DNA of 64,000 nt from Kiloniellales bacterium (GTDB lineage: Bacteria > Pseudomonadota > Alphaproteobacteria > Kiloniellales > JAKSDN01): contig JAWWCG010000001.1 in the NCBI GenBank assembly GCA_033720555.1, positions 3,357-67,356 on the forward strand. The letters run 5' to 3'. Every line of letters begins with the position of its first letter. Within the stretch, counting starts at the first letter, position 1. The notes below the pieces were generated by a model. The model searched no databases and was not told the origin of the DNA. It was given only the letters and a program-made list of their open reading frames with translations. Both the position numbers and the translations under genes were made by a program. Positions 1 to 64,000 of this stretch are shown in pieces.

Positions 1-75
1 CAACGGAAGTGCCGGAGCGGCTTTCCCTTTGGCGCAGCCCAATGCAATCTCGCTCAAGATTACAACGAGGGACTG

Positions 76-453
76 ATGGCTACAGCAAACGATCTAGGAG
101 AAGCCGCTGCCTTGACGGCGCGGCAGGCTGGCGCCTCGGGGCTTTTGGCGAATACGTTGCTAACGACGCTGAGCGCCTGGAATAGCCAGTGGACGTCGGT
201 GCTTGCCGGCGACACGCCCGACGAGCAGACCGTGCAAAACTGGGAGGTTCTTTCCCGAAGGCTTCAGGGCGAGTTGTTCTTTGAGACCGGCGGCAGCACC
301 CAGACCGATGGCGCTCAGGTGCAGCGAGTCATCGAAATCGTGGCTCGCACGTGCTATGCAGCGCAAGGAGCCGAGGCAGCGGGCCGCATCAGCGGCGCCG
401 ATGCGGCGGCTATCCTGGAGGACTGGAACGATACCTGGGGGGCTGTTCTGTGA
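76..453 (+). CDS. hypothetical protein (Ala-rich, helical)
   Basis: 125-aa ORF, co-directional and 54 nt upstream of the amidase gene. No motif recognised. Confidence 0.45.
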   Translation: MATANDLGEAAALTARQAGASGLLANTLLTTLSAWNSQWTSVLAGDTPDEQTVQNWEVLSRRLQGELFFETGGSTQTDGAQVQRVIEIVARTCYAAQGAEAAGRISGADAAAILEDWNDTWGAVL

Positions 454-506
454 TCTCTCCGCTCGCCAGGCCCTCGACCGACTTTGGGCATCGACCGGCG
501 AGCTTC

Positions 507-1223
507 ATGCGCATGCGCTCGACGCCGGTCTACGGCGTGACAGTTCACACAACGGGTTCTGGCCTTCCCAAGAAATCAAGCGCCCTTACCCCTATGGCAA
601 CGCTACAGCGCGCCGTGCGCTACTACACGGACTCCGGCGGGCCGTCCTATGTCATTGGATGGGATGGGACCATCGTCGCGACAGCCGACACCGAGAAGCG
701 ACGCACCCATCATCAGGGCATCGCATCCGCGGAAAAGTCAAAATATGCGTCGGGGCAGTGGCAGCGAGAGGTGTCTCCGGCAGGGCTTCGCATCTGGCAG
801 CGCCGATGGCCTGGTCGACGAAGCCCGATTGAACTGGTGCCAGATCGAAACCTAAGCCATACAAACGATTACTGGATCGGCATCGAGCTGATCCCCGTGA
901 CGGATGGCTCGACGACGTGGTTTCCGCCGAAGGCGCCAGGAAGGCGATTTAGCGCTGCGCAGCACGAGTCGCTAGCAAAGTTGCTCACAGATATCGGCAA
1001 ACGCCATGGCCTTCCTTCCGGTTGGAAAGAAAGCGCGCGACTTGTCGCGCATTCCGATATCAATCCTCTTACTCGCGACACGAGGGCCATGCCGATGTGG
1101 GATCCCGGCTTCACGAACCTTGACTGGAGCTTTGTGAAAAGTGGCGGCCTTGGCGGGTTTGCCATTCGCGCAGCCGCCGCGATCGGGATCGGGTACGCGC
1201 TGGCCAAGTACGTTTTTAAGTGA
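507..1223 (+). CDS. N-acetylmuramoyl-L-alanine amidase (Amidase_2/PGRP-like endolysin) with C-terminal membrane anchor
   Basis: Internal ATG (507) of ORF 351..1223. Amidase_2-like blocks VYGVTVHTTGS, YWIGIELIP, LVAHSDINP. The C-terminus GGFAIRAAAAIGIGYALAKYVFK is a hydrophobic helix plus basic tail. Confidence 0.75.
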   Translation: MRMRSTPVYGVTVHTTGSGLPKKSSALTPMATLQRAVRYYTDSGGPSYVIGWDGTIVATADTEKRRTHHQGIASAEKSKYASGQWQREVSPAGLRIWQRRWPGRRSPIELVPDRNLSHTNDYWIGIELIPVTDGSTTWFPPKAPGRRFSAAQHESLAKLLTDIGKRHGLPSGWKESARLVAHSDINPLTRDTRAMPMWDPGFTNLDWSFVKSGGLGGFAIRAAAAIGIGYALAKYVFK

Positions 1224-1229
1224 GGAAGC

Positions 1230-3107
1230 ATGGGCACGATCACGGTGGCCCTTCCCGTCCCTGCGGGAACGGGCGTGGGCGGCGCAGTTAGCACGGCGTC
1301 TCTAAATATCGACAAGACGGTCGTCGTTGGCGGCGAGTTTCGAGGGTCTCTTATCATCGAAGCGTCCGCAGGTGGCTTATCGTTCTGCCAGGTGGCGACA
1401 TTCACGCAGCCAGGCAATCAGCGATTGACGATCTGCGCAGACGAGATGCGAGTCCGTGTGCCAGGGCCGGCAGTGGTCGCGAGCGTCGACGTAGGGGCGG
1501 CAGACGCGGGCTGCGCTTTTTCTGGGGCACTCGATGTCCCGGCCGGCAATGGGCTGGGGGCTCCGACCAATATTGCGACTCTTGGGACCTTGATGACGGC
1601 GCTTGTGGGAGACGCCGACTTTACGGGGACGCTGGAAGTCCTCATTAGTTATGACGGGGTTGACTACTCGCAGGTGTTTGCGACGTTTACCCGAGCAGGC
1701 TGTAAGACCAGGTCGGCGCCGGCGATTTTTTGTCGCGTGCGTCGCTCAGGGGTCGTCACAGGAACTCCGACGCCGCAGGTGCATATCGGCGCCCAAAATG
1801 ACTTTGCGACAACCACCGCCGCCCCGACAGGCGGCGTCCTGCCATTGCGCGCTGGTCCGATTTCTGGGACAGGGTTTCCGTCCGGCGAAATCGCGCTCGT
1901 GGACCCCCTGGGGCCGAATGCCGCGGACGATGGAAGCCTTGCGACACCATTTTTGACTCTTCAGGGCGCCATTGACGCCTCGGTGTTGCCTACAACGTCA
2001 GCGGAGGCCAACCAGAGGTTTGTTGTTCAGGTTGTTCCAGGGGCCTACGACGAGGACCTCACGGTTCCGCCCGCGCGACGCATCTTGTTCAACTCGTCCG
2101 GAGGTGTGACGCTGGGTGACGCAGCGTTGGCGGGCGGCGCGTCGACCACGCCAAGAAACGTCACGGTTCAAGTCGATGGAAGCCTAGAGCCGGCGGGGAT
2201 GGTTCCGTCAACAACCTTCACGACGACGGAAGACGTCAATGGGTTCATTGGCACCCTAACAACCTTTGCTCTTGGATGGACGATTTCCGGAAGCGTCAAT
2301 GTTACAGATGTTGGCGGTGTCGCGAGTGAGCACGCGCTGATCTTCGGGAAAGTGCGCATCGAAGGAAATGTCGACGGAACGGGTGATGCGACAGGTGGAT
2401 CGGAGCCTCTGATCGGGTTTTCGAGCTGCGTAGTGCAGGGAACAATAAACTACCCCCTGGCCGATCTTCTTCTTTCGAACAACTCCATCTACGAGGACCT
2501 TGTCACCCTCGATCAATATGGGCTTATCGAAAATTGTCGCTTCGAAGGGGGTATGACCATCACGTCAGTGCCCGTGATTCCTCCGCCACGGGGGCTTGTG
2601 AACACCAACCTTCAGGGGACGTTTACCGGCCCAAGTAGCTCCCTGGTCATCGATTCGGAATCCAATCGAATATTTGTCGAAAATGGTGGGGTTCTTGCGG
2701 GCGGGGCAACTCGGCAGTTTCGCGGCAGTGCAAACTCCCAGTTCTGGGGCAATACATCTATCGCGGCAAGCGCGGACACGCGCTTTTTGCAGTTCGGCTT
2801 TGGCACAGGGACGGCCCCGACCACGCCAACGTTTCAAGTGCTGGCCGGGTCATCGGGCACCGCGGTCGCGATCATTGCGACGCACGGAAGCTCCGCCGGC
2901 AATGGGGCTCCCGTCGACTATCGGCTTCGAGTAAACGGAATCGATACGGCGCTTACGGTCTCGCTCGTCACGGGTGCGGAGGGGACCGCAAGTGCGACAG
3001 CCGAGGTTGATGTCGTCGCAGGCGACCAGATCGACGTCGTGGCCGTCAAGGCCGCCTCAATCGGCTCGGGGGGAATCGACGTGTCCGTGCAAATTCTTTC
3101 CTTCTAG
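1230..3107 (+). CDS. Tailspike/fibre paralog 1 (duplicated N-terminal module, beta-helix-like centre, C-terminal domain shared with 43552..45411)
   Basis: 625 aa. Residues ~5-190 are two tandem copies of the module found in five other genes (LPVPAG-G-G ... FCQVA ... MRVRV). The motif TPFLTLQGAIDA...GAYDEDLTVPP matches TPFATLQGAINA...GLYEEDLTIPP in 43552..45411. Confidence 0.75.
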   Translation: MGTITVALPVPAGTGVGGAVSTASLNIDKTVVVGGEFRGSLIIEASAGGLSFCQVATFTQPGNQRLTICADEMRVRVPGPAVVASVDVGAADAGCAFSGALDVPAGNGLGAPTNIATLGTLMTALVGDADFTGTLEVLISYDGVDYSQVFATFTRAGCKTRSAPAIFCRVRRSGVVTGTPTPQVHIGAQNDFATTTAAPTGGVLPLRAGPISGTGFPSGEIALVDPLGPNAADDGSLATPFLTLQGAIDASVLPTTSAEANQRFVVQVVPGAYDEDLTVPPARRILFNSSGGVTLGDAALAGGASTTPRNVTVQVDGSLEPAGMVPSTTFTTTEDVNGFIGTLTTFALGWTISGSVNVTDVGGVASEHALIFGKVRIEGNVDGTGDATGGSEPLIGFSSCVVQGTINYPLADLLLSNNSIYEDLVTLDQYGLIENCRFEGGMTITSVPVIPPPRGLVNTNLQGTFTGPSSSLVIDSESNRIFVENGGVLAGGATRQFRGSANSQFWGNTSIAASADTRFLQFGFGTGTAPTTPTFQVLAGSSGTAVAIIATHGSSAGNGAPVDYRLRVNGIDTALTVSLVTGAEGTASATAEVDVVAGDQIDVVAVKAASIGSGGIDVSVQILSF

Positions 3108-3154
3108 CGTAAGCTCGCGAACAACGTTTGCCGCAGCTCAGCGTATGCTGAGGC

Positions 3155-3319
3155 ATGCGTTGGTATCGGGTTGAGAACGCCATCACCAATGATGCGCGGA
3201 CGGCGGCGGCATGGTGCAAGGATGGGGGCGTCGTCGAGGTTTTGACGGCGCCTGTGCATGGCCCAGGAGTTCCCATCGAGCGTTGGTGGAAGCTCAAGGG
3301 GCGCTGGGTCTCCCTGTAG
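3155..3319 (+). CDS. possible small protein (54 aa)
   Basis: ATG 3155 to TAG 3319. Translation MRWYRVENAITNDARTAAAWCKDGGVVEVLTAPVHGPGVPIERWWKLKGRWVSL looks protein-like. The SD is poorly spaced. Below the ORF-track size cut-off. Confidence 0.3.
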   Translation: MRWYRVENAITNDARTAAAWCKDGGVVEVLTAPVHGPGVPIERWWKLKGRWVSL

Positions 3320-3323
3320 GGCG

Positions 3324-3737
3324 CTACTGCCATTGGCAGGGGAGGCTTAGCATGACCTCCTCTTTGTTCTTCACCCAGCGCTCCTCTTCCGCAGGTGTGC
3401 TGCGGGTGCAGTCCTCGACGTCCAGGGCACTGATGCACTCGATGTATGGGTAGCCGCACTGCTCTGCGCGCGTGCAAAGAGCATGAAAAGTGCGCTCGCA
3501 GATTTCGCGAGGAGCGACGAGCGAGGCGTCTGGTGGCGGCGCTGCGTCGATGATGTGTGGCGAGGCCGGCGGCGGCGCGCACCAGGCGCCGCAGGAGACC
3601 CATGCCGCCGAAATTGCTAACGGAAAGAAAGCGTAACCTAGAGCGCGAAATCCGCGCGGTCTCGCTCGACCTTGAGGCGCATGTCGATTCGCTGCATCAG
3701 GCGCACGAAGGCGGGGATATGACGTCCATCGAACCAC
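3324..3737 (-). CDS. possible Cys-rich small protein; start codon unresolved
   Basis: The C-terminal ~70 aa (ICERTFHALCTRAEQCGYPYIECISALDVEDC...) look coding. The annotated ATG overlaps the upstream gene by 100 nt and no good internal start was seen. Confidence 0.25.
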   Translation of the reverse strand: MVRWTSYPRLRAPDAANRHAPQGRARPRGFRALGYAFFPLAISAAWVSCGAWCAPPPASPHIIDAAPPPDASLVAPREICERTFHALCTRAEQCGYPYIECISALDVEDCTRSTPAEEERWVKNKEEVMLSLPCQWQ

Positions 3738-3955
3738 GATGTCTCCTTCTTCTGGCCGCTGTGCTCGTAGGCGCGGAAGAACTGAAACGAATAGTTTTCC
3801 ATGCCATTTTTGTTGCGGCGCTTGGTGATGCGCACAGAGACGCCGTCCGGGTCGGCCAGGGTGTCGACGGGAGAGTACGCGGACGACTTAAACGACCGCT
3901 TGTACTCGACCTTAGGAGCAGGCGCATGCCGGCGGTGATAAGAATTTCGCTGCAT
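3638..3955 (-). CDS. hypothetical protein (basic)
   Basis: 105-aa ORF 5 nt downstream of 3963..4160 in the integrase operon. No secure motif. Confidence 0.5.
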   Translation of the reverse strand: MQRNSYHRRHAPAPKVEYKRSFKSSAYSPVDTLADPDGVSVRITKRRNKNGMENYSFQFFRAYEHSGQKKETSWFDGRHIPAFVRLMQRIDMRLKVERDRADFAL

Positions 3956-3962
3956 TGAGTCC

Positions 3963-4160
3963 TCAGATGCGCATGTTGCGCGATTCGTGCGTGCGTCCCA
4001 TGGGCCATACGACTAAGCGCTGGCCGCGGGCGAGGGGGAGTTGTCCTTGGTAGCGAGAAACGAATTCGACTTTGGCGCTCGGGTATCCGCGCGCGGTGAC
4101 GGTGTAGATGCGGCCGTCGACGTAGCGGATCTTGTAGCGTTCCTTGATACCTACCGTCAT
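3963..4160 (-). CDS. hypothetical small protein
   Basis: 65-aa ORF whose start overlaps the integrase stop by 4 nt (4157-4160), implying translational coupling. Confidence 0.5.
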   Translation of the reverse strand: MTVGIKERYKIRYVDGRIYTVTARGYPSAKVEFVSRYQGQLPLARGQRLVVWPMGRTHESRNMRI

Positions 4161-5020
4161 GTGTCTGATTTAAGCCTGTCGCGCATGCGATCGGCAACCA
4201 CATCCAGCTCCTCTCGGCGGGAATGGTCGACGTATTGCGCAGCGGTCGCAATGTTCGCCCACCCCATGTGGTCGCGCAGCTTGGCCAGATCGCCGCCCAC
4301 TTCCTCCAGGAAATGCACTGCATAGGTGCGACGAAGCCGGTGCGGGCTCACGGCCCCGTTTCCCAATCCGGCAGCCTCAGACAAATCGGCGAACTCGCGC
4401 TGAATGCGAAGAACGGCGGCGTCGGCAGGGCAGCGGGCGCGGGGGGAGATGAGGTCAGCAACGATGTTCCACGGGGCAGAGAGCGGCAGGAGGGCGAGGT
4501 AACGCTCAAAGGGCCTCGCAGTCCATCGAAGAGTTGTGCCGCCCTTGACCTCAAATGCAAGAACGCCCGTGCGCAACGCTTCCTGGGCTTGGAGACGTTG
4601 AATGTCGCAGGCATCCCCCACGCGAAAGCCGCGAACGCAGATGAGTCCGGCGATTGCCCTGACAGCTGCCGGAGCCGCAAGCGCATCGACGGCCTCGATG
4701 ACGGCCTGCCACTCATCCAGCGACAGCGGAAATTTCTCTTGGACCCGCCGGGCCGGCGGGAGGTGGATGGAGTCAAGAAGGTCGCCAAGGTCGCGATTTT
4801 CCGTGTAGCGAGCCCAGGCGCGCAACGACGCCAGTGTGACGCGCCGAGTCTTCGGCGCGTAGTCTTTGCTGACCAGGCGATCGGTGATGTGGCCGCACGC
4901 GAGAGACTTGCGAACCTCTGCGGTGTACGCGGCAATGGTCTTTGCCGAGCTTCCGCGACGTCGAAGCCAGGAGGAGAACTCACTAAGGGGCGGATCGGGC
5001 ACGTTTGACCTTGTGGTCAC
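4157..5020 (-). CDS. int: Tyrosine recombinase / phage integrase
   Basis: 287 aa. Core-binding-like N-terminus (KTIAAYTAEV), Arg in VRGFRVGDA, H-x-x-R in SPHRLRRTYAVHF, and HMGW...AAQYV carrying the catalytic Tyr. GTG start at 5020; alternative GTG at 5002 with a better SD. Confidence 0.9.
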   Translation of the reverse strand: MTTRSNVPDPPLSEFSSWLRRRGSSAKTIAAYTAEVRKSLACGHITDRLVSKDYAPKTRRVTLASLRAWARYTENRDLGDLLDSIHLPPARRVQEKFPLSLDEWQAVIEAVDALAAPAAVRAIAGLICVRGFRVGDACDIQRLQAQEALRTGVLAFEVKGGTTLRWTARPFERYLALLPLSAPWNIVADLISPRARCPADAAVLRIQREFADLSEAAGLGNGAVSPHRLRRTYAVHFLEEVGGDLAKLRDHMGWANIATAAQYVDHSRREELDVVADRMRDRLKSDT

Positions 5021-5033
5021 GGTTTGGTATAGT
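5005..5033 (+). promoter_or_regulatory. Near-consensus sigma70-type promoter
   Basis: TTGACC (5005-5010), 17-nt spacer, TATAGT (5028-5033). Overlaps the 5' end of int on the other strand. Confidence 0.6.
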
Positions 5034-5039
5034 TTGTGC

Positions 5040-5135
5040 CTCTCCGAGTGGGTTTACCCAGACTGTGTCCTGCAAAGGAACGCTCGGGGCAGTTCCTTGG
5101 CCCCCGCCAGTACCTCCTGGCGGGGGTTTCTTTTT
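5040..5135 (+). ncRNA. Candidate ~95-nt small RNA (promoter-to-terminator unit), antisense to any int leader
   Basis: Predicted start ~5040 after the promoter. Stem-loop AAGGAAC/GTTCCTT (5075-5098), then an intrinsic terminator (5101-5135). No credible ORF inside. Confidence 0.4.
5101..5135 (+). terminator. Rho-independent terminator
   Basis: CCCCCGCCAG-tacctc-CTGGCGGGGG (10-bp GC stem) followed by TTTCTTTTT. Confidence 0.7.
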
Positions 5136-5154
5136 GGCTTATGGTGCCTAAGGG

Positions 5155-5376
5155 ATGGGGATCATCATACAGGGCGGTGGCCAGGGAGCCGCAGATTTCC
5201 TGGAATACGTTGCGCGCCTGCTTCGCAAGGGCGCCGTCAAAGCGCTTTCCATTGCGATGGCCGAAAACGGAGAGATGCGCGTCTCAGTCGTCTTTGCTGA
5301 CGGGTTCCCGCCGGGCATCGAGCCGTATGACCCGCGAGACCCAGAGGTAGAAGCGCCAGGAGGAGACGACGTCTAG
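5155..5376 (+). CDS. hypothetical small protein
   Basis: 73-aa ORF just downstream of the terminator. Weak SD. Convergent with the minus-strand genes. Confidence 0.35.
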   Translation: MGIIIQGGGQGAADFLEYVARLLRKGAVKALSIAMAENGEMRVSVVFADGFPPGIEPYDPRDPEVEAPGGDDV

Positions 5377-5585
5377 CGGAAGAGAGGCAGCTGCTCGCCG
5401 TGCTGTCGATGCAAGTCGGCCTCGGGACAATTCGCCCAATGCGGTTCGTAGCCATCGACCCAGCGCACGATCTCGCCATCGACGACAACGGCGACTCGTC
5501 GAGGTTGTCGCTCTAGCGGCATCGGGCGCCCGTGTTCGGTGTCTGCCCAGAAAATTTCTGCGTCGCAACTTTTACACAACGCCAT
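5373..5585 (-). CDS. small Cys/His protein (possible zinc-binding)
   Basis: Internal ATG (5585) of ORF 5373..5723 gives MALCKSCDAEIFW...HWANCPE. Overlaps the methyltransferase stop by 14 nt. Confidence 0.5.
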   Translation of the reverse strand: MALCKSCDAEIFWADTEHGRPMPLERQPRRVAVVVDGEIVRWVDGYEPHWANCPEADLHRQHGEQLPLFR

Positions 5586-6222
5586 TGGTTTTTGCCCTCT
5601 CCACCACAGCGGCGGTCGAGACAGGCCAAAAGACAAGGTGGTGTTGGTCAGTGAACGCCTCGAATGCCTTGTGTTCCTTAGGATGACCGCGATAGTCATC
5701 GCAGACAAGGAGTCCTCCACCACGGAGCTGCGACCAGGCGGCGTTTAGCTCGAACGACATGTTGTCGTATCCGTGGTCGCTGTCGTGGACAAAGACGTCC
5801 CAGGGGCCGCCAATCTTGTCAAGCGCGGAAATGCTTCGCTCCGGCAAGAACGTCCATCGGTCAAAGGGTAGTTTCACCCCAAGATGCTTCGTGAGCGTGG
5901 CCTCAGCATGGCGTTGCGAGGGATGCACAGGGTCGCAAGAGACTAGCTTTCCAGACCCATTGGCCTGTAGAGCGTGAAGAATAAAATAGGTAGACACGCC
6001 CAGTCGGACGCCGGTCTCGACGACAACGCGAGGCTGGACGATGCGGAGGATGGCGTAGAGGTAGTCCTGGTAGCGAATCGGACCCGACCGATGCACGTAA
6101 TTGCGCCTCGGCAACGTCAGCGCCTCCGTCTGGAGTTGCTCACGCAAGCCGCGCGGGTCGGCGACGCCTTGGCGCTCGGCCAGCTCCTCGACGTATTGCC
6201 AGCCGCTAACCTTCCCGCGCAT
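5572..6222 (-). CDS. Class I SAM-dependent methyltransferase (Methyltransf_24 / CmcI-like)
   Basis: Motif I-like VVETGVRLGVST, then SCDP, VFVHDSDH, LLVCDDY blocks. ATG at 6222 overlaps the RecT stop (6206). Confidence 0.65.
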   Translation of the reverse strand: MRGKVSGWQYVEELAERQGVADPRGLREQLQTEALTLPRRNYVHRSGPIRYQDYLYAILRIVQPRVVVETGVRLGVSTYFILHALQANGSGKLVSCDPVHPSQRHAEATLTKHLGVKLPFDRWTFLPERSISALDKIGGPWDVFVHDSDHGYDNMSFELNAAWSQLRGGGLLVCDDYRGHPKEHKAFEAFTDQHHLVFWPVSTAAVVERAKTNGVV

Positions 6223-7015
6223 GGGCGTTCTCCTCGATAAGCCGGCCGGCCGGCGCGTTTTCGCCGTCCCAAGAAAAAAGGTGGCCGTCCTGGCCGTCGT
6301 CACGGGCTCGCTCTTGGCGAATGACTGCCTCTAAAGGGCTACCTGAGCGGATAGGAAGGTCGGCGAGGGCGCGGCGAATGCTTGTTTTGCGAGCCATCGC
6401 GGCCCAGTGGTCGCGCCAAGGGCCGTCGTCGGAGCGCTGAGACTTGCTGCGATAGAAGTCGACCTCGCGACGGGTAAGAGGGTGAAAGCTAAAAAGACGC
6501 TGTTCATGAACAATCACGGTGTAGACGTGCGTCACGTCGCCGCGATCATCGGCAGCGGATGGTCGGTGGACGAAGGGTGCGGAGCCCTCCCATTCGCGCT
6601 CCCACGCAATGGAAAAGTCGTCGCGCTCGTAGACTAGGCGAGTGAAGATGCCAGTCACTTTAGCCGACTCGTAGGCAAGGGTCATTAGGCCCTTGTACCC
6701 GAGCATGAACTGGACCTCGCGAACGTTGCGCTTGCGATTCTGGTAGGGGACCAGGTAGCCAAGGGCAAGGTGCGGATTGGGCTCGATGCCGTACCAGGCG
6801 GAATCCATCAGCGCCATCACCCAGCTCGCCGGCGTGCATTCCAGGAGCTTGGGGTTCTGCGTAGCCGCCGCAACCGCAAGGTCAATCAGTCGGTCGGAAT
6901 TCAGCTCGCGACCGCGGCACATGCCGGCCAGGACGCTGGAGCGGTCGTGAAGGTAGCGAACAAGGTGTTTTCGCCGCTCCTTCGGGTCGCGCACAAGCGC
7001 GGTGTCGTCGGACAT
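6206..7015 (-). CDS. recT: RecT-family single-strand annealing protein
   Basis: RecT-like blocks ECTPASWVMALMDSAWYGIEPNP, LGYLVPY, VQFMLGYKGLMTLA. ATG at 7015 with GGAG 11 nt upstream, directly after the exonuclease stop. Confidence 0.85.
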   Translation of the reverse strand: MSDDTALVRDPKERRKHLVRYLHDRSSVLAGMCRGRELNSDRLIDLAVAAATQNPKLLECTPASWVMALMDSAWYGIEPNPHLALGYLVPYQNRKRNVREVQFMLGYKGLMTLAYESAKVTGIFTRLVYERDDFSIAWEREWEGSAPFVHRPSAADDRGDVTHVYTVIVHEQRLFSFHPLTRREVDFYRSKSQRSDDGPWRDHWAAMARKTSIRRALADLPIRSGSPLEAVIRQERARDDGQDGHLFSWDGENAPAGRLIEENAHAREG

Positions 7016-7020
7016 TGTGA

Positions 7021-8001
7021 TTAGGACTCCAGGTGGCACGCGAAGCGCCGAAAAGGGTCGTGGCGGTGCTGATTGACGAGTTCATCAAGCTCGGAGGGCG
7101 GAAGCTCCATGTCGCGAGCCAGGTCGCGGGCGACGGCCTCCCAGTTGACTCGCCCGCGTTGCATGGCCCACGTGATGCGCCCCCAGTCACCGCGGATGCC
7201 TTGGGCGTCACCGACCATATCGCAAAGATGTGCGCGAGCGATGCGAAGTTCTGCGTCAATCCGCTTGGCGAGCTGGCGCGCGTTCTCGTATGCTCGCACC
7301 CAGACCTCAGCATCCTCGGGGGCGTCGACGATTTCTGGTCGGTCCACCTTCGGATGGCGATGCTTGGACAGGTAGGTAGTGGTGGCCTCGGAGAAGTCGA
7401 GGCTTGGAGGGACTTGAGGAAGCACGTGCTTGGTCCAAAATCGATAGCCGACGTCCTGCAAGATCTCTCGCAGCTGGAGATCGGGGGCGAAACGCCAGAC
7501 GTGCAGTTTGCGGTTGGAAAGAAAAAAGGCGGCAACGTCGACTTCGTCCATGCCGGTGCAAGCCATCTGCCATTCGATCTGGTAGCGGACGTACGCGGGA
7601 ATGCCTTCCGTGTCGGCCGGATCCCACAGAGACGTCGATCCGCCGACCATCTTGATCTCGACAATGCGCTTGAAGGTGTATGGGTCCTCCGAGCCGAAGG
7701 GAACGACCAGCCGATCCGGCGTGGCGAACATCCATGGATTGTCTGGGTGAACGGTGCGGCACGTTCGGGTCAGCTCGTCGGTGCCGTTGAGCATCTTGTG
7801 CTGGTAGAGCCGACCGATACCGTCCTCCAGGAACGAGCCCGCAATCATCGATTCGGTGGTCGCGCCATGTTCGCCGAACACCTTGGAGTTCCAGACGGAC
7901 ATGGGCGTTGCATTGTCAAACGGAGCGCCGCCGGCGATGGCCGCGATGTCGCTGGATCCGATGCCGGCTCGGCGGGCCTCAAGTTCCTCAGCGGAAAGCA
8001 T
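7021..8001 (-). CDS. YqaJ-like viral recombinase exonuclease (PD-(D/E)XK)
   Basis: N-terminal GIGSSDIAAI, TPDRLV ... VEIKM (D...ExK) nuclease core. Immediately upstream of recT. Confidence 0.85.
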   Translation of the reverse strand: MLSAEELEARRAGIGSSDIAAIAGGAPFDNATPMSVWNSKVFGEHGATTESMIAGSFLEDGIGRLYQHKMLNGTDELTRTCRTVHPDNPWMFATPDRLVVPFGSEDPYTFKRIVEIKMVGGSTSLWDPADTEGIPAYVRYQIEWQMACTGMDEVDVAAFFLSNRKLHVWRFAPDLQLREILQDVGYRFWTKHVLPQVPPSLDFSEATTTYLSKHRHPKVDRPEIVDAPEDAEVWVRAYENARQLAKRIDAELRIARAHLCDMVGDAQGIRGDWGRITWAMQRGRVNWEAVARDLARDMELPPSELDELVNQHRHDPFRRFACHLES

Positions 8002-8071
8002 GGGCGCACCCTACGGGACGCCTATGACAGTCCAAAAGTCAAGACCAAGCGGGCGGAAACGAAGCCGAGGA

Positions 8072-8090
8072 GAGATCTCCAAGAGATCTC
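8072..8090. promoter_or_regulatory. Twin palindromic operator-like sites
   Basis: GAGATCTC (8072-8079) and GAGATCTC (8083-8090). Each is self-complementary, they are 11 bp centre to centre, and they lie ~70 bp upstream of the exonuclease start. Confidence 0.4.
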
Positions 8091-8740
8091 GGGGTGTTGC
8101 ATTTCCAAGTGGCAGCCATTGCGCCACTCCCGCGGGTGCGCGACAGTGCGGTCAATCCGGAATACGGATTTTCAGGAAAACTTCAGTGTGATGGCCGATA
8201 CGGGCACATCATGTCGTGCCGCAGGTTGCCATACACGTCGCATTGCGCGAATGTATCTCACGCAGCGGGCGAGCTATCGCCGCTGCGTGCGGACGCGCTT
8301 GCTGCGTTGGCAGGCTGGGGTGGTTGTGGACTTTTGCGGAGGGAGGGCTGCCTGACGCCGAGCGGCTAGCCAAGGGATAACGTCGCCCGAAAATGGCGCA
8401 CGCCGGAATGAATCGAGGAACCCATTCCGGCGCGCTAGAGCCCCGCTTTTGTACCTTTGGCGGGGGTGATGCCGGGCGCGGGAACCGCGGCACCGCCCGT
8501 GCTCCTGATTCGCTTTGACTTGAGGGAATGCAGGAGACTTGCAGCCTCACCGACGAGCTTTTGATGAATACAATCAGTGAGTCACTCGATACTACGAGTT
8601 TTCGACCGGCGGGCCAAACCTTTGCGCCCGAAAACGTACGGGGAAATTCGCCTGATCCGACTGCTGCGGGCGGACCCTCAAAGAATGAGTTGACATCGCG
8701 CCGCCGTTCAGGCACGCGCAAATCAAACTCAAAATCAACA

Positions 8741-8778
8741 TCTCTTACTCCTGGGCCTTCGGCCCAGGGAGTAAGAGA
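8741..8778. repeat. Long inverted repeat (17/18-bp stem) flanked by CAAAATCAA direct repeats
   Basis: TCTCTTACTCCTGGGCC-ttc-GGCCCAGGGAGTAAGAGA with CAAAATCAA at 8730-8738 and 8781-8789, followed by an alternating (GC)n palindrome at 8791-8825. Confidence 0.6.
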
Positions 8779-8827
8779 ATCAAAATCAAACGCGCGCGCG
8801 CGCATGAGGGCGCGCGCGTGCGCGGAG

Positions 8828-9769
8828 ATGACCGCCGCCGATGCGCCCCACGGGCGCGAGCTTCGCGCCTCGCTGGACGACCTTACCGCGACCCAGTTCG
8901 TGCAGTTCGAGGACGTCTTCGCGAGCCTGGTCGCCCGCGCTCGGAGCGAGGAGTACCGCGGGTGGTATCCCACGGGCTGGTGGAAACGGACCGACCCAGA
9001 GACCGTCGGGTGCTTCGCCTGGGCGCAAGAGCATGGCCTCGCGCACTACCTGCTGGATTCCGAATATTTCGAGTATCTTCGAACCGTTGCCATCCCGATG
9101 CACAACGGCCTGCGCACGACCAAGCGACGTCTGCGGGGCCTCGCGCCGCGGATCGTTCTCACGCCCAAGTGGCTCGTGGCGTATCGCGACCACGTGCGCT
9201 ACGGGGCTCGCTCCGCTCGCGGCAACGAGGGGGGGAGGGTTCCGGATACCCCTCGCCATGCGCCATCTACGGCGCCTGAGCGAGCCGCTGTGCCACGCAA
9301 ACGCTCTACCCGGGGGCAGCCACCAGGGAAGAAAAACGTCGCGCACGAGCGATTTGAGCCGCTGGATGCTCCGCCGAGGGATGCGACCCCCGAGGAGGCG
9401 CGCGCCTGGCGCGAGAAGCACAATCTCGTTTCGAGCGTCGCCGAGTTCGACCTGAGCTTTCTCGACGATGATCCAACGCCATCACGGACGTCTCCGCCGC
9501 CGCCTGTGCCGCCGGCGGCCGACGACGAGGTCCCGAGCCTGGAGGAGCTGCGCCAAGACCTTTTTCAGACCGGCTCGCTAGAGTCGAGCGATGACGAGCC
9601 CTCGACATTTGACACCCGACCAAACCGTCCGCTGGAGGGAGCGCAACGGTTTTTGTACGCCGGCGGACGCGAAGGCCGCCCTACAGCGGCTCCAGGAGCT
9701 GAAGGCGACGGCGCCGCCACGTCGATCGCCGACGCCCTCGCGCGATTGGGAGGAGGAGCGGCGCCGTAA
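8828..9769 (+). CDS. hypothetical protein (Pro-rich, acidic C-terminal half)
   Basis: Long ORF 8528..9769. The upstream part spans the hairpin region, so ATG 8828 (or 8804) is preferred. No motif recognised. Confidence 0.45.
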   Translation: MTAADAPHGRELRASLDDLTATQFVQFEDVFASLVARARSEEYRGWYPTGWWKRTDPETVGCFAWAQEHGLAHYLLDSEYFEYLRTVAIPMHNGLRTTKRRLRGLAPRIVLTPKWLVAYRDHVRYGARSARGNEGGRVPDTPRHAPSTAPERAAVPRKRSTRGQPPGKKNVAHERFEPLDAPPRDATPEEARAWREKHNLVSSVAEFDLSFLDDDPTPSRTSPPPPVPPAADDEVPSLEELRQDLFQTGSLESSDDEPSTFDTRPNRPLEGAQRFLYAGGREGRPTAAPGAEGDGAATSIADALARLGGGAAP

Positions 9770-9833
9770 GAACCTGGTCGGCCGTCGTGAGCTAGCGCGG
9801 GCCATCCAATGGCTGGAGCGGCGAGGTCTTTAG
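9591..9833 (+). CDS. possible small protein overlapping the 3' end of 8828..9769 in another frame
   Basis: 80-aa ORF (LTPDQTVRWRERNGFCTPADAKAALQRLQELK...) that looks more protein-like than the overlapped low-complexity tail. Confidence 0.3.
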   Translation: MTSPRHLTPDQTVRWRERNGFCTPADAKAALQRLQELKATAPPRRSPTPSRDWEEERRRKNLVGRRELARAIQWLERRGL

Positions 9834-10048
9834 GCCAGACGCTGCCAGGAGGAGTCCGCCCAGCAATCGGCGGCGTCATAGCGCCCTTGCGTAACGCAGC
9901 CTCGATAGAAGGCATCGGCTGCCATGTGCTCAGCGGCGTACTGGTGGGCCTCGCGACGGGTCCGGCCATAGAACGTGTGCGTGATGATTGGATAGCCCGT
10001 AACTTCCGGGCGGAAAACTCGGATATGGTAGGCCCACTTTGGTTTCAT
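9830..10048 (-). CDS. hypothetical small protein
   Basis: 72-aa ORF with GGAG ~8 nt upstream of the ATG. Lone minus-strand gene among plus-strand genes. Confidence 0.5.
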   Translation of the reverse strand: MKPKWAYHIRVFRPEVTGYPIITHTFYGRTRREAHQYAAEHMAADAFYRGCVTQGRYDAADCWADSSWQRLA

Positions 10049-10194
10049 GACATGAGAGTCGCTCCAAACGGCTTGGTGCGTCTATAGTTTGCGTGTGCCC
10101 CGGGGCGGGGCGGTCCACCAAGGGCGCCAGCCATTGCGTCCTCGTTCCTTCCGTCTCGTCTCAGGGGCACACCTTTTTGCGGAGAGGCGGGGTG

Positions 10195-10497
10195 ATGACG
10201 GGACGGGTTTTGGTGTGCGACGTCTGCGGCGAGCAATCGACAGTGTTCGTTCGCGTGACGTTTAAAGAGATGCGCGTGCAGATGCGGCAGCTCGGCTGGC
10301 GCTGCGGCAAAGACGAGGATCTTTGCGCGGCCTGTCGAGAAAAGCGCGGCCGGGCGTGGTCCTGCGGCTACTGCGACACCCCTGGACACAACATTCGGGT
10401 CTGCCCCGAAATTCAGGGGAGACTGACGTTGTTTCGCTCGCTTGTCCACAAACGAGCCTTGAAGGCGAAAGCCGAAGTCGTCACGATGGACGGGTAG
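10195..10497 (+). CDS. Zinc-binding protein with CCHC zinc-knuckle
   Basis: ATG 10195 preceded by GGAGAGGCGGGG. CDVCGE...CAAC plus CGYCDTPGHNIRVC = C-x2-C-x4-H-x4-C. Confidence 0.6.
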   Translation: MTGRVLVCDVCGEQSTVFVRVTFKEMRVQMRQLGWRCGKDEDLCAACREKRGRAWSCGYCDTPGHNIRVCPEIQGRLTLFRSLVHKRALKAKAEVVTMDG

Positions 10498-10536
10498 CGG
10501 AGCGAGCAGTTGGGCTTGCCCGCGAGGGAGACCAAA

Positions 10537-11097
10537 ATGGCACGCTCAAAAGCAAAGAACCTCACCAAAGCCGTCGCAAAGCGCAAGCGCTCCTCGCCCA
10601 TCAGCGCGGCTCCTAGGTCAAATCCGCCCATCGGTTTTGATGTGGCGTACGTCGTCGTCCCAGCCCTTGGAGCCTATGCGGGGACGCGACTTGTCGGACG
10701 AATCGCGCGAGGAATCGCCAAAAAGCGTTCGCCGAAGATGGCAAAGCATGCCGGCGCCCTGGCGCCGGCTCTTTTTACGGCGGGGCTCTGGGCAACGGTG
10801 CATCGATTTGACCGGCTCCTGCCGTATCACGATGGCATCCTCGCCGGGTCCTTTGTCGCGTCCGTTCAGTCGCTCTTGCAGAATTACGCTCCCATGTGGG
10901 GCTGGGTCCTGGACGACTTTCACGACGAGTCGGCAACGGCCATGGTCAATGAGCGCCCGCCGCCCGACAAAAACGCAGTCGCCGAGCTTCCGGAAGAGTC
11001 AGCAACCTCGCAGGGGGCCGTCATCATCGATGATTACTCCGGTGAGATCCTCGACGACTTGTCCGACTTGCCCGAGCTTCGCGAAGGGATGCACTGA
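10537..11097 (+). CDS. membrane protein with basic N-terminal leader ending RSNPP
   Basis: ATG 10537 after GAGGGAG. Basic residues 1-30, then hydrophobic helices (VAYVVVPALGAYAG, ALAPALFTAGLWATV) and an acidic C-terminus. Confidence 0.55.
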   Translation: MARSKAKNLTKAVAKRKRSSPISAAPRSNPPIGFDVAYVVVPALGAYAGTRLVGRIARGIAKKRSPKMAKHAGALAPALFTAGLWATVHRFDRLLPYHDGILAGSFVASVQSLLQNYAPMWGWVLDDFHDESATAMVNERPPPDKNAVAELPEESATSQGAVIIDDYSGEILDDLSDLPELREGMH

Positions 11098-11339
11098 TGC
11101 TTGGCTGGCTTCTAGGCCCACGATGGGCATGGTTTGCTGCTGGCGCGGCAGCCATGTGGTGGTACGAGAACAAGATCAAGGAAGCGCCTCCGAAGTTTTC
11201 ATCGGCCGCGCTGGCAGGCACAGACCGATACGTATGCCAGGAAAGCCCCAAGGGGCGCCTCTGTTACGACAAAAAGCTCAAGCGGTATGTCTCGACCAAC
11301 TACTGCGATAGCTACCATGAGCTGGAGGCGGCTTTCTGA
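11097..11339 (+). CDS. small membrane protein
   Basis: TGATG overlap with the upstream gene. N-terminal helix LGWLLGPRWAWFAAGAAAMWWY. Confidence 0.55.
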   Translation: MLGWLLGPRWAWFAAGAAAMWWYENKIKEAPPKFSSAALAGTDRYVCQESPKGRLCYDKKLKRYVSTNYCDSYHELEAAF

Positions 11340-13690
11340 TGGCTGGGAAAGTTGCTACTCGGAAGAATCCTCCCGTTAAGGCGGATCACTTTTATCACTA
11401 TTCAGATCGGCCGATGGCGCCGTCGTACCGTGATTCAGTGGAGTTTGGCTCAACGCCTACCGGAGTCTACTTTTACCAAGCCGATGCCTTCAAGACACCA
11501 GGTGTCAACTTTGGGGCAGGACGTAAGCATGTCCATGTCGCGCGTTCCTTGGTTCCGGTTCTGAATCTCCGCGACTACACGAAGGAGCAGTTGCGGCAGG
11601 ACCTGGCGACGCTCCGCGATCTTGTCGGCAAAGAGCAGATCGAGCAGATCCTGCGTCGCTGGCCCAAGTATAAGAGTCAGTTCGGTGCAGTGGCGACGTT
11701 GCCGGCGGCACAGTTTTGGTACGTGCTTACCAAGATCTGGGATCCGGGCGACTCAGGGTTTGATGTCATGTTCGTCCGCGACCCTGACGACCCGGATGAT
11801 GCGCCAAGTTTTGGCGATGTGCGCTACCCCAACGATGCAGTCCTTGCAAACCGTTTGCTTCGGGCGCTTGGGTATCGCGCCGTCATGGATCCCGGCCTTG
11901 GCATCATCTATTCGGGGGAGCCCGTGCAAACGTTTTTTACGGACGATGACGCCTTTGAGCTAGTTGATGCGTTTCCGACGAAGGAGCTTGTTCGACAAAA
12001 CCCCACCCTAGAATTCTCAGACGACCGGCTCCTGCTGGAGTCGTTTGAGGACCTGCACGGCTACAACGGGCCTGATGGGGTCACGTTCGAGTACGATGCC
12101 AGCGGCAACGCGGTGGCCGTTTACCTCACCGAAGCCGGGGCGCGTGCCATGCTGGCTGATGCCATCGAGTATGGTTACGAGTCCGTTGAGTTTGCATTGA
12201 AGGACGGGCTTCGTTCGAATCCAACGACAGGCATGACGGCGAAAGGGCGTCGCATGGAGCGCCACGTCGCCAAGTCGGGCAGCGCCTACGCCCCCAGCGC
12301 CGTCGTCTACGCTGCGGCAAAGCGTGGGACGAAAGGTCTCGTAACGAGGGAGTGGGCTAAGAAACACGGGTACCCGTCGCCGAATCCCGCTGTGGCGATG
12401 CACCCAGACCTTTTTGAAGGCGAAAGCCCGATCTACGTTTCGATGGAAAAGCTCTCGCCCGAGCAAATCCGAGCGCTCCCTCTTAGCGCCTTCAATGAAA
12501 AGGAGTGGGAGTCGCTCGACCCGGAGGACCAGAATTACATCATTGAAAACGATCCCAAATACGGCGAGATCGTTGAGCAGGCGAAAGAAGCGTACGAGGC
12601 GGCCATTCCTGAAGATTGGGATTGGTCAGACATTGTTGACGACGACGCAGAAGAAATGGTGCGGGATGATTTTGGCGCCATGAGCGAGTCCGATTTTTCA
12701 TCATGGGTAGCAATGGCGCGCAGAAAGTCGGGCGACCCAAGTTTGCGGGCGTTGATTCATCGGCTTGAAGAAGCCGGCATGGATAGTTCCGATGTGGCGG
12801 ACAATCTCGTCGAGGCTTTAGCAGACGAGAGCAATTGGAGTTTTTCGGCCGCAGATTGGGGTGAGGGCGGGTTCCTCACGTATCCCGTGGACGAGTATCC
12901 CGTGGAGATTGATTGGTCGACCTACGTCGACACGCCGATGGCAGACCTTCCTGTCGCGGTGCGAAGATATGTGGCGCGGCAAATCGAAGAGTACACCGAG
13001 GGGCGCATCGTCCTTGACGAACGAGATATCGCGCAACGCTACGGGACGTCGGTCTACGTCGACACGGGTCGTGTTGGGATTGGTGACCCAGATTTGGAAA
13101 CCATCGAGGAAAGCATTAAGGAGGATGTGGGACTCAATTTTGTGGATCCGCGTTCGTATGAGGAACGCAAAGCCGCGACGTATCGTGATGGTTTCTACAT
13201 CGTCGAGTTGACATCGCCGGAATTACGCAAGGAGGGCGAGGAACTCGGGCATTGCGTCAGCGATCCAAGCATGGGCTATATGCGCGCGATTGCGGACGGC
13301 GAGGCGCGCATTTACTCGCTGCGCACGGGCAAGGATCGCAGCAAATTTACGATCGAAGTTCAACTAGAGGACGATAAGCCCTATGCCGTTGTTCAGGTGA
13401 AAGGCAAGGCGAATCGAGTGCCCGGCTGGGGTCGCGAGCCTGGCGAAGGCAAGTTCAAGATTCAGGAGGTGTCGATGCTCCTCGACTTTATCGAAAACAA
13501 ACTGGGCCTCGATCCCGAGGACGTCGAAGACATGGAGCCTGCGCTCCAGCATCTTCACAACGAGCGCGAGGCAGGTCGCGGCCAGCTCATGAAGATCAAC
13601 CCGGGCTGGCGTCCGTCTCGCACCTTCTGCATGCCGAGCGGCGGCGGTGAGCGCAGTGCTGACTGCCCTCACGGGCGGTGCCTGCGATGA
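11339..13690 (+). CDS. Large multidomain (polyvalent-type) protein with C-terminal PcfJ-like domain
   Basis: 783 aa. C-terminal block LRKEGEELGHCVSDPSMGYMRAIADGEARIYSLR resembles the PcfJ HC motif. TGATG-coupled to the upstream gene. Several apparent linkers end in x-N-P. Confidence 0.65.
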   Translation: MAGKVATRKNPPVKADHFYHYSDRPMAPSYRDSVEFGSTPTGVYFYQADAFKTPGVNFGAGRKHVHVARSLVPVLNLRDYTKEQLRQDLATLRDLVGKEQIEQILRRWPKYKSQFGAVATLPAAQFWYVLTKIWDPGDSGFDVMFVRDPDDPDDAPSFGDVRYPNDAVLANRLLRALGYRAVMDPGLGIIYSGEPVQTFFTDDDAFELVDAFPTKELVRQNPTLEFSDDRLLLESFEDLHGYNGPDGVTFEYDASGNAVAVYLTEAGARAMLADAIEYGYESVEFALKDGLRSNPTTGMTAKGRRMERHVAKSGSAYAPSAVVYAAAKRGTKGLVTREWAKKHGYPSPNPAVAMHPDLFEGESPIYVSMEKLSPEQIRALPLSAFNEKEWESLDPEDQNYIIENDPKYGEIVEQAKEAYEAAIPEDWDWSDIVDDDAEEMVRDDFGAMSESDFSSWVAMARRKSGDPSLRALIHRLEEAGMDSSDVADNLVEALADESNWSFSAADWGEGGFLTYPVDEYPVEIDWSTYVDTPMADLPVAVRRYVARQIEEYTEGRIVLDERDIAQRYGTSVYVDTGRVGIGDPDLETIEESIKEDVGLNFVDPRSYEERKAATYRDGFYIVELTSPELRKEGEELGHCVSDPSMGYMRAIADGEARIYSLRTGKDRSKFTIEVQLEDDKPYAVVQVKGKANRVPGWGREPGEGKFKIQEVSMLLDFIENKLGLDPEDVEDMEPALQHLHNEREAGRGQLMKINPGWRPSRTFCMPSGGGERSADCPHGRCLR

Positions 13691-13887
13691 GCTATATCCC
13701 CGTCGGTTTCACCGCTGCAGAGGAAAAGACACTTCTGGCCAATCAGAAAGCCATTCTTGATGCGCATGAGCGCCTTGCTCGTTCGCGGCGGATGACTCTA
13801 ATCATCGGCGTCGCAAGCGCTCTGTTTGCCGCAGGACGCCTAGGGATTTTGGGCGTGACCACATACCGAGCACGAAAGCGCGCCTAG
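13687..13887 (+). CDS. small C-tail-anchored membrane protein (MSYIPxGF family)
   Basis: ATGA overlap with 11339..13690. The N-terminus MSYIPVGFTAAEE is paralogous to 38111..38347. C-terminus LIIGVASALFAAGRLGILGV + YRARKRA. Confidence 0.6.
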   Translation: MSYIPVGFTAAEEKTLLANQKAILDAHERLARSRRMTLIIGVASALFAAGRLGILGVTTYRARKRA

Positions 13888-13908
13888 GTCTCGTTTTTTG
13901 GTCTCACG

Positions 13909-13937
13909 TTGACCTGTGCCCCACCGTGTGCTCTAAT
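13909..13937 (+). promoter_or_regulatory. sigma70-type promoter
   Basis: TTGACC (13909-13914), 17-nt spacer, TCTAAT (13932-13937), upstream of GGAGGAGG and the 13961 start. Confidence 0.5.
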
Positions 13938-13960
13938 GCGCGGAGGAGGTGCAACTGTGT

Positions 13961-14914
13961 ATGATTATTGCGAAAGAGGGCGGCTTGCCGCCGAAGATAC
14001 CTGAAAAGCATCCCGGGCGCGCTTTCATTGCACGATGGGGATATGGCGATGCGGAGCTGCGCGTTTGGGAGAACATTGAAAAGCAGGATGACCGCGGCTG
14101 TTGGCGCTGGTGCGGAGGCGCCAGGCGCAACATTGTTTGCTTGGTCCGCCGGCGTCGCTGGCGTGAGCAGGTTCCGCGGCTGCTCTGGTACCTCATGCTC
14201 GGTGAGCCGGTGCGCGAGGGGTACTTTTTGGTCGCACAGTGCGACACGCCCGGTTGCGTGCAGCCGGCGCATCACAAGGAAGTCGAGCAAGGGAGCCAAT
14301 TGACGATGGGAGCAAAAAAGAGAGGTCAGGCAAAGACGTCGCGACGTCGCCGCACCGAGGCCAAGGTCATTAACGCAGTGCGGAAGCTCGGGCCCTGTAC
14401 GCGCGGCGAAGTGATTCGCGCGATCAAGGGAACGAACTACGTCTACGGAGTCGCAGGGGCCTTGATCCGTGACGGCATTTTGGAGGAAGACGGCGACAAG
14501 CGGCTTACGTTGGCGGCCGAGGAGGAGCCCCAGCCAACCCAGGTCGTGGAGGGGCCTGCCCCGGAGGCCGCAAAGGCCCCTGGCGAAGCGCCCGCCGAGT
14601 ACGTGATGGAGTGGCGTCAAATGCCATCGCCCAAGCCAACGCTCTCACCCAGCGAGTATGCCCAGGCGATCGTGCGCTTTGCGACAAGCTGGGCCTCTCG
14701 GATGAGCGTCTTGACGGAGGAAGACGCGCAGAGGCAAGAGGCGATGGTCGCCGGCGGCCGTCTTGTTCGCGAGTATTTGGAAGCGATTGGCGCGGATGAA
14801 GAGACGCAGGATAGCGTGTCGTCGTTTTTGTCGATGGCCGAGGCATGCCTTGCGCAGCGGATGGACATTGCGGGGCTGCCCCAGATCTTTGTGGACATGA
14901 CAACGTCTCGATGA
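13961..14914 (+). CDS. DNA-binding protein: degenerate HNH_3-like zinc module + winged-helix
   Basis: CWRWCGG...LLWYLMLGEPVREGYFLVAQCDTPGCVQPAHH resembles HNH_3 but lacks the canonical His. The central VINAVRKLGPCTRGEVIRAI...LIRDGILEE region is wHTH-like. Confidence 0.55.
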   Translation: MIIAKEGGLPPKIPEKHPGRAFIARWGYGDAELRVWENIEKQDDRGCWRWCGGARRNIVCLVRRRRWREQVPRLLWYLMLGEPVREGYFLVAQCDTPGCVQPAHHKEVEQGSQLTMGAKKRGQAKTSRRRRTEAKVINAVRKLGPCTRGEVIRAIKGTNYVYGVAGALIRDGILEEDGDKRLTLAAEEEPQPTQVVEGPAPEAAKAPGEAPAEYVMEWRQMPSPKPTLSPSEYAQAIVRFATSWASRMSVLTEEDAQRQEAMVAGGRLVREYLEAIGADEETQDSVSSFLSMAEACLAQRMDIAGLPQIFVDMTTSR

Positions 14915-14989
14915 ACGAAGGTTGTTGGCGGGAGGTAACGCCGCAATCTTTCCAACGGAAACCCTGGGAGCGGAAAAAAGGGACTGCTC

Positions 14990-15163
14990 ATGAGTGACAG
15001 AGAGGTTATAGAGGAATTTGTTCGGTTGCTTGTCTCGAAAATGGCAGAGATGGATGAAAGGCGCCTGGAAGCCTCGCTAAGGCTTGTGGAACGCCTTGAA
15101 GACGGCGATCCATTGGTTGCGAGGATTCTTGAGGAGGAGCTTCGCAAAGGGAGGGTGAGCTGA
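14990..15163 (+). CDS. possible small helical protein (57 aa)
   Basis: ATG 14990. Stop overlaps the next start as TGATG at 15161-15165. Below the ORF-track cut-off. Confidence 0.4.
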   Translation: MSDREVIEEFVRLLVSKMAEMDERRLEASLRLVERLEDGDPLVARILEEELRKGRVS

Positions 15164-16221
15164 TGGGGAAGAAGCGGCGAATTGGCCGAATGGAGGCAAG
15201 AAGCTCCTGGCCTGTAAAGAACAACAAGAAAACAAGAGGGACGGCGGCGGATCGCATTGAGTGGGTGCGAGAGCAGTGGCGCAATGATCCGCATATCACG
15301 ATCAATGGCAAAGACGGGATGAATCAGCGGCTCCTGGAAGTGTTTGGTGTCGCCATGCGTGCCGAGTCCCTTATGGACATTCGCTCGGAGGTCAGGGCGG
15401 AGGCTGCTAAGGCTCAGAAGGAGAAGGAAAAGTTCTCCAATTCAATGAGCGAAAAAGTGCAGGCCATTCGCGAAAGTTGGAGCGAAAAAAAGGCGCCGCC
15501 ACCGTTGAAGTTGGTGGAGGAAACGTCGGAGGAGAAAGGGGCAGGGGTGGTGGCAAAAAAGAAAAACTCCAGCCGTTCGCGTAGTGACACCCGCATTCGG
15601 CGCGAGTGGGCGCGCAGGCTGATCCAGGGTAATCCATCGTTCAGCAACCTGGAGGTAATGGAGGCCGTCCGCAATAAGTTTGGGATCGGTATGTCAGAAC
15701 ATACGGTCACGTCCATTCGCGGAATCGACCTAGGGGAAGGCTCTGGGCGAACGAAGTCAATGCGGGATGTACGCATTCGCCTCAGTCGCGCCAAGGAGCT
15801 TCTTCGTCGCGACCCGGATCTGCGAAACGAGGACTTGATTCCAATTCTTCGGCGCGAGTTCGGACTGGGGATTTCGCCTCGCTCGCTTGGCGATATTCGC
15901 CGCGTTCTTGGCATCGGTAGCCATTGTCGACAAAGGTATAATGAGTTTTTGAAACCTGGTGATGGGGAAGGGGGCGCGCAGGTGACGCCGTCGCAGCCGC
16001 CGTCGCAGTTGAGGGAGCAGGCGATGGAGGAAGTGATGGAGGAGCGTGCAAAGTCAAATGGCACCGACGGGCGCGATGAGACAATTCGTGTCGCGGTGCA
16101 GATGTTGATCGATGAGCTTCCAAACCTTCGCTCCCTGCGCATTGACATGGTCGATGGCAAGCCGCGGGTGTCGTACGACGTAGAAATTCGCAGCGTCGAA
16201 AGCGGCGAGGTCCAGCTGTGA
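15163..16221 (+). CDS. basic protein with three ~50-aa HTH-like internal repeats
   Basis: Repeats: RIEWVREQWRNDPHI...VFGVAMRAESLMDIR / IRREWARRLIQGNPSF...KFGIGMSEHTVTSIR / IRLSRAKELLRRDPDL...EFGLGISPRSLGDIR. Confidence 0.6.
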   Translation: MGKKRRIGRMEARSSWPVKNNKKTRGTAADRIEWVREQWRNDPHITINGKDGMNQRLLEVFGVAMRAESLMDIRSEVRAEAAKAQKEKEKFSNSMSEKVQAIRESWSEKKAPPPLKLVEETSEEKGAGVVAKKKNSSRSRSDTRIRREWARRLIQGNPSFSNLEVMEAVRNKFGIGMSEHTVTSIRGIDLGEGSGRTKSMRDVRIRLSRAKELLRRDPDLRNEDLIPILRREFGLGISPRSLGDIRRVLGIGSHCRQRYNEFLKPGDGEGGAQVTPSQPPSQLREQAMEEVMEERAKSNGTDGRDETIRVAVQMLIDELPNLRSLRIDMVDGKPRVSYDVEIRSVESGEVQL

Positions 16222-17030
16222 TTGAGGAGGGGTATTACCGCGAGAAATTGCTGTACGACCACGTTCTGGACGAAGGAGTTCTGGGTGGGGCGGGCAAGTT
16301 TTCAATCATTGACGGATATCGTCCGTCAGTCTGGGCCATCGATAACGTATCGCTGGATAGGCCGCGCACGAGATTGCATTGGCATCCTCCGGGCCACGCT
16401 GCGTGGTTTGAGTGGCGGTTGGACAGATCTGTCCCGGTATCCGGATTCGTCGCCGAACGAATCGGCTGTGCTGCGCTTACAGCAATGGGGTCGACGCTGG
16501 CCCAGTTTTTCGACCACGCAAAGCTGCATCGATTCTATCCGCTATCAGAGGGAGGCAAAGGCGGGTGGGTGATGGTAGAAAATCCTATCGAGCAGTCCGT
16601 TGAGGAGTTTCCGTTTGGCGAGCTTGGCCCTCTATTGATTATGCTCCTGGTCGTTCGCTACAGAAAACCAAATGGTTCTCGCGTGAATGCAATGCTCAGG
16701 CATCTCGTGATCGTCCCGGTTGGCAATGAGTATCAGGAGCTTGGAGCGTTTGTGGCCACCGGCGATGATTTCGACATGGCAAATTTGTGCTGGGAGGTTC
16801 GTTGTCGCGTGGGTGCTGCCATGACGATGTGGTCGCTTGGGACGCCGGTGGCGGAGCTAGAAGCGTTGCCAAAGATGCAGCGCGCGCGCCTCAAAAGAGA
16901 CAGGCGGATTCTTTCCCCTTGTAAGATACTTGCGACGGATGCCTTCGAGGCGCTTTCTGAGGAGACGCTTAATACGCTTCTGGAGGCAGCCAAGGAGCGA
17001 AAAGGGCCGCTTGCTGCAAGGGAGGGGTGA
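16218..17030 (+). CDS. hypothetical protein, paralog of 62445..63389
   Basis: 4-nt overlap with the upstream gene. Shares HWHPPGHAAWFEWRL / VWVPPWHTTWLEWRV and QRARLKRDRR / QRARRKRKKR blocks with 62445..63389. Confidence 0.55.
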   Translation: MIEEGYYREKLLYDHVLDEGVLGGAGKFSIIDGYRPSVWAIDNVSLDRPRTRLHWHPPGHAAWFEWRLDRSVPVSGFVAERIGCAALTAMGSTLAQFFDHAKLHRFYPLSEGGKGGWVMVENPIEQSVEEFPFGELGPLLIMLLVVRYRKPNGSRVNAMLRHLVIVPVGNEYQELGAFVATGDDFDMANLCWEVRCRVGAAMTMWSLGTPVAELEALPKMQRARLKRDRRILSPCKILATDAFEALSEETLNTLLEAAKERKGPLAAREG

Positions 17031-17419
17031 GCGGCATGCAGGAGATGAATTCCAAGTTTCTCAGGAGCGTGAAAAATAGGACCATCCTTGGGTTCGCGCT
17101 GTATCTGCCCAGCGACGTGCTTCTACAGCCTCAGCGCCCTGGGCCCTTGGCCGAGTCTTTGCGTGACTCTGCTGAATTTTTGGAGAAATTGGCGGGAGCA
17201 GGATGCAATGTTTCCGTGGTTCGGCGTGACGGCTTGGTTTGTGCGCGCATTTCAACGACGGATCACGAACTTGCGAGAAAGGCAAATTTTGCCATTGTCA
17301 GCCTTGGGAATCAGCGAGGCGATGAGTGGGTTGGCGAAATTCGGGCGCCCTGGACCGAGCATGAGGAAGCTCTGACCGAGGAAGCGTTCGAGGAAATGCT
17401 TCGATTGTCCTGGAATTAA
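17027..17419 (+). CDS. hypothetical protein
   Basis: 130-aa ORF overlapping the upstream stop by 4 nt. Confidence 0.5.
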   Translation: MSGMQEMNSKFLRSVKNRTILGFALYLPSDVLLQPQRPGPLAESLRDSAEFLEKLAGAGCNVSVVRRDGLVCARISTTDHELARKANFAIVSLGNQRGDEWVGEIRAPWTEHEEALTEEAFEEMLRLSWN

Positions 17420-17439
17420 AGGTGAGAGGAACTGTTCCG

Positions 17440-17733
17440 ATGATTAAGTCAGGGAGCAAGGTGGTGGATGAGCAGTGCCTTTATTGTTTAGAGCCCGTCG
17501 GGGAGAGGCGCCGCGACGATTCGTTTGCAGGAATATCGGACGTCGTCATGACGGCAGACGGACCGCGCCTGAGCCATCGGGCGTGTTCAATTCGGAATGT
17601 CGTCGGATCCGTGGCGCATCAAGAGAAGCGATGCTCCTGCTACGGGGGTACGTCGCATGACGAGGAGTTTGCTTCAGCGCGCGATGCAGCCATTGCGGCA
17701 GCGCGTCGGTTTTGCGAAAACGAAATGAACTAG
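17440..17733 (+). CDS. Cys/His-rich small protein
   Basis: ATG 17440 with GAGAGGA 9 nt upstream. CLYCLE ... HRAC ... CSCYGGTSH. Confidence 0.5.
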   Translation: MIKSGSKVVDEQCLYCLEPVGERRRDDSFAGISDVVMTADGPRLSHRACSIRNVVGSVAHQEKRCSCYGGTSHDEEFASARDAAIAAARRFCENEMN

Positions 17734-18083
17734 GGGTTAAAAGATGACAGAAGAACGACGTCAGAACTTGCTCGCTATCATTGCAAAGACCGACAAGCTT
17801 TCGCACGACATACGCGCGCGCAGAAGGTAATAGCGATTCATTTTTTTGGAGATTGGCAGCTCTTGTTGGAGAGCTGGCGGCACATTACGAAGAATGTCTA
17901 AGCCAAGGTGTGGATTTCGAAAAGGATATGCGGCCGATAGAGTTGGAGACACAAGGCGCGGAAAAGTTTGGCACCAAGTTCAGCGAGGGCGGCGTTGGTA
18001 GTAGTCTCCAGGGTGCGGTAACCTCGCAGCCGAATCAGCGGCCTGTCGAGAGGGTGGGTTAAGGAACAAGGGAAAGTTTCGCT

Positions 18084-18935
18084 TTGAAGAAATTGGCATT
18101 GGCAGCGGCGTGCGCCGCCTTGGTGGCGGCGTGGACGGCGCAGCGCTCGGAGGCGGAGATTATCGAAATTTGGGGTTCTCATCAGTGCCCCATCAGCCAT
18201 TACTGGGACGGCTGGAATTGCACCTATGGGCCCTGGTGGGACGGTAGCGGCGGCGATGATCCGCCCATCGATCCTGGCACCGGCGGATGCGGAGGCGTGT
18301 GCGGCGGCGATGGCGATGGCGATGGCGACGGAGGCGGAGACGACGATGACGATCCGCCAGAAGACGAGTGTGAGACCTGCCACAGCGTCTATGACAATTG
18401 CATGGCTGCGGCCGACGCGCAGCAAGATGCCTGCGAGCTGCACGGCAGACAGCGCGCGAATATGAAGTGCAACCTGGGAGTTGGCGGCCCTCCGGGCTAT
18501 GAGGCGAGCCACACGTTCGGTGTGGGTGGTCGCTCGATTGCCGACCTCATCTCTGGGGCGGCAACAATTCCCGGCTTTCAGCCGTCGGACTTTGAATACG
18601 AGTGCTTTTCCGGGCCCATCGAGACCGGTGAGGACGGCCGGCCTGGCCGCCCGGTTCGCATCTGCGCATTCAACAATGCGGACTCCTGTCCGGCGACCTA
18701 CCGCCAAGATATTCCATCGCTCACTGAGCACGTCGAGGAGACCTTTCAGGGCTCGCTCAACGTTAGCGGCATCGGCAGCCAGGGAGGTGTCAAGCGCAGG
18801 ATCGACGTGAGCTGGGGCGGCAAAACCGGCTGGGCGTCTCAGTGCGCCGGGCTAGGCGATAAATTTGCCGATATGTGTCATGAACGGAGGTTCGAATGCA
18901 CCAGCACCAACGGATGCTATTCCGTTATCTTCTAG
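18084..18935 (+). CDS. Secreted Cys-rich protein with Gly/Asp low-complexity tract
   Basis: TTG start. Signal peptide KKLALAAACAALVAAWTAQRSEA. GGCGGVCGGDGDGDGDGGGDDDDDPPEDEC tract. About 20 Cys. Confidence 0.6.
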   Translation: MKKLALAAACAALVAAWTAQRSEAEIIEIWGSHQCPISHYWDGWNCTYGPWWDGSGGDDPPIDPGTGGCGGVCGGDGDGDGDGGGDDDDDPPEDECETCHSVYDNCMAAADAQQDACELHGRQRANMKCNLGVGGPPGYEASHTFGVGGRSIADLISGAATIPGFQPSDFEYECFSGPIETGEDGRPGRPVRICAFNNADSCPATYRQDIPSLTEHVEETFQGSLNVSGIGSQGGVKRRIDVSWGGKTGWASQCAGLGDKFADMCHERRFECTSTNGCYSVIF

Positions 18936-19612
18936 CCGGCACTGCCGTGGCGGCGGTGGCCACGGGCGCTTTTTGGGCTTCGACTCGGCCTGCCCAGGCG
19001 CCCCTCCAGGCCGCCGCAGACGCTCCGAGCGGCATCGCCATCTCGGGCGTTGTGGCGGCCAATGAGCGGGCTCTGGCGGCCCCTGGCGGCCACCGGCGTG
19101 CGCTGCCCCAGCTGGCCGTCGAGCGCGAGCTGACGGCGGCTGAGGAGGCGCTGCCGGCGGCTATGCGGCCATCGGCCGAAAGCCTGACTCCGGTGACCGA
19201 CCTGATGCCGCGCGTGCCACCAGGGGCCGACCTCGACGAGCTGCCGCCCATCGAGCGGGAACTGAGCCCAGGGCAACAGGCCAACCACGAGCGCGTCATG
19301 CGCGAAAAGAAGGCCGCCTACGAGGCGTGGGAGCGCGACGCCGGCCTTTCGCCCGGTCAGCGTGAGGCGTGTCGTCAGATCATGAGGGAGCTTCAGTGGC
19401 TCCAGGCGCAGGCGCGGGCGAAGTACCCCGAGGGGCTGCCGGATGAGTGCCAGGACCTGATTTGCTACTCGGAACTCTTGGGCCACCAGGAAAGCCTCCG
19501 TGAGCGGTTCCTGCAAGTCATCAGCATCGAGCAATGGGAGGCGTTCCTGGGCGTCTTCGGCTCGACGACGATGGTGATGGCCTACCTCGAAAACTACATG
19601 TTCCTCTACTAG
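18896..19612 (+). CDS. Exported/signal-anchored protein
   Basis: N-terminal hydrophobic segment LFRYLLAGTAVAAVATGAFWAS, then a helical Glu/Arg-rich region. Overlaps the upstream gene by 40 nt. Confidence 0.5.
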   Translation: MHQHQRMLFRYLLAGTAVAAVATGAFWASTRPAQAPLQAAADAPSGIAISGVVAANERALAAPGGHRRALPQLAVERELTAAEEALPAAMRPSAESLTPVTDLMPRVPPGADLDELPPIERELSPGQQANHERVMREKKAAYEAWERDAGLSPGQREACRQIMRELQWLQAQARAKYPEGLPDECQDLICYSELLGHQESLRERFLQVISIEQWEAFLGVFGSTTMVMAYLENYMFLY

Positions 19613-19619
19613 CCTTTTT

Positions 19620-19705
19620 GGCGGCCCGCCGGCTCCCCCCCCCCTATTCGCTGCCCGTGGTGAGCGCCTCGGGCACCCCACACCGGCGGGCCGCCGTTTC
19701 TTTCC
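19620..19705 (+). terminator. Terminator-like 13-bp inverted repeat with 50-nt loop containing a C10 tract
   Basis: GGCGGCCCGCCGG (19620-19632) / CCGGCGGGCCGCC (19683-19695) followed by GTTTCTTTCC. C10 run at 19635-19644. Confidence 0.4.
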
Positions 19706-19915
19706 AAGCGCAACTAGTTATCATGAAACGTGTGGCAGCACGTCTGTGGGGCTTGCATGAAAGTTGGCCAAGACCGCGTAAAGAAGGTTCTGGCCTCTGG
19801 CTGGCGGCTGCACTACGGTCGCCTCCCCTGCTCCATGTGCGGACGCACGGTTATCTTCGCGTGGTCCGCTCAGCTAAGAGACGAGAGCTGCCCCGAGCGA
19901 TGATAGCATCGCCTC

Positions 19916-20530
19916 ATGCCCTTTCCCGTCTATGACATTGCGTCCGAGACCGCCAACGGGCGCGTAAACCTGTCCGACCTTCACGATGAAATCGTGGCGG
20001 CGGGGCCCTACACGCCAGTTTTTGAGGGCGTGACTCGATCTGGCGGCGACGTGACGGTTCACTTCGACGCCACGCCGCCCGTTCCTGAGCAGGTGACGGT
20101 GACGACGACCGTGGGTCTTCATCAGGGTGACCAAGCCGTCGAAATCGTCAGTATTCCGCTCGTGACGCAGGCGTTCAATATCACGAGCCCGGGGTTCACA
20201 TTCATCGCCGGCGTGCAGCTGCGGCCGGAGATCTTGGTCAACTCGCTCGCAGACTCGTTCTTTCAGATTCGCGCCGTGACAAACGTTCTGGGGACCGGCG
20301 CGCGCCTTCGCCTCGTCGAGGAGGATCCGGAGCTGATCTCCGACGACGTGGTTCTCGGCGCACGCAACCTTGATGACACTGTCGGCGCGCTCATCACTCG
20401 CATTGTCAACGCCGATGACAACCCCCCTCGCGGTCGTCGGCGCGAGTATCGCCTAGAGGGTCGCCTCAGCACTGCTACGTCGGCGGTGATTCGCTCGGTT
20501 GTTCTCCGATTGATGGAAAACGTCCCCTAG
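19916..20530 (+). CDS. hypothetical beta-rich protein adjoining the fibre cluster
   Basis: 204-aa ORF. Its stop overlaps the stop of the convergent gene 20527..21105 by 4 nt. Confidence 0.5.
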   Translation: MPFPVYDIASETANGRVNLSDLHDEIVAAGPYTPVFEGVTRSGGDVTVHFDATPPVPEQVTVTTTVGLHQGDQAVEIVSIPLVTQAFNITSPGFTFIAGVQLRPEILVNSLADSFFQIRAVTNVLGTGARLRLVEEDPELISDDVVLGARNLDDTVGALITRIVNADDNPPRGRRREYRLEGRLSTATSAVIRSVVLRLMENVP

Positions 20531-21105
20531 GTCTGCATCCGATACAGTGCAATGAACGATCCCGGCGAAATCGAAGACGACGCCGCGGCGGCACTGGTGA
20601 TGCACTCAAAGCCCAGGCTTGTGATGTTCGTGACGGTGTTGAACCACTGGCCGACGTATTCCCAGAGCCAGTGATCGTTTTGCGAGGCGTCGCCCAACTG
20701 CGCATGGCGTTGGCCGCCGGTATGACGAAACAAGCGGCGACCGTTCGGGCTTCCTGTGCGTGCATGGAGGAACCCCCACGAGTAGCTCGTGTACGGGGCG
20801 ATCTCATCGTTGTCGGCAGTGCGGGCAACGAGTACGCCGTCAAGGACGCCGGAGGCATCGAGCAGGCCAGGCGATCCCAGGTCCCTTTGATACCCGATGG
20901 TCGTCGCGACTCCTGCGCCTGACGGGCTGGATCCGTTGATTGATACGCGGATGCGCAAATCCGCGGTAGTTGGGCTCACCCAATAAAGAAGCCATGAGTA
21001 GATGCGATCGGTGTCGCCGTCGAGGCCGGAAAACGTCCCGAACGTCGAGACGGCGGGCCCGGCTGGAACCGTCAGAGTCTGAAGATGCTCCCATGCGCCG
21101 CTCAT
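20527..21105 (-). CDS. small beta-rich structural paralog (FxGLxGDxD family), member 3
   Basis: GTFSGLDGDTDRIYSWLL block shared with 21106..21657 and 21654..22373. Starts immediately after the upstream stop. Confidence 0.55.
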   Translation of the reverse strand: MSGAWEHLQTLTVPAGPAVSTFGTFSGLDGDTDRIYSWLLYWVSPTTADLRIRVSINGSSPSGAGVATTIGYQRDLGSPGLLDASGVLDGVLVARTADNDEIAPYTSYSWGFLHARTGSPNGRRLFRHTGGQRHAQLGDASQNDHWLWEYVGQWFNTVTNITSLGFECITSAAAASSSISPGSFIALYRMQT

Positions 21106-21657
21106 TTAGAACTCCAGCTTCCACAGCGTCATCGACGACGAGGTGTCCATGTTTTCTGTGCTACCGGCAGCGTTCGCGTTTTGGCGATATTGAAATCGCA
21201 AGCTGGTCACGTTCGTCGCCGTATCGTTCCAGTAGATGTTTCCGGTACGAACCGGCGCTAGCGGCAGGTTGGGTAGCGTTCCTGTTGCATCGGGAGTGAT
21301 GCGGCTGTCCTGGACATGAATCAGGCGCATGCCCGCGCCAGAGCGGGCAATGAAAATACCGAAGAACTGACAGATTGAGCCAGTTTGCGGGTTGGTGTCC
21401 GCGATGTCGGCGCCTGCAATAACGGCAATCGAGCCGGCAAGGTTCGAAAATCGAAGAGAACCCTGCCCTCCTGCGACGTCAGGGTCAGAGGGGACCGTCG
21501 AGTTGATATCAAGCATAAGGCCAAAGCCGCTGGCCGCGGTCGAGATCACCCTGCCCTGCCAGACGTATCCTCCATCGACGTCTCCGTTGAGCCCTGTAAA
21601 AAGAAAGGTTGGATCAGGGGTCGTAATCGTCTGGGTTTCAATGAGCGCACCGATCAC
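21106..21657 (-). CDS. small beta-rich structural paralog (FxGLxGDxD family), member 2
   Basis: FLFTGLNGDVDGGYVWQG block. 4-nt overlap with the upstream gene. Confidence 0.55.
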   Translation of the reverse strand: MIGALIETQTITTPDPTFLFTGLNGDVDGGYVWQGRVISTAASGFGLMLDINSTVPSDPDVAGGQGSLRFSNLAGSIAVIAGADIADTNPQTGSICQFFGIFIARSGAGMRLIHVQDSRITPDATGTLPNLPLAPVRTGNIYWNDTATNVTSLRFQYRQNANAAGSTENMDTSSSMTLWKLEF

Positions 21658-22373
21658 GAGGTCACCAGATGGTAGAGGTGAAAAGACGACCCTTGGCCGA
21701 TGCCCGTAACAACGGCATCGGCAGCGTTGACCGACGTCAGGTCGATGGAGGTAATGGCGGTGCTGTTGGCAAAGTTATCGCCGCCCTGCCCGCACGTTCC
21801 CTGGGACGCAAGGCCGTTTCGGGCAAAATGCCAAATCGGCATGCGTTGGTTGGCAAAGGCGTCGCCGGTGCTGGTCGATGCCGCGTTGAATGAAGCCCAC
21901 CCTTGAATGATCGCGGCGGTGTCGGCGACCTGTGTGACGAGCTTAGCGATGTCTCCGTCAGCCTCGGCAGCATCGGCGGCTGCAGAGGAGGCATACAGGG
22001 CAGATACGGGTTTGGCGGCCTGTTGGGCAATGCCGTTGTAGTTCCAGCGTAAACCGTTGGCGGAGTTGATCTTGTACCAATCAACGAGCAAAAAATAGAA
22101 AACCTCGGTGTCCCCCGATAGGCCAGAGAACGAGATCGAGGACGTGTCGGCGCCGACGTCGATTGTCTCAAGAAGCGTGACCGTGTCGGGGATGCCTCGC
22201 TTGGACCAATCCGTGTCTCCTGGGCCGATCTTGGTGAACACACAGCCGTTCGTCGTCGACAGGAACATCGACCCTTCAAGGGCCGGCGTTGGCGTAATCG
22301 TCGGATCTTGGCTGCCAGAGAGGATGATCTGGCCGGGCGTTATCTCCAGCTCGTCGGACTTGTAGGCGGCCAT
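21654..22373 (-). CDS. fibre-associated protein: N-terminal motif shared with 22373..22555 + FxGLxGDxD domain (member 1)
   Basis: KSDELEITPGQIILSGSQDP...GSMFLSTTNGCVFTKIGPGDTDW parallels the 60-aa upstream protein. Then SISFSGLSGDTEVFYFLL. Confidence 0.55.
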   Translation of the reverse strand: MAAYKSDELEITPGQIILSGSQDPTITPTPALEGSMFLSTTNGCVFTKIGPGDTDWSKRGIPDTVTLLETIDVGADTSSISFSGLSGDTEVFYFLLVDWYKINSANGLRWNYNGIAQQAAKPVSALYASSAAADAAEADGDIAKLVTQVADTAAIIQGWASFNAASTSTGDAFANQRMPIWHFARNGLASQGTCGQGGDNFANSTAITSIDLTSVNAADAVVTGIGQGSSFHLYHLVTS

Positions 22374-22555
22374 CAGCTTAGCTGCGTCCAGTCGGTGGTT
22401 GCCGCACCGGTCTTTGAGTAAAGGGACCCGTCGTCGCGAAGGAACAGGGAGCCAATGGGTAAATCGAGACCTGTCGAGCTAGGGTCAATGGAGCCGCTCG
22501 TGATGATGACGCCGGTGCTCAGCTCGTATTCGTCAGACTTAATGGGTTTGGCCAT
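22373..22555 (-). CDS. 60-aa protein carrying only the shared N-terminal motif
   Basis: KSDEYELSTGVIITSGSIDP...GSLFLRDDGSLYSKTGAATTDW. 1-nt overlap with the downstream paralog. Confidence 0.5.
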   Translation of the reverse strand: MAKPIKSDEYELSTGVIITSGSIDPSSTGLDLPIGSLFLRDDGSLYSKTGAATTDWTQLS

Positions 22556-22582
22556 GACCGCTCCTTTCGACTGGGAAGTTTC

Positions 22583-23428
22583 TTATCCGGCGATGATGAA
22601 TCGTAGCTCATCGCCCGCGGTCGGGGGTGCCGTCGTGATGACGCGAAAGTCCGTTGTCGTGCGATCAGGGCCGGCAATGTCAGGGCAATCAATGCCAAGG
22701 ATGGATGTCATCCCCTGGTTTGCAGGAAAGACGCTGTAGGTGTCGGTCGAGCGCGTGAATCCCAGAGGGACCATGAAGTCAGAGCCCTCGACCCCGGTTG
22801 CCGTGTAGGTGACAATGACGGGGTCGGTGAATGTGCCGCTGGATCCGCCGGGTTCCGGCGGCGCCGCAATGGAGACGTCTGGGGCCCCTCCCCCGCCCGT
22901 GCGGATGACGCGCGCAAACTGGCTAGGCTTGATGAAGTTTCGGCATCCGCCTGGTGCGGTGAAGCTGGTCGTGGCCAACTCGAAGTTGACGTTGTCTTGG
23001 CTGATTTCGACGCCAATCGAGCCCGTAAAGCGGCTCGGAGAAGCCACGATGACTGTCGACAGATCGCCCAGTGCGGAGACGTCCGAGCTAGCTCCGACGC
23101 CTGGCGTTGGGGGTACCGCGAGTGTCACGGCTGCAATGGTGGTTTCCTCGCCCTGGACGTCGACCGAATCCACGGTTCCGATGGATAGGCCCTGTACGCG
23201 GACGCGCGCGTCGGTGGCGCCAAAGGTAAGGGTCTTGGCGCCGGGGGCCTGGAAGAGTGCGACCTGGCAGAACTCCCCGCCGTTGTTCGCTGCCTCGATG
23301 ATCACATTCCCGTTGCGGAAGCTGCCAGAGACAACGATGGTCTTGAGAGAGTTGATGCCGCTGATGTCGCCGGTGGTGCCGACGCCATTTCCGACGGGGA
23401 TGTTCAGGGCTACACCGACAGTGGCCAT
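22583..23428 (-). CDS. Fibre paralog 6 (duplicated N-terminal module + short C-terminal domain)
   Basis: 281 aa. MATVGVALNIPVGNGVG...FCQVALF...ARVRVQG, then LAVPPTPGVGAS...GVEISQDNVNFE...FARVIRTGGGGAPDVSI. Confidence 0.7.
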   Translation of the reverse strand: MATVGVALNIPVGNGVGTTGDISGINSLKTIVVSGSFRNGNVIIEAANNGGEFCQVALFQAPGAKTLTFGATDARVRVQGLSIGTVDSVDVQGEETTIAAVTLAVPPTPGVGASSDVSALGDLSTVIVASPSRFTGSIGVEISQDNVNFELATTSFTAPGGCRNFIKPSQFARVIRTGGGGAPDVSIAAPPEPGGSSGTFTDPVIVTYTATGVEGSDFMVPLGFTRSTDTYSVFPANQGMTSILGIDCPDIAGPDRTTTDFRVITTAPPTAGDELRFIIAG

Positions 23429-23431
23429 TGC

Positions 23432-23728
23432 CTACTCCTTGGGCTCTAGAACGGCTCGAAGAAACGGAGCCGCGTGAATCATGATCGCGGGATTGTATGG
23501 AGCGCTTGGTTCGGAGATGACGTCTCGTAGAAGCTCCCAGTGCGCCGTGTCGAGCTGAACAGTGCCGTTGGCTTCTTTGACGAGCCGGATAATCTCGACG
23601 GCCTGAAAGATGGTTTTTGCAGACGCGCCGAATTTGCGGTCGCTGGTCATGCCTTCGACCCATTGGGCAAAGCTAAGGTCGTCTCCGTTGGGGAGAGTGA
23701 CGGGCGGCGGGACGGTAAGAGTCTTCAT
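23432..23728 (-). CDS. small protein between fibre genes (possible adaptor or chaperone)
   Basis: 98-aa ORF overlapping the stop of the 914-aa fibre gene by 4 nt. Confidence 0.5.
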   Translation of the reverse strand: MKTLTVPPPVTLPNGDDLSFAQWVEGMTSDRKFGASAKTIFQAVEIIRLVKEANGTVQLDTAHWELLRDVISEPSAPYNPAIMIHAAPFLRAVLEPKE

Positions 23729-26469
23729 GCAGTTGTATTGTCGGTGATGAGGTTGAGGCTTCCTGCTGCCAGGGCCGTCAGCAGGCTGGTGAGGGCGGCG
23801 TTGCCGCCGCGTGAGCCCGTAACGGACGGCTGGGCAACAGGAGCGCCGCCGAAGAATGCAATTCCGGTGTCGTTTGTCTCAAAGAGTGTGCCGAGATCTT
23901 GGGCGTCGCGGACAATGAATGAGCCAGGCGTGCCGCCGCCGTCTTCGTCGCCAGGAATGATGATGACGTCTCCGCCGTCGTCAGGGCCCCCGCCTCCAGC
24001 GTCGCCAGCAAGGATGCGAATGTCGGCGCCGGCGCCGGCGGGGTTGTTTGTTCCCTCCACGGTGCCAACGCTGAGGATGTCTCCAGTCTGCATGTCGAGG
24101 TTTGCGCCGACGGACATCGTGAGGCCGTTGACGAACGACATCCCGTTGCCTTGGAGGTTGAGCGTCGTCTGGCCGAAGGCGTACTCAAGCGCGCCATTGA
24201 TGCGCATTTCGACCTGCCCTGTCGGAGTGGTTGCGGTGACGTTGTTGACGAGGGTGGAGTCAAAGTTTGCGCTAGCCGCGCCGGTCCAGTAGGTCGCACG
24301 CAACGCAAGCTGCGGCGAGTCGCGGAGCTGCGAGCCAGCATCCGCGTCGATAGCAGTGAGGACCTGGTCGGCGGTAAAGAAATTTTGGATAGCCCAGCGC
24401 GCGATGGGGGTGTAGGCGCCTCCGTTTTCACTGACCTGAAAATTCTGGTCTGTGGCATTGAAGACAAGGCGCCCAGTGTTGGCCGGGGCAGCGCCAAAGG
24501 CAGAGCCGTCGAGAAACGCCTCGCCGCGGACGTTGAGGAGGTCGCCACCTTGAAGGTCGACGTCGCCGCCGGCCTGCATGGTGATCGTCGCTGGATTTAG
24601 GACGTCACCCCCTTGGAGATCGATGTCGCCGCCAGCCTGCATTTGAATGAGGCTGGCGTTGAGCATTGCATGAGTCTGCAAGTCGAGAGAGAGCGGCGAG
24701 CTGGCGTTCGGGCCATTGATGAGCATGGCCACTGATTCGCCAAACTGCGGCCCAATCAGAAAACGGAGATCATGCTGCGGTGTGGCGCCGGAGGCGGTGA
24801 CGACATGGGTGAGGACGGCGCCAAGGTCCTCGTTGGCAGCGCCATCCCAGGAGGAGCCGATTAGTGAAAATCGCGGGGAGTTTCGTTCGGTCGTCACGCC
24901 GTCAGTGACCAGAGGGCTGAGGCGAACGGCGCCGTCGTTGAACAGCGAATAGCGAGAGCGCGCATAGTCGTTTTCGACCAAGCGCATTTGCTCCTGTCCG
25001 TCTGGTGGCGGGCCACCGAGCGCGTTGGAGAGCTTTTGTATGGTAATGGCATTGCCGACCTGTTCCTGGGCAAGCATGCAGCCGGCAAAGTTGGGGACCG
25101 TCGTGCTTTCCCAGAGGCCGATGAAGTGGACGGAGTTGGGGAGGCTCAGCGGCACATTCATTGTGTCTCGTTGAATGGTGCCGATAAAGCCGCGGGTAGA
25201 GTCGACGAACGTGGCCGCCTCATAGCCGACGGCGCCAAAGCCAAAGAGGATGGTGTCCCAGGCGTCGCCATGGCCAAAGTGAATGACTTTGCATCCGCCG
25301 CCGGCGGTGGCATCGGCCTGGTTGTCGGTAATTTCTAGGTATAGCGCCCATGGCTGAAGGCCGCCGGGTCCTGGATTGGGGTCGACCTTGCAGTACCATG
25401 CAGCGCTTTCGAATTGTCGAAATGTGTTGGCCGGCGGTGGGTGCGCGTTTTGCGCGATACGCACTGGAATGGTCTGCGGGTTGGGGCCGCCCGTGTTCTC
25501 CAGATTGACGATCTCGTAATCCCCAATTTCTAGGACCGTGAAGGGTGTGGGTCCTCCTTGGGCGAGCGGGCCATTGGTCGTGAAGGCAATGCCGCCCATC
25601 GCGATGTTCGGATCGCCTGCTCGCCCGGACTGAGGGCGGAGCTGGATATCCATCGAAATGTTCTGAGAGGTAGACCCATCCCAGGCGGAGCCTAGCGTGA
25701 AGTAGGATCCGGCGCGTTGCTCCGTGGCAACAGCATCCGACGCCGTGTTGTTGACGATCTGGAGCGCCGGCGTTGTTCCGAGTTGAAAGTTGTTGGTCTG
25801 AAGATCGACCGGCCCCGCATCGACAAAGATGAAGCGCCCTACGTTGTAGGCGTCATCAAGGCTGCCTCCGCCTCCTCCTCCTCCGGAAACCTCGGCCGAG
25901 GCAATGCTGACATCAGGCGTCCCTCCGAGGCCCGTTCGAACTACACGCGCGAAGCGAGCCGGCGCCACCTCCGTCGAGCACCCCCCCGGGTCGGCAAACG
26001 AAGGCGACGCCGTCTCAAAATTGGCATTATCCTGGCTAATCTCGACTGCAATGGTTCCCGTGTATCGGGTCGCATTGTTTGCAACAAGGACCGTAAACTC
26101 GCTGGAAATGGGCTCGACGTTTACGGACGCACCGACGCCAGGGCCCGCTGGTACGGGCAAGCTCGCAGTCGACACAGATGCTGCCTCTCCCTGGACAGAG
26201 ATTGCATCGACTGCGCCGCTGCGAAGGTTGGCCACGCGCACGCGCATGTCCGTGCAGGCGACGGGAAGTACCTGGACGCCAGGGCGAGTAAAGCTGGCCG
26301 CCTGGCACCATGGGCCACCGTTGTTGGAGATCTCAATTGTCACGGTGCCACCAACAAACTCGGCAGCACTGAAAACAAACGATTTGACGATGCCAAGCGC
26401 AGCAACGGAGGCCGCGGAGCCGACTCCGTTGCCTGCTGGCAGCGGTAGGTTTACGCCCGTGGTGGCCAT
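23725..26469 (-). CDS. Large fibre/tailspike paralog 5 (914 aa)
   Basis: Duplicated N-terminal module. The C-terminal ...TGIAFFGGAPVAQPSVTG...LTSLLTALAAGSLNLI resembles the common phage fibre C-terminal block (FFGa.PvaqP). Confidence 0.8.
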   Translation of the reverse strand: MATTGVNLPLPAGNGVGSAASVAALGIVKSFVFSAAEFVGGTVTIEISNNGGPWCQAASFTRPGVQVLPVACTDMRVRVANLRSGAVDAISVQGEAASVSTASLPVPAGPGVGASVNVEPISSEFTVLVANNATRYTGTIAVEISQDNANFETASPSFADPGGCSTEVAPARFARVVRTGLGGTPDVSIASAEVSGGGGGGGSLDDAYNVGRFIFVDAGPVDLQTNNFQLGTTPALQIVNNTASDAVATEQRAGSYFTLGSAWDGSTSQNISMDIQLRPQSGRAGDPNIAMGGIAFTTNGPLAQGGPTPFTVLEIGDYEIVNLENTGGPNPQTIPVRIAQNAHPPPANTFRQFESAAWYCKVDPNPGPGGLQPWALYLEITDNQADATAGGGCKVIHFGHGDAWDTILFGFGAVGYEAATFVDSTRGFIGTIQRDTMNVPLSLPNSVHFIGLWESTTVPNFAGCMLAQEQVGNAITIQKLSNALGGPPPDGQEQMRLVENDYARSRYSLFNDGAVRLSPLVTDGVTTERNSPRFSLIGSSWDGAANEDLGAVLTHVVTASGATPQHDLRFLIGPQFGESVAMLINGPNASSPLSLDLQTHAMLNASLIQMQAGGDIDLQGGDVLNPATITMQAGGDVDLQGGDLLNVRGEAFLDGSAFGAAPANTGRLVFNATDQNFQVSENGGAYTPIARWAIQNFFTADQVLTAIDADAGSQLRDSPQLALRATYWTGAASANFDSTLVNNVTATTPTGQVEMRINGALEYAFGQTTLNLQGNGMSFVNGLTMSVGANLDMQTGDILSVGTVEGTNNPAGAGADIRILAGDAGGGGPDDGGDVIIIPGDEDGGGTPGSFIVRDAQDLGTLFETNDTGIAFFGGAPVAQPSVTGSRGGNAALTSLLTALAAGSLNLITDNTTA

Positions 26470-26472
26470 GGC

Positions 26473-28446
26473 TTAGCTCGTCCGAGTGGTGATCATTGAG
26501 AAGTCGCCGATGGGAGCTGTCGACGTTCCGTCAAGGCCGCGCGTCAGGTTTCCGTTGTAGCCCGCAACCTCTTCGAACTCGCCGGCGCCGGTGCCGTAGC
26601 TGACGGCGCCACCACCGGACACCTCCAAATCACCGCTCAGGCCCGTAATGGTGCAGCGCTGACCGCCATTGACGCGCGCCAGGCCGCCGAATCGACATGC
26701 AAGGCCAACGTCTTCGTTGTCCTTGCCCGTGACGGCGGGAATACCGCCCCCGCTATCCATGCGAAGGCGACTGCCGTAGCCGTGGACAAGTATTCCTGGG
26801 CCGGAGGCCGTTCCATAGACAGAAACCGTCTGCGCCGCTTGAAGAACGCCGCTAAAGCCAGGAGTAGCGGCGTTTTGACCGGTCCCAATCTCAAACGGAG
26901 CCCCAACCACTAGGATGCACGTTCCGTCATCCGTCCCCGTGTTAATGGGGCTGGAACCGCTGTCGAGGCGTGCGGCCGGCGTTGCTTGAGATGTGCATCC
27001 ATGAATGGCACCAAACTCGCTGATTGTGTTGACGTAGTTGGCGGCCCCACCATTGATGTTTAGGCCGGAAAGAAATGTGCCTCGGCCCATTCGGCAACGG
27101 TCGAACGTGAGGAACGTGTCCGCACACCAGATGTTGGAAAATTCGAGGCGTTCAAAGTTGGCGCCGTCCGTTTCGCTGGAGCCTAGGGCGCCCGCGTTGG
27201 CCGTCCCCGCACCGCCAGAGATGTTGACCAGCCCCGCGTTGGCGCCGCTCGCCGAAATTCGAACCGCCGGGTTGACGATCTCGACCGTGTCTCCGGCAAG
27301 AAAATTTGTTGCCGTGGAAATGTCGATGACCAAAGATCCCGAATCATTGTCGGTGATAGGGCACTCGAAGATGACAAGATTTCCTCCGCGAGTGACCCGA
27401 ACGAAGCGGCCGCGGAGGTCATCGTCGGTCCAGCTGGCCGACGCAGACATGTTGAGGCGCGTCCGCTGTCCAGCGCCGTCGGGCGCTTCAGTCTGGTCAA
27501 CGCGCTCGGCAGGCGTGGTCCCGTCAAGAGTTGCCGTGTTCGAGCCCGTGGCGAGCGTCGTGTCCAAGAGCATCGCCGGCCCGCGCCATTGGGTCGCATT
27601 TTGCGCGACTCGCATCCCTGGCGTCAGATGGATGCCATCGACCGTATAGTTGTCGACGACGCCCGAGCTGTTCAAGAAGTTGACAATGATCGTTGATTGC
27701 TCATAGAGCTGATACGCCGTGCGTCGCTGCACCTCCTGGATCGTTTCCAGAGGGGCGCCAGGATCCGTGCCAATGTTGGCATCGTTGCCGACGTTCTGGT
27801 CGACATAGTAGTTGATGGTGGTGCCGTCATCGCGAGACGTAAGGCCGGCGGTGTCGCCGGCGCCCCCGCCCTGCCCTGCGGGCTCTGCCGACACCCAGAC
27901 GTCCTCGACGCCGCCGTCGCCCGTGCGCACCGCGCGCATAAAGACGCTGGGGGCCACGACCGTCTGGCATCCTCCAGGGGACGCCTTGGAAAGGCCAATC
28001 TGGCTGTAATTGGTGCCGTCTTGGCTAGTTTCGACGTGGATCGTGCCCGTGTAGGTGGCGGCGCTATGGATGTAAATACTGGTGACGTCGCCAAGGGCGC
28101 TCACGTCAACAGAGGCGCCGGCGCCGGGCGTCGATGGGATGGGAAGCTCGACGGCCACAACATCGGTGGCGGTGGCTTGCACATCAACCGCCGTGACCGT
28201 TCCGATGGTGTTGCCTTGAACCGTGACGCGCATTTCGGTCGCGGCAAAGGCGATGCGCCGTTGGCCGGCGCGCTGGAAAAAGGCGACCTGGCAGAACGAG
28301 CCGCCGGCCGATGCCTCGACGATAACGTTGCCGTTGAAGTCGCCGGTGACGACGATGGTCTTGATGGTGCCGAGGTTGGACGTCGAGGACGCGGCCCCGG
28401 TTCCATTTCCCGGCGGGATGGTGAGTGATACTCCCGCAGTTGCCAT
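26473..28446 (-). CDS. Tailspike paralog 4 with beta-helix (pectate-lyase-like) body
   Basis: Duplicated N-terminal module. YYVDQNVGNDANIGTDPGAPLETIQE, then repetitive G/N/T-rich turns (VNISGGAGTANAG..., LNINGGAANYVNT...) typical of right-handed beta-helices. Confidence 0.75.
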   Translation of the reverse strand: MATAGVSLTIPPGNGTGAASSTSNLGTIKTIVVTGDFNGNVIVEASAGGSFCQVAFFQRAGQRRIAFAATEMRVTVQGNTIGTVTAVDVQATATDVVAVELPIPSTPGAGASVDVSALGDVTSIYIHSAATYTGTIHVETSQDGTNYSQIGLSKASPGGCQTVVAPSVFMRAVRTGDGGVEDVWVSAEPAGQGGGAGDTAGLTSRDDGTTINYYVDQNVGNDANIGTDPGAPLETIQEVQRRTAYQLYEQSTIIVNFLNSSGVVDNYTVDGIHLTPGMRVAQNATQWRGPAMLLDTTLATGSNTATLDGTTPAERVDQTEAPDGAGQRTRLNMSASASWTDDDLRGRFVRVTRGGNLVIFECPITDNDSGSLVIDISTATNFLAGDTVEIVNPAVRISASGANAGLVNISGGAGTANAGALGSSETDGANFERLEFSNIWCADTFLTFDRCRMGRGTFLSGLNINGGAANYVNTISEFGAIHGCTSQATPAARLDSGSSPINTGTDDGTCILVVGAPFEIGTGQNAATPGFSGVLQAAQTVSVYGTASGPGILVHGYGSRLRMDSGGGIPAVTGKDNEDVGLACRFGGLARVNGGQRCTITGLSGDLEVSGGGAVSYGTGAGEFEEVAGYNGNLTRGLDGTSTAPIGDFSMITTRTS

Positions 28447-28493
28447 GCTCCTAGACTACTGATTTTGGGAGCTTCGCGCGAGAAGGTTGGGAG

Positions 28494-28590
28494 GCGACGC
28501 CGCCCTTCTCGGGCGGCGTCGCAGTGGTGGACAAAGGGACAGGGATCAGGAGCTTGGATTCCGCTGCCCCTGGGGTACGCCAGGGGCAGC
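28494..28590 (-). terminator. Two perfect GC-rich hairpins between the small-gene operon and the fibre operon (no U-tract)
   Basis: GCGACGCCGCCC-ttctc-GGGCGGCGTCGC (28494-28522) and GCTGCCCCTGG-ggtacg-CCAGGGGCAGC (28563-28590), downstream of the 28614 stop. Confidence 0.4.
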
Positions 28591-28613
28591 CGGCGGCGCT
28601 AGTTTTTGGACCG

Positions 28614-28817
28614 CTAGGGCTCTGAGTCGGCGGCAGCCTCGCGGCGCCTCATCGCCTCTCGGCGACGAAGCTCCGCGACCGCCATGTCGGCGAACTCAGC
28701 CGCGGCCGAAACGTTGTCGGCGACGCCCGTACTTGCCAACCGCAAGTTTTGGAGCACAGCGACGTAAACGTTCTGCCAGAAAGCGGATTCTCGGCTTTCG
28801 TCAAGCTGGATCGTCAT
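28614..28817 (-). CDS. hypothetical small protein
   Basis: 67-aa ORF with a 4-nt overlap to the upstream gene. Confidence 0.45.
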   Translation of the reverse strand: MTIQLDESRESAFWQNVYVAVLQNLRLASTGVADNVSAAAEFADMAVAELRRREAMRRREAAADSEP

Positions 28818-29143
28818 CGCTGTATCAGGGCATCCAGCTCAAGCTCAAAGCCGGCAAAAAATCGGTGCATCGCGTTATAAAAGCTCTCGGCCGCCTTGGA
28901 TTCATCGGTGACAGCGTCGCGTAGCTGACGAAGGGCGCTGAAAAGGACTTCCGGAGGCGGATGAGTGCAGCGAAGCGCCAGGAGCAATTGTTCGGCGCCT
29001 TCGCGGGTGCGCTCGGCGGCGCTGAGGCGCCCATAAGCAAGCTGTACCGCGTCGCGAAGATCTCGCGGCAGGTTGGCGAGGCACTCGTTGTAAAGCTCGT
29101 TGTCAGCGAATTCGGAGTGGTTGCTAAGAATGGCGATGCCCAT
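28814..29143 (-). CDS. hypothetical helical protein
   Basis: Internal ATG (29143) of ORF 28814..29212, chosen because it follows the stop of 29160..29372. Confidence 0.45.
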   Translation of the reverse strand: MGIAILSNHSEFADNELYNECLANLPRDLRDAVQLAYGRLSAAERTREGAEQLLLALRCTHPPPEVLFSALRQLRDAVTDESKAAESFYNAMHRFFAGFELELDALIQR

Positions 29144-29159
29144 CGGTTCCCTTTTGTGA

Positions 29160-29372
29160 TCAGTAGGTTGACGGCCGGCCGTGTCCACGGCGAGTCCGTC
29201 GCCATCGAACATACGACACGGCGGTCCAGCACACCAGGGCGGTGAGCGTCGCGACGTTTATCTGGGCCGGCGGGGCGGTCTCCATCGCGACCGCGTAGGT
29301 GCAGGCGGCGGCGAGCCAGCGTAGCGGAGGAGGAATGCGGGGCCTCGGGGGGTCGGTGAGGCGTTCGAGCAT
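29160..29372 (-). CDS. possible small membrane protein
   Basis: 70-aa ORF with hydrophobic stretches LRWLAAACTYAVAM and VATLTALVCWTAVSYV. Confidence 0.4.
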   Translation of the reverse strand: MLERLTDPPRPRIPPPLRWLAAACTYAVAMETAPPAQINVATLTALVCWTAVSYVRWRRTRRGHGRPSTY

Positions 29373-29508
29373 CCTCCTAGCCTAGAAGAATGGGGCGCGG
29401 GTCACCAGCGTTTGACGTTTGCGATGTCGTTGTTGGCACTCTGCGCGGGGCCCCCTCCAGGGAAAGAACGGAAAAGCAAAAGGGACCCCTGATGACCCGC
29501 GCCCCGAA

Positions 29509-29727
29509 CTAGAATAGCGGCATTTGGCGGTCGTCGGGGGCCGCAAAACGAGCCTGGGATTCCCATTTGCGCCACATCGCGCCGGTCAAGCGTTGCCACT
29601 CGGCATGGAGGCGGAGTACTCGCAGTGCATCGCCCTTTTCTGCGGCGATGATGGCCCCCTCTTCTAGCTCAGAAAGGCGCATGCGCAGCGTGGCGAGTTG
29701 CTGCGGGTGTCGTTCGGGTCGGCGCAT
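29509..29727 (-). CDS. hypothetical small helical protein
   Basis: 72-aa ORF. No motif recognised. Confidence 0.4.
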   Translation of the reverse strand: MRRPERHPQQLATLRMRLSELEEGAIIAAEKGDALRVLRLHAEWQRLTGAMWRKWESQARFAAPDDRQMPLF

Positions 29728-29755
29728 TGATGAACTCCAAGGAAGTCAAGGGATG

Positions 29756-30043
29756 TCAGTGGCCCGCAGCCTCTGAATGGCAGAGGCCATCGGCGAACGC
29801 GTGCTTGCCATTGGCGAGCGCGTCGCAAATGTCAGCCAAGCGTTTGCGGCTGTCGCGTACGACTACTTGGTCAAAAGAGTTTTCGTGAAGCTCGCGCTGA
29901 AGTGAAATTTCAGCCGCGCGCTTTGCGCGAATGGCAGCGTCACGGTCGGCGCTGGCGTCGTAGTAGCCGTGTCCAAGCACGGCTACTGCGACGGCGAGGA
30001 CAACGGTGAGGATGGGGCTGAATCGCGGTTCACGGTAGTCCAC
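29756..30043 (-). CDS. N-terminally anchored coiled-coil protein (i-spanin-like architecture)
   Basis: GTG 30043, 2 nt after the upstream stop. TM helix ILTVVLAVAVAVLGHGYY followed by helical DRDAAIRAKRAAEISLQRELHE. Confidence 0.4.
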   Translation of the reverse strand: MDYREPRFSPILTVVLAVAVAVLGHGYYDASADRDAAIRAKRAAEISLQRELHENSFDQVVVRDSRKRLADICDALANGKHAFADGLCHSEAAGH

Positions 30044-30045
30044 GG

Positions 30046-30363
30046 CTAGCTCCGATCGGGGTTGCCGCCCGGGCACACGAGGGGATCAGCGCGCGCGCAC
30101 GAGAGCGCAAGCGTCTCGAAGACGTGCTCGCTCACGACAGCGGGCGGCTCATACGGCAGGCGCTCAGCCGCCTTGTGAGGCCCTGCGTGGTTGGCTGAAA
30201 GCACGCAGCGACGGTGGCGTTTTCCAGCAACAAGAAACGTGCAGCGGTTCTCATTCAAAGGAGTAAGCCTTTCTCTCGTACCGCTCGATAAGCGTCGCAA
30301 GAAACTCAAGGCGGGCGGCGTCGCGAGTGCCGCGCGGTGGATCCAGCGCGACAAGGCGCTCAA
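30046..30363 (-). CDS. uncertain ORF (only the 3' part may be coding)
   Basis: 105-aa ORF. Its 5' third overlaps the better-looking 53-aa ORF 30251..30412 in another frame. Confidence 0.25.
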   Translation of the reverse strand: MSALSRWIHRAALATPPALSFLRRLSSGTRERLTPLNENRCTFLVAGKRHRRCVLSANHAGPHKAAERLPYEPPAVVSEHVFETLALSCARADPLVCPGGNPDRS

Positions 30364-30412
30364 TTTCGGAAAGCGCCTTCTCGTAATCGTCGTCCGAGTT
30401 GATTGACCGCAT
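30251..30412 (-). CDS. 53-aa protein resembling the N-terminal helical region of HigA/COG5499-type antitoxin-regulators (no HTH)
   Basis: MRSINSDDDYEKALSEIERLVALDPPRGTRDAARLEFLATLIERYERKAYSFE. ATG 2 nt after the upstream stop. Below the ORF-track cut-off. Confidence 0.35.
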   Translation of the reverse strand: MRSINSDDDYEKALSEIERLVALDPPRGTRDAARLEFLATLIERYERKAYSFE

Positions 30413-30414
30413 AT

Positions 30415-30807
30415 TCAGTCTCCAATCGGGATCACGTCCATGACGTCTTGGAGCGCGGGGTCGATTGTTGCCGCCTTTTTGTCTTTTGCGTTCAGCTTCA
30501 AACGCTCGGTCATGTTTCGAACCTCGCGCTTTTTGAGCGGCCGGTCATAGGGGCGCCATTGGCCGCGCCAGAACCACATCTTCGGCGCCGGTGACGGGAC
30601 GGAGGGCTTTCCGCGATTCCACGCCGCGCACTGGCGACACGAGCGCGACGTGCCCCGCGTGAGCGCGTCTGCGCGCACGAGGAAAAGGCCATTGCATCGC
30701 CCACACGCGCATTCCCAGAAGCTACGGAGGCCGCTCGCGAGCGGGCGTCTTAGGGTCCATTCGCCGATGATTGCGCCGGGTTCGAGTAAAGGCGGATCGG
30801 TAACCAT
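30415..30807 (-). CDS. zinc-ribbon protein
   Basis: Internal ATG (30807) of ORF 30415..31446. FWECACGRCNG...SCRQCA. First gene downstream of the promoter at 30817-30845. Confidence 0.5.
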   Translation of the reverse strand: MVTDPPLLEPGAIIGEWTLRRPLASGLRSFWECACGRCNGLFLVRADALTRGTSRSCRQCAAWNRGKPSVPSPAPKMWFWRGQWRPYDRPLKKREVRNMTERLKLNAKDKKAATIDPALQDVMDVIPIGD

Positions 30808-30816
30808 AGCGGAATC

Positions 30817-30845
30817 GTTATATAAAAGAAAAGTGGGATATTCAA
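30817..30845 (-). promoter_or_regulatory. sigma70-type promoter in an AT-rich patch, near-leaderless
   Basis: Minus strand: TTGAAT (30845-30840), 17-nt spacer, TATAAC (30822-17), 9 nt before the ATG at 30807. Confidence 0.5.
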
Positions 30846-30999
30846 TGGCTATTAGACGTCGCGCCGTGCTATAGAGCCCTTGTTCGTGACACGGGCGACC
30901 ATTTAGCGCGATGGCGACCGAGGGCTCCAATGGCAGCGTCTGCGCTTGCTGCCCCCTAGGCTTCTGGGTTGAGACCTTTCTCGTGTCAGGCAACCTGCG

Positions 31000-31039
31000 G
31001 GGGCGCCTCGTACCGGATTCGAGGCGCCCCATTCTTTTT
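31000..31039 (+). terminator. Canonical rho-independent terminator inside a divergent control region
   Basis: GGGGCGCCTCG-taccggatt-CGAGGCGCCCC (11-bp stem), then ATTCTTTTT. Lies 36 nt upstream of the 31075 start. Confidence 0.65.
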
Positions 31040-31074
31040 GGAGGGGAGGCCCGGCGCGGGCCAGGAGGGGCAGG

Positions 31075-31428
31075 ATGGCGATCTACATTATGAATGCCGG
31101 CGCTGGGGCGGGCGCCGATCCCATGCGGCAGCATGCGGACGACAACATCGTGACGTTTGCCGCCGACATGGGGCTTGGAAAGAGCCGCATTCGCATCGAG
31201 CGCGTCGACCCGCGGGACGACGGTCATGGGCGCTACGGCTACGAGATTCGCCTCGACGACCACAAGACCGAGGTCTGGATGCCTGGGCGCCCTATCGAGC
31301 AGGTGCGCTTTCGGCGACACCTGCATGTGCCCAGCGATTTTCCATGCCTTTATGTCGATGGGCTCAGCCGCCTGTGGTGCTACGCGGTCGAGATGGCCCG
31401 CGACCGGCTTCTTGGGGTGGCAGCATGA
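31075..31428 (+). CDS. hypothetical protein
   Basis: 117-aa ORF preceded by GGAGGGGCAGG. First of five coupled plus-strand genes. Confidence 0.5.
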   Translation: MAIYIMNAGAGAGADPMRQHADDNIVTFAADMGLGKSRIRIERVDPRDDGHGRYGYEIRLDDHKTEVWMPGRPIEQVRFRRHLHVPSDFPCLYVDGLSRLWCYAVEMARDRLLGVAA

Positions 31429-31643
31429 AGGAAAGCATCGAGGCACGTTTCAAGGACGGCGCCATTGTGCTTACGTGGCTCGCTGGCGAGAGCCGCGCCT
31501 TGCTGACAGTCCGCGGCAAGGTGCATGATCTTTCCGGTCGAGAGTTGGAGGAGCTTGCCGACGCCCTTTTGGAGGCTGCCGCGGCCATACGCCTCACTCG
31601 TTTGCACGACGAATTTGAGGGCATCGCTGGGCATCGCCCATGA
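31425..31643 (+). CDS. hypothetical small protein
   Basis: ATGA overlap at 31425-31428. 72 aa. Confidence 0.5.
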   Translation: MKESIEARFKDGAIVLTWLAGESRALLTVRGKVHDLSGRELEELADALLEAAAAIRLTRLHDEFEGIAGHRP

Positions 31644-31906
31644 AGGAGGGAACTGACGTCATGCTTATGCGAGAGTCGGCGCGGGCGTATCACGCTCGCC
31701 TTGTTCGAGACTCGGAGCGCGCGGCCTATCTGGGCGTGTTCTACGCCATCCTCAGCGGCGTTTCATGGTTCGTTGCCCTTGCCCATCTGCCGGCAGAGGT
31801 AGCGGGGTTCGTTGGGACCCTCCTGGGGCTCGCGTCGCTTTTTTCGAGCTGGCACTCCAGGAGCCTTTTGCGGCACGCTCGGCGTTTTTCGGAAATGACG
31901 CGATGA
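31640..31906 (+). CDS. small membrane protein (two TM helices)
   Basis: ATGA overlap at 31640. YLGVFYAILSGVSWFVALA and VAGFVGTLLGLASLF. Confidence 0.55.
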   Translation: MKEGTDVMLMRESARAYHARLVRDSERAAYLGVFYAILSGVSWFVALAHLPAEVAGFVGTLLGLASLFSSWHSRSLLRHARRFSEMTR

Positions 31907-32160
31907 AGACGCGGCAAAAAAGCGATGGTGTTAAGCATGGGTTTGTTGCCGGCGTGTCGCGCCTCGCCGGCGGCCTTACTCAGCGAACGCGAATTATGCC
32001 GCTCCGCGAGGCCAGGCGATGCTTCGAGGAGTTCTATATTCGCTATGTCGTTGCCCTCTGCGCTGGCAATCGCCGCGAAGCGGCGCAGCGGCTTGGCATC
32101 GGGTACTCGACGCTCAAGGACAAGGTGAGAGCTGCCCCTCTGGGTTTTTTTCAACGGTGA
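31903..32160 (+). CDS. Fis-family (HTH_8) DNA-binding protein
   Basis: ATGA overlap at 31903. C-terminal ALCAGNRREAAQRLGIGYSTLKDKV matches the Fis/NtrC-type HTH pattern. Confidence 0.65.
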   Translation: MKTRQKSDGVKHGFVAGVSRLAGGLTQRTRIMPLREARRCFEEFYIRYVVALCAGNRREAAQRLGIGYSTLKDKVRAAPLGFFQR

Positions 32161-32165
32161 ATGTC

Positions 32166-32372
32166 ATGCGATACTTCTGCGCAAGCTGTGGTCGGCCGCT
32201 TCCTGAGCGCGAGCGCATTGAGCACATCTCATTGTCGGCCGGCCAGCTCTGGGGCTGGCACCTGGACTGTTTTGATGACGACCCGATGTCCTCGATCACG
32301 CTTCCGTGGGCAAAGCGCGCCCAGGAGATCAATGCCCGCGGGCCTCGCCGCGTCATGAATCTGGCTAACTAG
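32166..32372 (+). CDS. small zinc-ribbon-like protein
   Basis: ATG 32166. MRYFCASCGRPL...WHLDC. Confidence 0.45.
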   Translation: MRYFCASCGRPLPERERIEHISLSAGQLWGWHLDCFDDDPMSSITLPWAKRAQEINARGPRRVMNLAN

Positions 32373-32848
32373 TCCATGTCTGGGATCAGCGGAGAATCCC
32401 AGACCAGATAGCCCTCCTCGTCAATCCCCGCGTCCCAGGGGATGGATTCCCAGTCCTCGATCGAAGTCCATTCTTTGCCATCCCACACCGTGATCTCATC
32501 CGGATCGATGATGCAGCGGCAATAGAACGCGCCGGCGCCGGCGTCTTGTGTGCCGATGGCGTCCTCCTCTAGCTCTGCGTCAGGCTCCGCAAAGCGCAAC
32601 ACGACCGGAACAGCCTCAGCCTCGCGCACGTCGTCGTATCGGTCGTTTACGAAGTTCTCCATGCGCTCTGCCCAGAACGATATGCCCTCTGCCTCGGTCA
32701 TGAAGACCTTGCCGCGCCGATGAGCGTCTAGTGCTCGCGAGCCAATTCCTTGGCCACCGGCGCGCAGCCCGTCGTCGGTGATGCCGGCTAGATTTGAATA
32801 AAGCGTGACGTGGTAGAGGTCCTCGTCGTCGAGATCGTCGTTTGTCAT
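32369..32848 (-). CDS. acidic protein with LYHVT...GL N-terminal block (weak resemblance to Tpt1/KptA-type ART-fold proteins)
   Basis: 159 aa. DLYHVTLYSNLAGITDDGLRAG ... KVFMTEAEG. The assignment is tentative and made by eye only. Confidence 0.5.
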   Translation of the reverse strand: MTNDDLDDEDLYHVTLYSNLAGITDDGLRAGGQGIGSRALDAHRRGKVFMTEAEGISFWAERMENFVNDRYDDVREAEAVPVVLRFAEPDAELEEDAIGTQDAGAGAFYCRCIIDPDEITVWDGKEWTSIEDWESIPWDAGIDEEGYLVWDSPLIPDMD

Positions 32849-32969
32849 GAGTCCAGATCTTCCAATGACTCGCTAGTCATTGCAAAATTGGAAGGGCGCG
32901 GGCCGGCGTTGTTGGGTTACCAGAAATTGTTCACTGCATCGCCCAGCGGCACATCTTGCCCGCGCCCCT

Positions 32970-33007
32970 AACGCCTAAGGTAAAACCTTTTACCTTAGGC
33001 GTTTTTG
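32970..33007 (+). terminator. Perfect 16-bp AT-containing hairpin + T-run, plus-strand oriented between two minus-strand genes
   Basis: AACGCCTAAGGTAAAA-cc-TTTTACCTTAGGCGTT, then TTTG. Immediately downstream of the stop of 33008..33193 on the other strand. Confidence 0.45.
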
Positions 33008-33193
33008 TCAGACTGGCAGGCGCAGCTGGTGCGACGGCACGGGCCGAATTTGTTTAATGCGCTGCCAGTTTTGCACGCGCGACCACGGCTTGCCGCGCAT
33101 CCACCGATAGATGGGGCATGTGGCAATCACCTTGTCGCCGCTTGTCTGAACAAGCCCGCAAGCGCTTCCTGTGTCGACCAGCCAATCAGCCAT
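33008..33193 (-). CDS. hypothetical small protein
   Basis: 61-aa ORF with a 1-nt overlap to the upstream gene. Confidence 0.4.
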   Translation of the reverse strand: MADWLVDTGSACGLVQTSGDKVIATCPIYRWMRGKPWSRVQNWQRIKQIRPVPSHQLRLPV

Positions 33194-33543
33194 CAGGACT
33201 CTCCGCCTCCCAGGGGGCGCTTATACAAGATGGCCGTTTGGCTCACCAAGTTTTCGACAAACGAGATGTCACGCTTGGTGGTGCGCCCCAGCCCCTCGGC
33301 CTTCACAGCCTTGTTGAATAGGTCGAGAAAGCACGTCCACTTCTCCGTGGAGGTTTTAAGCTTTCCGGCTCGCGCCAGCTCCTCGACCACGTCAAAGACG
33401 GTATGCGCAACGTCGCGAATGCGCTCTCGCCGCGACTTGCGACTTCGGAAAAGTCCCCAGATGGCGACGCCAAGGGCGGCCACGGCGCGAATGCCCTCGT
33501 CGCTCAGCGCCCAGCCAATTATCTCACTGATCCAATCAATCAT
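33193..33543 (-). CDS. hypothetical protein with N-terminal hydrophobic segment
   Basis: 116 aa. IRAVAALGVAIWGLF followed by RSRKSRRER. Confidence 0.5.
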   Translation of the reverse strand: MIDWISEIIGWALSDEGIRAVAALGVAIWGLFRSRKSRRERIRDVAHTVFDVVEELARAGKLKTSTEKWTCFLDLFNKAVKAEGLGRTTKRDISFVENLVSQTAILYKRPLGGGES

Positions 33544-33559
33544 AAGAGCCTCCCATCAT

Positions 33560-33847
33560 TCACCCATCTTCGCCGCCCTCCTCTTCTGCGTCATCTTGGG
33601 CATCCGCCCAGACAGACTCTGCCTCCACCGCTTCAAGATGGGGATGAGCGTTGTCTAGCGCCTCAACGGCCTTGCGCAAAGCAAGTTGTGCATCGTCGAC
33701 GGCACTGAATCGGTCCTCGAATTCGTCCTCGTCGGCGCTTCCGCTAAGAATATCAATGGCCATGTCGACATAATGCGTCGCGTCGTTGGCCTGGTGCCGA
33801 GCGATGGCCAGATGTGCGATGGCTGCATGCAGTTCGCTACTTTTCAT
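33560..33847 (-). CDS. acidic helical protein
   Basis: 95-aa ORF with a 4-nt overlap to the upstream gene. Confidence 0.5.
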   Translation of the reverse strand: MKSSELHAAIAHLAIARHQANDATHYVDMAIDILSGSADEDEFEDRFSAVDDAQLALRKAVEALDNAHPHLEAVEAESVWADAQDDAEEEGGEDG

Positions 33848-34065
33848 TTCTTGATCTCTGCATGGACTCCGTCCGGCGTGATCCGGAGCTGTATGTCAAA
33901 CGTCGAGCCGGCGGGAAGCTCCACCGTGGAAAATTTCCAACTGCAAGAAGGGCCGATGAGCGTGCCATGACGCTTGAGGCCGCACGCTCTTTGTCGACGC
34001 ACAAGGGCGCCCTTTACGCGCGACACCAGGACATGGGTAGGCGAATTGCAGCGCGGGCAGCGCAC
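33844..34065 (-). CDS. zinc-ribbon protein
   Basis: MRCPRCNSP...RACG...SCSW. 73 aa. Confidence 0.5.
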   Translation of the reverse strand: MRCPRCNSPTHVLVSRVKGALVRRQRACGLKRHGTLIGPSCSWKFSTVELPAGSTFDIQLRITPDGVHAEIKK

Positions 34066-34074
34066 GCAGCTAGG

Positions 34075-34263
34075 CTATCGCGACGGAAGCACCCAGACCA
34101 GCGTCGTCGGAAGCGTCTTGAGGATCTTCATGTGACGACCACAGTCGTCGCACGTCGCGACGTTGCCGGCCTCGCAGGCATACTCGATCTCGCGAAAGTC
34201 GTTCTTGGCGCCACAGTGCGGGCACTGAACTCGATCGATCATTTGCGCGGCCGGCTGCGGCAT
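34075..34263 (-). CDS. zinc-ribbon protein
   Basis: CPHCGAKN ... CDDCGRHM. 62 aa. Confidence 0.5.
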   Translation of the reverse strand: MPQPAAQMIDRVQCPHCGAKNDFREIEYACEAGNVATCDDCGRHMKILKTLPTTLVWVLPSR

Positions 34264-34571
34264 CAGGAAGCTCCAGGGCGAACGATTGGGCTTGCAGCAA
34301 GCATCCGCATGACGCGATCAACTGAGGATGCTTCAAAAAGTTGCTCGACCAGGACTTGGTCGCCCGCTCGAAAATCGCCAGGAGTCTGCGTCGTCGCCTC
34401 CGTGACCGTGCCCAGGCAGAACGTATTATCGACGGGGCCTTGCTTCAGGCCGCCCGCCATCGCTGTGCCATCCTTGAAGATGAGCTGAACGCCAACGACA
34501 CCCTCGGCCCCGGCCTCACGAATTAGATGTTCCAGTAGATTGCGCACCGACTCCTCCATTTTTTCCTGCAA
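34263..34571 (-). CDS. hypothetical protein
   Basis: 102-aa ORF. Its start overlaps the low-complexity tail of the glycosyltransferase. Confidence 0.45.
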   Translation of the reverse strand: MQEKMEESVRNLLEHLIREAGAEGVVGVQLIFKDGTAMAGGLKQGPVDNTFCLGTVTEATTQTPGDFRAGDQVLVEQLFEASSVDRVMRMLAASPIVRPGAS

Positions 34572-35724
34572 TTTCGCTCAGTGTAGACAGAAATTTTGAT
34601 CCGACGGCCTCGTAGCCGTACTCGCGAATAAGCGCCCCGCCAAAGCGCCCCGGGCGAAAGCCGGCACGTTTGTTGTAGGCGTTGTGCATCTCGTAGCTGA
34701 GGGCCGTCAGGTCGGGCTCCATCCACGTCTGGAGGGCATCGACGCCCTCAGGGCGAGCCGAGCGAATCTCACGTGCGGACAGGACCTGGTCGCCAACGTG
34801 GATGCGCTGCGTGCGCGTGTGCTCGTAGGCCATCGCGGGTGTCGGGATGCCTCCGAACGTCCGATGGTAGCCGTCGTAGTGCTCCAGAAAGTCTCGTGCG
34901 CCCATGGGCGTCGTGATGATGGCGTTGCCCACCAGCGCCGCCTCAAAAGATCCGAGGCCCCATCCTTCGCCTCGGGAGGCCGAGACGTAGCAATCGGAGC
35001 GTTCATGGAGGGAGTACAGCTCCTCGTCCGTGACGCGCTGCGTAATGAAGCGCACTTCAGGAAAATTGTCGAAGCCGGTGGCGCGCTTGATGGCCTCGAT
35101 GCGTTCCTCGTCGTACCAGGGCGTCAGGATGGTCAGGCGGACCGGGTCCCCCTTCTGAAATGAGACAAAGTAGGCCGTGATGACGCCCTCAATGTTCTTT
35201 CGAGTCGACCAGACGCCTATGGTGTAGAAGTGATATGTCGCGCTCTCGCTGGGCTTGCGGTCGCGAATCCAGTAGGCGGGGTCGAACGCATGCGGCACGA
35301 CGTGGACGGATGGTCCAGGGGGTCGCAGATCGGCCATCATCGCTTCGCGGGAGTCGCGGCTGGGGACAACGATCGCGTCGTAGTTGTCGGCGATCTGCAC
35401 CCATAGGTGAGGAGGGAGCGCGCTGGTCTCCCAGGTCGTGACGAAAACGTAGAGGGAGTCTCGCCGTTGCTTCATGCGGGTGGGACGCATCGACGATGCA
35501 ATCGATGGCATTCCGTGGACGATGACGACGTCCGGCGGTGCGATGCTGAGCCCTGTCTTCTCCAGCAGGGGCTTGTGGGAGCGTCCGATCCTGTCGTCGG
35601 AGTACGGGGCGAACGCGACGGGGCGAACGTCGCAGCCGGCAGAGCGCAGCGCCATCATGTAGTCGTGGGCGGCGCGTGCGATGCCGCTTGGCTGCCCGAA
35701 GGGGCAGTGATACTCGATGATCAA
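34516..35724 (-). CDS. Group 1 (GT4-type) glycosyltransferase
   Basis: 402 aa. C-terminal half VSASRGEGWGLGSFEAALVGNAIITTPMGA contains the E-x7-E motif typical of GT-B retaining transferases. Confidence 0.8.
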   Translation of the reverse strand: MIIEYHCPFGQPSGIARAAHDYMMALRSAGCDVRPVAFAPYSDDRIGRSHKPLLEKTGLSIAPPDVVIVHGMPSIASSMRPTRMKQRRDSLYVFVTTWETSALPPHLWVQIADNYDAIVVPSRDSREAMMADLRPPGPSVHVVPHAFDPAYWIRDRKPSESATYHFYTIGVWSTRKNIEGVITAYFVSFQKGDPVRLTILTPWYDEERIEAIKRATGFDNFPEVRFITQRVTDEELYSLHERSDCYVSASRGEGWGLGSFEAALVGNAIITTPMGARDFLEHYDGYHRTFGGIPTPAMAYEHTRTQRIHVGDQVLSAREIRSARPEGVDALQTWMEPDLTALSYEMHNAYNKRAGFRPGRFGGALIREYGYEAVGSKFLSTLSEIAGKNGGVGAQSTGTSNS

Positions 35725-36392
35725 GCGCCTTCCTCGCGGCCGAGAGGTTGGAGTAAGTGATCAGGAACGTCGACCTCATCGAGCGACGACACAATGCCGC
35801 GCAGTTGCAGGGCGTTCTCCTTCAGCGTGTCGCTGGGGTGATAGCGAGCGGAAACGCCACGCAAGAGAAGCTGCGAGGCATCGTCGGCCAGCGGGCACAG
35901 GATGGCGTCATACCGGCTGAGTGCGGCCACTTCCTCATCGCAATGACGACCAGACGTGATTGCAATATTTCGGTGTCCGCTCGTGTGGAACCGCTCGAAG
36001 GAGTAGGAGGGCTCGTACACGATTTCGTCCGGCGCGAGGGACTGCCATCGTACGCGACCAGTGTCGTACTCGCCAAGGCGACGGGGGCGGCGACCGGTCT
36101 GGTGGCCGGCGGGGGCCACCACAACATTGATAAAGTTCGGATCGACAGGTCCGGTGAAGATATGGCGATTTCGTTGCAGATGGAGGTAGCGAGCGTCGTC
36201 GTCGCCAGCGACGAAGTAGCATTCGCCAAGCGCGATGGCGCGGACGCCGGCGTCCGACAGGACCAAAGCCTCGACGTACTCCCAGGCGATGTCGGGGAAA
36301 TAGTGAGGGTCGCTTGGCTTTCGCGGCCCGACCACCGTGAAAACGCGCAAGATTGCCGCCACGTCCCTAGGCATACACCCTCGGGCTGACAT
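35721..36392 (-). CDS. hypothetical protein coupled to the glycosyltransferase
   Basis: 223-aa ORF with a 4-nt overlap to the GT4 gene start. Confidence 0.5.
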   Translation of the reverse strand: MSARGCMPRDVAAILRVFTVVGPRKPSDPHYFPDIAWEYVEALVLSDAGVRAIALGECYFVAGDDDARYLHLQRNRHIFTGPVDPNFINVVVAPAGHQTGRRPRRLGEYDTGRVRWQSLAPDEIVYEPSYSFERFHTSGHRNIAITSGRHCDEEVAALSRYDAILCPLADDASQLLLRGVSARYHPSDTLKENALQLRGIVSSLDEVDVPDHLLQPLGREEGA

Positions 36393-36432
36393 TTCAAAGG
36401 CAAGACGAGCTTTCCGCTCGGAACTACTCGGC

Positions 36433-36777
36433 CTACGCCTTTACGTGGATGCTCTCATACGGAACATTCCACGTAAGCCCTTTGCCGGATTGTCCACGAA
36501 CATAAGGCTTGTCCGTAGTTTGCTCGACCTTCGCGTTCTTGGGATTGAGCTTTCGGATCCTTCCAGGAACTCGATCGGTCTTGTATTGAAAATAGACAGA
36601 TTGGCCTACACGGAGCGATGACCTTGAAACCTTTTTCGTTCCAGACATCGCTTTTTCGTATCGCTCAGCTCGGCGCTTCTGGCGCTTCTGGCGCTTTTCG
36701 CGGTAAAACTTTGTGGCCTGCTCGACGATTTCAGGCGCCATGCAGGTCGATTGAGGTAGCTGGCCGCAGGCGACCAT
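36433..36777 (-). CDS. basic protein with KOW/SH3-like C-terminus; 5' boundary uncertain
   Basis: 114-aa ORF. This frame stays open upstream of the ATG and looks coding there (HQCIAEGYEPDEGHGEQWREL). Confidence 0.45.
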   Translation of the reverse strand: MVACGQLPQSTCMAPEIVEQATKFYREKRQKRQKRRAERYEKAMSGTKKVSRSSLRVGQSVYFQYKTDRVPGRIRKLNPKNAKVEQTTDKPYVRGQSGKGLTWNVPYESIHVKA

Positions 36778-37013
36778 AAGCTCGCGCCATTGCTCCCCAT
36801 GGCCTTCGTCCGGCTCATAGCCTTCCGCAATGCACTGATGCGGAGCACTAGCGAGCGCGCCTGTTCGACAAGCTCGGGATCCACGGAGCGCCGGGGCGGG
36901 TTCTGGTGGGCCTCAGCGCGCGTGCATATAACGATGTCGCAGTCATGGTGGTAGCAGGCATCCCATTCTTCCGAGGGGGCGTCGGCGTCTGGGTAGAATT
37001 TGTTGCTGTGCAT
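36606..37013 (-). CDS. Cys/His-rich N-terminal domain protein; 3' part probably not coding in this frame
   Basis: ATG 37013 (MHSNKFYPDADAPSEEWDACYHHDCDIVIC...HQNPP). The last ~60 aa are Ser/Arg-rich and junk-like, and overlap 36433..36777. Confidence 0.35.
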   Translation of the reverse strand: MHSNKFYPDADAPSEEWDACYHHDCDIVICTRAEAHQNPPRRSVDPELVEQARSLVLRISALRKAMSRTKAMGSNGASLWSPAASYLNRPAWRLKSSSRPQSFTAKSARSARSAELSDTKKRCLERKRFQGHRSV

Positions 37014-37015
37014 CG

Positions 37016-37141
37016 CTATTTGCGCCTCCAAAGCACCCAGGCAAGGTAGCCAAGGCCAGCCAAAACGAAAGGTTGCTTCCAGAGAGGCTTTTTCTCGGGA
37101 AGGCCATCGTTGCCGACAAACATGAGCTGATTGACCGCCAT
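37016..37141 (-). CDS. 41-aa C-tail-anchored mini-protein
   Basis: TAATG overlap at 37141. MAVNQLMFVGNDGLPEKKPLWKQP + FVLAGLGYLAWVLW + RRK. The anchor is paralogous to 37141..37317. Confidence 0.45.
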   Translation of the reverse strand: MAVNQLMFVGNDGLPEKKPLWKQPFVLAGLGYLAWVLWRRK

Positions 37142-37317
37142 TACCTTTTACCTTTCCAGAGAACCCACCCCAGATAGCCCAGGGCCGCCAGAACCAGTGG
37201 AGAGCGCAGGACATCGCTCAATTCGACCGTTCCCATCGGCGAGGGGTAGCACGAGATGTCGTGGATGTGTCCCCTACCCCTGGGGCCGATGGCTGGGCCA
37301 GTTTTGCAGTACGCCAT
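37141..37317 (-). CDS. 58-aa C-tail-anchored mini-protein
   Basis: ATG 37317, 9 nt after the upstream stop. The C-terminus PLVLAALGYLGWVLW + KGKR. Below the ORF-track cut-off. Confidence 0.45.
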   Translation of the reverse strand: MAYCKTGPAIGPRGRGHIHDISCYPSPMGTVELSDVLRSPLVLAALGYLGWVLWKGKR

Positions 37318-37326
37318 ATCGCTAAG

Positions 37327-37689
37327 TTACCAGATCAGCTTCAAGTGCTCGGCAAGGCGTTTTTGTTCTCGCGCCAACTGGTCAATCGTAGACAATGCTT
37401 TCTTTCCCAGCGCGCGCACCTTTTTGGCTAGCTGGGCGACCTCATCCTCATAGCCGCTGGCCTCGTCTTCCCACAGATCGGCGCTTTCGAGGTCGGTGCG
37501 GGCCTGCTCCCACATCTCGTCGGCTTTCTCGATAGCGTCAGTGGCGTCCTCGGGCGCGAGCGAAAACTCGTCGAGAGCTTCAATGAGCGCCTCTGCAAGA
37601 GACGTGATTCGTTTGCGCTCCTCTTGCAGGTCCTCCCACGAATCAATCAACGATTCGTAGCTGTCCGGCGTTATCTTGCGTCGAGCCAT
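37327..37689 (-). CDS. acidic coiled-coil protein
   Basis: 120-aa ORF with a 1-nt overlap to the upstream gene. Confidence 0.55.
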   Translation of the reverse strand: MARRKITPDSYESLIDSWEDLQEERKRITSLAEALIEALDEFSLAPEDATDAIEKADEMWEQARTDLESADLWEDEASGYEDEVAQLAKKVRALGKKALSTIDQLAREQKRLAEHLKLIW

Positions 37690-38114
37690 TAGCGTTTTTT
37701 GCGAACGATAAAGAGTCCAGCCAACGCCGCAACGCCAAGCGCACCGTATAGAAGCAGGCGCTGATTGGATGATTGCTGCGCCGCCTGCGCGCCCGCATAC
37801 GCGGCGGCCTGGCCAGCGCCAGACGTCACGGGGTCAACGCCTGCGGCAGCTGCCTCGTTGACCGCTGCAATCATTTCGCGAGCCGCCGCTGTCGTATCTC
37901 CACGCCCGACAATGATAGTGGGCGTGACGGCGACGCCATCTTGAAGTACGGTGACGGCGACTTTGCTCTTGTCTCCGCCAGTCGCGCTCGCGCGATGGTC
38001 GCGTCGGATGGTGGTGCCGCCCATGGGAATGTAGCGGCCGGCCTGATGGGCGACCAGGGCAGCCCCGAGGGGTACGCACGAACCTTGGCCAGCGCAGCGT
38101 GGGCAACAACTCAT
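37689..38114 (-). CDS. C-tail-anchored protein with N-terminal CxxC
   Basis: MSCCPRCAGQGSC... The C-terminus LLLYGALGVAALAGLFIV + RKKR. Confidence 0.55.
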   Translation of the reverse strand: MSCCPRCAGQGSCVPLGAALVAHQAGRYIPMGGTTIRRDHRASATGGDKSKVAVTVLQDGVAVTPTIIVGRGDTTAAAREMIAAVNEAAAAGVDPVTSGAGQAAAYAGAQAAQQSSNQRLLLYGALGVAALAGLFIVRKKR

Positions 38115-38347
38115 CGTTTGGCCTCAAACAAGCGGGCCAGGCCCAGCCCCGCGGCCATTGGTACAACCGCGACGGCGAAAGCCTGAACCGCCTGCCAGAA
38201 AGTGGCGCGCTCCTCAGCGCGAATTTCCCGATGGCGCATCGCTAGCTCAACGCGCTCCATGAGATCGAGCTTGTTCAATTCGTCAGGGGAGAACGCCAGG
38301 AGCGCATCTTCCTGTGCTGGAGTGAAGCCCATCGGGATGTAGCTCAT
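38111..38347 (-). CDS. C-tail-anchored protein (MSYIPxGF family)
   Basis: ATGA overlap at 38344-38347. MSYIPMGFTPAQED... The C-terminus FAVAVVPMAAGLGLARLF + EAKR. Confidence 0.55.
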   Translation of the reverse strand: MSYIPMGFTPAQEDALLAFSPDELNKLDLMERVELAMRHREIRAEERATFWQAVQAFAVAVVPMAAGLGLARLFEAKR

Positions 38348-38682
38348 GTCACGTCCACCATCAGGTTGTCGACCACGCGCGCGTGGAGGCCGCAGCCATC
38401 CCACGAGCAGCGAAAAGAATCCATCGAGATCTTGCCTTCTCGCACGCGCAGATTCTTTTGCGGCGTTTCGACCTTCAGAGGCTGGCCGCATTTTGGGCAA
38501 AAAAAGTGCATCAAGAGGCGCCCGGCTTGATCGTAGAGGTCGGCCTCAGAGACGCGGTCGCGGTAGCGGATGCGCGGGTGGAGTCGAGCGTTTCTTGTGA
38601 GGTCATGCTTGCCTTCCGTGCCTCGAAGTTCCGAGTCGGAAGGATGCGCAACGTCGTCGCGGATGGTGAAGTAATCGTTCAT
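38344..38682 (-). CDS. zinc-ribbon protein
   Basis: 112 aa. FFCPKCGQPL ... FRCSWDGCGLH. Confidence 0.55.
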   Translation of the reverse strand: MNDYFTIRDDVAHPSDSELRGTEGKHDLTRNARLHPRIRYRDRVSEADLYDQAGRLLMHFFCPKCGQPLKVETPQKNLRVREGKISMDSFRCSWDGCGLHARVVDNLMVDVT

Positions 38683-38683
38683 G

Positions 38684-38977
38684 TCATTTCCTTCTTCGCG
38701 AGATAATCAGGGCCGCGGCGAGCCCTGCACCTCCGAGAAGGATAAGCGTTTTGTTGCGCTCAAAGAAAGACGGCTCCGCCGGCGGAGTTGCGTAGCCTGG
38801 AGAGGGCGCAGCTGAACCACCGGCGTCAAAGAACCTCGACAGCTGGCCCCCGATCCAGGACCAGGTGTTACCGCCGGCGGCCTTGGCCGGCGCCGGCGGC
38901 GGCGGCTTGGCGCCAATGCTCGCGGGCAGCGTCGGCGCAGGGGCGAGGTTGAGTTGCCCAAGGTGGTGGTAGCTCAT
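38684..38977 (-). CDS. C-tail-anchored Pro/Ala-rich protein
   Basis: MSYHHLGQ... The C-terminus LILLGGAGLAAALIIS + RRRK. Confidence 0.55.
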   Translation of the reverse strand: MSYHHLGQLNLAPAPTLPASIGAKPPPPAPAKAAGGNTWSWIGGQLSRFFDAGGSAAPSPGYATPPAEPSFFERNKTLILLGGAGLAAALIISRRRK

Positions 38978-39216
38978 TTGTTCTTCCGGGTGAACAAGTA
39001 GACGGCGGCAAGCGCCCCTCCTCCGAAAAGAAGGGTTTTGCCGTGCTTATCCATGAAGCTCGGCTCTCGGTACGCCGGCATGGGCGCCAGTGGCTGCGCC
39101 GCCGCGGCGCCCTGTTGCGCGGCCTGTTGGCGCACGCCCGTGAGAATAGACGAAAAGGCGTTCTTGCCCTTTGTCCAGATCGCGTCCCAGTCAACGCCTT
39201 GCGGAATATAGGCCAT
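38974..39216 (-). CDS. C-tail-anchored protein
   Basis: MAYIPQGVDW... The C-terminus LLFGGGALAAVYLFT + RKNK. 4-nt overlap downstream. Confidence 0.55.
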   Translation of the reverse strand: MAYIPQGVDWDAIWTKGKNAFSSILTGVRQQAAQQGAAAAQPLAPMPAYREPSFMDKHGKTLLFGGGALAAVYLFTRKNK

Positions 39217-39845
39217 TACTTCTTCCTCCGAGTGAACATGTAAACAGCCGCGAGGCCGGCGCCCGCGATGATGGCAATCTTTCCCATGCTAAGCCCAGCC
39301 GCCGGGCGCGGCGCGGCGTATGGCCTAATGCGAAGTGCGCCCTCCCCTTTCCCGGGGAGCGGCTCCAGTGAGACGCCTGTCGTGCGGGTTCCCGTCGAAC
39401 CTGCGCCTCCTTTTGTGCCCGTCGGCGGAGGCGCCATTGCGTCGACCGGAGGCTTCTTGAGCAAAGGGATAATGTCGCTGATGGCCATTCCGGACTTCAG
39501 CATATCGACGCATTGCGTTATGCGTTCCTCGGGGATTCCGGCGTACTTGCATTGCGCGCGAAACTGCTCCAGTTCCAGAGCCGATCCAGAGCCTGGGGTC
39601 GCTAGGACCGTTGTTTGCGTCCGCGGAGACACGGTTTGGGTCTGCGTGGTCGTGGCCACCGCAGTAGACGGCATGGCCGTGATGGGGGCCGTCATAGCCG
39701 GAGGGCGAATTGGGTCCGGCGGAGGCGGCGTAGGATCCCTCGCCGGGTCTACCGATAGCAGCGACCGTCCCCCGGGAAGCTCGGCGGGGGAGCGCACGAG
39801 CTGGCGCGCGGCGCCCAGTGCAATGCGATAGCTCATTCGACTCAT
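39216..39845 (-). CDS. C-tail-anchored Pro/Thr-rich protein
   Basis: ATG 39845 (alternative 39836 gives MSYRIALG). The C-terminus IAIIAGAGLAAVYMFT + RRKK. Confidence 0.5.
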   Translation of the reverse strand: MSRMSYRIALGAARQLVRSPAELPGGRSLLSVDPARDPTPPPPDPIRPPAMTAPITAMPSTAVATTTQTQTVSPRTQTTVLATPGSGSALELEQFRAQCKYAGIPEERITQCVDMLKSGMAISDIIPLLKKPPVDAMAPPPTGTKGGAGSTGTRTTGVSLEPLPGKGEGALRIRPYAAPRPAAGLSMGKIAIIAGAGLAAVYMFTRRKK

Positions 39846-39849
39846 TGGT

Positions 39850-40179
39850 TCACTTTTCTCGGCCGAAGAGATAGCCCAGGGCAAAGGAGCCCAGGACAGC
39901 GCCTCCGACGGCGGCTGGGAGCAGCCAGCGATGCTCTTTACTTTTGGCAGCCCAGCGTAGAGGCGTAATGACCTCGCGAAGGCCCAGCCCCCGGCGTGGT
40001 TGGTTGGGCGGCGTCCGTCGGCAAGGTGGCCCGGGGGGGCGACCCTCCTCCAGCGCAGAGATGCGCATGGTGAGGCATGTGACCTCGGGAAGGTACGGAT
40101 CGTCCAGGAGTTTGGCGCCGACGGCCAAGATGCCGCCGGCGCGCTCCATGGTGCTTTGACCTAACGGTAGATAGGTCAC
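39850..40179 (-). CDS. C-tail-anchored protein
   Basis: MTYLPLGQ... The C-terminus WLLPAAVGGAVLGSFALGYLFG + REK. Confidence 0.55.
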   Translation of the reverse strand: MTYLPLGQSTMERAGGILAVGAKLLDDPYLPEVTCLTMRISALEEGRPPGPPCRRTPPNQPRRGLGLREVITPLRWAAKSKEHRWLLPAAVGGAVLGSFALGYLFGREK

Positions 40180-40324
40180 GTCGGCCTCCCAGTCGACCCG
40201 TCATCCGGGCCAATGCGCAACGGGGCTCCGACAGTCCGATGCGCGAAGGTCCAAGACTCCCCCGAGCCACCTGGTACCTCCGTCAGACGACGGGTGACGA
40301 GCCGATTGGGAGGCCGACGCATCT

Positions 40325-40945
40325 TCATTTTCGGCCTCGCGTCGAAACTTCGTGTCGCACTCGCGCACCAATTCCGGCCTTCTCCCAGAGAAACCAGCCC
40401 ACGAGCACGGCGCCGAGAACTTTCATGGGGCCCCAGCGGCCTGCTCCGGCGGCCTCTGCCTTGATTCTCTCAAGCTCGGCCTCTTTTTCAGCCGCCGTGC
40501 GGATCTTGACGACGTACGCCAAAAACGCCAAAGAGCCGCCGACGACGACCAAGAGCGGAACAAGCGGCAAGATTCCTTGAGCCTGCGGGCCGGACACTTC
40601 CCCGAGAGCCCGCTTCGCGAGCTTTGCCGCCGCGTATGGGTCCTGGAGTGACGGGAGATTGGTGTCGCCTGCCTCCGTAAGTAGCCGATGAATTTTTGCC
40701 GCGAGCTGTGCCTCGGACGCCATGTCGCGCCGAGGCATCAGGCCGCCGGGTTTAAGCGTTCGTTTGCCTGTCCGAAATTCCTCGTTGATGGTCCAAAACT
40801 TTAACCATCGACGAAGACCTTTTTTCATGCTGGAAAGTTCAGCGCTCGGGTCGGCATCCGGGGTAGACCCCATGGACTCGACAAGGTGGCCGGCCGGCCC
40901 GATGTAGAGCCGAGCGCCCGGCATGGTCATGTAGGGGCCTGCCAC
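40325..40945 (-). CDS. membrane protein with two C-terminal-half TM helices
   Basis: 206 aa. ILPLVPLLVVVGGSLAFLAYVV and VLGAVLVGWFLW separated by a helical EKEAELERIKAE region. Confidence 0.55.
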   Translation of the reverse strand: MAGPYMTMPGARLYIGPAGHLVESMGSTPDADPSAELSSMKKGLRRWLKFWTINEEFRTGKRTLKPGGLMPRRDMASEAQLAAKIHRLLTEAGDTNLPSLQDPYAAAKLAKRALGEVSGPQAQGILPLVPLLVVVGGSLAFLAYVVKIRTAAEKEAELERIKAEAAGAGRWGPMKVLGAVLVGWFLWEKAGIGARVRHEVSTRGRK

Positions 40946-40954
40946 GATGTCTCC

Positions 40955-41614
40955 TTACATGTTGACAATACGGTAGCCGGGAAGCGCAACCGCCAGGGTG
41001 CCTTCCGTTGGAGGCGTCGCTGCGTTGTTGAAAAGGATGCGTTCGTACGTTGGAAAAAACTGCGCGGTCGCGTTCGGGACCAGAAGCGTCGGTACCGAAA
41101 GGGGGATGAGCTGGTCGGGGCGCGAAAGAAACGCCGGCGTCGGCAGGTTCTGAAAATTGCGTTGACTGCCCGCATCGACCATTTCCCAGCTGATAGCGAC
41201 CAGATCCGTATTGAAGTCCTGGCCTGCCGCAGAGGCTTGCAAAGGAAGCGGCCAGCCGGCAGCGACCGGGCGCCACAGGCCGAACGCCGTGGCCGTGTCG
41301 GGCGCGCTGGGCCGCCAGACGGCCATTGGATAGTGCGTCATGACGAACGGCCCGTCCTGGCTTACGAGGAAGTTGATGGGTTGACCCCGGCGCCCATCGT
41401 CAGAGATATCGAACGTGATAGTTCCGTTGAGGTTGTAAAAAATTCGCCGCCCGGGAATTTTATCGATTTCCTCCGTGATCGACGGGACGCGGTCCGCCAT
41501 CTTCGCGACGATATCCGTCTGCGCTTTAAGGGCGGTGATCTGCTGGGTAAGCGTGTTGACGCGCTGAGAGACTTTCGTAAGGCTCTCGCGTACGTATGAG
41601 GCAAAGTCAGCCAT
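40955..41614 (-). CDS. structural protein: N-terminal coiled coil + beta-rich (jelly-roll-like?) domain
   Basis: ATG 41614. LTKVSQRVNTLTQQITALKAQTDIV, then alternating beta-type sequence (FLVSQDGPFVMTHYPMAVW...AISWEMVDAGSQRNFQN...GYRIVNM). Confidence 0.55.
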   Translation of the reverse strand: MADFASYVRESLTKVSQRVNTLTQQITALKAQTDIVAKMADRVPSITEEIDKIPGRRIFYNLNGTITFDISDDGRRGQPINFLVSQDGPFVMTHYPMAVWRPSAPDTATAFGLWRPVAAGWPLPLQASAAGQDFNTDLVAISWEMVDAGSQRNFQNLPTPAFLSRPDQLIPLSVPTLLVPNATAQFFPTYERILFNNAATPPTEGTLAVALPGYRIVNM

Positions 41615-41785
41615 TCTGATTCCCTGTCTTCGGACCAAGGGTATGGGGCCTGCGCCCCCTCGGCGTCGCGGGTCCGATCCGCGTGGCCGGAAGCGAAGAA
41701 GGGAAGGATCAGAACGCTATGCGTTTTTCGATTGCAGTTCGGCGTGGAGGTGCGCGAACTAGCTCAAGCCTACAAGGGCGACCAC

Positions 41786-42715
41786 TTACAGCGCAATCCA
41801 GTTCGTCATGCCGTCGGTTACGAAAAGGTTTGCACCGCTCGCCGCGATGGCAAACGGCCCGGCGATGAGGTCGATGGTGTCACCGCCGGTCGGCGTTACC
41901 GTGAGGGCTGCGCCGGGAATGATTTCCTTGATCCAGGCACCTGTGCCTGCCGGCAATGACGCCGCCAAGGGAAGCGGCTGCGCAATGGCGCCACCGCTTG
42001 TGTCGAAAAGAAGAATGGCGTTTGGAATCACCGCCGCCGCGGGAAGAGGAGCTGCGGACGGTGGAGCGCCCGGCGGAGGATCTTGCAAAAGAATGTTGGG
42101 CTGTACCAGTGCCGCAATGTTTTCGGCGCCAACCCAGACGACAGGAGTACCCGAGCCGCCCCCCGCAGATGTGTTGTTTCTTGTGACTCGCAAGAATGGA
42201 TACGCCTCATCGGCCTGGCTTTGGCAATCCGGCGACTGAAAGGAAAGCGACGTCGGAACAAAATTGACGTCATCGAGCGAGCCCTCAATGGTCAGCGTGC
42301 CCGCATAGTCGCTGTCGCCCGTCGCCTGCACGACAAACGTTCGAATAGCTCCCGCAGTGGATAAATCGACGCTTGCGCCGGAGCCGTCGCCGGCGGTCAC
42401 GGGTAGCATCGTGAATGAATTCGCAAGGGTTGCATCAATCCCGCCAACGTCTATGGTTGCGCCCGAGGCGTCGCCGTTTGTAACCGTGACGCGCATTTCA
42501 TCGGCCACGGCGCCAATTTGCTTCGTTCCTGGCGACGTGAACGTAACGACCGGACAGAAGGAGCTTCCCCCAGCGGATACCTCAATGTTCACCGATGCGC
42601 CGGTGAGCGTGCCGCTGACGGCGATAACCTTTGAAAACCCAATGTTGGCCGTGCTGGCAGCGGCTCCGGAGCCGACGCCGGCCGGCGCAGGTAGATTTGC
42701 GGTAAGAATGGGCAT
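41786..42715 (-). CDS. Fibre paralog 3 (duplicated N-terminal module + short C-terminal domain)
   Basis: 309 aa. LPAPAGVGSGAA...SFCPVVTF...MRVTVTNG, then LPVTAGDGSGAS...FLRVTRNN. Confidence 0.7.
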   Translation of the reverse strand: MPILTANLPAPAGVGSGAAASTANIGFSKVIAVSGTLTGASVNIEVSAGGSSFCPVVTFTSPGTKQIGAVADEMRVTVTNGDASGATIDVGGIDATLANSFTMLPVTAGDGSGASVDLSTAGAIRTFVVQATGDSDYAGTLTIEGSLDDVNFVPTSLSFQSPDCQSQADEAYPFLRVTRNNTSAGGGSGTPVVWVGAENIAALVQPNILLQDPPPGAPPSAAPLPAAAVIPNAILLFDTSGGAIAQPLPLAASLPAGTGAWIKEIIPGAALTVTPTGGDTIDLIAGPFAIAASGANLFVTDGMTNWIAL

Positions 42716-42727
42716 GGTCGTCGTCTC

Positions 42728-43552
42728 CTAGTTGGCTTTGATGAGCGTGATGCGGCGATTGTAAATGTTGACCGTACCGGTTCCGGATGCGCGCCGGAAA
42801 ATGGCGCGAATCCCGTCGCCTGTCGTAAGGCCGGAGAAGAGATGCGTCGTCGTCGAATTGCGCCGGGAGGAGCCTTGCGTTTGCCTTGCAGTTCCTGCCA
42901 CCGCTGTGGTGGTGGAGTTTAGGCCAAGGGCGATTTCGCCAACCGTGTTGTTGGTGGTGTTGTCCGTATCGGTCTCAAAAATGGCAAGGTAGTCTCCGTC
43001 CTCCGAAGGATTGAGGGCGCTACCAAACGCTGCCGCAAACGTTGCCGATGTTGTCCCGGATGAGCTAGTCGAGTTCTGACTGGCAGCGGCGTTGGATGTT
43101 GCGCTCGCGGGTATTCCGTCAAGTTTACTTTTGTCCGCGGCCGACATGAAGCCGGAGACGCCGGCTGTCGCCGCCGTGTGAAGTGTTCCCCCGCCTCGGC
43201 TTCCGTGAGCATGTACGTGGTCGGATCGAGGAAAGCTGTTGGCAGAGCCCGCGCTATTTGTGGTGTCGGAGATCGCTATGGGTGCTCCCAGGGAGAGCGG
43301 ATCGCTTCCGGAGGGGGCGTGTCGGCTGCCGTGAGTGTCAAGGTCGACCTGCGGGTTGCTTAGGTCGAGGACGAACCCAACGGACTCCATAAATTGGTCA
43401 AGAGTGTCAACGGCTCCTGACACGGCGTCGTCGATTTGCAGGACAACGCCCTCGGTGAACGTGGAGACGCCTGACGCAGTGGGAGACACTTCTATCTGAA
43501 GGCGCTGGTTGGATACGCCAGCGCGACGGTATATGCGTTGAACAATCGCCAT
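42728..43552 (-). CDS. Tail-fibre-like protein
   Basis: HGSRHAPSGSDPL ... FPRSDHVHAHG ... AGVSGFMSAADKSKLDGI are motifs common in phage tail-fibre proteins. Ser/Thr-rich linker. Confidence 0.7.
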   Translation of the reverse strand: MAIVQRIYRRAGVSNQRLQIEVSPTASGVSTFTEGVVLQIDDAVSGAVDTLDQFMESVGFVLDLSNPQVDLDTHGSRHAPSGSDPLSLGAPIAISDTTNSAGSANSFPRSDHVHAHGSRGGGTLHTAATAGVSGFMSAADKSKLDGIPASATSNAAASQNSTSSSGTTSATFAAAFGSALNPSEDGDYLAIFETDTDNTTNNTVGEIALGLNSTTTAVAGTARQTQGSSRRNSTTTHLFSGLTTGDGIRAIFRRASGTGTVNIYNRRITLIKAN

Positions 43553-45411
43553 CAGATAAACTCCACGGTAACCTGAACGTCAATGGAGCCATTGCCGATG
43601 GTAAGCGCCTTGGTTGCAACCATGGAGATGCTGTCGCCGGCAGCAACATCGACAGCGTTGACGAGATCAGACGCTTGCCCAGGCGCGCCTGTCGCCAGGC
43701 TAGCCGTCAGGGCCGACGGAGCGCCATTTACGTGAAGCGTGTAAACGACGCTATTTCCATTGCCGACGCTGTCATTGGTTAAGACGCGCAAGTTGATGAT
43801 TGTTCCGGCGCGCGGAACTGACTGCGTAAAAATGGGGCTTGTTGACGCAGTGGTCGTGGAGCGGCCGGGCGTAAGGTAGCGCGTGTCTGCCGCGGCGCCG
43901 ACAGAGTTGTTGCCCCATGTGATGGAGGAGCCGGCGCCGATGAAAACCCGTGTAGCCGCACCACCGAGGCTTCCTCCGAGGGAGAGGTAGTTGGAATTAG
44001 TGACCGAGTCGAGAATGAATGACTGGGCTGGGCCCGTAAAGGTTCCCGCAAACGAGCAAAAGTTAAAACCTCGGGGCGGCGGAGCGCTCGGAGCGGCGGA
44101 TACTGTAAAGCCTCCTAGGACATTGCATGCCTGCCAGAACTCATACGTTTGCAATGTGATCAATCCTAGGAAAGATGCGCCTTCTGCGCTCGTCACAATC
44201 GCTCGCGGATAGTTGAAATCGCCGGCGAATTGCCCGTTGATAATGAGGATTTCGCACGCGGCAGTCGCTTCATCGCCGGTGCCATCGACATCACCGCGAA
44301 CCTGCACCAGCTGTAGACCGAGGATCTTGTCGCCTCCGACTCCATTGTTTACGATGTTGATGTCGCCCGTGATAATCCATCCAATGGACTCTTGGTTGGG
44401 GTCATCGACCACGGGAGCCGCGGATAGCGTGGAGCCAATCAGAAGCGCTGGATTGGCGCCTCCGAATTGCTGTGCAGGATCTACAGTCCAGGTAATGCTT
44501 CGCGGAGTCGCGGCTGTTCCAAGCTGGACAAAGCCCGGGGAGATGAGGCCAATGCGCCGGGATGGAGGGATCGTCAGGTCCTCTTCGTAAAGCCCGGGCG
44601 CACATAGGATGGCGGCTCGCTGAGCTTCATCGGCTGCATTGGTGGGCGGGGGGACAGCGTTGATGGCCCCCTGAAGCGTGGCAAACGGAGTGGACAGGTC
44701 TCCGTTGTCGATGGCGTCGGGATGTCCAGGTATTGCGTATGCGGATATGCCAGACGGAATTGTGCCGCCGGGGATCGTTGTGTTGATAAGAGGCAGAATA
44801 CCGTTCGTGGCAGGAGCTGGCGTTGCCGCACTGATGGCGTCGTTGACGGCTCCAAGGTGAACTGCCGGCGTCCCTCCTACTCCAGCTTTGACGTTGGCCC
44901 GAGTGACGCGCGCGAAACGCGCAGCGGCGGGACTGGACTTGCACCCTGAGGACGTAAACGTGAAAAACGTGTTTGAAAACACGATGCCATCCGGCGACAG
45001 CTCGACGCTTACCTGGCCGCTAAAGGTGCCGCTGACGATGACCGTCGAAAAAGTCCCAAGTGCGGATATATCAGTGACGGCGCCAGTGCCGTTGCCGGCT
45101 GGGACATCTAGCGTAACTGCCTGCGCGCCGATGTCGTCGGCTGCCACTTCGATGGAGGCGCTGCTGGATGTGCCCTGGAGTACTGTCCGCATTTCTTCCG
45201 AGGCGAAAGAAAGGATGCGGGGGCCGTCGCCGGGGACGAACGTCGCGATTTGGCAAAAGTCGCTTCCGCCGTTGGCTATCTCGACGGTGATCGTGCCAGT
45301 GAAAGACCCACCGACAGCAATGGTCTTGTCGCGCCCGAGGGCGCCAGTTGCGACGGCCAGGCCAGTTCCTGAGCCCGTCGGTACGGGTAAAGCGACGCCC
45401 AGCGTGGCCAA
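43552..45411 (-). CDS. Tailspike/fibre paralog 2 (full-length paralog of 1230..3107)
   Basis: TTG start with AGGAGG 5 nt upstream. N-terminal duplicated module, central TPFATLQGAINA...LYEEDLTIPP and C-terminal VYTLHVNG...DVQVTVEFI all parallel 1230..3107. Confidence 0.75.
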   Translation of the reverse strand: MATLGVALPVPTGSGTGLAVATGALGRDKTIAVGGSFTGTITVEIANGGSDFCQIATFVPGDGPRILSFASEEMRTVLQGTSSSASIEVAADDIGAQAVTLDVPAGNGTGAVTDISALGTFSTVIVSGTFSGQVSVELSPDGIVFSNTFFTFTSSGCKSSPAAARFARVTRANVKAGVGGTPAVHLGAVNDAISAATPAPATNGILPLINTTIPGGTIPSGISAYAIPGHPDAIDNGDLSTPFATLQGAINAVPPPTNAADEAQRAAILCAPGLYEEDLTIPPSRRIGLISPGFVQLGTAATPRSITWTVDPAQQFGGANPALLIGSTLSAAPVVDDPNQESIGWIITGDINIVNNGVGGDKILGLQLVQVRGDVDGTGDEATAACEILIINGQFAGDFNYPRAIVTSAEGASFLGLITLQTYEFWQACNVLGGFTVSAAPSAPPPRGFNFCSFAGTFTGPAQSFILDSVTNSNYLSLGGSLGGAATRVFIGAGSSITWGNNSVGAAADTRYLTPGRSTTTASTSPIFTQSVPRAGTIINLRVLTNDSVGNGNSVVYTLHVNGAPSALTASLATGAPGQASDLVNAVDVAAGDSISMVATKALTIGNGSIDVQVTVEFI

Positions 45412-45464
45412 CCAGTCCTCCTAACGCAAGTAAAACTTTTCAACAGCACGGCGGGCAAGTGTGG

Positions 45465-45500
45465 AACAAACGGCCCGAACGGAGCGCCGGGCCGTTTGTT
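45465..45500 (-). terminator. 13-bp perfect hairpin after the 194-aa structural gene (no U-tract)
   Basis: AACAAACGGCCCG / CGGGCCGTTTGTT with a 10-nt loop, 17 nt downstream of the stop at 45517. Confidence 0.4.
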
Positions 45501-45516
45501 GCCAACGGAAAGTTAG

Positions 45517-46101
45517 CTACTGCACATCACGTGTTTGTAGGCCGTCCAGCATCAGGAGGATGACCTTCTGATCATCAGTTGCGCCGCCGTTGATAAGAGT
45601 CAGCGCGTCGGTGGTCCCAACCGAGAACCATTCCATGTTAGCGTTAAAATTTTGCCGGACCGGGACCACAATCGGTCGCGCCAATTTCATGATGGCATCA
45701 GCTGAGGGCCAGCCGTGATTGTAGATCGGCGTTGCGGCAGCGGCACCGCCGTCTCCAAACACGCCGCCGCCGGCAGGCAGGTACCAGCTGGGGCACTGAA
45801 ACTGCGGCTTGTCGCCAAGGTTAAGCGTTACGTACAGCTGAGACACGGTCTGCTGATACAGCTCGCGGATGTTCGTGCCATCAAAATACAGCCAGAGGCG
45901 AAGCGACAGGATCACATAAGTTTGATCCGAGGCCAGTTGGCCCGCCACTTGAAGATTGGTGAGCGCCAAGTTCCCCACATTGGCGTTCCCGAAAAGTCGA
46001 GTCGATGGGGTGATGGGAGTCGCCGGCGTTCCAGTGGTCCGAATCAGGCTATCCCAAAACGGTTGATGGCGACGTTCTCGAATACCATGAAGACGAGGCA
46101 T
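45517..46101 (-). CDS. abundant-looking beta-rich structural protein (capsid candidate)
   Basis: 194 aa. Strong SD (GAGGAAGG) after a structured 195-nt leader, and a hairpin after the stop. Beta-strand-like sequence (TYVILSLRLWLYF, LYVTLNL, VILLMLDG). Confidence 0.55.
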   Translation of the reverse strand: MPRLHGIRERRHQPFWDSLIRTTGTPATPITPSTRLFGNANVGNLALTNLQVAGQLASDQTYVILSLRLWLYFDGTNIRELYQQTVSQLYVTLNLGDKPQFQCPSWYLPAGGGVFGDGGAAAATPIYNHGWPSADAIMKLARPIVVPVRQNFNANMEWFSVGTTDALTLINGGATDDQKVILLMLDGLQTRDVQ

Positions 46102-46296
46102 GAGCGGTTCCTTCCTCTGTTATTCTTTCCGCCCGGAACTTTGAACAACGCGAAACTTTCCGGTAAAGCAGGCGGAAAGAAAGAACGTGCAAAGCCGAAC
46201 GTGGTCGGGTGTCTCCCCGCCAAAGAAGTTGAAGGGCATTCGCCGGAATTGGCGAATGACCTAGGAGGAAGGGATGAGGAAACGGTAGTGGTTACG

Positions 46297-47778
46297 CTAG
46301 CAGCCGAAGCCGCCGCGGAAGATTCCAGTATAGAGGCTCGACATCTTGTCAAACCGTGAGGGCTGCGCCGACGGCACGGCCTTCACGAAGCTTTTGGCCG
46401 GAACGGCCGCAACCATGGAGCGACGCGGCACACGGCCGACGAGCGCGTTCCAAGGGGTGCCGATGCCGCTGCCGATCTGCGACGCAGGGCCTTGCTTAGG
46501 CATTGGCAGCGCGTTGGGGGCGGTCGCGGACGGCAGCGGGGCCACGTCGTCGGCGCCCAGCTCGGCCTCGAAGGCGCCCAGCTCGACGTACTCGCTGAGA
46601 TCGTCGTGGTACAGCTCGCCCAGCTCCTCTTCGGCGCCAAGCTGGACGTACTCGCCAAGCTCCGCCTCGTACTGGCCCATCTCCACGTACTCGGACAATC
46701 CCTGGTCGTAAATGTCGCCAGTCGACCAGAAGCCGCCAGTGGGTGCCGCCGAGTCACCATTTTTGACGGCGTCCTTGGCTGCATCGTCGACGCTCGCGCC
46801 CAGGTACTTCTTGTATTGCTCGGGCATGAGCGAGCGGAGCGACGTGTCGAGCAAATTGACGCCAAGGCCCATCAGGATGTGCTGGCGATTTTGCTGAACC
46901 ATCGGCGCCTTGATCCGCGCAGTGATGAACGCACCGGCGGCCAGGACGGCGCCAGCAAGCACGGGCTTGCTAAATTTGCCAAGCCGGGCAAGCTGCGCCT
47001 CGAATTGTTTGTCGAGCGCCGTGACGGCAGCCTTGGCCGCGTACATGGAGCCCGCGACGGGAATCGCCATCTTTACAGAGTCAATGAGCGCACCGCGCGG
47101 ATTGGACCGCATACGATACCGCTTCATGAAGTTGCGAGCGGCAGCGTTGCCGTAGCCCTTCTGGTAGATGATGCTACGACGCGCCTTCCACAGTCCGCGG
47201 ATGCCCCGGGCCGGCGACCCGCCTCGGGAGCCGGGCCCTTTCGAAGCGCGACGACGGATGGCCTTCCACTTCGTGCGATGGCGGCGCTGCGTTTTCGTGA
47301 GCTTCGGCTTGTCGCTTGGGTTGCGGCGATAACGCCGGCGGCGACGCGGAGCGGCTGCGACCGCACGACGACGGCGCCGGGTCGGGTTCTTGCGTGCCGC
47401 GGTGCGCCGGCGGCGACGCGGAGCGGCTGCGACCGCACGACGACGGCGCCGGGTCGGGTTCTTGCGTGCCGCGGTGCGCCGGCGAGCCGGCCGACGACGT
47501 TTGGCCGCGGCTGTCGTGCGGCGGCGGCGCTTCCGTGCGGGGTTCTTGCGCGTTTTTCGGCGCCGGAGCTTCGCGAGGCGCTTTGCATGCGCCTTTGCCG
47601 CCGCTCCATAGAGCTTCTTTGCCATCGTTCCCTTTCCTTTCGGATTTTTGCGCCGGGTAGCCCGGCGAGCCGGTTTCTGCCGCAACGTACGAGCGCGCCG
47701 AACGGGGCGCTTGATGGCGCGCTTGGGATTGTGCTTGGCGGTTCGCCGTGACGACGGATTCACAAAAAATAGGGGCAT
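46297..47778 (-). CDS. Arginine-rich (protamine-like) N-terminus + hydrophobic core + acidic repeat protein
   Basis: 493 aa. The first ~190 aa are mostly R/K/A with recurrent RKNP, then FSKPVLAGAVLAAGAFITARI, then LSEYVEMGQYEAELGEYVQLGAEEELGELY...LSEYVELGAFEAELG repeats. Confidence 0.65.
   Translation of the reverse strand: MPLFFVNPSSRRTAKHNPKRAIKRPVRRARTLRQKPARRATRRKNPKGKGTMAKKLYGAAAKAHAKRLAKLRRRKTRKNPARKRRRRTTAAAKRRRPARRRTAARKNPTRRRRRAVAAAPRRRRRTAARKNPTRRRRRAVAAAPRRRRRYRRNPSDKPKLTKTQRRHRTKWKAIRRRASKGPGSRGGSPARGIRGLWKARRSIIYQKGYGNAAARNFMKRYRMRSNPRGALIDSVKMAIPVAGSMYAAKAAVTALDKQFEAQLARLGKFSKPVLAGAVLAAGAFITARIKAPMVQQNRQHILMGLGVNLLDTSLRSLMPEQYKKYLGASVDDAAKDAVKNGDSAAPTGGFWSTGDIYDQGLSEYVEMGQYEAELGEYVQLGAEEELGELYHDDLSEYVELGAFEAELGADDVAPLPSATAPNALPMPKQGPASQIGSGIGTPWNALVGRVPRRSMVAAVPAKSFVKAVPSAQPSRFDKMSSLYTGIFRGGFGC
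47333..47476. repeat. Perfect 72-bp tandem duplication (2 full copies + partial third) inside the Arg-rich gene
   Basis: CGCCGGCGGCGACGCGGAGCGGCTGCGACCGCACGACGACGGCGCCGGGTCGGGTTCTTGCGTGCCGCGGTG at 47333-47404 and again at 47405-47476. Encodes TAARKNPTRRRRRAVAAAPRRRRR twice. Confidence 0.9.
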
Positions 47779-47921
47779 GACGCTCCTAGGAAACGCGGCC
47801 AGAGGTCGGAGTAGCCACGGGAAGTTTGTTTATGCTCGCAAGATTGCTCACGACAGACAAGAAGAACTCTTTGCAAGGGCCACTGCTGGAGTCTGGCGCC
47901 GGGAAAAAATCCATCGGTGCA

Positions 47922-48209
47922 TCATTTGACCGCCTCCAAGATGGCGTCGAGTTTCACGTCTTGTTCGGCCTGTTCCTCGGTGAGGCGCTCCTGGAGGGCG
48001 CGTTGCGCCGTCAATTCGGCACGGATCTCGGAGACCCGCTCGGCAAGGTCTCGGTGTCCGGCTTCATTGTGATGCTTCAGCTGCTCGTCGATGGAGGCTT
48101 GGGTGGGGCGGCCAGTGATGGCGCCGGAAAGTGCCCAGATCGCCCCTCCGACGGTCACTAGGACGCCGAACACGATCGAAAGCAGTTTGCCGATAGGGAG
48201 TTGCACCAC
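47922..48209 (-). CDS. N-terminally anchored coiled-coil protein
   Basis: GTG 48209 with AGGAGG 9 nt upstream, overlapping the upstream stop. LLSIVFGVLVTVGGAIWAL followed by a long helix. Confidence 0.45.
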   Translation of the reverse strand: MVQLPIGKLLSIVFGVLVTVGGAIWALSGAITGRPTQASIDEQLKHHNEAGHRDLAERVSEIRAELTAQRALQERLTEEQAEQDVKLDAILEAVK

Positions 48210-48222
48210 GGTCTCATGCCTC

Positions 48223-48753
48223 CTAGTCGACAATGCCTCGGGCCTCGATGCGCATCTTGCCGCCCCAGAGCATGCCCAGAAGCTTGCGCTTGCCATGGAT
48301 GACTAGAAGGCATCGGCCCGAGGGTACGCAGTAAAGCTCGGGGTACGGGCGCTTGGTGTGAGACTCGATCTTGTCGTCGCCCTCTAAATATGTGAACCCC
48401 AGGCATTTGCCGAGAAGAGTCAGCGTCTTGGCAGACCGGAACGTCCTCGGGACTGCCTTGATGCGCCCTTCCCCGCCCTCGATGGGCTTGTAGGCTCGTA
48501 CGCCATTGGAGAACTCGTGGATGTAGTTGTGCGTGCCATCGTTCCACTTGTCGCTGCGATAAAGGACATTGACGGCTGGGCCAAGCGGAACCACTGCCTC
48601 TGGGATCTGGAGGGAGCGATGAAACACGCCGATCTCGCGAGCGTCGCGGTCCTGGAAGACGCCATAGCGATGAATTGCGCGCCCCATGTCGCGGGGGTAG
48701 CCTTCGCTCGCCTTGCGCGTTGGTGCGCGACTGGTGGCTCGATTCTTTCGCAT
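48223..48753 (-). CDS. hypothetical structural-operon protein
   Basis: Internal ATG (48753) forms a TGATG overlap with the upstream stop, with GGAGGA upstream. 176 aa. Confidence 0.55.
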   Translation of the reverse strand: MRKNRATSRAPTRKASEGYPRDMGRAIHRYGVFQDRDAREIGVFHRSLQIPEAVVPLGPAVNVLYRSDKWNDGTHNYIHEFSNGVRAYKPIEGGEGRIKAVPRTFRSAKTLTLLGKCLGFTYLEGDDKIESHTKRPYPELYCVPSGRCLLVIHGKRKLLGMLWGGKMRIEARGIVD

Positions 48754-49274
48754 CAGGTCCTCCGCTTGGCCCACTCCTGATAGACGATATAGGCAAACGT
48801 CGCGTAGACGCCCCATTTGATGAGGTTGGTGGTCAACTCAAGCCCGCGGCCTGCTCCACGGGCGAGAGTCTCTGCCTTGTCTGCAAGTTCCGACGCGCTT
48901 TCCGAGACCGACTCCCAGGCAAGCGTTAGGCCACTCGGAGGCGGGTAATTAGCAGAGCTGCGCTCGATAGCAAATTTCGCACCCTTAGACCAGAAATCCT
49001 CATTGGCGGGATATTCAAAGGACCCCATGCGCCCCAGGAGCCCAGCGCCGGGAAGAGTCGCCGCCCATGCTCTGGCGGCGTCCTGAAGCGGTGCGCCCCA
49101 GTTGATGTTTGGGTCGTACGTCTTCTGGATAAAGCTCGAATAGAAGTCATAGACATCGCGATACGTCGACCGCGGTATCAAGGAGCTGCTGTTTACGCCA
49201 GGGCGATAGCCGCGTTTTAGGCGCAGCTCCCTCTTCTTGGCCATGAAGTATGTGACGGGATCAACGGAAGGCAT
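48753..49274 (-). CDS. C-tail-anchored protein
   Basis: ATG 49274 forms a TAATG overlap. The C-terminus LIKWGVYATFAYIVYQEW + AKRRT. Confidence 0.55.
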   Translation of the reverse strand: MPSVDPVTYFMAKKRELRLKRGYRPGVNSSSLIPRSTYRDVYDFYSSFIQKTYDPNINWGAPLQDAARAWAATLPGAGLLGRMGSFEYPANEDFWSKGAKFAIERSSANYPPPSGLTLAWESVSESASELADKAETLARGAGRGLELTTNLIKWGVYATFAYIVYQEWAKRRT

Positions 49275-49591
49275 TAGCGCTTCTTCCTTAGGTAGATATA
49301 TGCGGCAGCCGCGCCAACCAGGAGCCATGGCGCCGGAATGCCCGCAATGCTCGCGCCTAGCCCAGAAAGCGCCGTGCCACCGCGGCTTGCGATGAGGCCA
49401 GCCGCCCGCGGCCCCGAGCCGATGTACTTTGCGCCCGAGGGAAGTCGTCGAGCCGCACTGTCGGGGCTGAGGCCAAGGCGATGGCTGTGGCCATAATTTG
49501 GGTGAGGGGCAAACACGCCATCGCGAAGCGAGCCAGGGGCTACATAGTGGTCGTATTGCTTCTTCTGGTAATCCCAGACCGAATAGCGCAT
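49274..49591 (-). CDS. C-tail-anchored protein
   Basis: 105 aa. The C-terminus APWLLVGAAAAYIYL + RKKR. Confidence 0.55.
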   Translation of the reverse strand: MRYSVWDYQKKQYDHYVAPGSLRDGVFAPHPNYGHSHRLGLSPDSAARRLPSGAKYIGSGPRAAGLIASRGGTALSGLGASIAGIPAPWLLVGAAAAYIYLRKKR

Positions 49592-49594
49592 CGC

Positions 49595-49972
49595 TTACTT
49601 CTTTCGCAGAAGAAGCCAGCCGACTACGGCGGCGGCGCCGGCAAGGGCAAGGTTCCGACCGGAAAGTTCGAAGCCGTCGACGTGCCGAAGGCCATGGGTG
49701 TGCAACCAATACGGTGAGCCTTCCTTTCGCACCTCAAAGAACGGAAGACGTTGCTCGCGCTTGTGGAGGTAGTATGGGCTGTCCTTGTCAGGGACACGGA
49801 AGAACTGCGAAAGGTTGGTCACGTCGCCCATCGTGACCGGCGTTCCTTCGTCAAGTTCCATGACGTCCGCCAGCGCGCGATGTTCGGCCGACCAGGAGCG
49901 GCCTTCTGGCAGACCTTTCCATCGCCCCTGGTATTCTGGCTGCTGAAAGCCAAAGCGATATCCGAGGGGCAT
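49595..49972 (-). CDS. C-tail-anchored protein
   Basis: 125 aa. The C-terminus LALAGAAAVVGWLLL + RKK. TAATG overlap at 49972. Confidence 0.55.
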   Translation of the reverse strand: MPLGYRFGFQQPEYQGRWKGLPEGRSWSAEHRALADVMELDEGTPVTMGDVTNLSQFFRVPDKDSPYYLHKREQRLPFFEVRKEGSPYWLHTHGLRHVDGFELSGRNLALAGAAAVVGWLLLRKK

Positions 49973-50895
49973 TAGCGGCGTCCTTTCTTCTTGGCCGGTT
50001 TTTTCGTTTGCGTCATCGCCAGAAGGATTCCGCCTCCAATGGCCGCCAAACCAATCGGCGACATCGCAAACTCCATGAGGCCGCCTTTTGGCTTGAGGTC
50101 GGGCGGGTGAATGACTTGCCCTGACGGGCTGGCAATTGAAGGAGGCTGCTCTGGCGGAGGCGACGGAGGTCGCGCAGGGGCGCGACGCTGGTCAGCGTAG
50201 TCTTTGAACTCGGCGAGAAGGACGTCTGCGACCGAAGCGACGCCATCCTCGGTCCCAAAGGGAACGATAGACATGCCGAGTGCGTCCTGGGCCTTCTGCA
50301 CGCTGTCAATGGTGTCGGGTCCAATGCGTCCATCAATGCCCACGGCCTTCGCTGCCCCGACAGCCGCCATGCGATTGAGCTGCGTTTGAAGACCCTTGAA
50401 CACGGCGAGCGTCTGAGCATCCATTGGAATTGCGATGCCAGCCAGGACGCGGCAATTGGGCTTTGGGTGCCGTTTGGAGCACCAGGAGGTCGTGCTTAGG
50501 TTGCCCATCGCCAAGCGGCCTCCTTTGATTTCTCGCAAAGCGCCCAGGCCCTCGTCGAAGGGATTCACGGGCGCTCGCTTGGTGGGTGACGCATTGAGAA
50601 CGTCCTCAACGATGTTGACCCAGGGACGACTCTTCCACTGCGGCCCGGCGACGATGCGCAGAGCGCGCATGGTCGCGTCGTCGACAAAGCCGTCGCGGCG
50701 GGTGAAGTACCCAAGCCGCGACAAGTAGCTCTGAATTCCTTCGACGAGCATAATGATGTTTGGCGCATAGGGGTCCACCGTCGATGGCGTAAACCATACA
50801 AAGGGAATGATCATTGTCGCATTGACGCGATCAATGCCGAGGTCCATGAGGATGTCGACGACATCGTTTTGCCCTTGAGGCCGTGGCTCGCGCAT
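49972..50895 (-). CDS. C-tail-anchored protein with two peptidoglycan-binding-like (PG_binding_1-like) repeats
   Basis: IQSYLSRLGYFTRRDGFVDDATMRALRIVAG and LNRMAAVGAAKAVGIDGRIGPDTIDSVQKAQ. The C-terminus IGLAAIGGGILLAM + KKPAKKKGRR. Confidence 0.55.
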   Translation of the reverse strand: MREPRPQGQNDVVDILMDLGIDRVNATMIIPFVWFTPSTVDPYAPNIIMLVEGIQSYLSRLGYFTRRDGFVDDATMRALRIVAGPQWKSRPWVNIVEDVLNASPTKRAPVNPFDEGLGALREIKGGRLAMGNLSTTSWCSKRHPKPNCRVLAGIAIPMDAQTLAVFKGLQTQLNRMAAVGAAKAVGIDGRIGPDTIDSVQKAQDALGMSIVPFGTEDGVASVADVLLAEFKDYADQRRAPARPPSPPPEQPPSIASPSGQVIHPPDLKPKGGLMEFAMSPIGLAAIGGGILLAMTQTKKPAKKKGRR

Positions 50896-51936
50896 TTATT
50901 TCCTCGTGAGAATGAATGCCAGGGCGACGGCGCCGCCGGCGATGGCGATGGGGACGATGGGAAGGCCACCGGCGGGTTGCGCGACGGGCATTTGCGGAGG
51001 CGGTGGCGGGTCACTGGCGCAGAGTGCGGCGCCAATCTGAGCGCCTGCCATCCCCGCTTGAGGCGGGGCGCCCAGCGCCCCGGCCCCAGCTCCAACGGCG
51101 ACTTGCCCGGTGGGATGTGATGCGACGCGACAGGCGGCGTTGGCAATCTTGGATAGCGCCTTTTTGCCGAAATCGTAGGCGGCCGATGCGCCCGAGCGAA
51201 CGGCGCTTCCGATTCTCTTGGCGCCGCTGTAGATGCCCTTGCCGGTCGCCGTTACTGCCCGGGCCGGGGCCGTCACGACGCTCTTGACTCTCGACCAGAA
51301 ACCTTCAAGCACCGCCTGCTCTGCCTCGGCGCCATAGCAGCCAAGGCCCATGAGAGATTTGAGCTGAGGCGACTTTCCGCTTCTTCCGGCCTTCACGAAA
51401 TCCTCGACGAGGCCCTGGCTCATGGCCGAGGCAATGCCCCCGCGCAGCGCCGCGGCGGCAGTGGCCCCCTGCATGCGGAGCTGGTTGGCCTTTTGCGATA
51501 CGCGCACCCATAGCTTGGGGTCCACTTCGTCAAAAAGGGCCTTCATGGCGGCCTTGCGCTCTGATTGCGGAACCTGCTGGATTGCCTTCATGATGTAGGA
51601 CGCCACGGTTTTTCCAAAATCACCGACGGGGTCAGACGCGGGCCCAAGGCCGCCCTCGTCGTCACCTAGGTAATCGAGAACGCCGGTGTCGATCGTGCGT
51701 CGCGGCATATATTTGGTCCGGCGCGCGTTCACGCGCTCAGTGGCAGGGCCTTCGAGAAGGACGTGGTCGGGGTATGCAAAGCCCGGTCGCCAGGCTTTTG
51801 TGATCTCGCGCGGTACGAGCGTGTCGACCGTTCGGCGCGGCATATACTTGGTGCGGTGGGCGCCTCGCCCTGGCGCTTCGACGCTCACCCAGCTGGGAAG
51901 CGCGAAGCCGGGATTCCATGGCGGTGGGATCTTCAT
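50896..51936 (-). CDS. C-tail-anchored protein with internal W-PGFA-P...RTKYMPRRT-DT repeat
   Basis: ATG 51936 with AGGAG upstream. Two ~42-aa repeats. The C-terminus LPIVPIAIAGGAVALAFIL + TRK. Confidence 0.55.
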   Translation of the reverse strand: MKIPPPWNPGFALPSWVSVEAPGRGAHRTKYMPRRTVDTLVPREITKAWRPGFAYPDHVLLEGPATERVNARRTKYMPRRTIDTGVLDYLGDDEGGLGPASDPVGDFGKTVASYIMKAIQQVPQSERKAAMKALFDEVDPKLWVRVSQKANQLRMQGATAAAALRGGIASAMSQGLVEDFVKAGRSGKSPQLKSLMGLGCYGAEAEQAVLEGFWSRVKSVVTAPARAVTATGKGIYSGAKRIGSAVRSGASAAYDFGKKALSKIANAACRVASHPTGQVAVGAGAGALGAPPQAGMAGAQIGAALCASDPPPPPQMPVAQPAGGLPIVPIAIAGGAVALAFILTRK

Positions 51937-51946
51937 AGGTCGACTC

Positions 51947-52423
51947 CTAGGCGACAGGCCAGAAGCGCTCGGCGACGACCCGACCGTGCATCTCATCGGT
52001 GCGCCCGCCGGCTACGGGGTCAAGGGTAATCCAGCGTCCGGAGCGGGGCTCGCGGGCCTGGGCAAAGACATGGCTGTATTGGCGTTGCCCGCGATAGAAC
52101 ATATCGCGGAAGGCGACCGTCACAATGCGGCACTGGCCGCCGACGGCTAAGATGAGGGCGCAGATGAGCGCCGCCATGTCGTCGCAGTCAAGGCTTGGAA
52201 TCTTTCCGGCGGCAAGTTCCTTTGCGACCAGGCTAGGGCTGCGGACAAGCTCAACCGTGCGAGGGTCGCGGGAATAGCGCGTGCGCGAAAGGACGTAGTA
52301 GTAGATGGCAAGGTACTCAGAGAGAAAGTCCTTGCTGGGGAGGCCGCCGACGATGTCCTCGGCGAGAGAGCGGACGGCGTAGTCGTTCTGAGACGTCAGC
52401 GCCGCCCGCCGAATCACCGCCAC
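51947..52423 (-). CDS. Transglutaminase-like cysteine protease-fold protein
   Basis: SLDCDDMAALICALILAVGGQCRIV ... YSHVFAQA ... RWITLDPV. Cys/His/Asp order and spacing are as in the transglutaminase-core superfamily. Confidence 0.55.
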   Translation of the reverse strand: MAVIRRAALTSQNDYAVRSLAEDIVGGLPSKDFLSEYLAIYYYVLSRTRYSRDPRTVELVRSPSLVAKELAAGKIPSLDCDDMAALICALILAVGGQCRIVTVAFRDMFYRGQRQYSHVFAQAREPRSGRWITLDPVAGGRTDEMHGRVVAERFWPVA

Positions 52424-52480
52424 GGTCTGCGGGGCCCCTTGGTAGGGGCTGCGTTGTACCGTCTTATGGAGGCGCAGGGG

Positions 52481-54079
52481 TCATGGGCTTTCCTCGGCAA
52501 CCGGTGGGTCAGGGTCTGTCGTACCTTCCAGGAGGAATTTCGCGACCTGTCGGACGTAATCGCGACCAGCGACTGTGGCTAGGGGAGAGCCGTCCTCGAT
52601 AGTAGCAACTTTGTTCAGGAAGGCGTCAATCCCTTCCCGCTTCACATAGGCCAAAATTCCCTGCGGGATCATGTTGCGGGCCGATTGTGCCAGGACGGTA
52701 GCGGGGGTGTTGTTGCGATACGCCGCCTCCAAGAGGAGGACCGCCTTCTTGATGTCGGCAGGGTCGACGTTGAGCGGCGGACCGTTGGCTTCGGCCTCCG
52801 CCTTCGCCTTTTGCGCGGCCTGCATGCGGGCCACGACGCTCGCTGGCATTTGCACGAGCTTGCCGTCAGGGCGGCGCACGGTGACCATCTGCTCGACGGG
52901 GGGCTCGCCCTCGGGCAGCTCCGAGGGGCCTTCGGCGTCATCCGGGTCAAATTCGCCGCTGCCTGCGACCCGGGTCGCGATTCCCTTGGCAAGCGAGCTG
53001 TTGAAGACCAGCTCGGCGGCGCGCTCCCAGCCCGTCTTTGGTGACTCATCGTTGTTGGGCAAAAGAGCGTCAAATCCCGACTTCAAGCTCACAAGTCCTT
53101 GGATTTGCTCAAGGGGGCTCTGCTCTTTTCGGGCTCGCAAGGCCGCCAGCTCAGACTCTCGGGCCTCTAGCTCGCGCTCCAGGCGGCGCATGATGTCTTT
53201 GAGGCCGTCCACGCGCATTTCGAAGCCGTGACGCTGGCTGTCCATCGCCTGCTGGTGAGCCTGGGCCATGGTGGCCAGCTCGCGCGCATGGGATTCGCGC
53301 ATCGCCTGCATGTCGCGCTCGTGGCGATCTTCCCGCCGGCGAATTTCCTCGCGGTTGAAGTCGCGCATCTGGCGAAGCTCGCTCTCATGGGTCTGCCGCA
53401 GGCTGTCTAGGCGGTTTGCCTCCTGCGAGCTGGACTTGTCCATGAGGTCGATGAGGCGGTCAGAGGCGCTCGTGTCGGCCGGCCGGTTCAAGACGCTGAT
53501 GAGGGCCTGCTCCTTTTGGTTGAGGGCGTCCTGCATCAGCCGCAACTGATCGCGTAGCGGGTCCATGACGCGCGAGATGCCATCCCAGTCGGTGCCCTGG
53601 GAAGCGCGCTCGCGTTCGCGCTCGGCGCGCCTCTCTGCGTCCTGGGCCATTTGATGGGCCAGGCTCATTGCATGCTCGACCGGGCCATTGGCGGCCTTGC
53701 CATTGGGCGACGGCGAATCCTCGTGCATGAGCGAATCAATTCGCGGCACGCCGGCAATGTCGAAGGTTCGCGCGCCCGCATAGCGCCAGGTTGGGGAGCC
53801 CTTCTTGGTCCGCGCAGGCTTGTGAACGATGAGCTGGTAGCGCCCCCCGCCATGCTCCTGCGCGATGCGCTCCACGGTGACGGGCTCCTCATAGCGCGAG
53901 AGGCTACCGCCGGTCTTGATGCCCTTGTACGTCGTCGGCGAGATGCGCTTCAGCATGACCCGGATGGCGCCCTCAGAGCCGAACTGACTCATCCAGTCAT
54001 ATAGTTCTTGGTCGCTATCCTTTTCGATTTGCTCCTCGGGGGAGTCGATCTCGTCTTCAAACTCAACTGCTGGCGGCAC
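52481..54079 (-). CDS. Coiled-coil-rich protein (scaffold-like)
   Basis: 532 aa. The central ~200 aa are charged heptad-like (AERRAERERERA...RQMRDFNREEIRRREDRHERDMQAM...ELEARESELAALRARKE). Confidence 0.55.
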   Translation of the reverse strand: MPPAVEFEDEIDSPEEQIEKDSDQELYDWMSQFGSEGAIRVMLKRISPTTYKGIKTGGSLSRYEEPVTVERIAQEHGGGRYQLIVHKPARTKKGSPTWRYAGARTFDIAGVPRIDSLMHEDSPSPNGKAANGPVEHAMSLAHQMAQDAERRAERERERASQGTDWDGISRVMDPLRDQLRLMQDALNQKEQALISVLNRPADTSASDRLIDLMDKSSSQEANRLDSLRQTHESELRQMRDFNREEIRRREDRHERDMQAMRESHARELATMAQAHQQAMDSQRHGFEMRVDGLKDIMRRLERELEARESELAALRARKEQSPLEQIQGLVSLKSGFDALLPNNDESPKTGWERAAELVFNSSLAKGIATRVAGSGEFDPDDAEGPSELPEGEPPVEQMVTVRRPDGKLVQMPASVVARMQAAQKAKAEAEANGPPLNVDPADIKKAVLLLEAAYRNNTPATVLAQSARNMIPQGILAYVKREGIDAFLNKVATIEDGSPLATVAGRDYVRQVAKFLLEGTTDPDPPVAEESP

Positions 54080-54578
54080 TGGGCGCCTCCTCTTCGTCGC
54101 CGGCGGGGGCGGCTTGCATGGTGGCCTGGGCGTCGCCGTCGCCGTCGTCGTCGCTGTCGTCGTCGGTAGCGTCCTCGATGGTCACGTCTTCGACCATCTC
54201 CGAGCAGACCGTCGCGGCGTGCTCGAAGGCCCCGACCATGTTGGCCAACTCGGTCGGCATAGGAGCATCGGCGGTCCAGACATCCAGCTTGCGAATCATT
54301 TCGCAAAGCGTGGCGCCGATCCCCAGGGTCCCCTGGATGCGGCCCGCCAGCATAGGCAAAAGGATTGACTCCCCGCCGCTGAGGTATTCGGCGACGGCGT
54401 CCTCGACGGCCTGGACCCGGTCGCCCTGCTCGCTTGCGGACTGCGCGATTGCGGCGGCGATAAAGCGAAGGAGCGGATAGACGTTGTTCTCTAGCTCCTT
54501 TTTTGGGTCTATCACCGCCGCGCCGGCGATAACTTTCTGCGCGCGGTCAATTTCACTCAGAATCGTTGCTGCGTCCAT
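54063..54578 (-). CDS. hypothetical protein with poly-acidic C-terminus
   Basis: 171-aa ORF. The tail is DATDDDSDDDGDGD. Overlaps neighbours on both sides. Confidence 0.5.
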   Translation of the reverse strand: MDAATILSEIDRAQKVIAGAAVIDPKKELENNVYPLLRFIAAAIAQSASEQGDRVQAVEDAVAEYLSGGESILLPMLAGRIQGTLGIGATLCEMIRKLDVWTADAPMPTELANMVGAFEHAATVCSEMVEDVTIEDATDDDSDDDGDGDAQATMQAAPAGDEEEAPSAASS

Positions 54579-54990
54579 CGGAGCCTCCTAGGCCATGCTT
54601 TCGAGACCAGCGTGCCTGGCGACGCTCACGCCGGCGAATCAGGAGAGGCGCCGGGTCCCATTGGTTGCACGTATAAACGGGTGAGTCGCCAGAGAGTTCA
54701 AGGAAGACGCCCGGGATTGCCGTGCAATAGCGGTGGGTTTGCCGCGGCGCCTTCGTCAAGGACCCTGCCGGGTTACCGGCATCGAAGTGGCTTTCCGCTC
54801 GGAAGTAATACCGGCAGTCGCGGACGCACGGAACGAACTCAGGCTCGTACGGTTTCGCCGCCTCGGGCGGCGGCAGCGGTAGCGCCGGGACTCCCAGAAG
54901 CGCCCCAGGCGGCATGGGCGACGGCTCGCCCGACTCAAGCGTCCCCATTGCGGGCGCTTGCTTGTCCTCGTCCCTTGCTGAACCTCGCAT
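54553..54990 (-). CDS. first gene of the late operon; Cys-containing protein
   Basis: 145-aa ORF adjoining the 950-nt non-coding region. Confidence 0.45.
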   Translation of the reverse strand: MRGSARDEDKQAPAMGTLESGEPSPMPPGALLGVPALPLPPPEAAKPYEPEFVPCVRDCRYYFRAESHFDAGNPAGSLTKAPRQTHRYCTAIPGVFLELSGDSPVYTCNQWDPAPLLIRRRERRQARWSRKHGLGGSDGRSNDSE

Positions 54991-55680
54991 GAATCCTCCT
55001 GGCTGCGCAACGTAAACCGTTTACGCAGGGTTGCAAGGGGCCAGCAACGCCATTTGCCCAGCGTTTTTTCTAGAGGATTTCGGAAATGGTTTTGTGAACG
55101 AGCAAGGGCCGCAAGCAAACGGAGTCCAAGAGCGGCGCGGGTTTCGCGAGAGGCCGAAAAACGGGCCCGGCAGTTCCCGGTCTCGGTGCCCATTGGCAAG
55201 CGGGAGGCGCGGGAGCGCGCGGTTAGCTCAACCCAATGCTTGGAGTCAAGGCCGGGAATTCCCCCGGGTCACCCACGTGGTATGATGCAGGCAATCCCGG
55301 GGACCGATTGTGGGCGCGGGTGGTTTTTGCCCCTACCTCCCGGGCGTGCGCCGCTTTGCAAGGGGCGTGCCAGAGAAACTTTCGAGCGGAAACCCCCGCG
55401 GGAAACTAGTTTCCCGGGCCGCGAAAAAGTTTGCGCGGTCTAACGTTGCGGAATGCCGGGGTTGGTGCGAAAATTTGTGCGCGTGGTCCCGGTGACTACA
55501 TGGGTAACCGCCCGGATTTATTGGCGAGCGATCCCGGCACGGCCCCTGCAGTATCCCTGGTTTCCATGTTCTCTGCCAGCCGGCACCCACACCAACCTAC
55601 ACGCCCCGGCGCTTCGTGCGTCGGGGCGTGCGGTTTGGCGTTTTCGGTTGACGGGAAAACCCCGGTATTCGCCGGGGGCG

Positions 55681-55767
55681 CTGTCAGCGCCGCGACAAGC
55701 GGCGCTCCCGCTGGCGACGGCGCTCGTCGCCAGCGAACGGGAGCGCCGCTTGTCGCGGCCCTGACAG
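55681..55767. repeat. 87-nt compound hairpin (7 + 21 + 9 bp stems)
   Basis: CTGTCAG..CCGCGACAAGCGGCGCTCCCG-CTGGCGACG-gcgct-CGTCGCCAG-cgaa-CGGGAGCGCCGCTTGTCGCGG..CTGACAG. Confidence 0.85.
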
Positions 55768-55942
55768 CCAATAGCGCGCGCGTCATGGGCGCGCGACGCC
55801 CCGCCGGATTTTTCGGATCTCGCGGCCCCCGCGTCATTGTACGCTGACAAGGGGGAGTGTAATAGTTTCGCGTACATTGGGAGTGAGGGCACCCGTGTGT
55901 CCGACACACGGAGGCCCTACATAGGAACGAAAGGCTTACACA

Positions 55943-56284
55943 ATGGCAAAAAAAGACACTCAAGCCGATACTGCGCTCGTCTCTGCGACCTTGCCCGCTA
56001 ATCTCGCCCCCCGTGGGGAAATGGCGGAAAAGGTGGGAGAGATGACTGTGCTCGTCGGATCCAAAGCGGTTACACGTACGGTCACCGGCGACGATGTAGA
56101 CAAACAGGTGAGGCGAGCGCTCGGGCGGGAGATTGGCTCGGCATTTCAGGCGCAATGGCAAGCGGACGCTATCGCGAATAGACTCACCTCGGAGGCTGAG
56201 GTAGTCAACCTGCCGGTAAAGGTAGTACGGTTGCGCATAGCGCAACGTGCGCGCGGCATGCGCCCGCTCGTCGGCGACGAGTAA
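55943..56284 (+). CDS. hypothetical early protein
   Basis: 113 aa. Starts ACACAATGGCAAA (shared leader/start motif). Confidence 0.55.
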   Translation: MAKKDTQADTALVSATLPANLAPRGEMAEKVGEMTVLVGSKAVTRTVTGDDVDKQVRRALGREIGSAFQAQWQADAIANRLTSEAEVVNLPVKVVRLRIAQRARGMRPLVGDE

Positions 56285-56293
56285 GGGATTATC

Positions 56294-56363
56294 CGCCCCG
56301 GCGCGATGCGCCGGGGCGCATACCAAGAGCCCACACCGGCGTCGGTGTGGGCTCTTGGTATGC
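56294..56363 (+). terminator. Tandem perfect hairpins (11 bp and 21 bp) after the first early gene
   Basis: CGCCCCGGCGC-gat-GCGCCGGGGCG, then GCATACCAAGAGCCCACACCG-gcgt-CGGTGTGGGCTCTTGGTATGC, then GTTTA. Confidence 0.55.
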
Positions 56364-57049
56364 GTTTAACGGATGATTTACTTGCTCGGCGCCATGCGGC
56401 GCGCCTTGCCATACATAGGGGGGAGATCCCCGACGTGTCGGGCATTGGCGATGCCGTGGCGCGCGCATGCGCCGCGCGCGCATGGCAAAACTTGCGGGCG
56501 GAAATTGCCCGGGATACGGGAGAATCTCACTTTTTCCCCCGGGAGCGCACGGTATCACACGCGGCGTCAATTGCGGGTGAGCGCATGCGCACACTGTGTG
56601 CGCATGTCGTCGTCGCGTATCTCGCCGACGATCGGCCGGGCGATCCCCGGGAGTATGCGGTCGCATACTTCGCTGCATTGGATCGGGTGTCGGAGCGTAT
56701 CCGGCAATCGGCCGATCGGCGCGCCACGGTTTCCCCTGCCCCCCTGCGTGCGACGGTGCGATCCGGTGTGCGCAATGGTAGGAGCGCCGGGGCGCGGCAT
56801 GGAGTCGACCCGATCGCGGCGACAATCCCCGGCGCGGATTGGCGCGTTAGTGAGGCGTTTCGGCGCCTTGAACGCGAGGCACGCGATCTGCTAGCGAGCG
56901 AACGGGCGGAGGCGGCGCACGCCGCACGCCGCGCGCCGTCGGCGCGTCGGACCGTTGTTTACACTGCGACGGCGACCGGTGCGGTGACGGTAGAAACCCG
57001 GGCGAAAAAGCGCAAGCGCGGGGGGCGCCGACACCGGCGCCGCAAGTAG
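56360..57049 (+). CDS. hypothetical Arg-rich protein; start uncertain
   Basis: First ATG outside hairpin 1 lies inside hairpin 2. The C-terminus is KKRKRGGRRHRRRK. Confidence 0.4.
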   Translation: MRLTDDLLARRHAARLAIHRGEIPDVSGIGDAVARACAARAWQNLRAEIARDTGESHFFPRERTVSHAASIAGERMRTLCAHVVVAYLADDRPGDPREYAVAYFAALDRVSERIRQSADRRATVSPAPLRATVRSGVRNGRSAGARHGVDPIAATIPGADWRVSEAFRRLEREARDLLASERAEAAHAARRAPSARRTVVYTATATGAVTVETRAKKRKRGGRRHRRRK

Positions 57050-57071
57050 GCTAGCGCGCACATCGATGTAA

Positions 57072-57109
57072 GCCTGCCGGGCGTTGCCCGGCGGGCCTTT
57101 TTGCGTTTT
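57072..57109 (+). terminator. Rho-independent terminator
   Basis: GCCTGCCGGGC-gtt-GCCCGGCGGGC (one G-U pair), then CTTTTTGCGTTTT, 23 nt after the stop. Confidence 0.65.
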
Positions 57110-57123
57110 CGGGCGTAAGCCCG

Positions 57124-57142
57124 TGGGAAAAGGGACGACACA
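57124..57142 (+). promoter_or_regulatory. Conserved early-gene leader, copy A
   Basis: TGGGAAAAGGGACGACACA directly before ATGGCAAAC. Confidence 0.4.
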
Positions 57143-57505
57143 ATGGCAAACGGCAATACAGGTACGGCAAACGCGCGCCTTTGGATCCGATATCAGGGCG
57201 CATGGGTAAAGCTCACACTGCGACCCGAGGAACGTATCGAATTCGGGTTTCATGCGCCTACGGAGGAAGGCTTCCGTAGCGAGGGCTGCATTTTGGAGCA
57301 TAACGGCGCGCATGTGTCGATGCACCGTTACTACCGATCGCGGGATTGCGATGGAGTCTATAGCGGGCACTCGTTGATGCGGTGCCCGTTGGACAATTTG
57401 CATTCCGTCGACGTCGACGTCGACGGCGAAACCTTTCGCCGTCCCGATTGGAAAGAACTATCGCGACTCGACCGAGATCACGCGGCCGAGGATGCGGGAT
57501 ACTAA
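57143..57505 (+). CDS. hypothetical early protein
   Basis: 120 aa. MANGNTGT... Confidence 0.55.
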   Translation: MANGNTGTANARLWIRYQGAWVKLTLRPEERIEFGFHAPTEEGFRSEGCILEHNGAHVSMHRYYRSRDCDGVYSGHSLMRCPLDNLHSVDVDVDGETFRRPDWKELSRLDRDHAAEDAGY

Positions 57506-57543
57506 GACGCGAACCAATAAAACGGAAACGGGGACAAGGGACG

Positions 57544-57879
57544 ATGAAACGAATCGCAATGGCAACCACGCTCGCAATCGCTCTTTCCGGCTGCTCCTGG
57601 GCATTCCAGGATACGCTTCCGGATATTCATAAGCCGGGTGACGCGCCCATGTGCAGCAAGGGCAAGGGATGGCCGATCGTTGACACGGTTTTCATGGTCA
57701 GCAACCTTCTCGCAATGGCGGTCTACCTCGACGCGGAGTATGGGGGCGCCGCCGCAGTGCAAGGCGGGTTCGCCGCACTATGGGGCGCGAGCGCTTACTC
57801 GGGGTTTAAGAACGCCGGGGAGTGCAAGCAAGCCTATTTCGATTATGTCCGCAAAGAGCGAGAAAGGAACGAACGGTAA
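57544..57879 (+). CDS. Lipoprotein
   Basis: MKRIAMATTLAIALSGC has a lipobox L-S-G-C. Followed by a hydrophobic segment VDTVFMVSNLLAMAVYL. Confidence 0.6.
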   Translation: MKRIAMATTLAIALSGCSWAFQDTLPDIHKPGDAPMCSKGKGWPIVDTVFMVSNLLAMAVYLDAEYGGAAAVQGGFAALWGASAYSGFKNAGECKQAYFDYVRKERERNER

Positions 57880-57949
57880 GGCTGTCGGCGCCCCGCACGG
57901 GGCGCGCATCGAGCGCTCGTGCGAGCGTTGGGTGGGCATCCCGTGCCCT

Positions 57950-57966
57950 TGGGAAAGGAACGAAAC
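57950..57966 (+). promoter_or_regulatory. Conserved early-gene leader, copy B
   Basis: TGGGAAAGGAACGAAAC directly before ATGGACAATGGCAAA. Confidence 0.4.
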
Positions 57967-58650
57967 ATGGACAATGGCAAACATTTTCTTCGCATTCGCC
58001 GCAGTGACGGCAAGGCATATGTCGACCTATGCCTTTATGGGATCACGCGCGTTTTCAATCCCTCGGAGTGGTCGGCGCTCATGGCTGGCGATGGTGTCGT
58101 TTGCGACATCTTTCATCGCGTCGAGCGCTGGTGCGAAGTGCTCTATTACTACGAGTCGCCCGCGTCTAACCATATATGGGGGCCCGGTTTTGACGAGCGC
58201 GAAATCGGGATGAAAGTCGTGTGCATTGACTTTCCGTATGGTGCGGCCAAGGAACTGGCTCAAGCCGCGTTCGAGGGGCTCCTCGAATACGACGGTCAGG
58301 AGCCGAATGAGTACGGCGATCGAGATTCGGTCGTCGTCGAGCTGGATGCTCGATGGCCGCATTGGTGCGCGCATTATGGCCAGGGCAAAGGGCGAGTCGA
58401 GTGGCGGTTCCAAAACGACGAGATCCGCGAGCGCTGGCAGGCATGGTGCGCGCGAAACGATAAGACGTTCGAGCGTTGTCGCGAGCGCCTTGAGGCAATT
58501 GCCCGGAATACCACCTGGTCGGCCGACGAAACCGGGACCGTACATATCGGCTACGACTTCGCAGGGTTCGGATTTTCCGCAGCTCGCCTAATTGGCGGTG
58601 TGATCAATCACGGCGACGACGACGCGCCCGATTGGTCCATCCATACGTGA
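57967..58650 (+). CDS. hypothetical early protein
   Basis: 227 aa, Trp/Cys-containing. No motif recognised. Confidence 0.55.
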   Translation: MDNGKHFLRIRRSDGKAYVDLCLYGITRVFNPSEWSALMAGDGVVCDIFHRVERWCEVLYYYESPASNHIWGPGFDEREIGMKVVCIDFPYGAAKELAQAAFEGLLEYDGQEPNEYGDRDSVVVELDARWPHWCAHYGQGKGRVEWRFQNDEIRERWQAWCARNDKTFERCRERLEAIARNTTWSADETGTVHIGYDFAGFGFSAARLIGGVINHGDDDAPDWSIHT

Positions 58651-58823
58651 GCCGTAGAAAGAATCTATTTCATCTAACACTGGCCGATTTGCCTCCCATT
58701 TACGGGGGGCGGGCTCGGTTGGTGACCGACGACGATTTACTCGCTCGTTCCTTGGTTCGGAAGCGGTCACGGCTTGCCACCGTGGCCGCTTCCGATCCTT
58801 CCCAAGTTGCGAGCGGAAAGAAT

Positions 58824-59105
58824 ATGTGCCCGATGATTCAGAAGCCACGATTTCCACATGATTGCTCCGAGTGCCGGTTTCTTGGGACTGTGGACGGAGG
58901 CGACCCCTATCGCGGAAGCCAGTTTATGCGCTTCGATTTATACTATTGCGCTTCGACGGACGACGGATCCTTGCTCGCTCGCTACGGAGACGAAGGCGGC
59001 GAATACCTTAGCAGCCCGCGCGCGCTCCTTGAGCGCGAGTCGGGGGCTCATCCGGCCCTCCGTTGGGCTTTGTCTCTCGTGCACCGGGAAGAAAGGGACA
59101 TCTGA
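58824..59105 (+). CDS. hypothetical small Cys-containing protein
   Basis: ATG 58824 after GGAAAGAAT. 93 aa. Confidence 0.45.
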   Translation: MCPMIQKPRFPHDCSECRFLGTVDGGDPYRGSQFMRFDLYYCASTDDGSLLARYGDEGGEYLSSPRALLERESGAHPALRWALSLVHREERDI

Positions 59106-59362
59106 TGACAGCTCTCCAGAAGCTAGCCCTGGATGCGCTCGCCGTGCAAGACGCCTGCAATCTGTGCGGCGTTGCCCAGGGGTTTGCTCGCGCCATGGCC
59201 GAGCTTACTTCCTTGGGGTTCGATACGGAAGCGCGGAACAATCACCCGATCGCAAGAGTGTGGGCGGACAAGATTGCGCATCTGACAGGGACCCAATCGC
59301 TTGGCGCTCCTGCGGTAATGGACGCCTTCGCGCGCGTTTCCGAGATGGCGCGGGGGGAATGA
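59105..59362 (+). CDS. hypothetical small protein
   Basis: TGATG overlap at 59103-59107. 85 aa. Confidence 0.5.
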   Translation: MTALQKLALDALAVQDACNLCGVAQGFARAMAELTSLGFDTEARNNHPIARVWADKIAHLTGTQSLGAPAVMDAFARVSEMARGE

Positions 59363-59363
59363 T

Positions 59364-59558
59364 ATGGACCCAAACGCTAACTACGACGAGCTATCGGCCC
59401 TTGCCGCGCAGTTTCTCGAATCCTGGGACCAGGAAGAGGAAGTCGACACCGACGACGCCTATCGCATGGCAGAGTTGTTTACAGCGCTTGACGCCTGGAT
59501 TCGCAGCGGCGGTTTTTTGCCCCGTGCGTGGAGAAAGCCACGAGAGAGGGAAGAATGA
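59364..59558 (+). CDS. acidic small protein
   Basis: 64-aa ORF starting 1 nt after the upstream stop. Confidence 0.5.
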   Translation: MDPNANYDELSALAAQFLESWDQEEEVDTDDAYRMAELFTALDAWIRSGGFLPRAWRKPREREE

Positions 59559-59822
59559 CTAAAGAAAAAGCAACGCGCGTCTCGTTCCTTACGCACTACG
59601 ACATCCGCTTGTGATGATGTCGACACCGGATCGCGAAAAAGCCTATCAGCTAGCAAAGGAGCATGGGCTTACGGCTTGCGATCTGCTAGATGCTGCGCGC
59701 GACAAGGCGCGAGCACCCGAAGGAATACAAAGCATGGTTAGCTAATCAAGAGGAGTTGGCTGACCTGGAGCGCGAAATGGAGGCAGAGCGCCGTTTCGGT
59801 TGCTAGGTAGCTTTCTTGGAAC

Positions 59823-59841
59823 TGGGAAAAGGAACGAAACA
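59823..59841 (+). promoter_or_regulatory. Conserved early-gene leader, copy C
   Basis: TGGGAAAAGGAACGAAACA directly before ATGGCAAAT. Confidence 0.4.
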
Positions 59842-60387
59842 ATGGCAAATGAGCGAGGAAAGTGCGCCGGCCTAGTCGAGGAGCAAGCGCGCGACCGGAT
59901 TGAAGATATACGGCTTCTATTGGTACCGACGAAAGAGGACGTCGAGCTTGTCGATCGCGGCACGATGGATACGTGTATTCGTCTTGGCGATATCGAGGAA
60001 GTGTATTCGCAGGAACACGCCGCGGACTATCGAGACGAAGACGGCACGCTCGACTTGGAGTCGTTCGTCGACGATCACTGGGACGAGCTTGCCGAGCGTG
60101 CCCGCGAGCGTTGGTACGAGTTTGGGCTTGGCTTTGATTATGTCGATCGCGAGGATACCGAGCATTTCTGGCGATACCAGATCTCGTGGGGGGGTCCGAG
60201 CGAAGAAATTCGCTTTTTCGCAAACCATGATCTCACGCTCTATCGCGCGGAATTCTGGTACATGGATTGGTTCGACGGCGCCCATGTCGTGGTCACAGAC
60301 GACGACACCGTGCGGGCCATCTGGGACGAGTTTGTCGAAACGGAAACCGCTGCGCATGCGCGAGACAAGGTATTGAACGATGGCTAA
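59842..60387 (+). CDS. acidic early protein (WGGP motif)
   Basis: 181 aa. FWRYQISWGGPSEEIRFF...FWYMDWFDGA. Confidence 0.55.
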   Translation: MANERGKCAGLVEEQARDRIEDIRLLLVPTKEDVELVDRGTMDTCIRLGDIEEVYSQEHAADYRDEDGTLDLESFVDDHWDELAERARERWYEFGLGFDYVDREDTEHFWRYQISWGGPSEEIRFFANHDLTLYRAEFWYMDWFDGAHVVVTDDDTVRAIWDEFVETETAAHARDKVLNDG

Positions 60388-60574
60388 GCAAAACGTGACA
60401 AGATATTCCGACGCGGAGTTGTCCCTCCTGGTGCTCAATACCGAGCCTCACTACCGCGAGTTTATGGACTGCGAGAGCGAGGAGGAGTTGCGCGCGTTCG
60501 TCGAGCGCGCGTTTATCTTTACCGAGAAGCAGTTCGCGGAGTTGCTCGACGATTGGAGGGATCGCGATGAGTGA
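60380..60574 (+). CDS. acidic small protein
   Basis: 64-aa ORF with an 8-nt overlap to the upstream gene. Confidence 0.5.
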   Translation: MAKQNVTRYSDAELSLLVLNTEPHYREFMDCESEEELRAFVERAFIFTEKQFAELLDDWRDRDE

Positions 60575-61226
60575 CATGCTGTGCGTAGTCTGCAATGAGC
60601 CGTGGGACGCCTACGGCGCTCGCCATGGCGATATGGCCAAATGGGAGTACGAGTTATTTCGCAAGGGGGCCGGGTGCCCGTGCTGCGAGGGCGATAGGCC
60701 CGAGGGGCTCGATGAAAGCGAAGCTGCGGAGGCGGCACTTCGTCAGCAAATATTTGAGCCTACCGACGACGACGAGGTAGCGCATGGCGCGATGGATGCG
60801 TTGCAGGGAATGAAACGGCCAAAATGGCAACGCCCGGAAGATCCTTGGCTTTGGCGTTGCGATGGATGCGAGACGGGTGTTCGACGCGACTTGGACGATC
60901 AGGAGACGTATTCCGAGGGGGCCAACGAGCGCTATGTCGACCCATGCGAGACGGAGCCACCGTTTCTTTTCGAGGGAAAAAAGTATTGCGGCGGCTGCAT
61001 GCGCGTCTGTCGGCGCTGCGATGACGAGATCTTTGCAAGTTCGCAGTCTGCCACGGGCACGGTGCTTTATGGCGATACGTACGACCCAGGCGCCTCGTTT
61101 CTACCGGACGATTGCTATTTGACGGAAGATCTTCTCTGCATCAATTGCTTTGAGGATTGGCAATCCGAGGCCGCCGCGGAAGTCGACGACGAGGAGTCTA
61201 GCGACAACGCAAACGAAACTTCCTAG
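60567..61226 (+). CDS. Cys-rich (multi-CxxC) acidic protein
   Basis: CVVCNE, CPCCEG, CDGCET, CGGCMRVCRRCDD, CINC. 219 aa. Confidence 0.55.
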   Translation: MSDMLCVVCNEPWDAYGARHGDMAKWEYELFRKGAGCPCCEGDRPEGLDESEAAEAALRQQIFEPTDDDEVAHGAMDALQGMKRPKWQRPEDPWLWRCDGCETGVRRDLDDQETYSEGANERYVDPCETEPPFLFEGKKYCGGCMRVCRRCDDEIFASSQSATGTVLYGDTYDPGASFLPDDCYLTEDLLCINCFEDWQSEAAAEVDDEESSDNANETS

Positions 61227-61343
61227 CGGAAAGAAGGGCTAGATAACCGGCCTCGACTGGAGCCCGCAAGCAATGATAACCTGCGGGCTGTCGCCGGCGC
61301 CGTTTAAGCCGGTTTGGGTAAACCTACTGAGAAGGAGCGAGCT

Positions 61344-61880
61344 GTGACAAAAACGTCACGCATTGTTGCGTGTCGCGTCGGCCAGGAGCCCGTCGTGGAG
61401 ACGCTGAACTTAACTCTTGGGCCAATGCAACACTTCGTTGGCGGCTATATCGAGGCTGTGCGGCTCGATAATCACCTGATTCTTTGGTGCAACGAAGAGG
61501 GCCGCATTCTTGGCTTGCCCGTGAATCGCCGCCTAGGTCCCGGGATTAACATTTACGGTGACTTTTTCGTCGCGGCCTCCGACGCCGATGGCAGAGAGAT
61601 CGGTCTGACGGAAGCGCAGGCGACTCAGGTGCTTGGCTATCTGAAAAAATTGCCAGGGCCTCTGACTCTTTGCGAAAGCGGCGACGTGACGGGCGTGCGC
61701 TGCGAGGAGCAGGACGCACGGAGGCTTGTCGTCGTCCGGTATGTCCCCTTGTATCAACGCGAGACCGCCAAAGCGGCAGGGACCTGGAAAGGCTTGGTGA
61801 GGGCTATCAATTGCTGCGAGGCGTGCGCCGATATGTTTGCGGATAGCGACGATGCGCAATGGTTCGAGAGGGAGCAGTAA
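61344..61880 (+). CDS. DUF3846-like protein
   Basis: GTG 61344 after GAAGGAG. VGGYIEAVRLDNHLILWCNEEGRILGLPVNRRL...IYGDFFV resembles the DUF3846 pattern. Confidence 0.5.
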   Translation: MTKTSRIVACRVGQEPVVETLNLTLGPMQHFVGGYIEAVRLDNHLILWCNEEGRILGLPVNRRLGPGINIYGDFFVAASDADGREIGLTEAQATQVLGYLKKLPGPLTLCESGDVTGVRCEEQDARRLVVVRYVPLYQRETAKAAGTWKGLVRAINCCEACADMFADSDDAQWFEREQ

Positions 61881-62452
61881 TGGGAAATGTCCATATTAAA
61901 GTCCTGCATGACGACTATCCGGCGAGCCCTCGTGAATGGGAGAATATTGGCGTCATGGTGTGCTGGCATGATCGTTACCGGCTTGGGGATGAGCAGGTGC
62001 GCGAGCCGCAGTTGTGCGTTGACGATCTTCCGGCGGGGACCGTTGTGCTGCCTTTGTGGCTGTACGATCACGGCGGGATTACGATGAGTGCAGGAAGCGA
62101 AAATCCGTTTTCCTGCGAATGGGACTCGGGTGTCGTTGGCATTATCTACGCCACGCCCGAGCGCATACAGCGTGAGTTTGGGGCGAGCTGGAGTAGAGAC
62201 GTCGTGATTGCCGTTCTTAAAGCGGAAGTGAAAGTGTACGACGACTATCTAACGGGCAATTGCTGGTCGTTCGTGATCGAGAAGGACGTGCCAGCCTGCG
62301 AATGCTGCGGCGCGACGGCCGCACCGGAGATCATGGATTCATGCGGCGGGTTTTACGGCGACAATGCCCTGGACGATATGCGTGCGCATGTCGACGACGA
62401 GTACCACGACCTTTTGGAGGAAGCGTGGGAGCGGCGAGGCTCCGATGCGTAG
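61880..62452 (+). CDS. hypothetical protein (DYPxSPREWxNxG...HxRYxLGDE family)
   Basis: TAATG overlap at 61880. 190 aa. The N-terminal block is widespread in phage and plasmid accessory regions (recalled from memory). Confidence 0.55.
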   Translation: MGNVHIKVLHDDYPASPREWENIGVMVCWHDRYRLGDEQVREPQLCVDDLPAGTVVLPLWLYDHGGITMSAGSENPFSCEWDSGVVGIIYATPERIQREFGASWSRDVVIAVLKAEVKVYDDYLTGNCWSFVIEKDVPACECCGATAAPEIMDSCGGFYGDNALDDMRAHVDDEYHDLLEEAWERRGSDA

Positions 62453-63389
62453 AAGCAACGAGCCGCGACTTTACGACTATCTGATGGTCGAAGGGGCGGC
62501 GCGTGCGCTTCCGAAAGACGTCGGCCCCGAGGGGATTGCGGAGGAGGCGGCCATAGTGGCGCGCATCCTTCCGAGCATGCAGCGAATTTTGTCCGAATGT
62601 CTTGTCATTGATGTCTCGGCTATTCGGCCAGAGTTTTCAGAGCCGCCCGATCCAGAGGGGGCTGTATGGGTGCCTCCGTGGCATACGACCTGGCTGGAAT
62701 GGCGAGTCTTTGAGTTCGGTCACATGACTCATCTGGGAGCCGTAGTGGCTCGGCTTGACGATGAGGGATTGCAGGCATTCTTAGGGCGCGTGGCATCTCC
62801 GCCAAGGCTTCGCCCAGGAGAAGTCGCTATTGTCGGTCAGATGTACGCGAGGTTCTCCGCAGGAGGCCACAGGCTCCTTCCTCAGCTTCCTCGTAATCGC
62901 CACGGGTACAACCCAGTCATTGTCATTGCCTCGCACGACGGGGCGATGCGGACAACATGGCAATCATATGGCCCTTCTCCGGTGGCCGCCGAAGAGGAGG
63001 AGGCGCTGGCCGCGGAATTCTTGCGCACCGTGGGGTATGCGTTCACGGTGCTTGCGTGCAAAAACACGAGAACGGTCGACGTCGAGCCGAGTGAGAAATT
63101 GCAGCGAGCGAGGCGAAAGCGAAAAAAGCGCCCGCTCGTGACCTATAAGACGATTGAGATCGACTTGTCGAAGACGCCTTCGCGTTATCCGCGAAGCGCG
63201 GCGCCGGAGGCAGGAGCGCCAGTGCGGCAGCACAGGCGCCGTGCGCACATTCGCGACTACCGCAAAGGCAAAGGTTTGTTTGGCAAGTATAAGGGCCTGT
63301 TCTACGTGGGGCCCGCCCTTGTCGGTTCCAAGGAAGAAGGATCGATTGTGACCGACTACAAGCTTACGAGGAGTAAGAACGATGACTGA
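62445..63389 (+). CDS. hypothetical protein, paralog of 16218..17030, with basic C-terminal region
   Basis: ATG 62445 with an 8-nt overlap. Blocks shared with 16218..17030. QHRRRAHIRDYRKGKG tail. Confidence 0.55.
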   Translation: MRRSNEPRLYDYLMVEGAARALPKDVGPEGIAEEAAIVARILPSMQRILSECLVIDVSAIRPEFSEPPDPEGAVWVPPWHTTWLEWRVFEFGHMTHLGAVVARLDDEGLQAFLGRVASPPRLRPGEVAIVGQMYARFSAGGHRLLPQLPRNRHGYNPVIVIASHDGAMRTTWQSYGPSPVAAEEEEALAAEFLRTVGYAFTVLACKNTRTVDVEPSEKLQRARRKRKKRPLVTYKTIEIDLSKTPSRYPRSAAPEAGAPVRQHRRRAHIRDYRKGKGLFGKYKGLFYVGPALVGSKEEGSIVTDYKLTRSKNDD

Positions 63390-63447
63390 CCGGAGCAGTA
63401 CCGGCGGCAAACTTGCGAGTCAAAAGTCATCTAGCGAAGGAGTAGAC

Positions 63448-63777
63448 ATGAGCGACGACGTTTTGGAACGGTATACGGTATGGGTCGATGGCGAGCCGAA
63501 TCTATGCTTCGAGGGCACGTGCATTGCCGATGTCGAGGACCGGTGGCGCAACGGCCAAGAGCAAACCCGATGGTCAATTTTTCGGTTGTATAGGCTTGCC
63601 AATAACACATTCGTCTGCGAGCGCGTGCGGCGCTCCATGTGGATGGGCGAGGGCGATCGGCATGAGGCCGCCCATGTCAACTCCGTAAAGGACGTCATGA
63701 AGTTTTTCGAGTATTCGGATTTGGCGAAGCGTCTTTACGACAAAGCAAAATTCGACGCTACCGCTCGGGTGCCGTAA
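63448..63777 (+). CDS. small protein (possibly EXLDI-like)
   Basis: ATG 63448 after AAGGAG. RWSIFRLYRLANNTFVCERV...WMGEGD pattern. Family assignment is tentative. Confidence 0.45.
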   Translation: MSDDVLERYTVWVDGEPNLCFEGTCIADVEDRWRNGQEQTRWSIFRLYRLANNTFVCERVRRSMWMGEGDRHEAAHVNSVKDVMKFFEYSDLAKRLYDKAKFDATARVP

Positions 63778-63792
63778 AGAAAGGATAGCGCG

Positions 63793-63963
63793 ATGACAAA
63801 ATCAGAGGCAAAGGCAATCGTGGAGCTGTTGGGGCCGAACACAGGCAAAATAAAAAACGCTTGGCGTGCCCACGGGAAGGCAAATGGTAGTCGCATTCCC
63901 GAGGAAAGGTCTGGCAAACGTACTACGAGGAACTTCACGAAATGGTCAAACTCGTGCTGTTAA
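63793..63963 (+). CDS. possible 56-aa basic protein
   Basis: ATG 63793 after AAGGA. Below the ORF-track cut-off. Confidence 0.3.
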   Translation: MTKSEAKAIVELLGPNTGKIKNAWRAHGKANGSRIPEERSGKRTTRNFTKWSNSCC

Positions 63964-64000
63964 TGGCCAAGGCAGAGCTGGAGTAACCAGCCATGGCAGA

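Follow-up and report, generated by a model that had tools for sequence, protein, structure and literature searches.

The accepted view is that large bacterial dsDNA viruses package naked DNA by means of an ATP-driven motor, without Arg-rich genome-binding domains; motor-packaging tailed phages lack arginine-rich arms (PMC7096446). Viruses known to condense their genomes with proteins include the eukaryotic adenovirus, baculovirus, and ascovirus, together with a few that infect archaea. In ascovirus, the virion protein P64 (64 kDa, pI 12.2) was shown biochemically to condense the genome through a basic domain (PMC6163548). In the archaeal virus SPV1, a basic protein condenses the circular dsDNA, and the resulting core is followed by a membrane and then a single-jelly-roll shell (PMC8459092). 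[quoted passage not shown]

Here, we describe a gene that probably encodes a core protein binding the viral genome, a type undescribed for bacterial dsDNA viruses. It lies in a stretch of 64,000 nucleotides (the window) of contig JAWWCG010000001.1 (assembly GCA_033720555.1, Kiloniellales bacterium) and belongs to an uncultivated group of bacterial viruses. A literature search for a phage protamine-like protein, or for the lineage, yielded only eukaryotic and archaeal analogues; a preliminary description of this DNA had likewise known of no description of such a protein for a large dsDNA phage. The gene comprises the following features.

46297..47778 (-): whole gene, 493 aa (open reading frame list, Shine-Dalgarno sequence, conserved N-terminus, family of 255 clusters)
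47098..47778 (-): polycationic, Asn-Pro-punctuated region, aa 1-227 (charge, composition, N-P enrichment, AF2)
47623..47645 (-): internal Met52 (MAKKLYGAAAKAHAKRL) with a purine-rich Shine-Dalgarno-like element (GAAAGGAAAGGGA) from rare GGA codons
47333..47484 (strand not applicable): 72-bp unit in perfect tandem duplication (2.1 copies), with TAARKNPTRRRRRAVAAAPRRRRR encoded twice (TRF, direct identity check)
46759..47100 (-): aa 227-340, a conserved domain of moderate hydrophobicity with three long helices, KPVLAGAVLAAGAFITARI among them (AF2, hydropathy)
46534..46758 (-): aa 341-415, an acidic stretch of short E/Y/L/G repeats with a net charge of -20 (LSEYVEMG, GEYVQLG, EEELG)
46300..46533 (-): C-terminal tail with the motif VPxRSFxKxVPxxxxxFDxxxxLYTGIFxGGFG, a candidate docking segment

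An AGGAG Shine-Dalgarno sequence lies 4 nt 5' of ATG 47778, and the N-terminal motif MP[LI]x[FY][VI]NP is kept among homologues; these sequence features place the true start at this ATG (MPLFFVNP...), whereas the NCBI annotation uses an internal start that gives 442 aa. Met52 is kept in most homologues, rare AGR/GGA codons cluster just 5' of its equivalent in 4 genomes, and in the L002 homologue the sole AGG among 81 Arg codons sits 4 codons before it. Met52 is probably an internal translation start, yielding a second, shorter isoform of 442 aa.

Residues 1-227 carry a net charge of +93 (67 R, 27 K, 1 D, and no E; R+K = 41%), and R, K, A, T, and P together make up 76% of the first 190 residues (59 R, 24 K, and 32 A). 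Pro follows 8 of the 10 Asn residues of the 227-residue region (Asn 7, 17, 45, 79, 107, 131, 153, and 226), in the contexts FVNP, KHNP, RKNP (four times), RRNP, and RSNP, compared to an expectation of 0.77 such dipeptides in the shuffled sequence (p<=0.0005); successive sites are 10, 28, 34, 28, 24, 22, and 73 aa apart. AF2 placed most of the region at pLDDT <50, with helices at 59-77 and 80-95, and the N-terminal ~230 residues of the protein are thus predicted to be mostly disordered. The N-P sites themselves fall at pLDDT <50 except for two in structured parts, where modeled helices begin exactly at P80 and P227. Only N226-P227 is invariant, and it stands exactly at the start of helix H227-258, which is modeled with confidence. 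The location of N79-P80 and N226-P227 at modeled helix starts points to N-cap behavior.

Downstream of this region, AF2 modeled helices H227-258, H260-288, and H298-317 (pLDDT 80-92 across residues 230-320). The Kyte-Doolittle 19-residue maximum is 1.3-1.75 family-wide, which is borderline for a transmembrane helix; a true transmembrane reading was therefore rejected, and we term aa 227-340 a helical, moderately hydrophobic domain. Foldseek of the 493-aa model against the PDB gave only meaningless helical matches (best E 1.1). SDYVEVG / EEELG repeats in the acidic region are conserved across the family, and the C-terminal tail has invariant or near-invariant columns at P460, R462, S463, F464, D477, Y483, G485, and F487, a conservation that suggests a specific protein partner. 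The architecture listed in the preliminary description was borne out throughout, including the 493-aa product, the predominance of Asn followed by Pro in a basic context, and the acidic E/Y/L repeats. Its portrayal of the first ~190 residues as "almost only" R, K, A, T, and P mildly overstates a real enrichment, and its hydrophobic core holds as a conserved, helical, moderately hydrophobic segment of borderline transmembrane hydropathy.

Nucleotides 47333-47404 are identical to 47405-47476, and period-72 identity spans 47333-47484 with a 100% match, so that TRF and direct comparison agree on the perfect duplication noted earlier. An older 36-bp sub-period is found inside the 72-bp repeat. The genome is complete and closes to a circle of 69,078 bp in two assemblies (NCBI, a contig of 69,219 bp with a 141-bp terminal overlap; ENA, one of 69,133 bp with a 55-bp overlap), which makes it unlikely that the duplication is an assembly artifact. 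Moreover, the ENA contig and a Logan contig both terminate within the repeat (window positions 47430 and 47455), as expected of a true graph-breaking repeat. Tandem repeats of 18-21 bp occur in the acidic-repeat region of homologues' genes; judged from these sequences, repeat-driven evolution is family-wide.

The 493-aa protein matched no Pfam family at E<=1, no PHROGs entry, and no PDB chain by sequence or profile. Neither tblastn against 50,697 phage records nor megablast of 15 kb around the gene against phages found anything, and the exact product is not on record in other assemblies. The family nevertheless numbers 18 close homologues and at least 255 clusters at 50% identity (E<=1e-3). 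The conserved domain always forms the C-terminal part and follows a basic extension that varies in length (100-400 aa), and net charges of the basic regions range from +35 to +165. Pattern scans of IMG/VR and GTDB with the alignment of the 493-aa protein returned no loci and proved to be false negatives, as scans with the neighboring 194-aa gene retrieved 19 IMG/VR and 5 GTDB loci. A clear homologue of the 493-aa protein is present at every close-clade locus (11 IMG/VR and 5 GTDB), with weak ones at 2 more distant IMG/VR loci. The polycation gene lies directly 5' of the 194-aa gene, in the same orientation, in the window, in L001-L003, at 11 IMG/VR loci, and on 5 MAG contigs; this synteny is kept in about 25 related genomes. 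In the distant clade, a protein of the same architecture occupies the same place (hhalign prob 78%, E 1.8e-5), and such proteins are probable relatives, their homology being moderately supported. The viruses with the polycation gene span 69-180 kb (IMG/VR contigs, 75-179 kb), and genomes carrying the gene pair were binned into MAGs of at least 5 unrelated bacterial groups.

The neighbor that shares this synteny and the spacer between the two genes have the following features.

45517..46101 (-): 194-aa protein, likely the major capsid protein, a predicted jelly-roll whose N-terminal arm is basic (AF2, Foldseek, synteny)
46204..46221 (-): GC-rich hairpin site within the spacer that separates the polycation and capsid-candidate genes; the window copy is imperfect

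The 194-aa gene is the most conserved of the lineage, with at least 673 metagenome homologues at about 70-80% identity; no copy was found in cultured phages or plasmids, and no sequence profile matched its product. Its AF2 model is a beta-sandwich (pLDDT 71.5, pTM 0.69) for which the best Foldseek match in the PDB was the SPV1 capsid chain 6oj0_A (E 1.3e-3, prob 1.0, with a TM of only about 0.4), followed by SH1 capsid chains (6qt9) and also capsids of picornavirus, circovirus, and nodavirus. TNF/C1q and PHM jelly-rolls matched too, and jelly-rolls occur also in fiber and decoration proteins. On a moderate model and weak Foldseek scores, the 194-aa protein is a credible and likely major capsid protein, and the position ascribed to the polycation gene in the preliminary description, directly upstream of the best capsid candidate, is upheld by both the synteny and the modeled jelly-roll. 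The spacer hairpin, GGC[A/G/T]GG-N5-6-CC[T/C/A]GCC, is present in 11 related loci with a covarying 4th pair. The second most conserved neighbor, of 227 aa, had no PDB match, and its paralogy to the 194-aa protein was rejected on an hhalign comparison of the two (prob 0.4%).

Both genes sit in a single long minus-strand operon among fiber-like and membrane-anchored proteins, the relevant members of which are listed below.

38974..51996 (-): surrounding module, at least 8 proteins with a membrane helix followed by a basic segment (translations, hydropathy)
50896-51996, 49972-50895, 49595-49972, 49274-49591, 39850-40179, 39216-39884, and 38974-39216 (-): seven proteins that each end in a single membrane helix plus 2-13 mostly basic residues
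40325-40945 (-): two-helix membrane protein
51947..52423 (-): transglutaminase-like protein of 158 aa (papain fold, triad Cys80/His118/Asp135), candidate processing enzyme

A membrane helix followed by a basic segment is an arrangement seen in membrane-containing virions. The 158-aa protein is a full-length match to Pfam Transglut_core (E 1.5e-8), its triad being assigned by inspection, and it is 52-60% identical in L001-L003, within the same module. Pfam and PHROGs searches of the entire window and of relatives gave no recognizable terminase, portal, or HK97 capsid protein, and Walker-A scans for a GK[ST] P-loop in the window and 5 kb outside it yielded no credible open reading frame, only implausible frames; a very divergent motor might escape such profile and motif searches. 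A conserved 532-aa coiled-coil protein of the module was considered as a terminase or portal and rejected, since it had no Pfam, PHROG, phage-tblastn, or PDB match and its profile matched only coiled-coil proteins. A ParB-like protein is encoded in the genome as well, and its Lys/Ala-rich tail resembles the tail of histone H1, showing that DNA-organizing functions exist outside the structural block.

With a disordered domain of charge +93 locked in synteny with a capsid candidate, a DNA-binding structural role is the most economical reading. We therefore favor, tentatively and at a level just short of probable, the view that the protein is a structural core protein of an uncultivated bacterial dsDNA virus lineage with a jelly-roll capsid and probably an internal membrane, and we infer that its polycationic N-terminus binds and condenses the viral DNA inside the virion. 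In such a mechanism, the disordered N-terminal ~230 residues, with a net charge of +93 here and of +70 to +165 in the family, would bind the phosphate backbone nonspecifically and would neutralize and condense the ~69-kb genome. Their modules would each consist of an Arg/Lys run after a small polar residue and Pro (N-P in the window clade; S-P, T-P, or A-P in the probable distant relatives), the N-P serving to make a turn or to cap a helix N-terminally, much as SPKK/SPRRR motifs do in histone H1 and in the tail of HBV core, and not as a cleavage site. Such modules may grow and shrink by tandem duplication, tuning the total charge, with the 72-bp repeat as the latest event. Roles for the remaining parts are suggested by their character: the helical domain (aa 227-340) would oligomerize or sit on the membrane, the acidic repeats and conserved tail would tie the nucleoprotein to the shell, and the basic N-terminal arm of the capsid protein is a possible pairing partner for these repeats.

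A protein for scaffolding or for DNA delivery (pilot/ejection), which would aid shell assembly or enter the host together with the DNA, and whose helices would form or line a membrane conduit while the polycation grips the genome end, is an unlikely alternative with several points in its favor. The slot just 5' of the capsid-candidate gene is the classic place of a scaffolding gene in established phage gene order, the chain is largely disordered or helical with a docking-like conserved tail and a hydrophobic helical hairpin, and cell-wall enzyme domains (PG_binding_1, SLT, and Amidase_2) are encoded in the module or genome. Known scaffolding proteins, however, are acidic or neutral and have no polycation of about +90, a charge so large and expandable (+70 to +165) suggests a bulk electrostatic function rather than end binding, and the 532-aa coiled-coil protein offers an alternative scaffold candidate.

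More improbable is a nonstructural, unpackaged effector that would compact the host nucleoid, sequester rRNA/ribosomes or polyphosphate, or bind viral replication intermediates. Arg-rich disordered proteins bind any polyanion, packaging of the 493-aa protein into virions is presumed, and the ParB-like protein illustrates DNA organization beyond the structural block; against this stand the position of the polycation gene, which in about 25 genomes across a large divergence invariably adjoins the capsid-candidate gene in the same orientation, the location within an operon of fiber-like and membrane-anchored proteins, and the tail conservation, with its implication of a specific partner.

We likewise give only a slim chance to a polyprotein cut at each Asn-Pro, by Asn cyclization or a viral protease, into ~20-30-aa protamine-like peptides, comparable to adenovirus pVII/mu or microvirus J, and a C-terminal membrane/acidic fragment. 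Asn-Pro is a known autoproteolytic bond, as at N42-P43 of reovirus mu1 and in the NPTH motif of FlhB/EscU. Autoproteolysis at Asn-Pro has also been described for RsgI (PMC10328401). All close homologues show an N-P enrichment of about 10-fold in their basic regions, invariably as [RK][RK]-N-P-[SAT], and cleavage at the conserved RMRSN-P would neatly part the basic from the helical half. The module also conserves the transglutaminase-like cysteine protease, whose C/H/D triad is intact, and this neighbor might cleave the 493-aa protein. In RsgI, reovirus mu1, and FlhB/EscU, however, the same scissile dipeptide is a single conserved site in a folded beta-structure, and known autocleavage needs such a folded catalytic environment, whereas here many polybasic sites lie in predicted disorder without NPTH (the nearest sequence in the protein is NPTR). 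N79-P80 and N226-P227 have the geometry of helix N-caps, the first site would free a mere 7-residue MPLFFVN, and no legumain-like (asparaginyl endopeptidase) domain was found in the genome.

The homologues bear on the same point. In basic regions of the close homologues, 145 of 204 Asn precede Pro, compared to 5 of 105 in the probable distant relatives, whose Arg runs are instead preceded by S-P, T-P, and A-P (AASPVRRRRR recurs about eight times in L021). Where Pro is followed by 3 or more basic residues, the residue preceding it in close homologues is N 45 times, A 23 times, R 6 times, and S 5 times; the distant clade has S 12 times, R 6 times, A 4 times, T 3 times, and N twice, suggesting that the conserved feature is a small residue, Pro, and a basic run, not Asn. 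The N-P periodicity on which the preliminary description relied thus extends to the close clade and lapses in the probable distant one. Its DNA-condensing core protein fits the polycation, the disorder, and the capsid-gene synteny; its cutting of a polyprotein at N-P junctions does not fare as well, given the capped helix at N226-P227 and the replacement of N-P in distant relatives.

That the protein might be the product of a wrong frame or strand, or a low-complexity nongene in GC-rich DNA, has a negligible chance: long antisense open reading frames are typical of high-GC DNA and the NCBI annotation chose a different start, yet GC1/2/3 is 0.66/0.56/0.77 in the minus frame 46297-47778, typical for genes of the genome (0.76/0.56/0.68 in the antisense frame 46492-47751 (+), raised earlier as possibly the expressed one), a Shine-Dalgarno sequence is present at the start, AF2 models a confident helical domain, and a deep, specifically conserved family was found for the minus-strand product only, its C-terminal 260 aa being conserved across 255 clusters with invariant motifs that are not of low complexity. 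The minus frame is correct, and 46297-47778 is a real conserved gene.

A more specific form of the core-protein reading, which we consider rather doubtful, is that of a genome-condensing nucleoprotein of uncharacterized bacterial dsDNA viruses of 69-180 kb with a jelly-roll capsid and an internal membrane, in which a circular genome would be packaged by polycation condensation and co-assembly, as in SPV1 and adenovirus, and not by a terminase/FtsK-type motor, with the charge tuned by rapid tandem expansion of Arg-rich modules. If true, nucleoprotein-type packaging would extend to bacterial viruses, and a widespread uncultivated virus lineage, its whole structural module unannotated, would be flagged. 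The family offers a natural series for polycation length versus genome size, N-P versus S-P in DNA binding, and repeat-tuned charge, and the gene pair of polycation and jelly-roll is a compact marker for finding viruses of the lineage.

Among known systems, basic proteins packaged with phage DNA, as we suppose for the 493-aa protein, include Microviridae J and T4 IPI-III, neither of which is homologous to it; J is a protein of 20-40 aa from ssDNA phages, and IPI-III are modestly basic, cut by the prohead protease, and not genome condensers. Sequences of the 493-aa family repeatedly show a small polar residue and Pro ahead of 3 or more basic residues in a predicted disordered tail, which is the SPKK/SPRRR pattern of the disordered, nucleic-acid-binding tails of histone H1, sperm histones, and the C-terminal domain of HBV core. 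Here, the region is 5-10 times longer and the polar residue in one clade is Asn, so that Ser phosphoregulation cannot apply in the window clade. Adenovirus pVII and pX (mu) resemble the protein in the Arg-rich, protamine-like condensation of dsDNA, which would apply here, within a capsid of the jelly-roll lineage, and the adenovirus structural set includes adenain, a papain-like cysteine protease, where the present module has the transglutaminase-like C/H/D protein. The adenovirus proteins are small peptides, in contrast to one 493-aa chain with helical, acidic, and tail domains from a bacterial host, and no homology to them (Adeno_VII / Adeno_PX) was detected by Pfam at E<=1 or in the PDB. 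SPV1 (Portogloboviridae), with VP1 and VP4/VP10, shares the circular genome, the jelly-roll capsid match, and a parallel in the membrane-anchored proteins; it infects archaea and has a genome of 20 kb, the structural match is a weak one (TM about 0.4), and VP1 is a small nucleocapsid protein, the 493-aa protein being far larger and far more charged. Ascovirus P64 comes from an insect virus, has its basic domain at the C-terminus, is unrelated in sequence, and has a demonstrated capacity to condense DNA, which for the 493-aa protein is proposed; still, among the P64 family and baculovirus P6.9, it is P64, a large multidomain polycation, that is the closest analogue in concept.

The polycationic protein of 493 amino acids is encoded on the (-) strand by an ORF (46297-47778) that starts with ATG, 4 nt downstream of an AGGAG Shine-Dalgarno (SD) sequence. 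Residues 1 to 227 carried a net charge of +93 (67 Arg and 27 Lys, with 1 Asp and no Glu), and residues 341 to 415 one of -20. The preliminary description had the first ~190 residues consisting almost only of Arg, Lys, Ala, Thr, and Pro; these do dominate the region, but at 76% of residues 1 to 190 the wording was a little too strong. Its account of Asn-Pro (N-P) punctuation held, including the sequence contexts: 8 of the 10 Asn residues within residues 1 to 227 are followed by Pro (positions 7, 17, 45, 79, 107, 131, 153, and 226), as against 0.77 expected in shuffles of the same residues (p<=0.0005).

No match to the protein was found in Pfam, PHROGs, PDB (by sequence or fold), or 50,697 phage records. 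A word-indexed search yielded 18 homologues of 317 to 532 aa, many on contigs of 70 to 85 kb, and a profile search with the nonrepetitive C-terminal 300 aa yielded 255 clusters at E<=1e-3 and 128 at E<=1e-30, counted at the 50% identity level. The conserved domain was C-terminal in every case, with a basic extension of 100 to 400 aa ahead of it. The family alignment contained the following features.

Features of the family alignment, from N terminus to tail
(1) N-terminal MP[LI]x[FY][VI]NP
(2) helix-forming MAKKLYGAAAKAHAKRL
(3) variable Arg blocks
(4) module LxRARRxI...YxRRYRMRSNP, doubled in some members
(5) three moderately hydrophobic helices
(6) acidic repeats SDYVEVG / EEELG
(7) tail VPxRSFxKxVPxAGxGYDNxxxLYTGIFxGGFG

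An AlphaFold2 (AF2) model built from this alignment was confident for residues 230 to 320 only, as a bundle of long helices (pLDDT 80 to 92), and modestly so for a helix at 59 to 77; the basic and acidic parts were predicted to be disordered. What had been called a hydrophobic core is modelled as helical and is moderately hydrophobic, its 19-residue hydropathy maxima (1.3 to 1.75) being borderline for a membrane span.

Directly downstream lies by far the most conserved gene of the lineage (45517-46101, (-)), whose 194-aa product had 673+ homologues of 190 to 195 aa and was 62 to 70% identical between genomes whose polycationic proteins share 33 to 35%. Its AF2 model was a beta-sandwich (pLDDT 71.5, pTM 0.69) with a Sulfolobus polyhedral virus 1 (SPV1) capsid chain as best PDB match (E 1.3e-3, probability 1.0), followed by SH1 capsid chains and small-virus jelly-roll capsids, with TM only about 0.4; TNF/C1q jelly-rolls also matched. 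Given the predicted fold, these capsid matches, and a basic N-terminal arm (MPRLHGIRERRH), the earlier proposal of this protein as the best capsid candidate was retained with moderate confidence. The jelly-roll gene was immediately preceded by a gene of the polycationic family in the window, in three related genomes (L001-L003), in the JGI context of P0005, in 11 IMG/VR contigs of 23 to 86 kb (8 of them 75 to 86 kb), and in 5 MAG contigs (four of 68 to 84 kb and one 5.6-kb fragment). A distant clade on contigs of 95 to 179 kb had a jelly-roll gene 30 to 34% identical, preceded by a gene for a 596- to 746-aa protein of the same architecture: a basic region of +113 to +165, then hydrophobic helices, GEYF-type repeats, and a C-terminal GVFG. 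Profile-profile comparison (probability 78%, E 1.8e-5, over helices 2 and 3) gives moderate support to distant homology with these proteins.

The 120- to 195-nt spacer between the paired genes contained a GC hairpin, GGC[A/G/T]GG-N5-6-CC[T/C/A]GCC, in the window (46204-46221, (-), an imperfect copy), in L001 and L003, and in related loci L008-L013, L015, L018, and L024. Its fourth pair covaries across genomes (A:T, G:C, T:A), and the hairpin is not followed by a U-run; several loci have a conserved GAACCAAACGTAC box 3' of it, ~25 nt before the capsid-gene start. The hairpin may act in RNA processing or stability, or it may set expression ratios. In L003, a LAGLIDADG homing-endonuclease gene (12297-12788) sits between the jelly-roll gene and a conserved 213-aa gene, showing that the spacing of this block tolerates insertions. 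In the window, the 194-aa and 227-aa genes are separated by the insertion of a 619-aa gene and two of its neighbours; in other genomes they adjoin or nearly so, the LAGLIDADG gene being what lies between them in L003.

The window makes up 64 kb of a genome that closes as a circle of 69,078 bp through a Logan contig (L004:3694-8771), which bridges window 60308-64000 to window 1-13107 via 5,078 bp. This bridging segment has small ORFs and genes for an SLT lytic transglycosylase and for a ParB-like protein whose tail, rich in Lys and Ala, resembles that of histone H1. Genes for RecE/RecT-like recombinases, an integrase, Amidase_2, SLT, a glycosyltransferase, HNH nucleases, and the ParB-like protein were present. 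Pfam and PHROGs searches of the whole window, with precomputed Pfam for genes of the 5-kb gap, detected no terminase, portal, or HK97 capsid protein, and no credible ORF of the genome had a GK[ST] P-loop or was detected as a P-loop ATPase; the flanks in relatives likewise yielded none of these. An SNF2-like motif (AADMGLGKS) occurs in a short (+) ORF (31075-31428) that may be a degraded or frameshifted helicase gene; it is antisense to a 343-aa (-) ORF (30415-31446) whose translation does not look protein-like, and gene calling is uncertain at this site. Lineage contigs L026-L030 were deposited in MAGs assigned to Gemmatimonadota, Thermomicrobiales, Galbitalea, and Deltaproteobacteria, and the window in one assigned to Kiloniellales. 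As virus-sized contigs with conflicting taxa, they are probably free viral genomes swept into bins, and such contamination would make the MAG host assignments, Kiloniellales included, untrustworthy.

Around the jelly-roll gene, at least 8 proteins encoded in one operon (38974-51996) combine a hydrophobic Ala/Gly/Leu-rich helix with a following basic segment; they are listed with other genes of the window.

Genes of the module and other genes of the window
50896-51996, 49972-50895, 49595-49972, 49274-49591, 40325-40945, 39850-40179, 39216-39884, 38974-39216, all (-), helix plus basic-segment proteins
23725-26469, 26473-28446, 43552-45411, all (-), fibre- or spike-like proteins of 914, 657, and 619 aa
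51947-52423, (-), transglutaminase-like (papain-fold) protein of 158 aa (Pfam E 1.5e-8, triad Cys80/His118/Asp135)
52481-54079, (-), conserved 532-aa protein, 24 homologues, no Pfam match

Seven of the eight have a single C-terminal helix and then 2 to 13 mostly basic residues (TRK, RKK, RKKR, REK, RRKK, RKNK, and, in a 307-aa protein, QTKKPAKKKGRR), the 206-aa protein has two helices, and one of the eight has a PG_binding_1 domain. This repeated architecture is reminiscent of membrane-containing virions, with their many small membrane proteins, and suggests a membrane-containing particle. The 914-, 657-, and 619-aa proteins, Gly/Thr/Ala-rich with a weak tail-protein PHROG match, have a common ~190-aa N-terminal domain (MATxGVxLPxPxGNGxGxA...) and diverge thereafter; they resemble fibre or spike paralogues that share an anchoring domain. 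For the 158-aa protein, conserved in the module (52 to 60% identity across the lineage), candidate roles are maturation protease, cross-linking enzyme, and cell-wall peptidase; its gene always follows that of the 532-aa protein, directly in 3 of 4 genomes. In the latter, an N-terminal EHGGGKYQI domain is accompanied by a long, Arg/Glu-rich coiled coil in the centre, which matches apolipoprotein A-I or lamin-like helices only. The protein was rejected as a terminase, being a coiled-coil protein, and may serve as a scaffold or ruler. A 171-aa protein with a poly-Asp/Glu tail precedes it.

Four observations fit our leading, still tentative, reading of the polycationic protein as a virion core protein: it is strictly paired with the capsid candidate, no packaging ATPase is apparent, the assembly is circular, and its neighbours include putative membrane-anchored proteins. 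The disordered basic half of the protein would bind and condense the genome, its helical domain would oligomerise or associate with membrane, and its acidic repeats and tail would connect to the shell. A role as a scaffolding or DNA-pilot protein appears unlikely, and one as a nucleic-acid-binding effector that is not packaged more unlikely still; a modest share of the probability was reserved for other functions.

The suggestion that the protein is a polyprotein cut at its N-P junctions fared poorly and is about as unlikely as the effector role. Close relatives do keep strong N-P enrichment (across 28 homologues, 145 of the 204 Asn in basic regions precede Pro), and the refuting condition set in the preliminary description, homologues without N-P periodicity, does not apply to them. 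In the distant clade just 5 of 105 Asn precede Pro, and Arg runs there come after S-P, T-P, or A-P or are punctuated by HRRN-x (in distant-clade locus L021, AASPVRRRRR is present about eight times). An Asn at the N-cap followed by Pro at N1 is a textbook way to start a helix; in the AF2 model the sole invariant N-P, N226-P227, is the exact start of the confident helix H227-258, and P80 starts helix H80-95. The conserved element appears to be a small residue plus Pro plus a basic run, the same principle as in SPKK and SPRRR motifs. Known Asn-Pro autoproteolysis, as in RsgI (PMC10328401), requires a folded site, whereas the sites here lie in predicted disorder. Together, these points argue that N-P is structural punctuation and not a cleavage site. 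Cleavage by the neighbouring cysteine-protease-fold enzyme is possible, but nothing indicates N-P as its site.

That the gene is an artefact can be dismissed, since codon-position GC fits the (-) frame and only the (-) product has a conserved family; the antisense ORF 46492-47751 is a shadow of the kind common in high-GC DNA. The perfect 72-bp duplication (47333-47404 identical to 47405-47476) was confirmed, with period-72 identity reaching 47484. An ENA contig and a Logan contig both stop within it, at 47430 and 47455, as expected of the sole exact repeat in the genome. Two assemblers agree on genome length (NCBI, 69,219 bp less a 141-bp overlap; ENA, 69,133 bp less a 55-bp overlap; both 69,078 bp), and an assembly artefact is unlikely. 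The duplication is the youngest layer over an older 36-bp (12-aa) periodicity. Homologous genes have their own tandem repeats (39- to 42-bp units in the basic region, 18- to 21-bp units in the acidic region), and some members have whole-module duplications; the basic region, with net charges of +35 to +165 across the family, thus evolves by expansion and contraction.

Met52, the first residue of MAKKLYGAAAKAH, is conserved and is taken as the start by some gene callers, giving a 442-aa NCBI annotation. Rare purine-rich codons (AGR/GGA) cluster just 5' of this internal Met in four divergent genomes, forming an SD-like tract.

SD-like elements at the internal Met
window, 47623-47645, (-), GGA twice
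L001, 10171-10198, AGG-AGA-AGG, 3 of the gene's 8 AGR codons (109 Arg codons in all)
L002, 9976-10003, the gene's only AGG in 81 Arg codons, 4 codons before the Met
L003, 10448-10474, AGA plus GGA

Such clustering points to selection favouring an internal ribosome-binding site, from which a shorter second isoform would be made.

Literature searches found no description of this family, its multidomain architecture, its N-P/S-P module system, or its occurrence in large bacterial viruses; the viral polycationic genome condenser is already known as a concept. That the whole lineage packages its DNA as nucleoprotein without a motor is conceivable but doubtful. In SPV1, a membrane and a jelly-roll shell surround a nucleoprotein core (PMC8459092), an arrangement that the reading proposed here would parallel. 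As a putative condenser, the protein would resemble adenovirus pVII and also, being large and cationic, ascovirus P64 (PMC6163548). Motor-packaging tailed phages are without such basic arms (PMC7096446), unlike this lineage with its polycationic arm.
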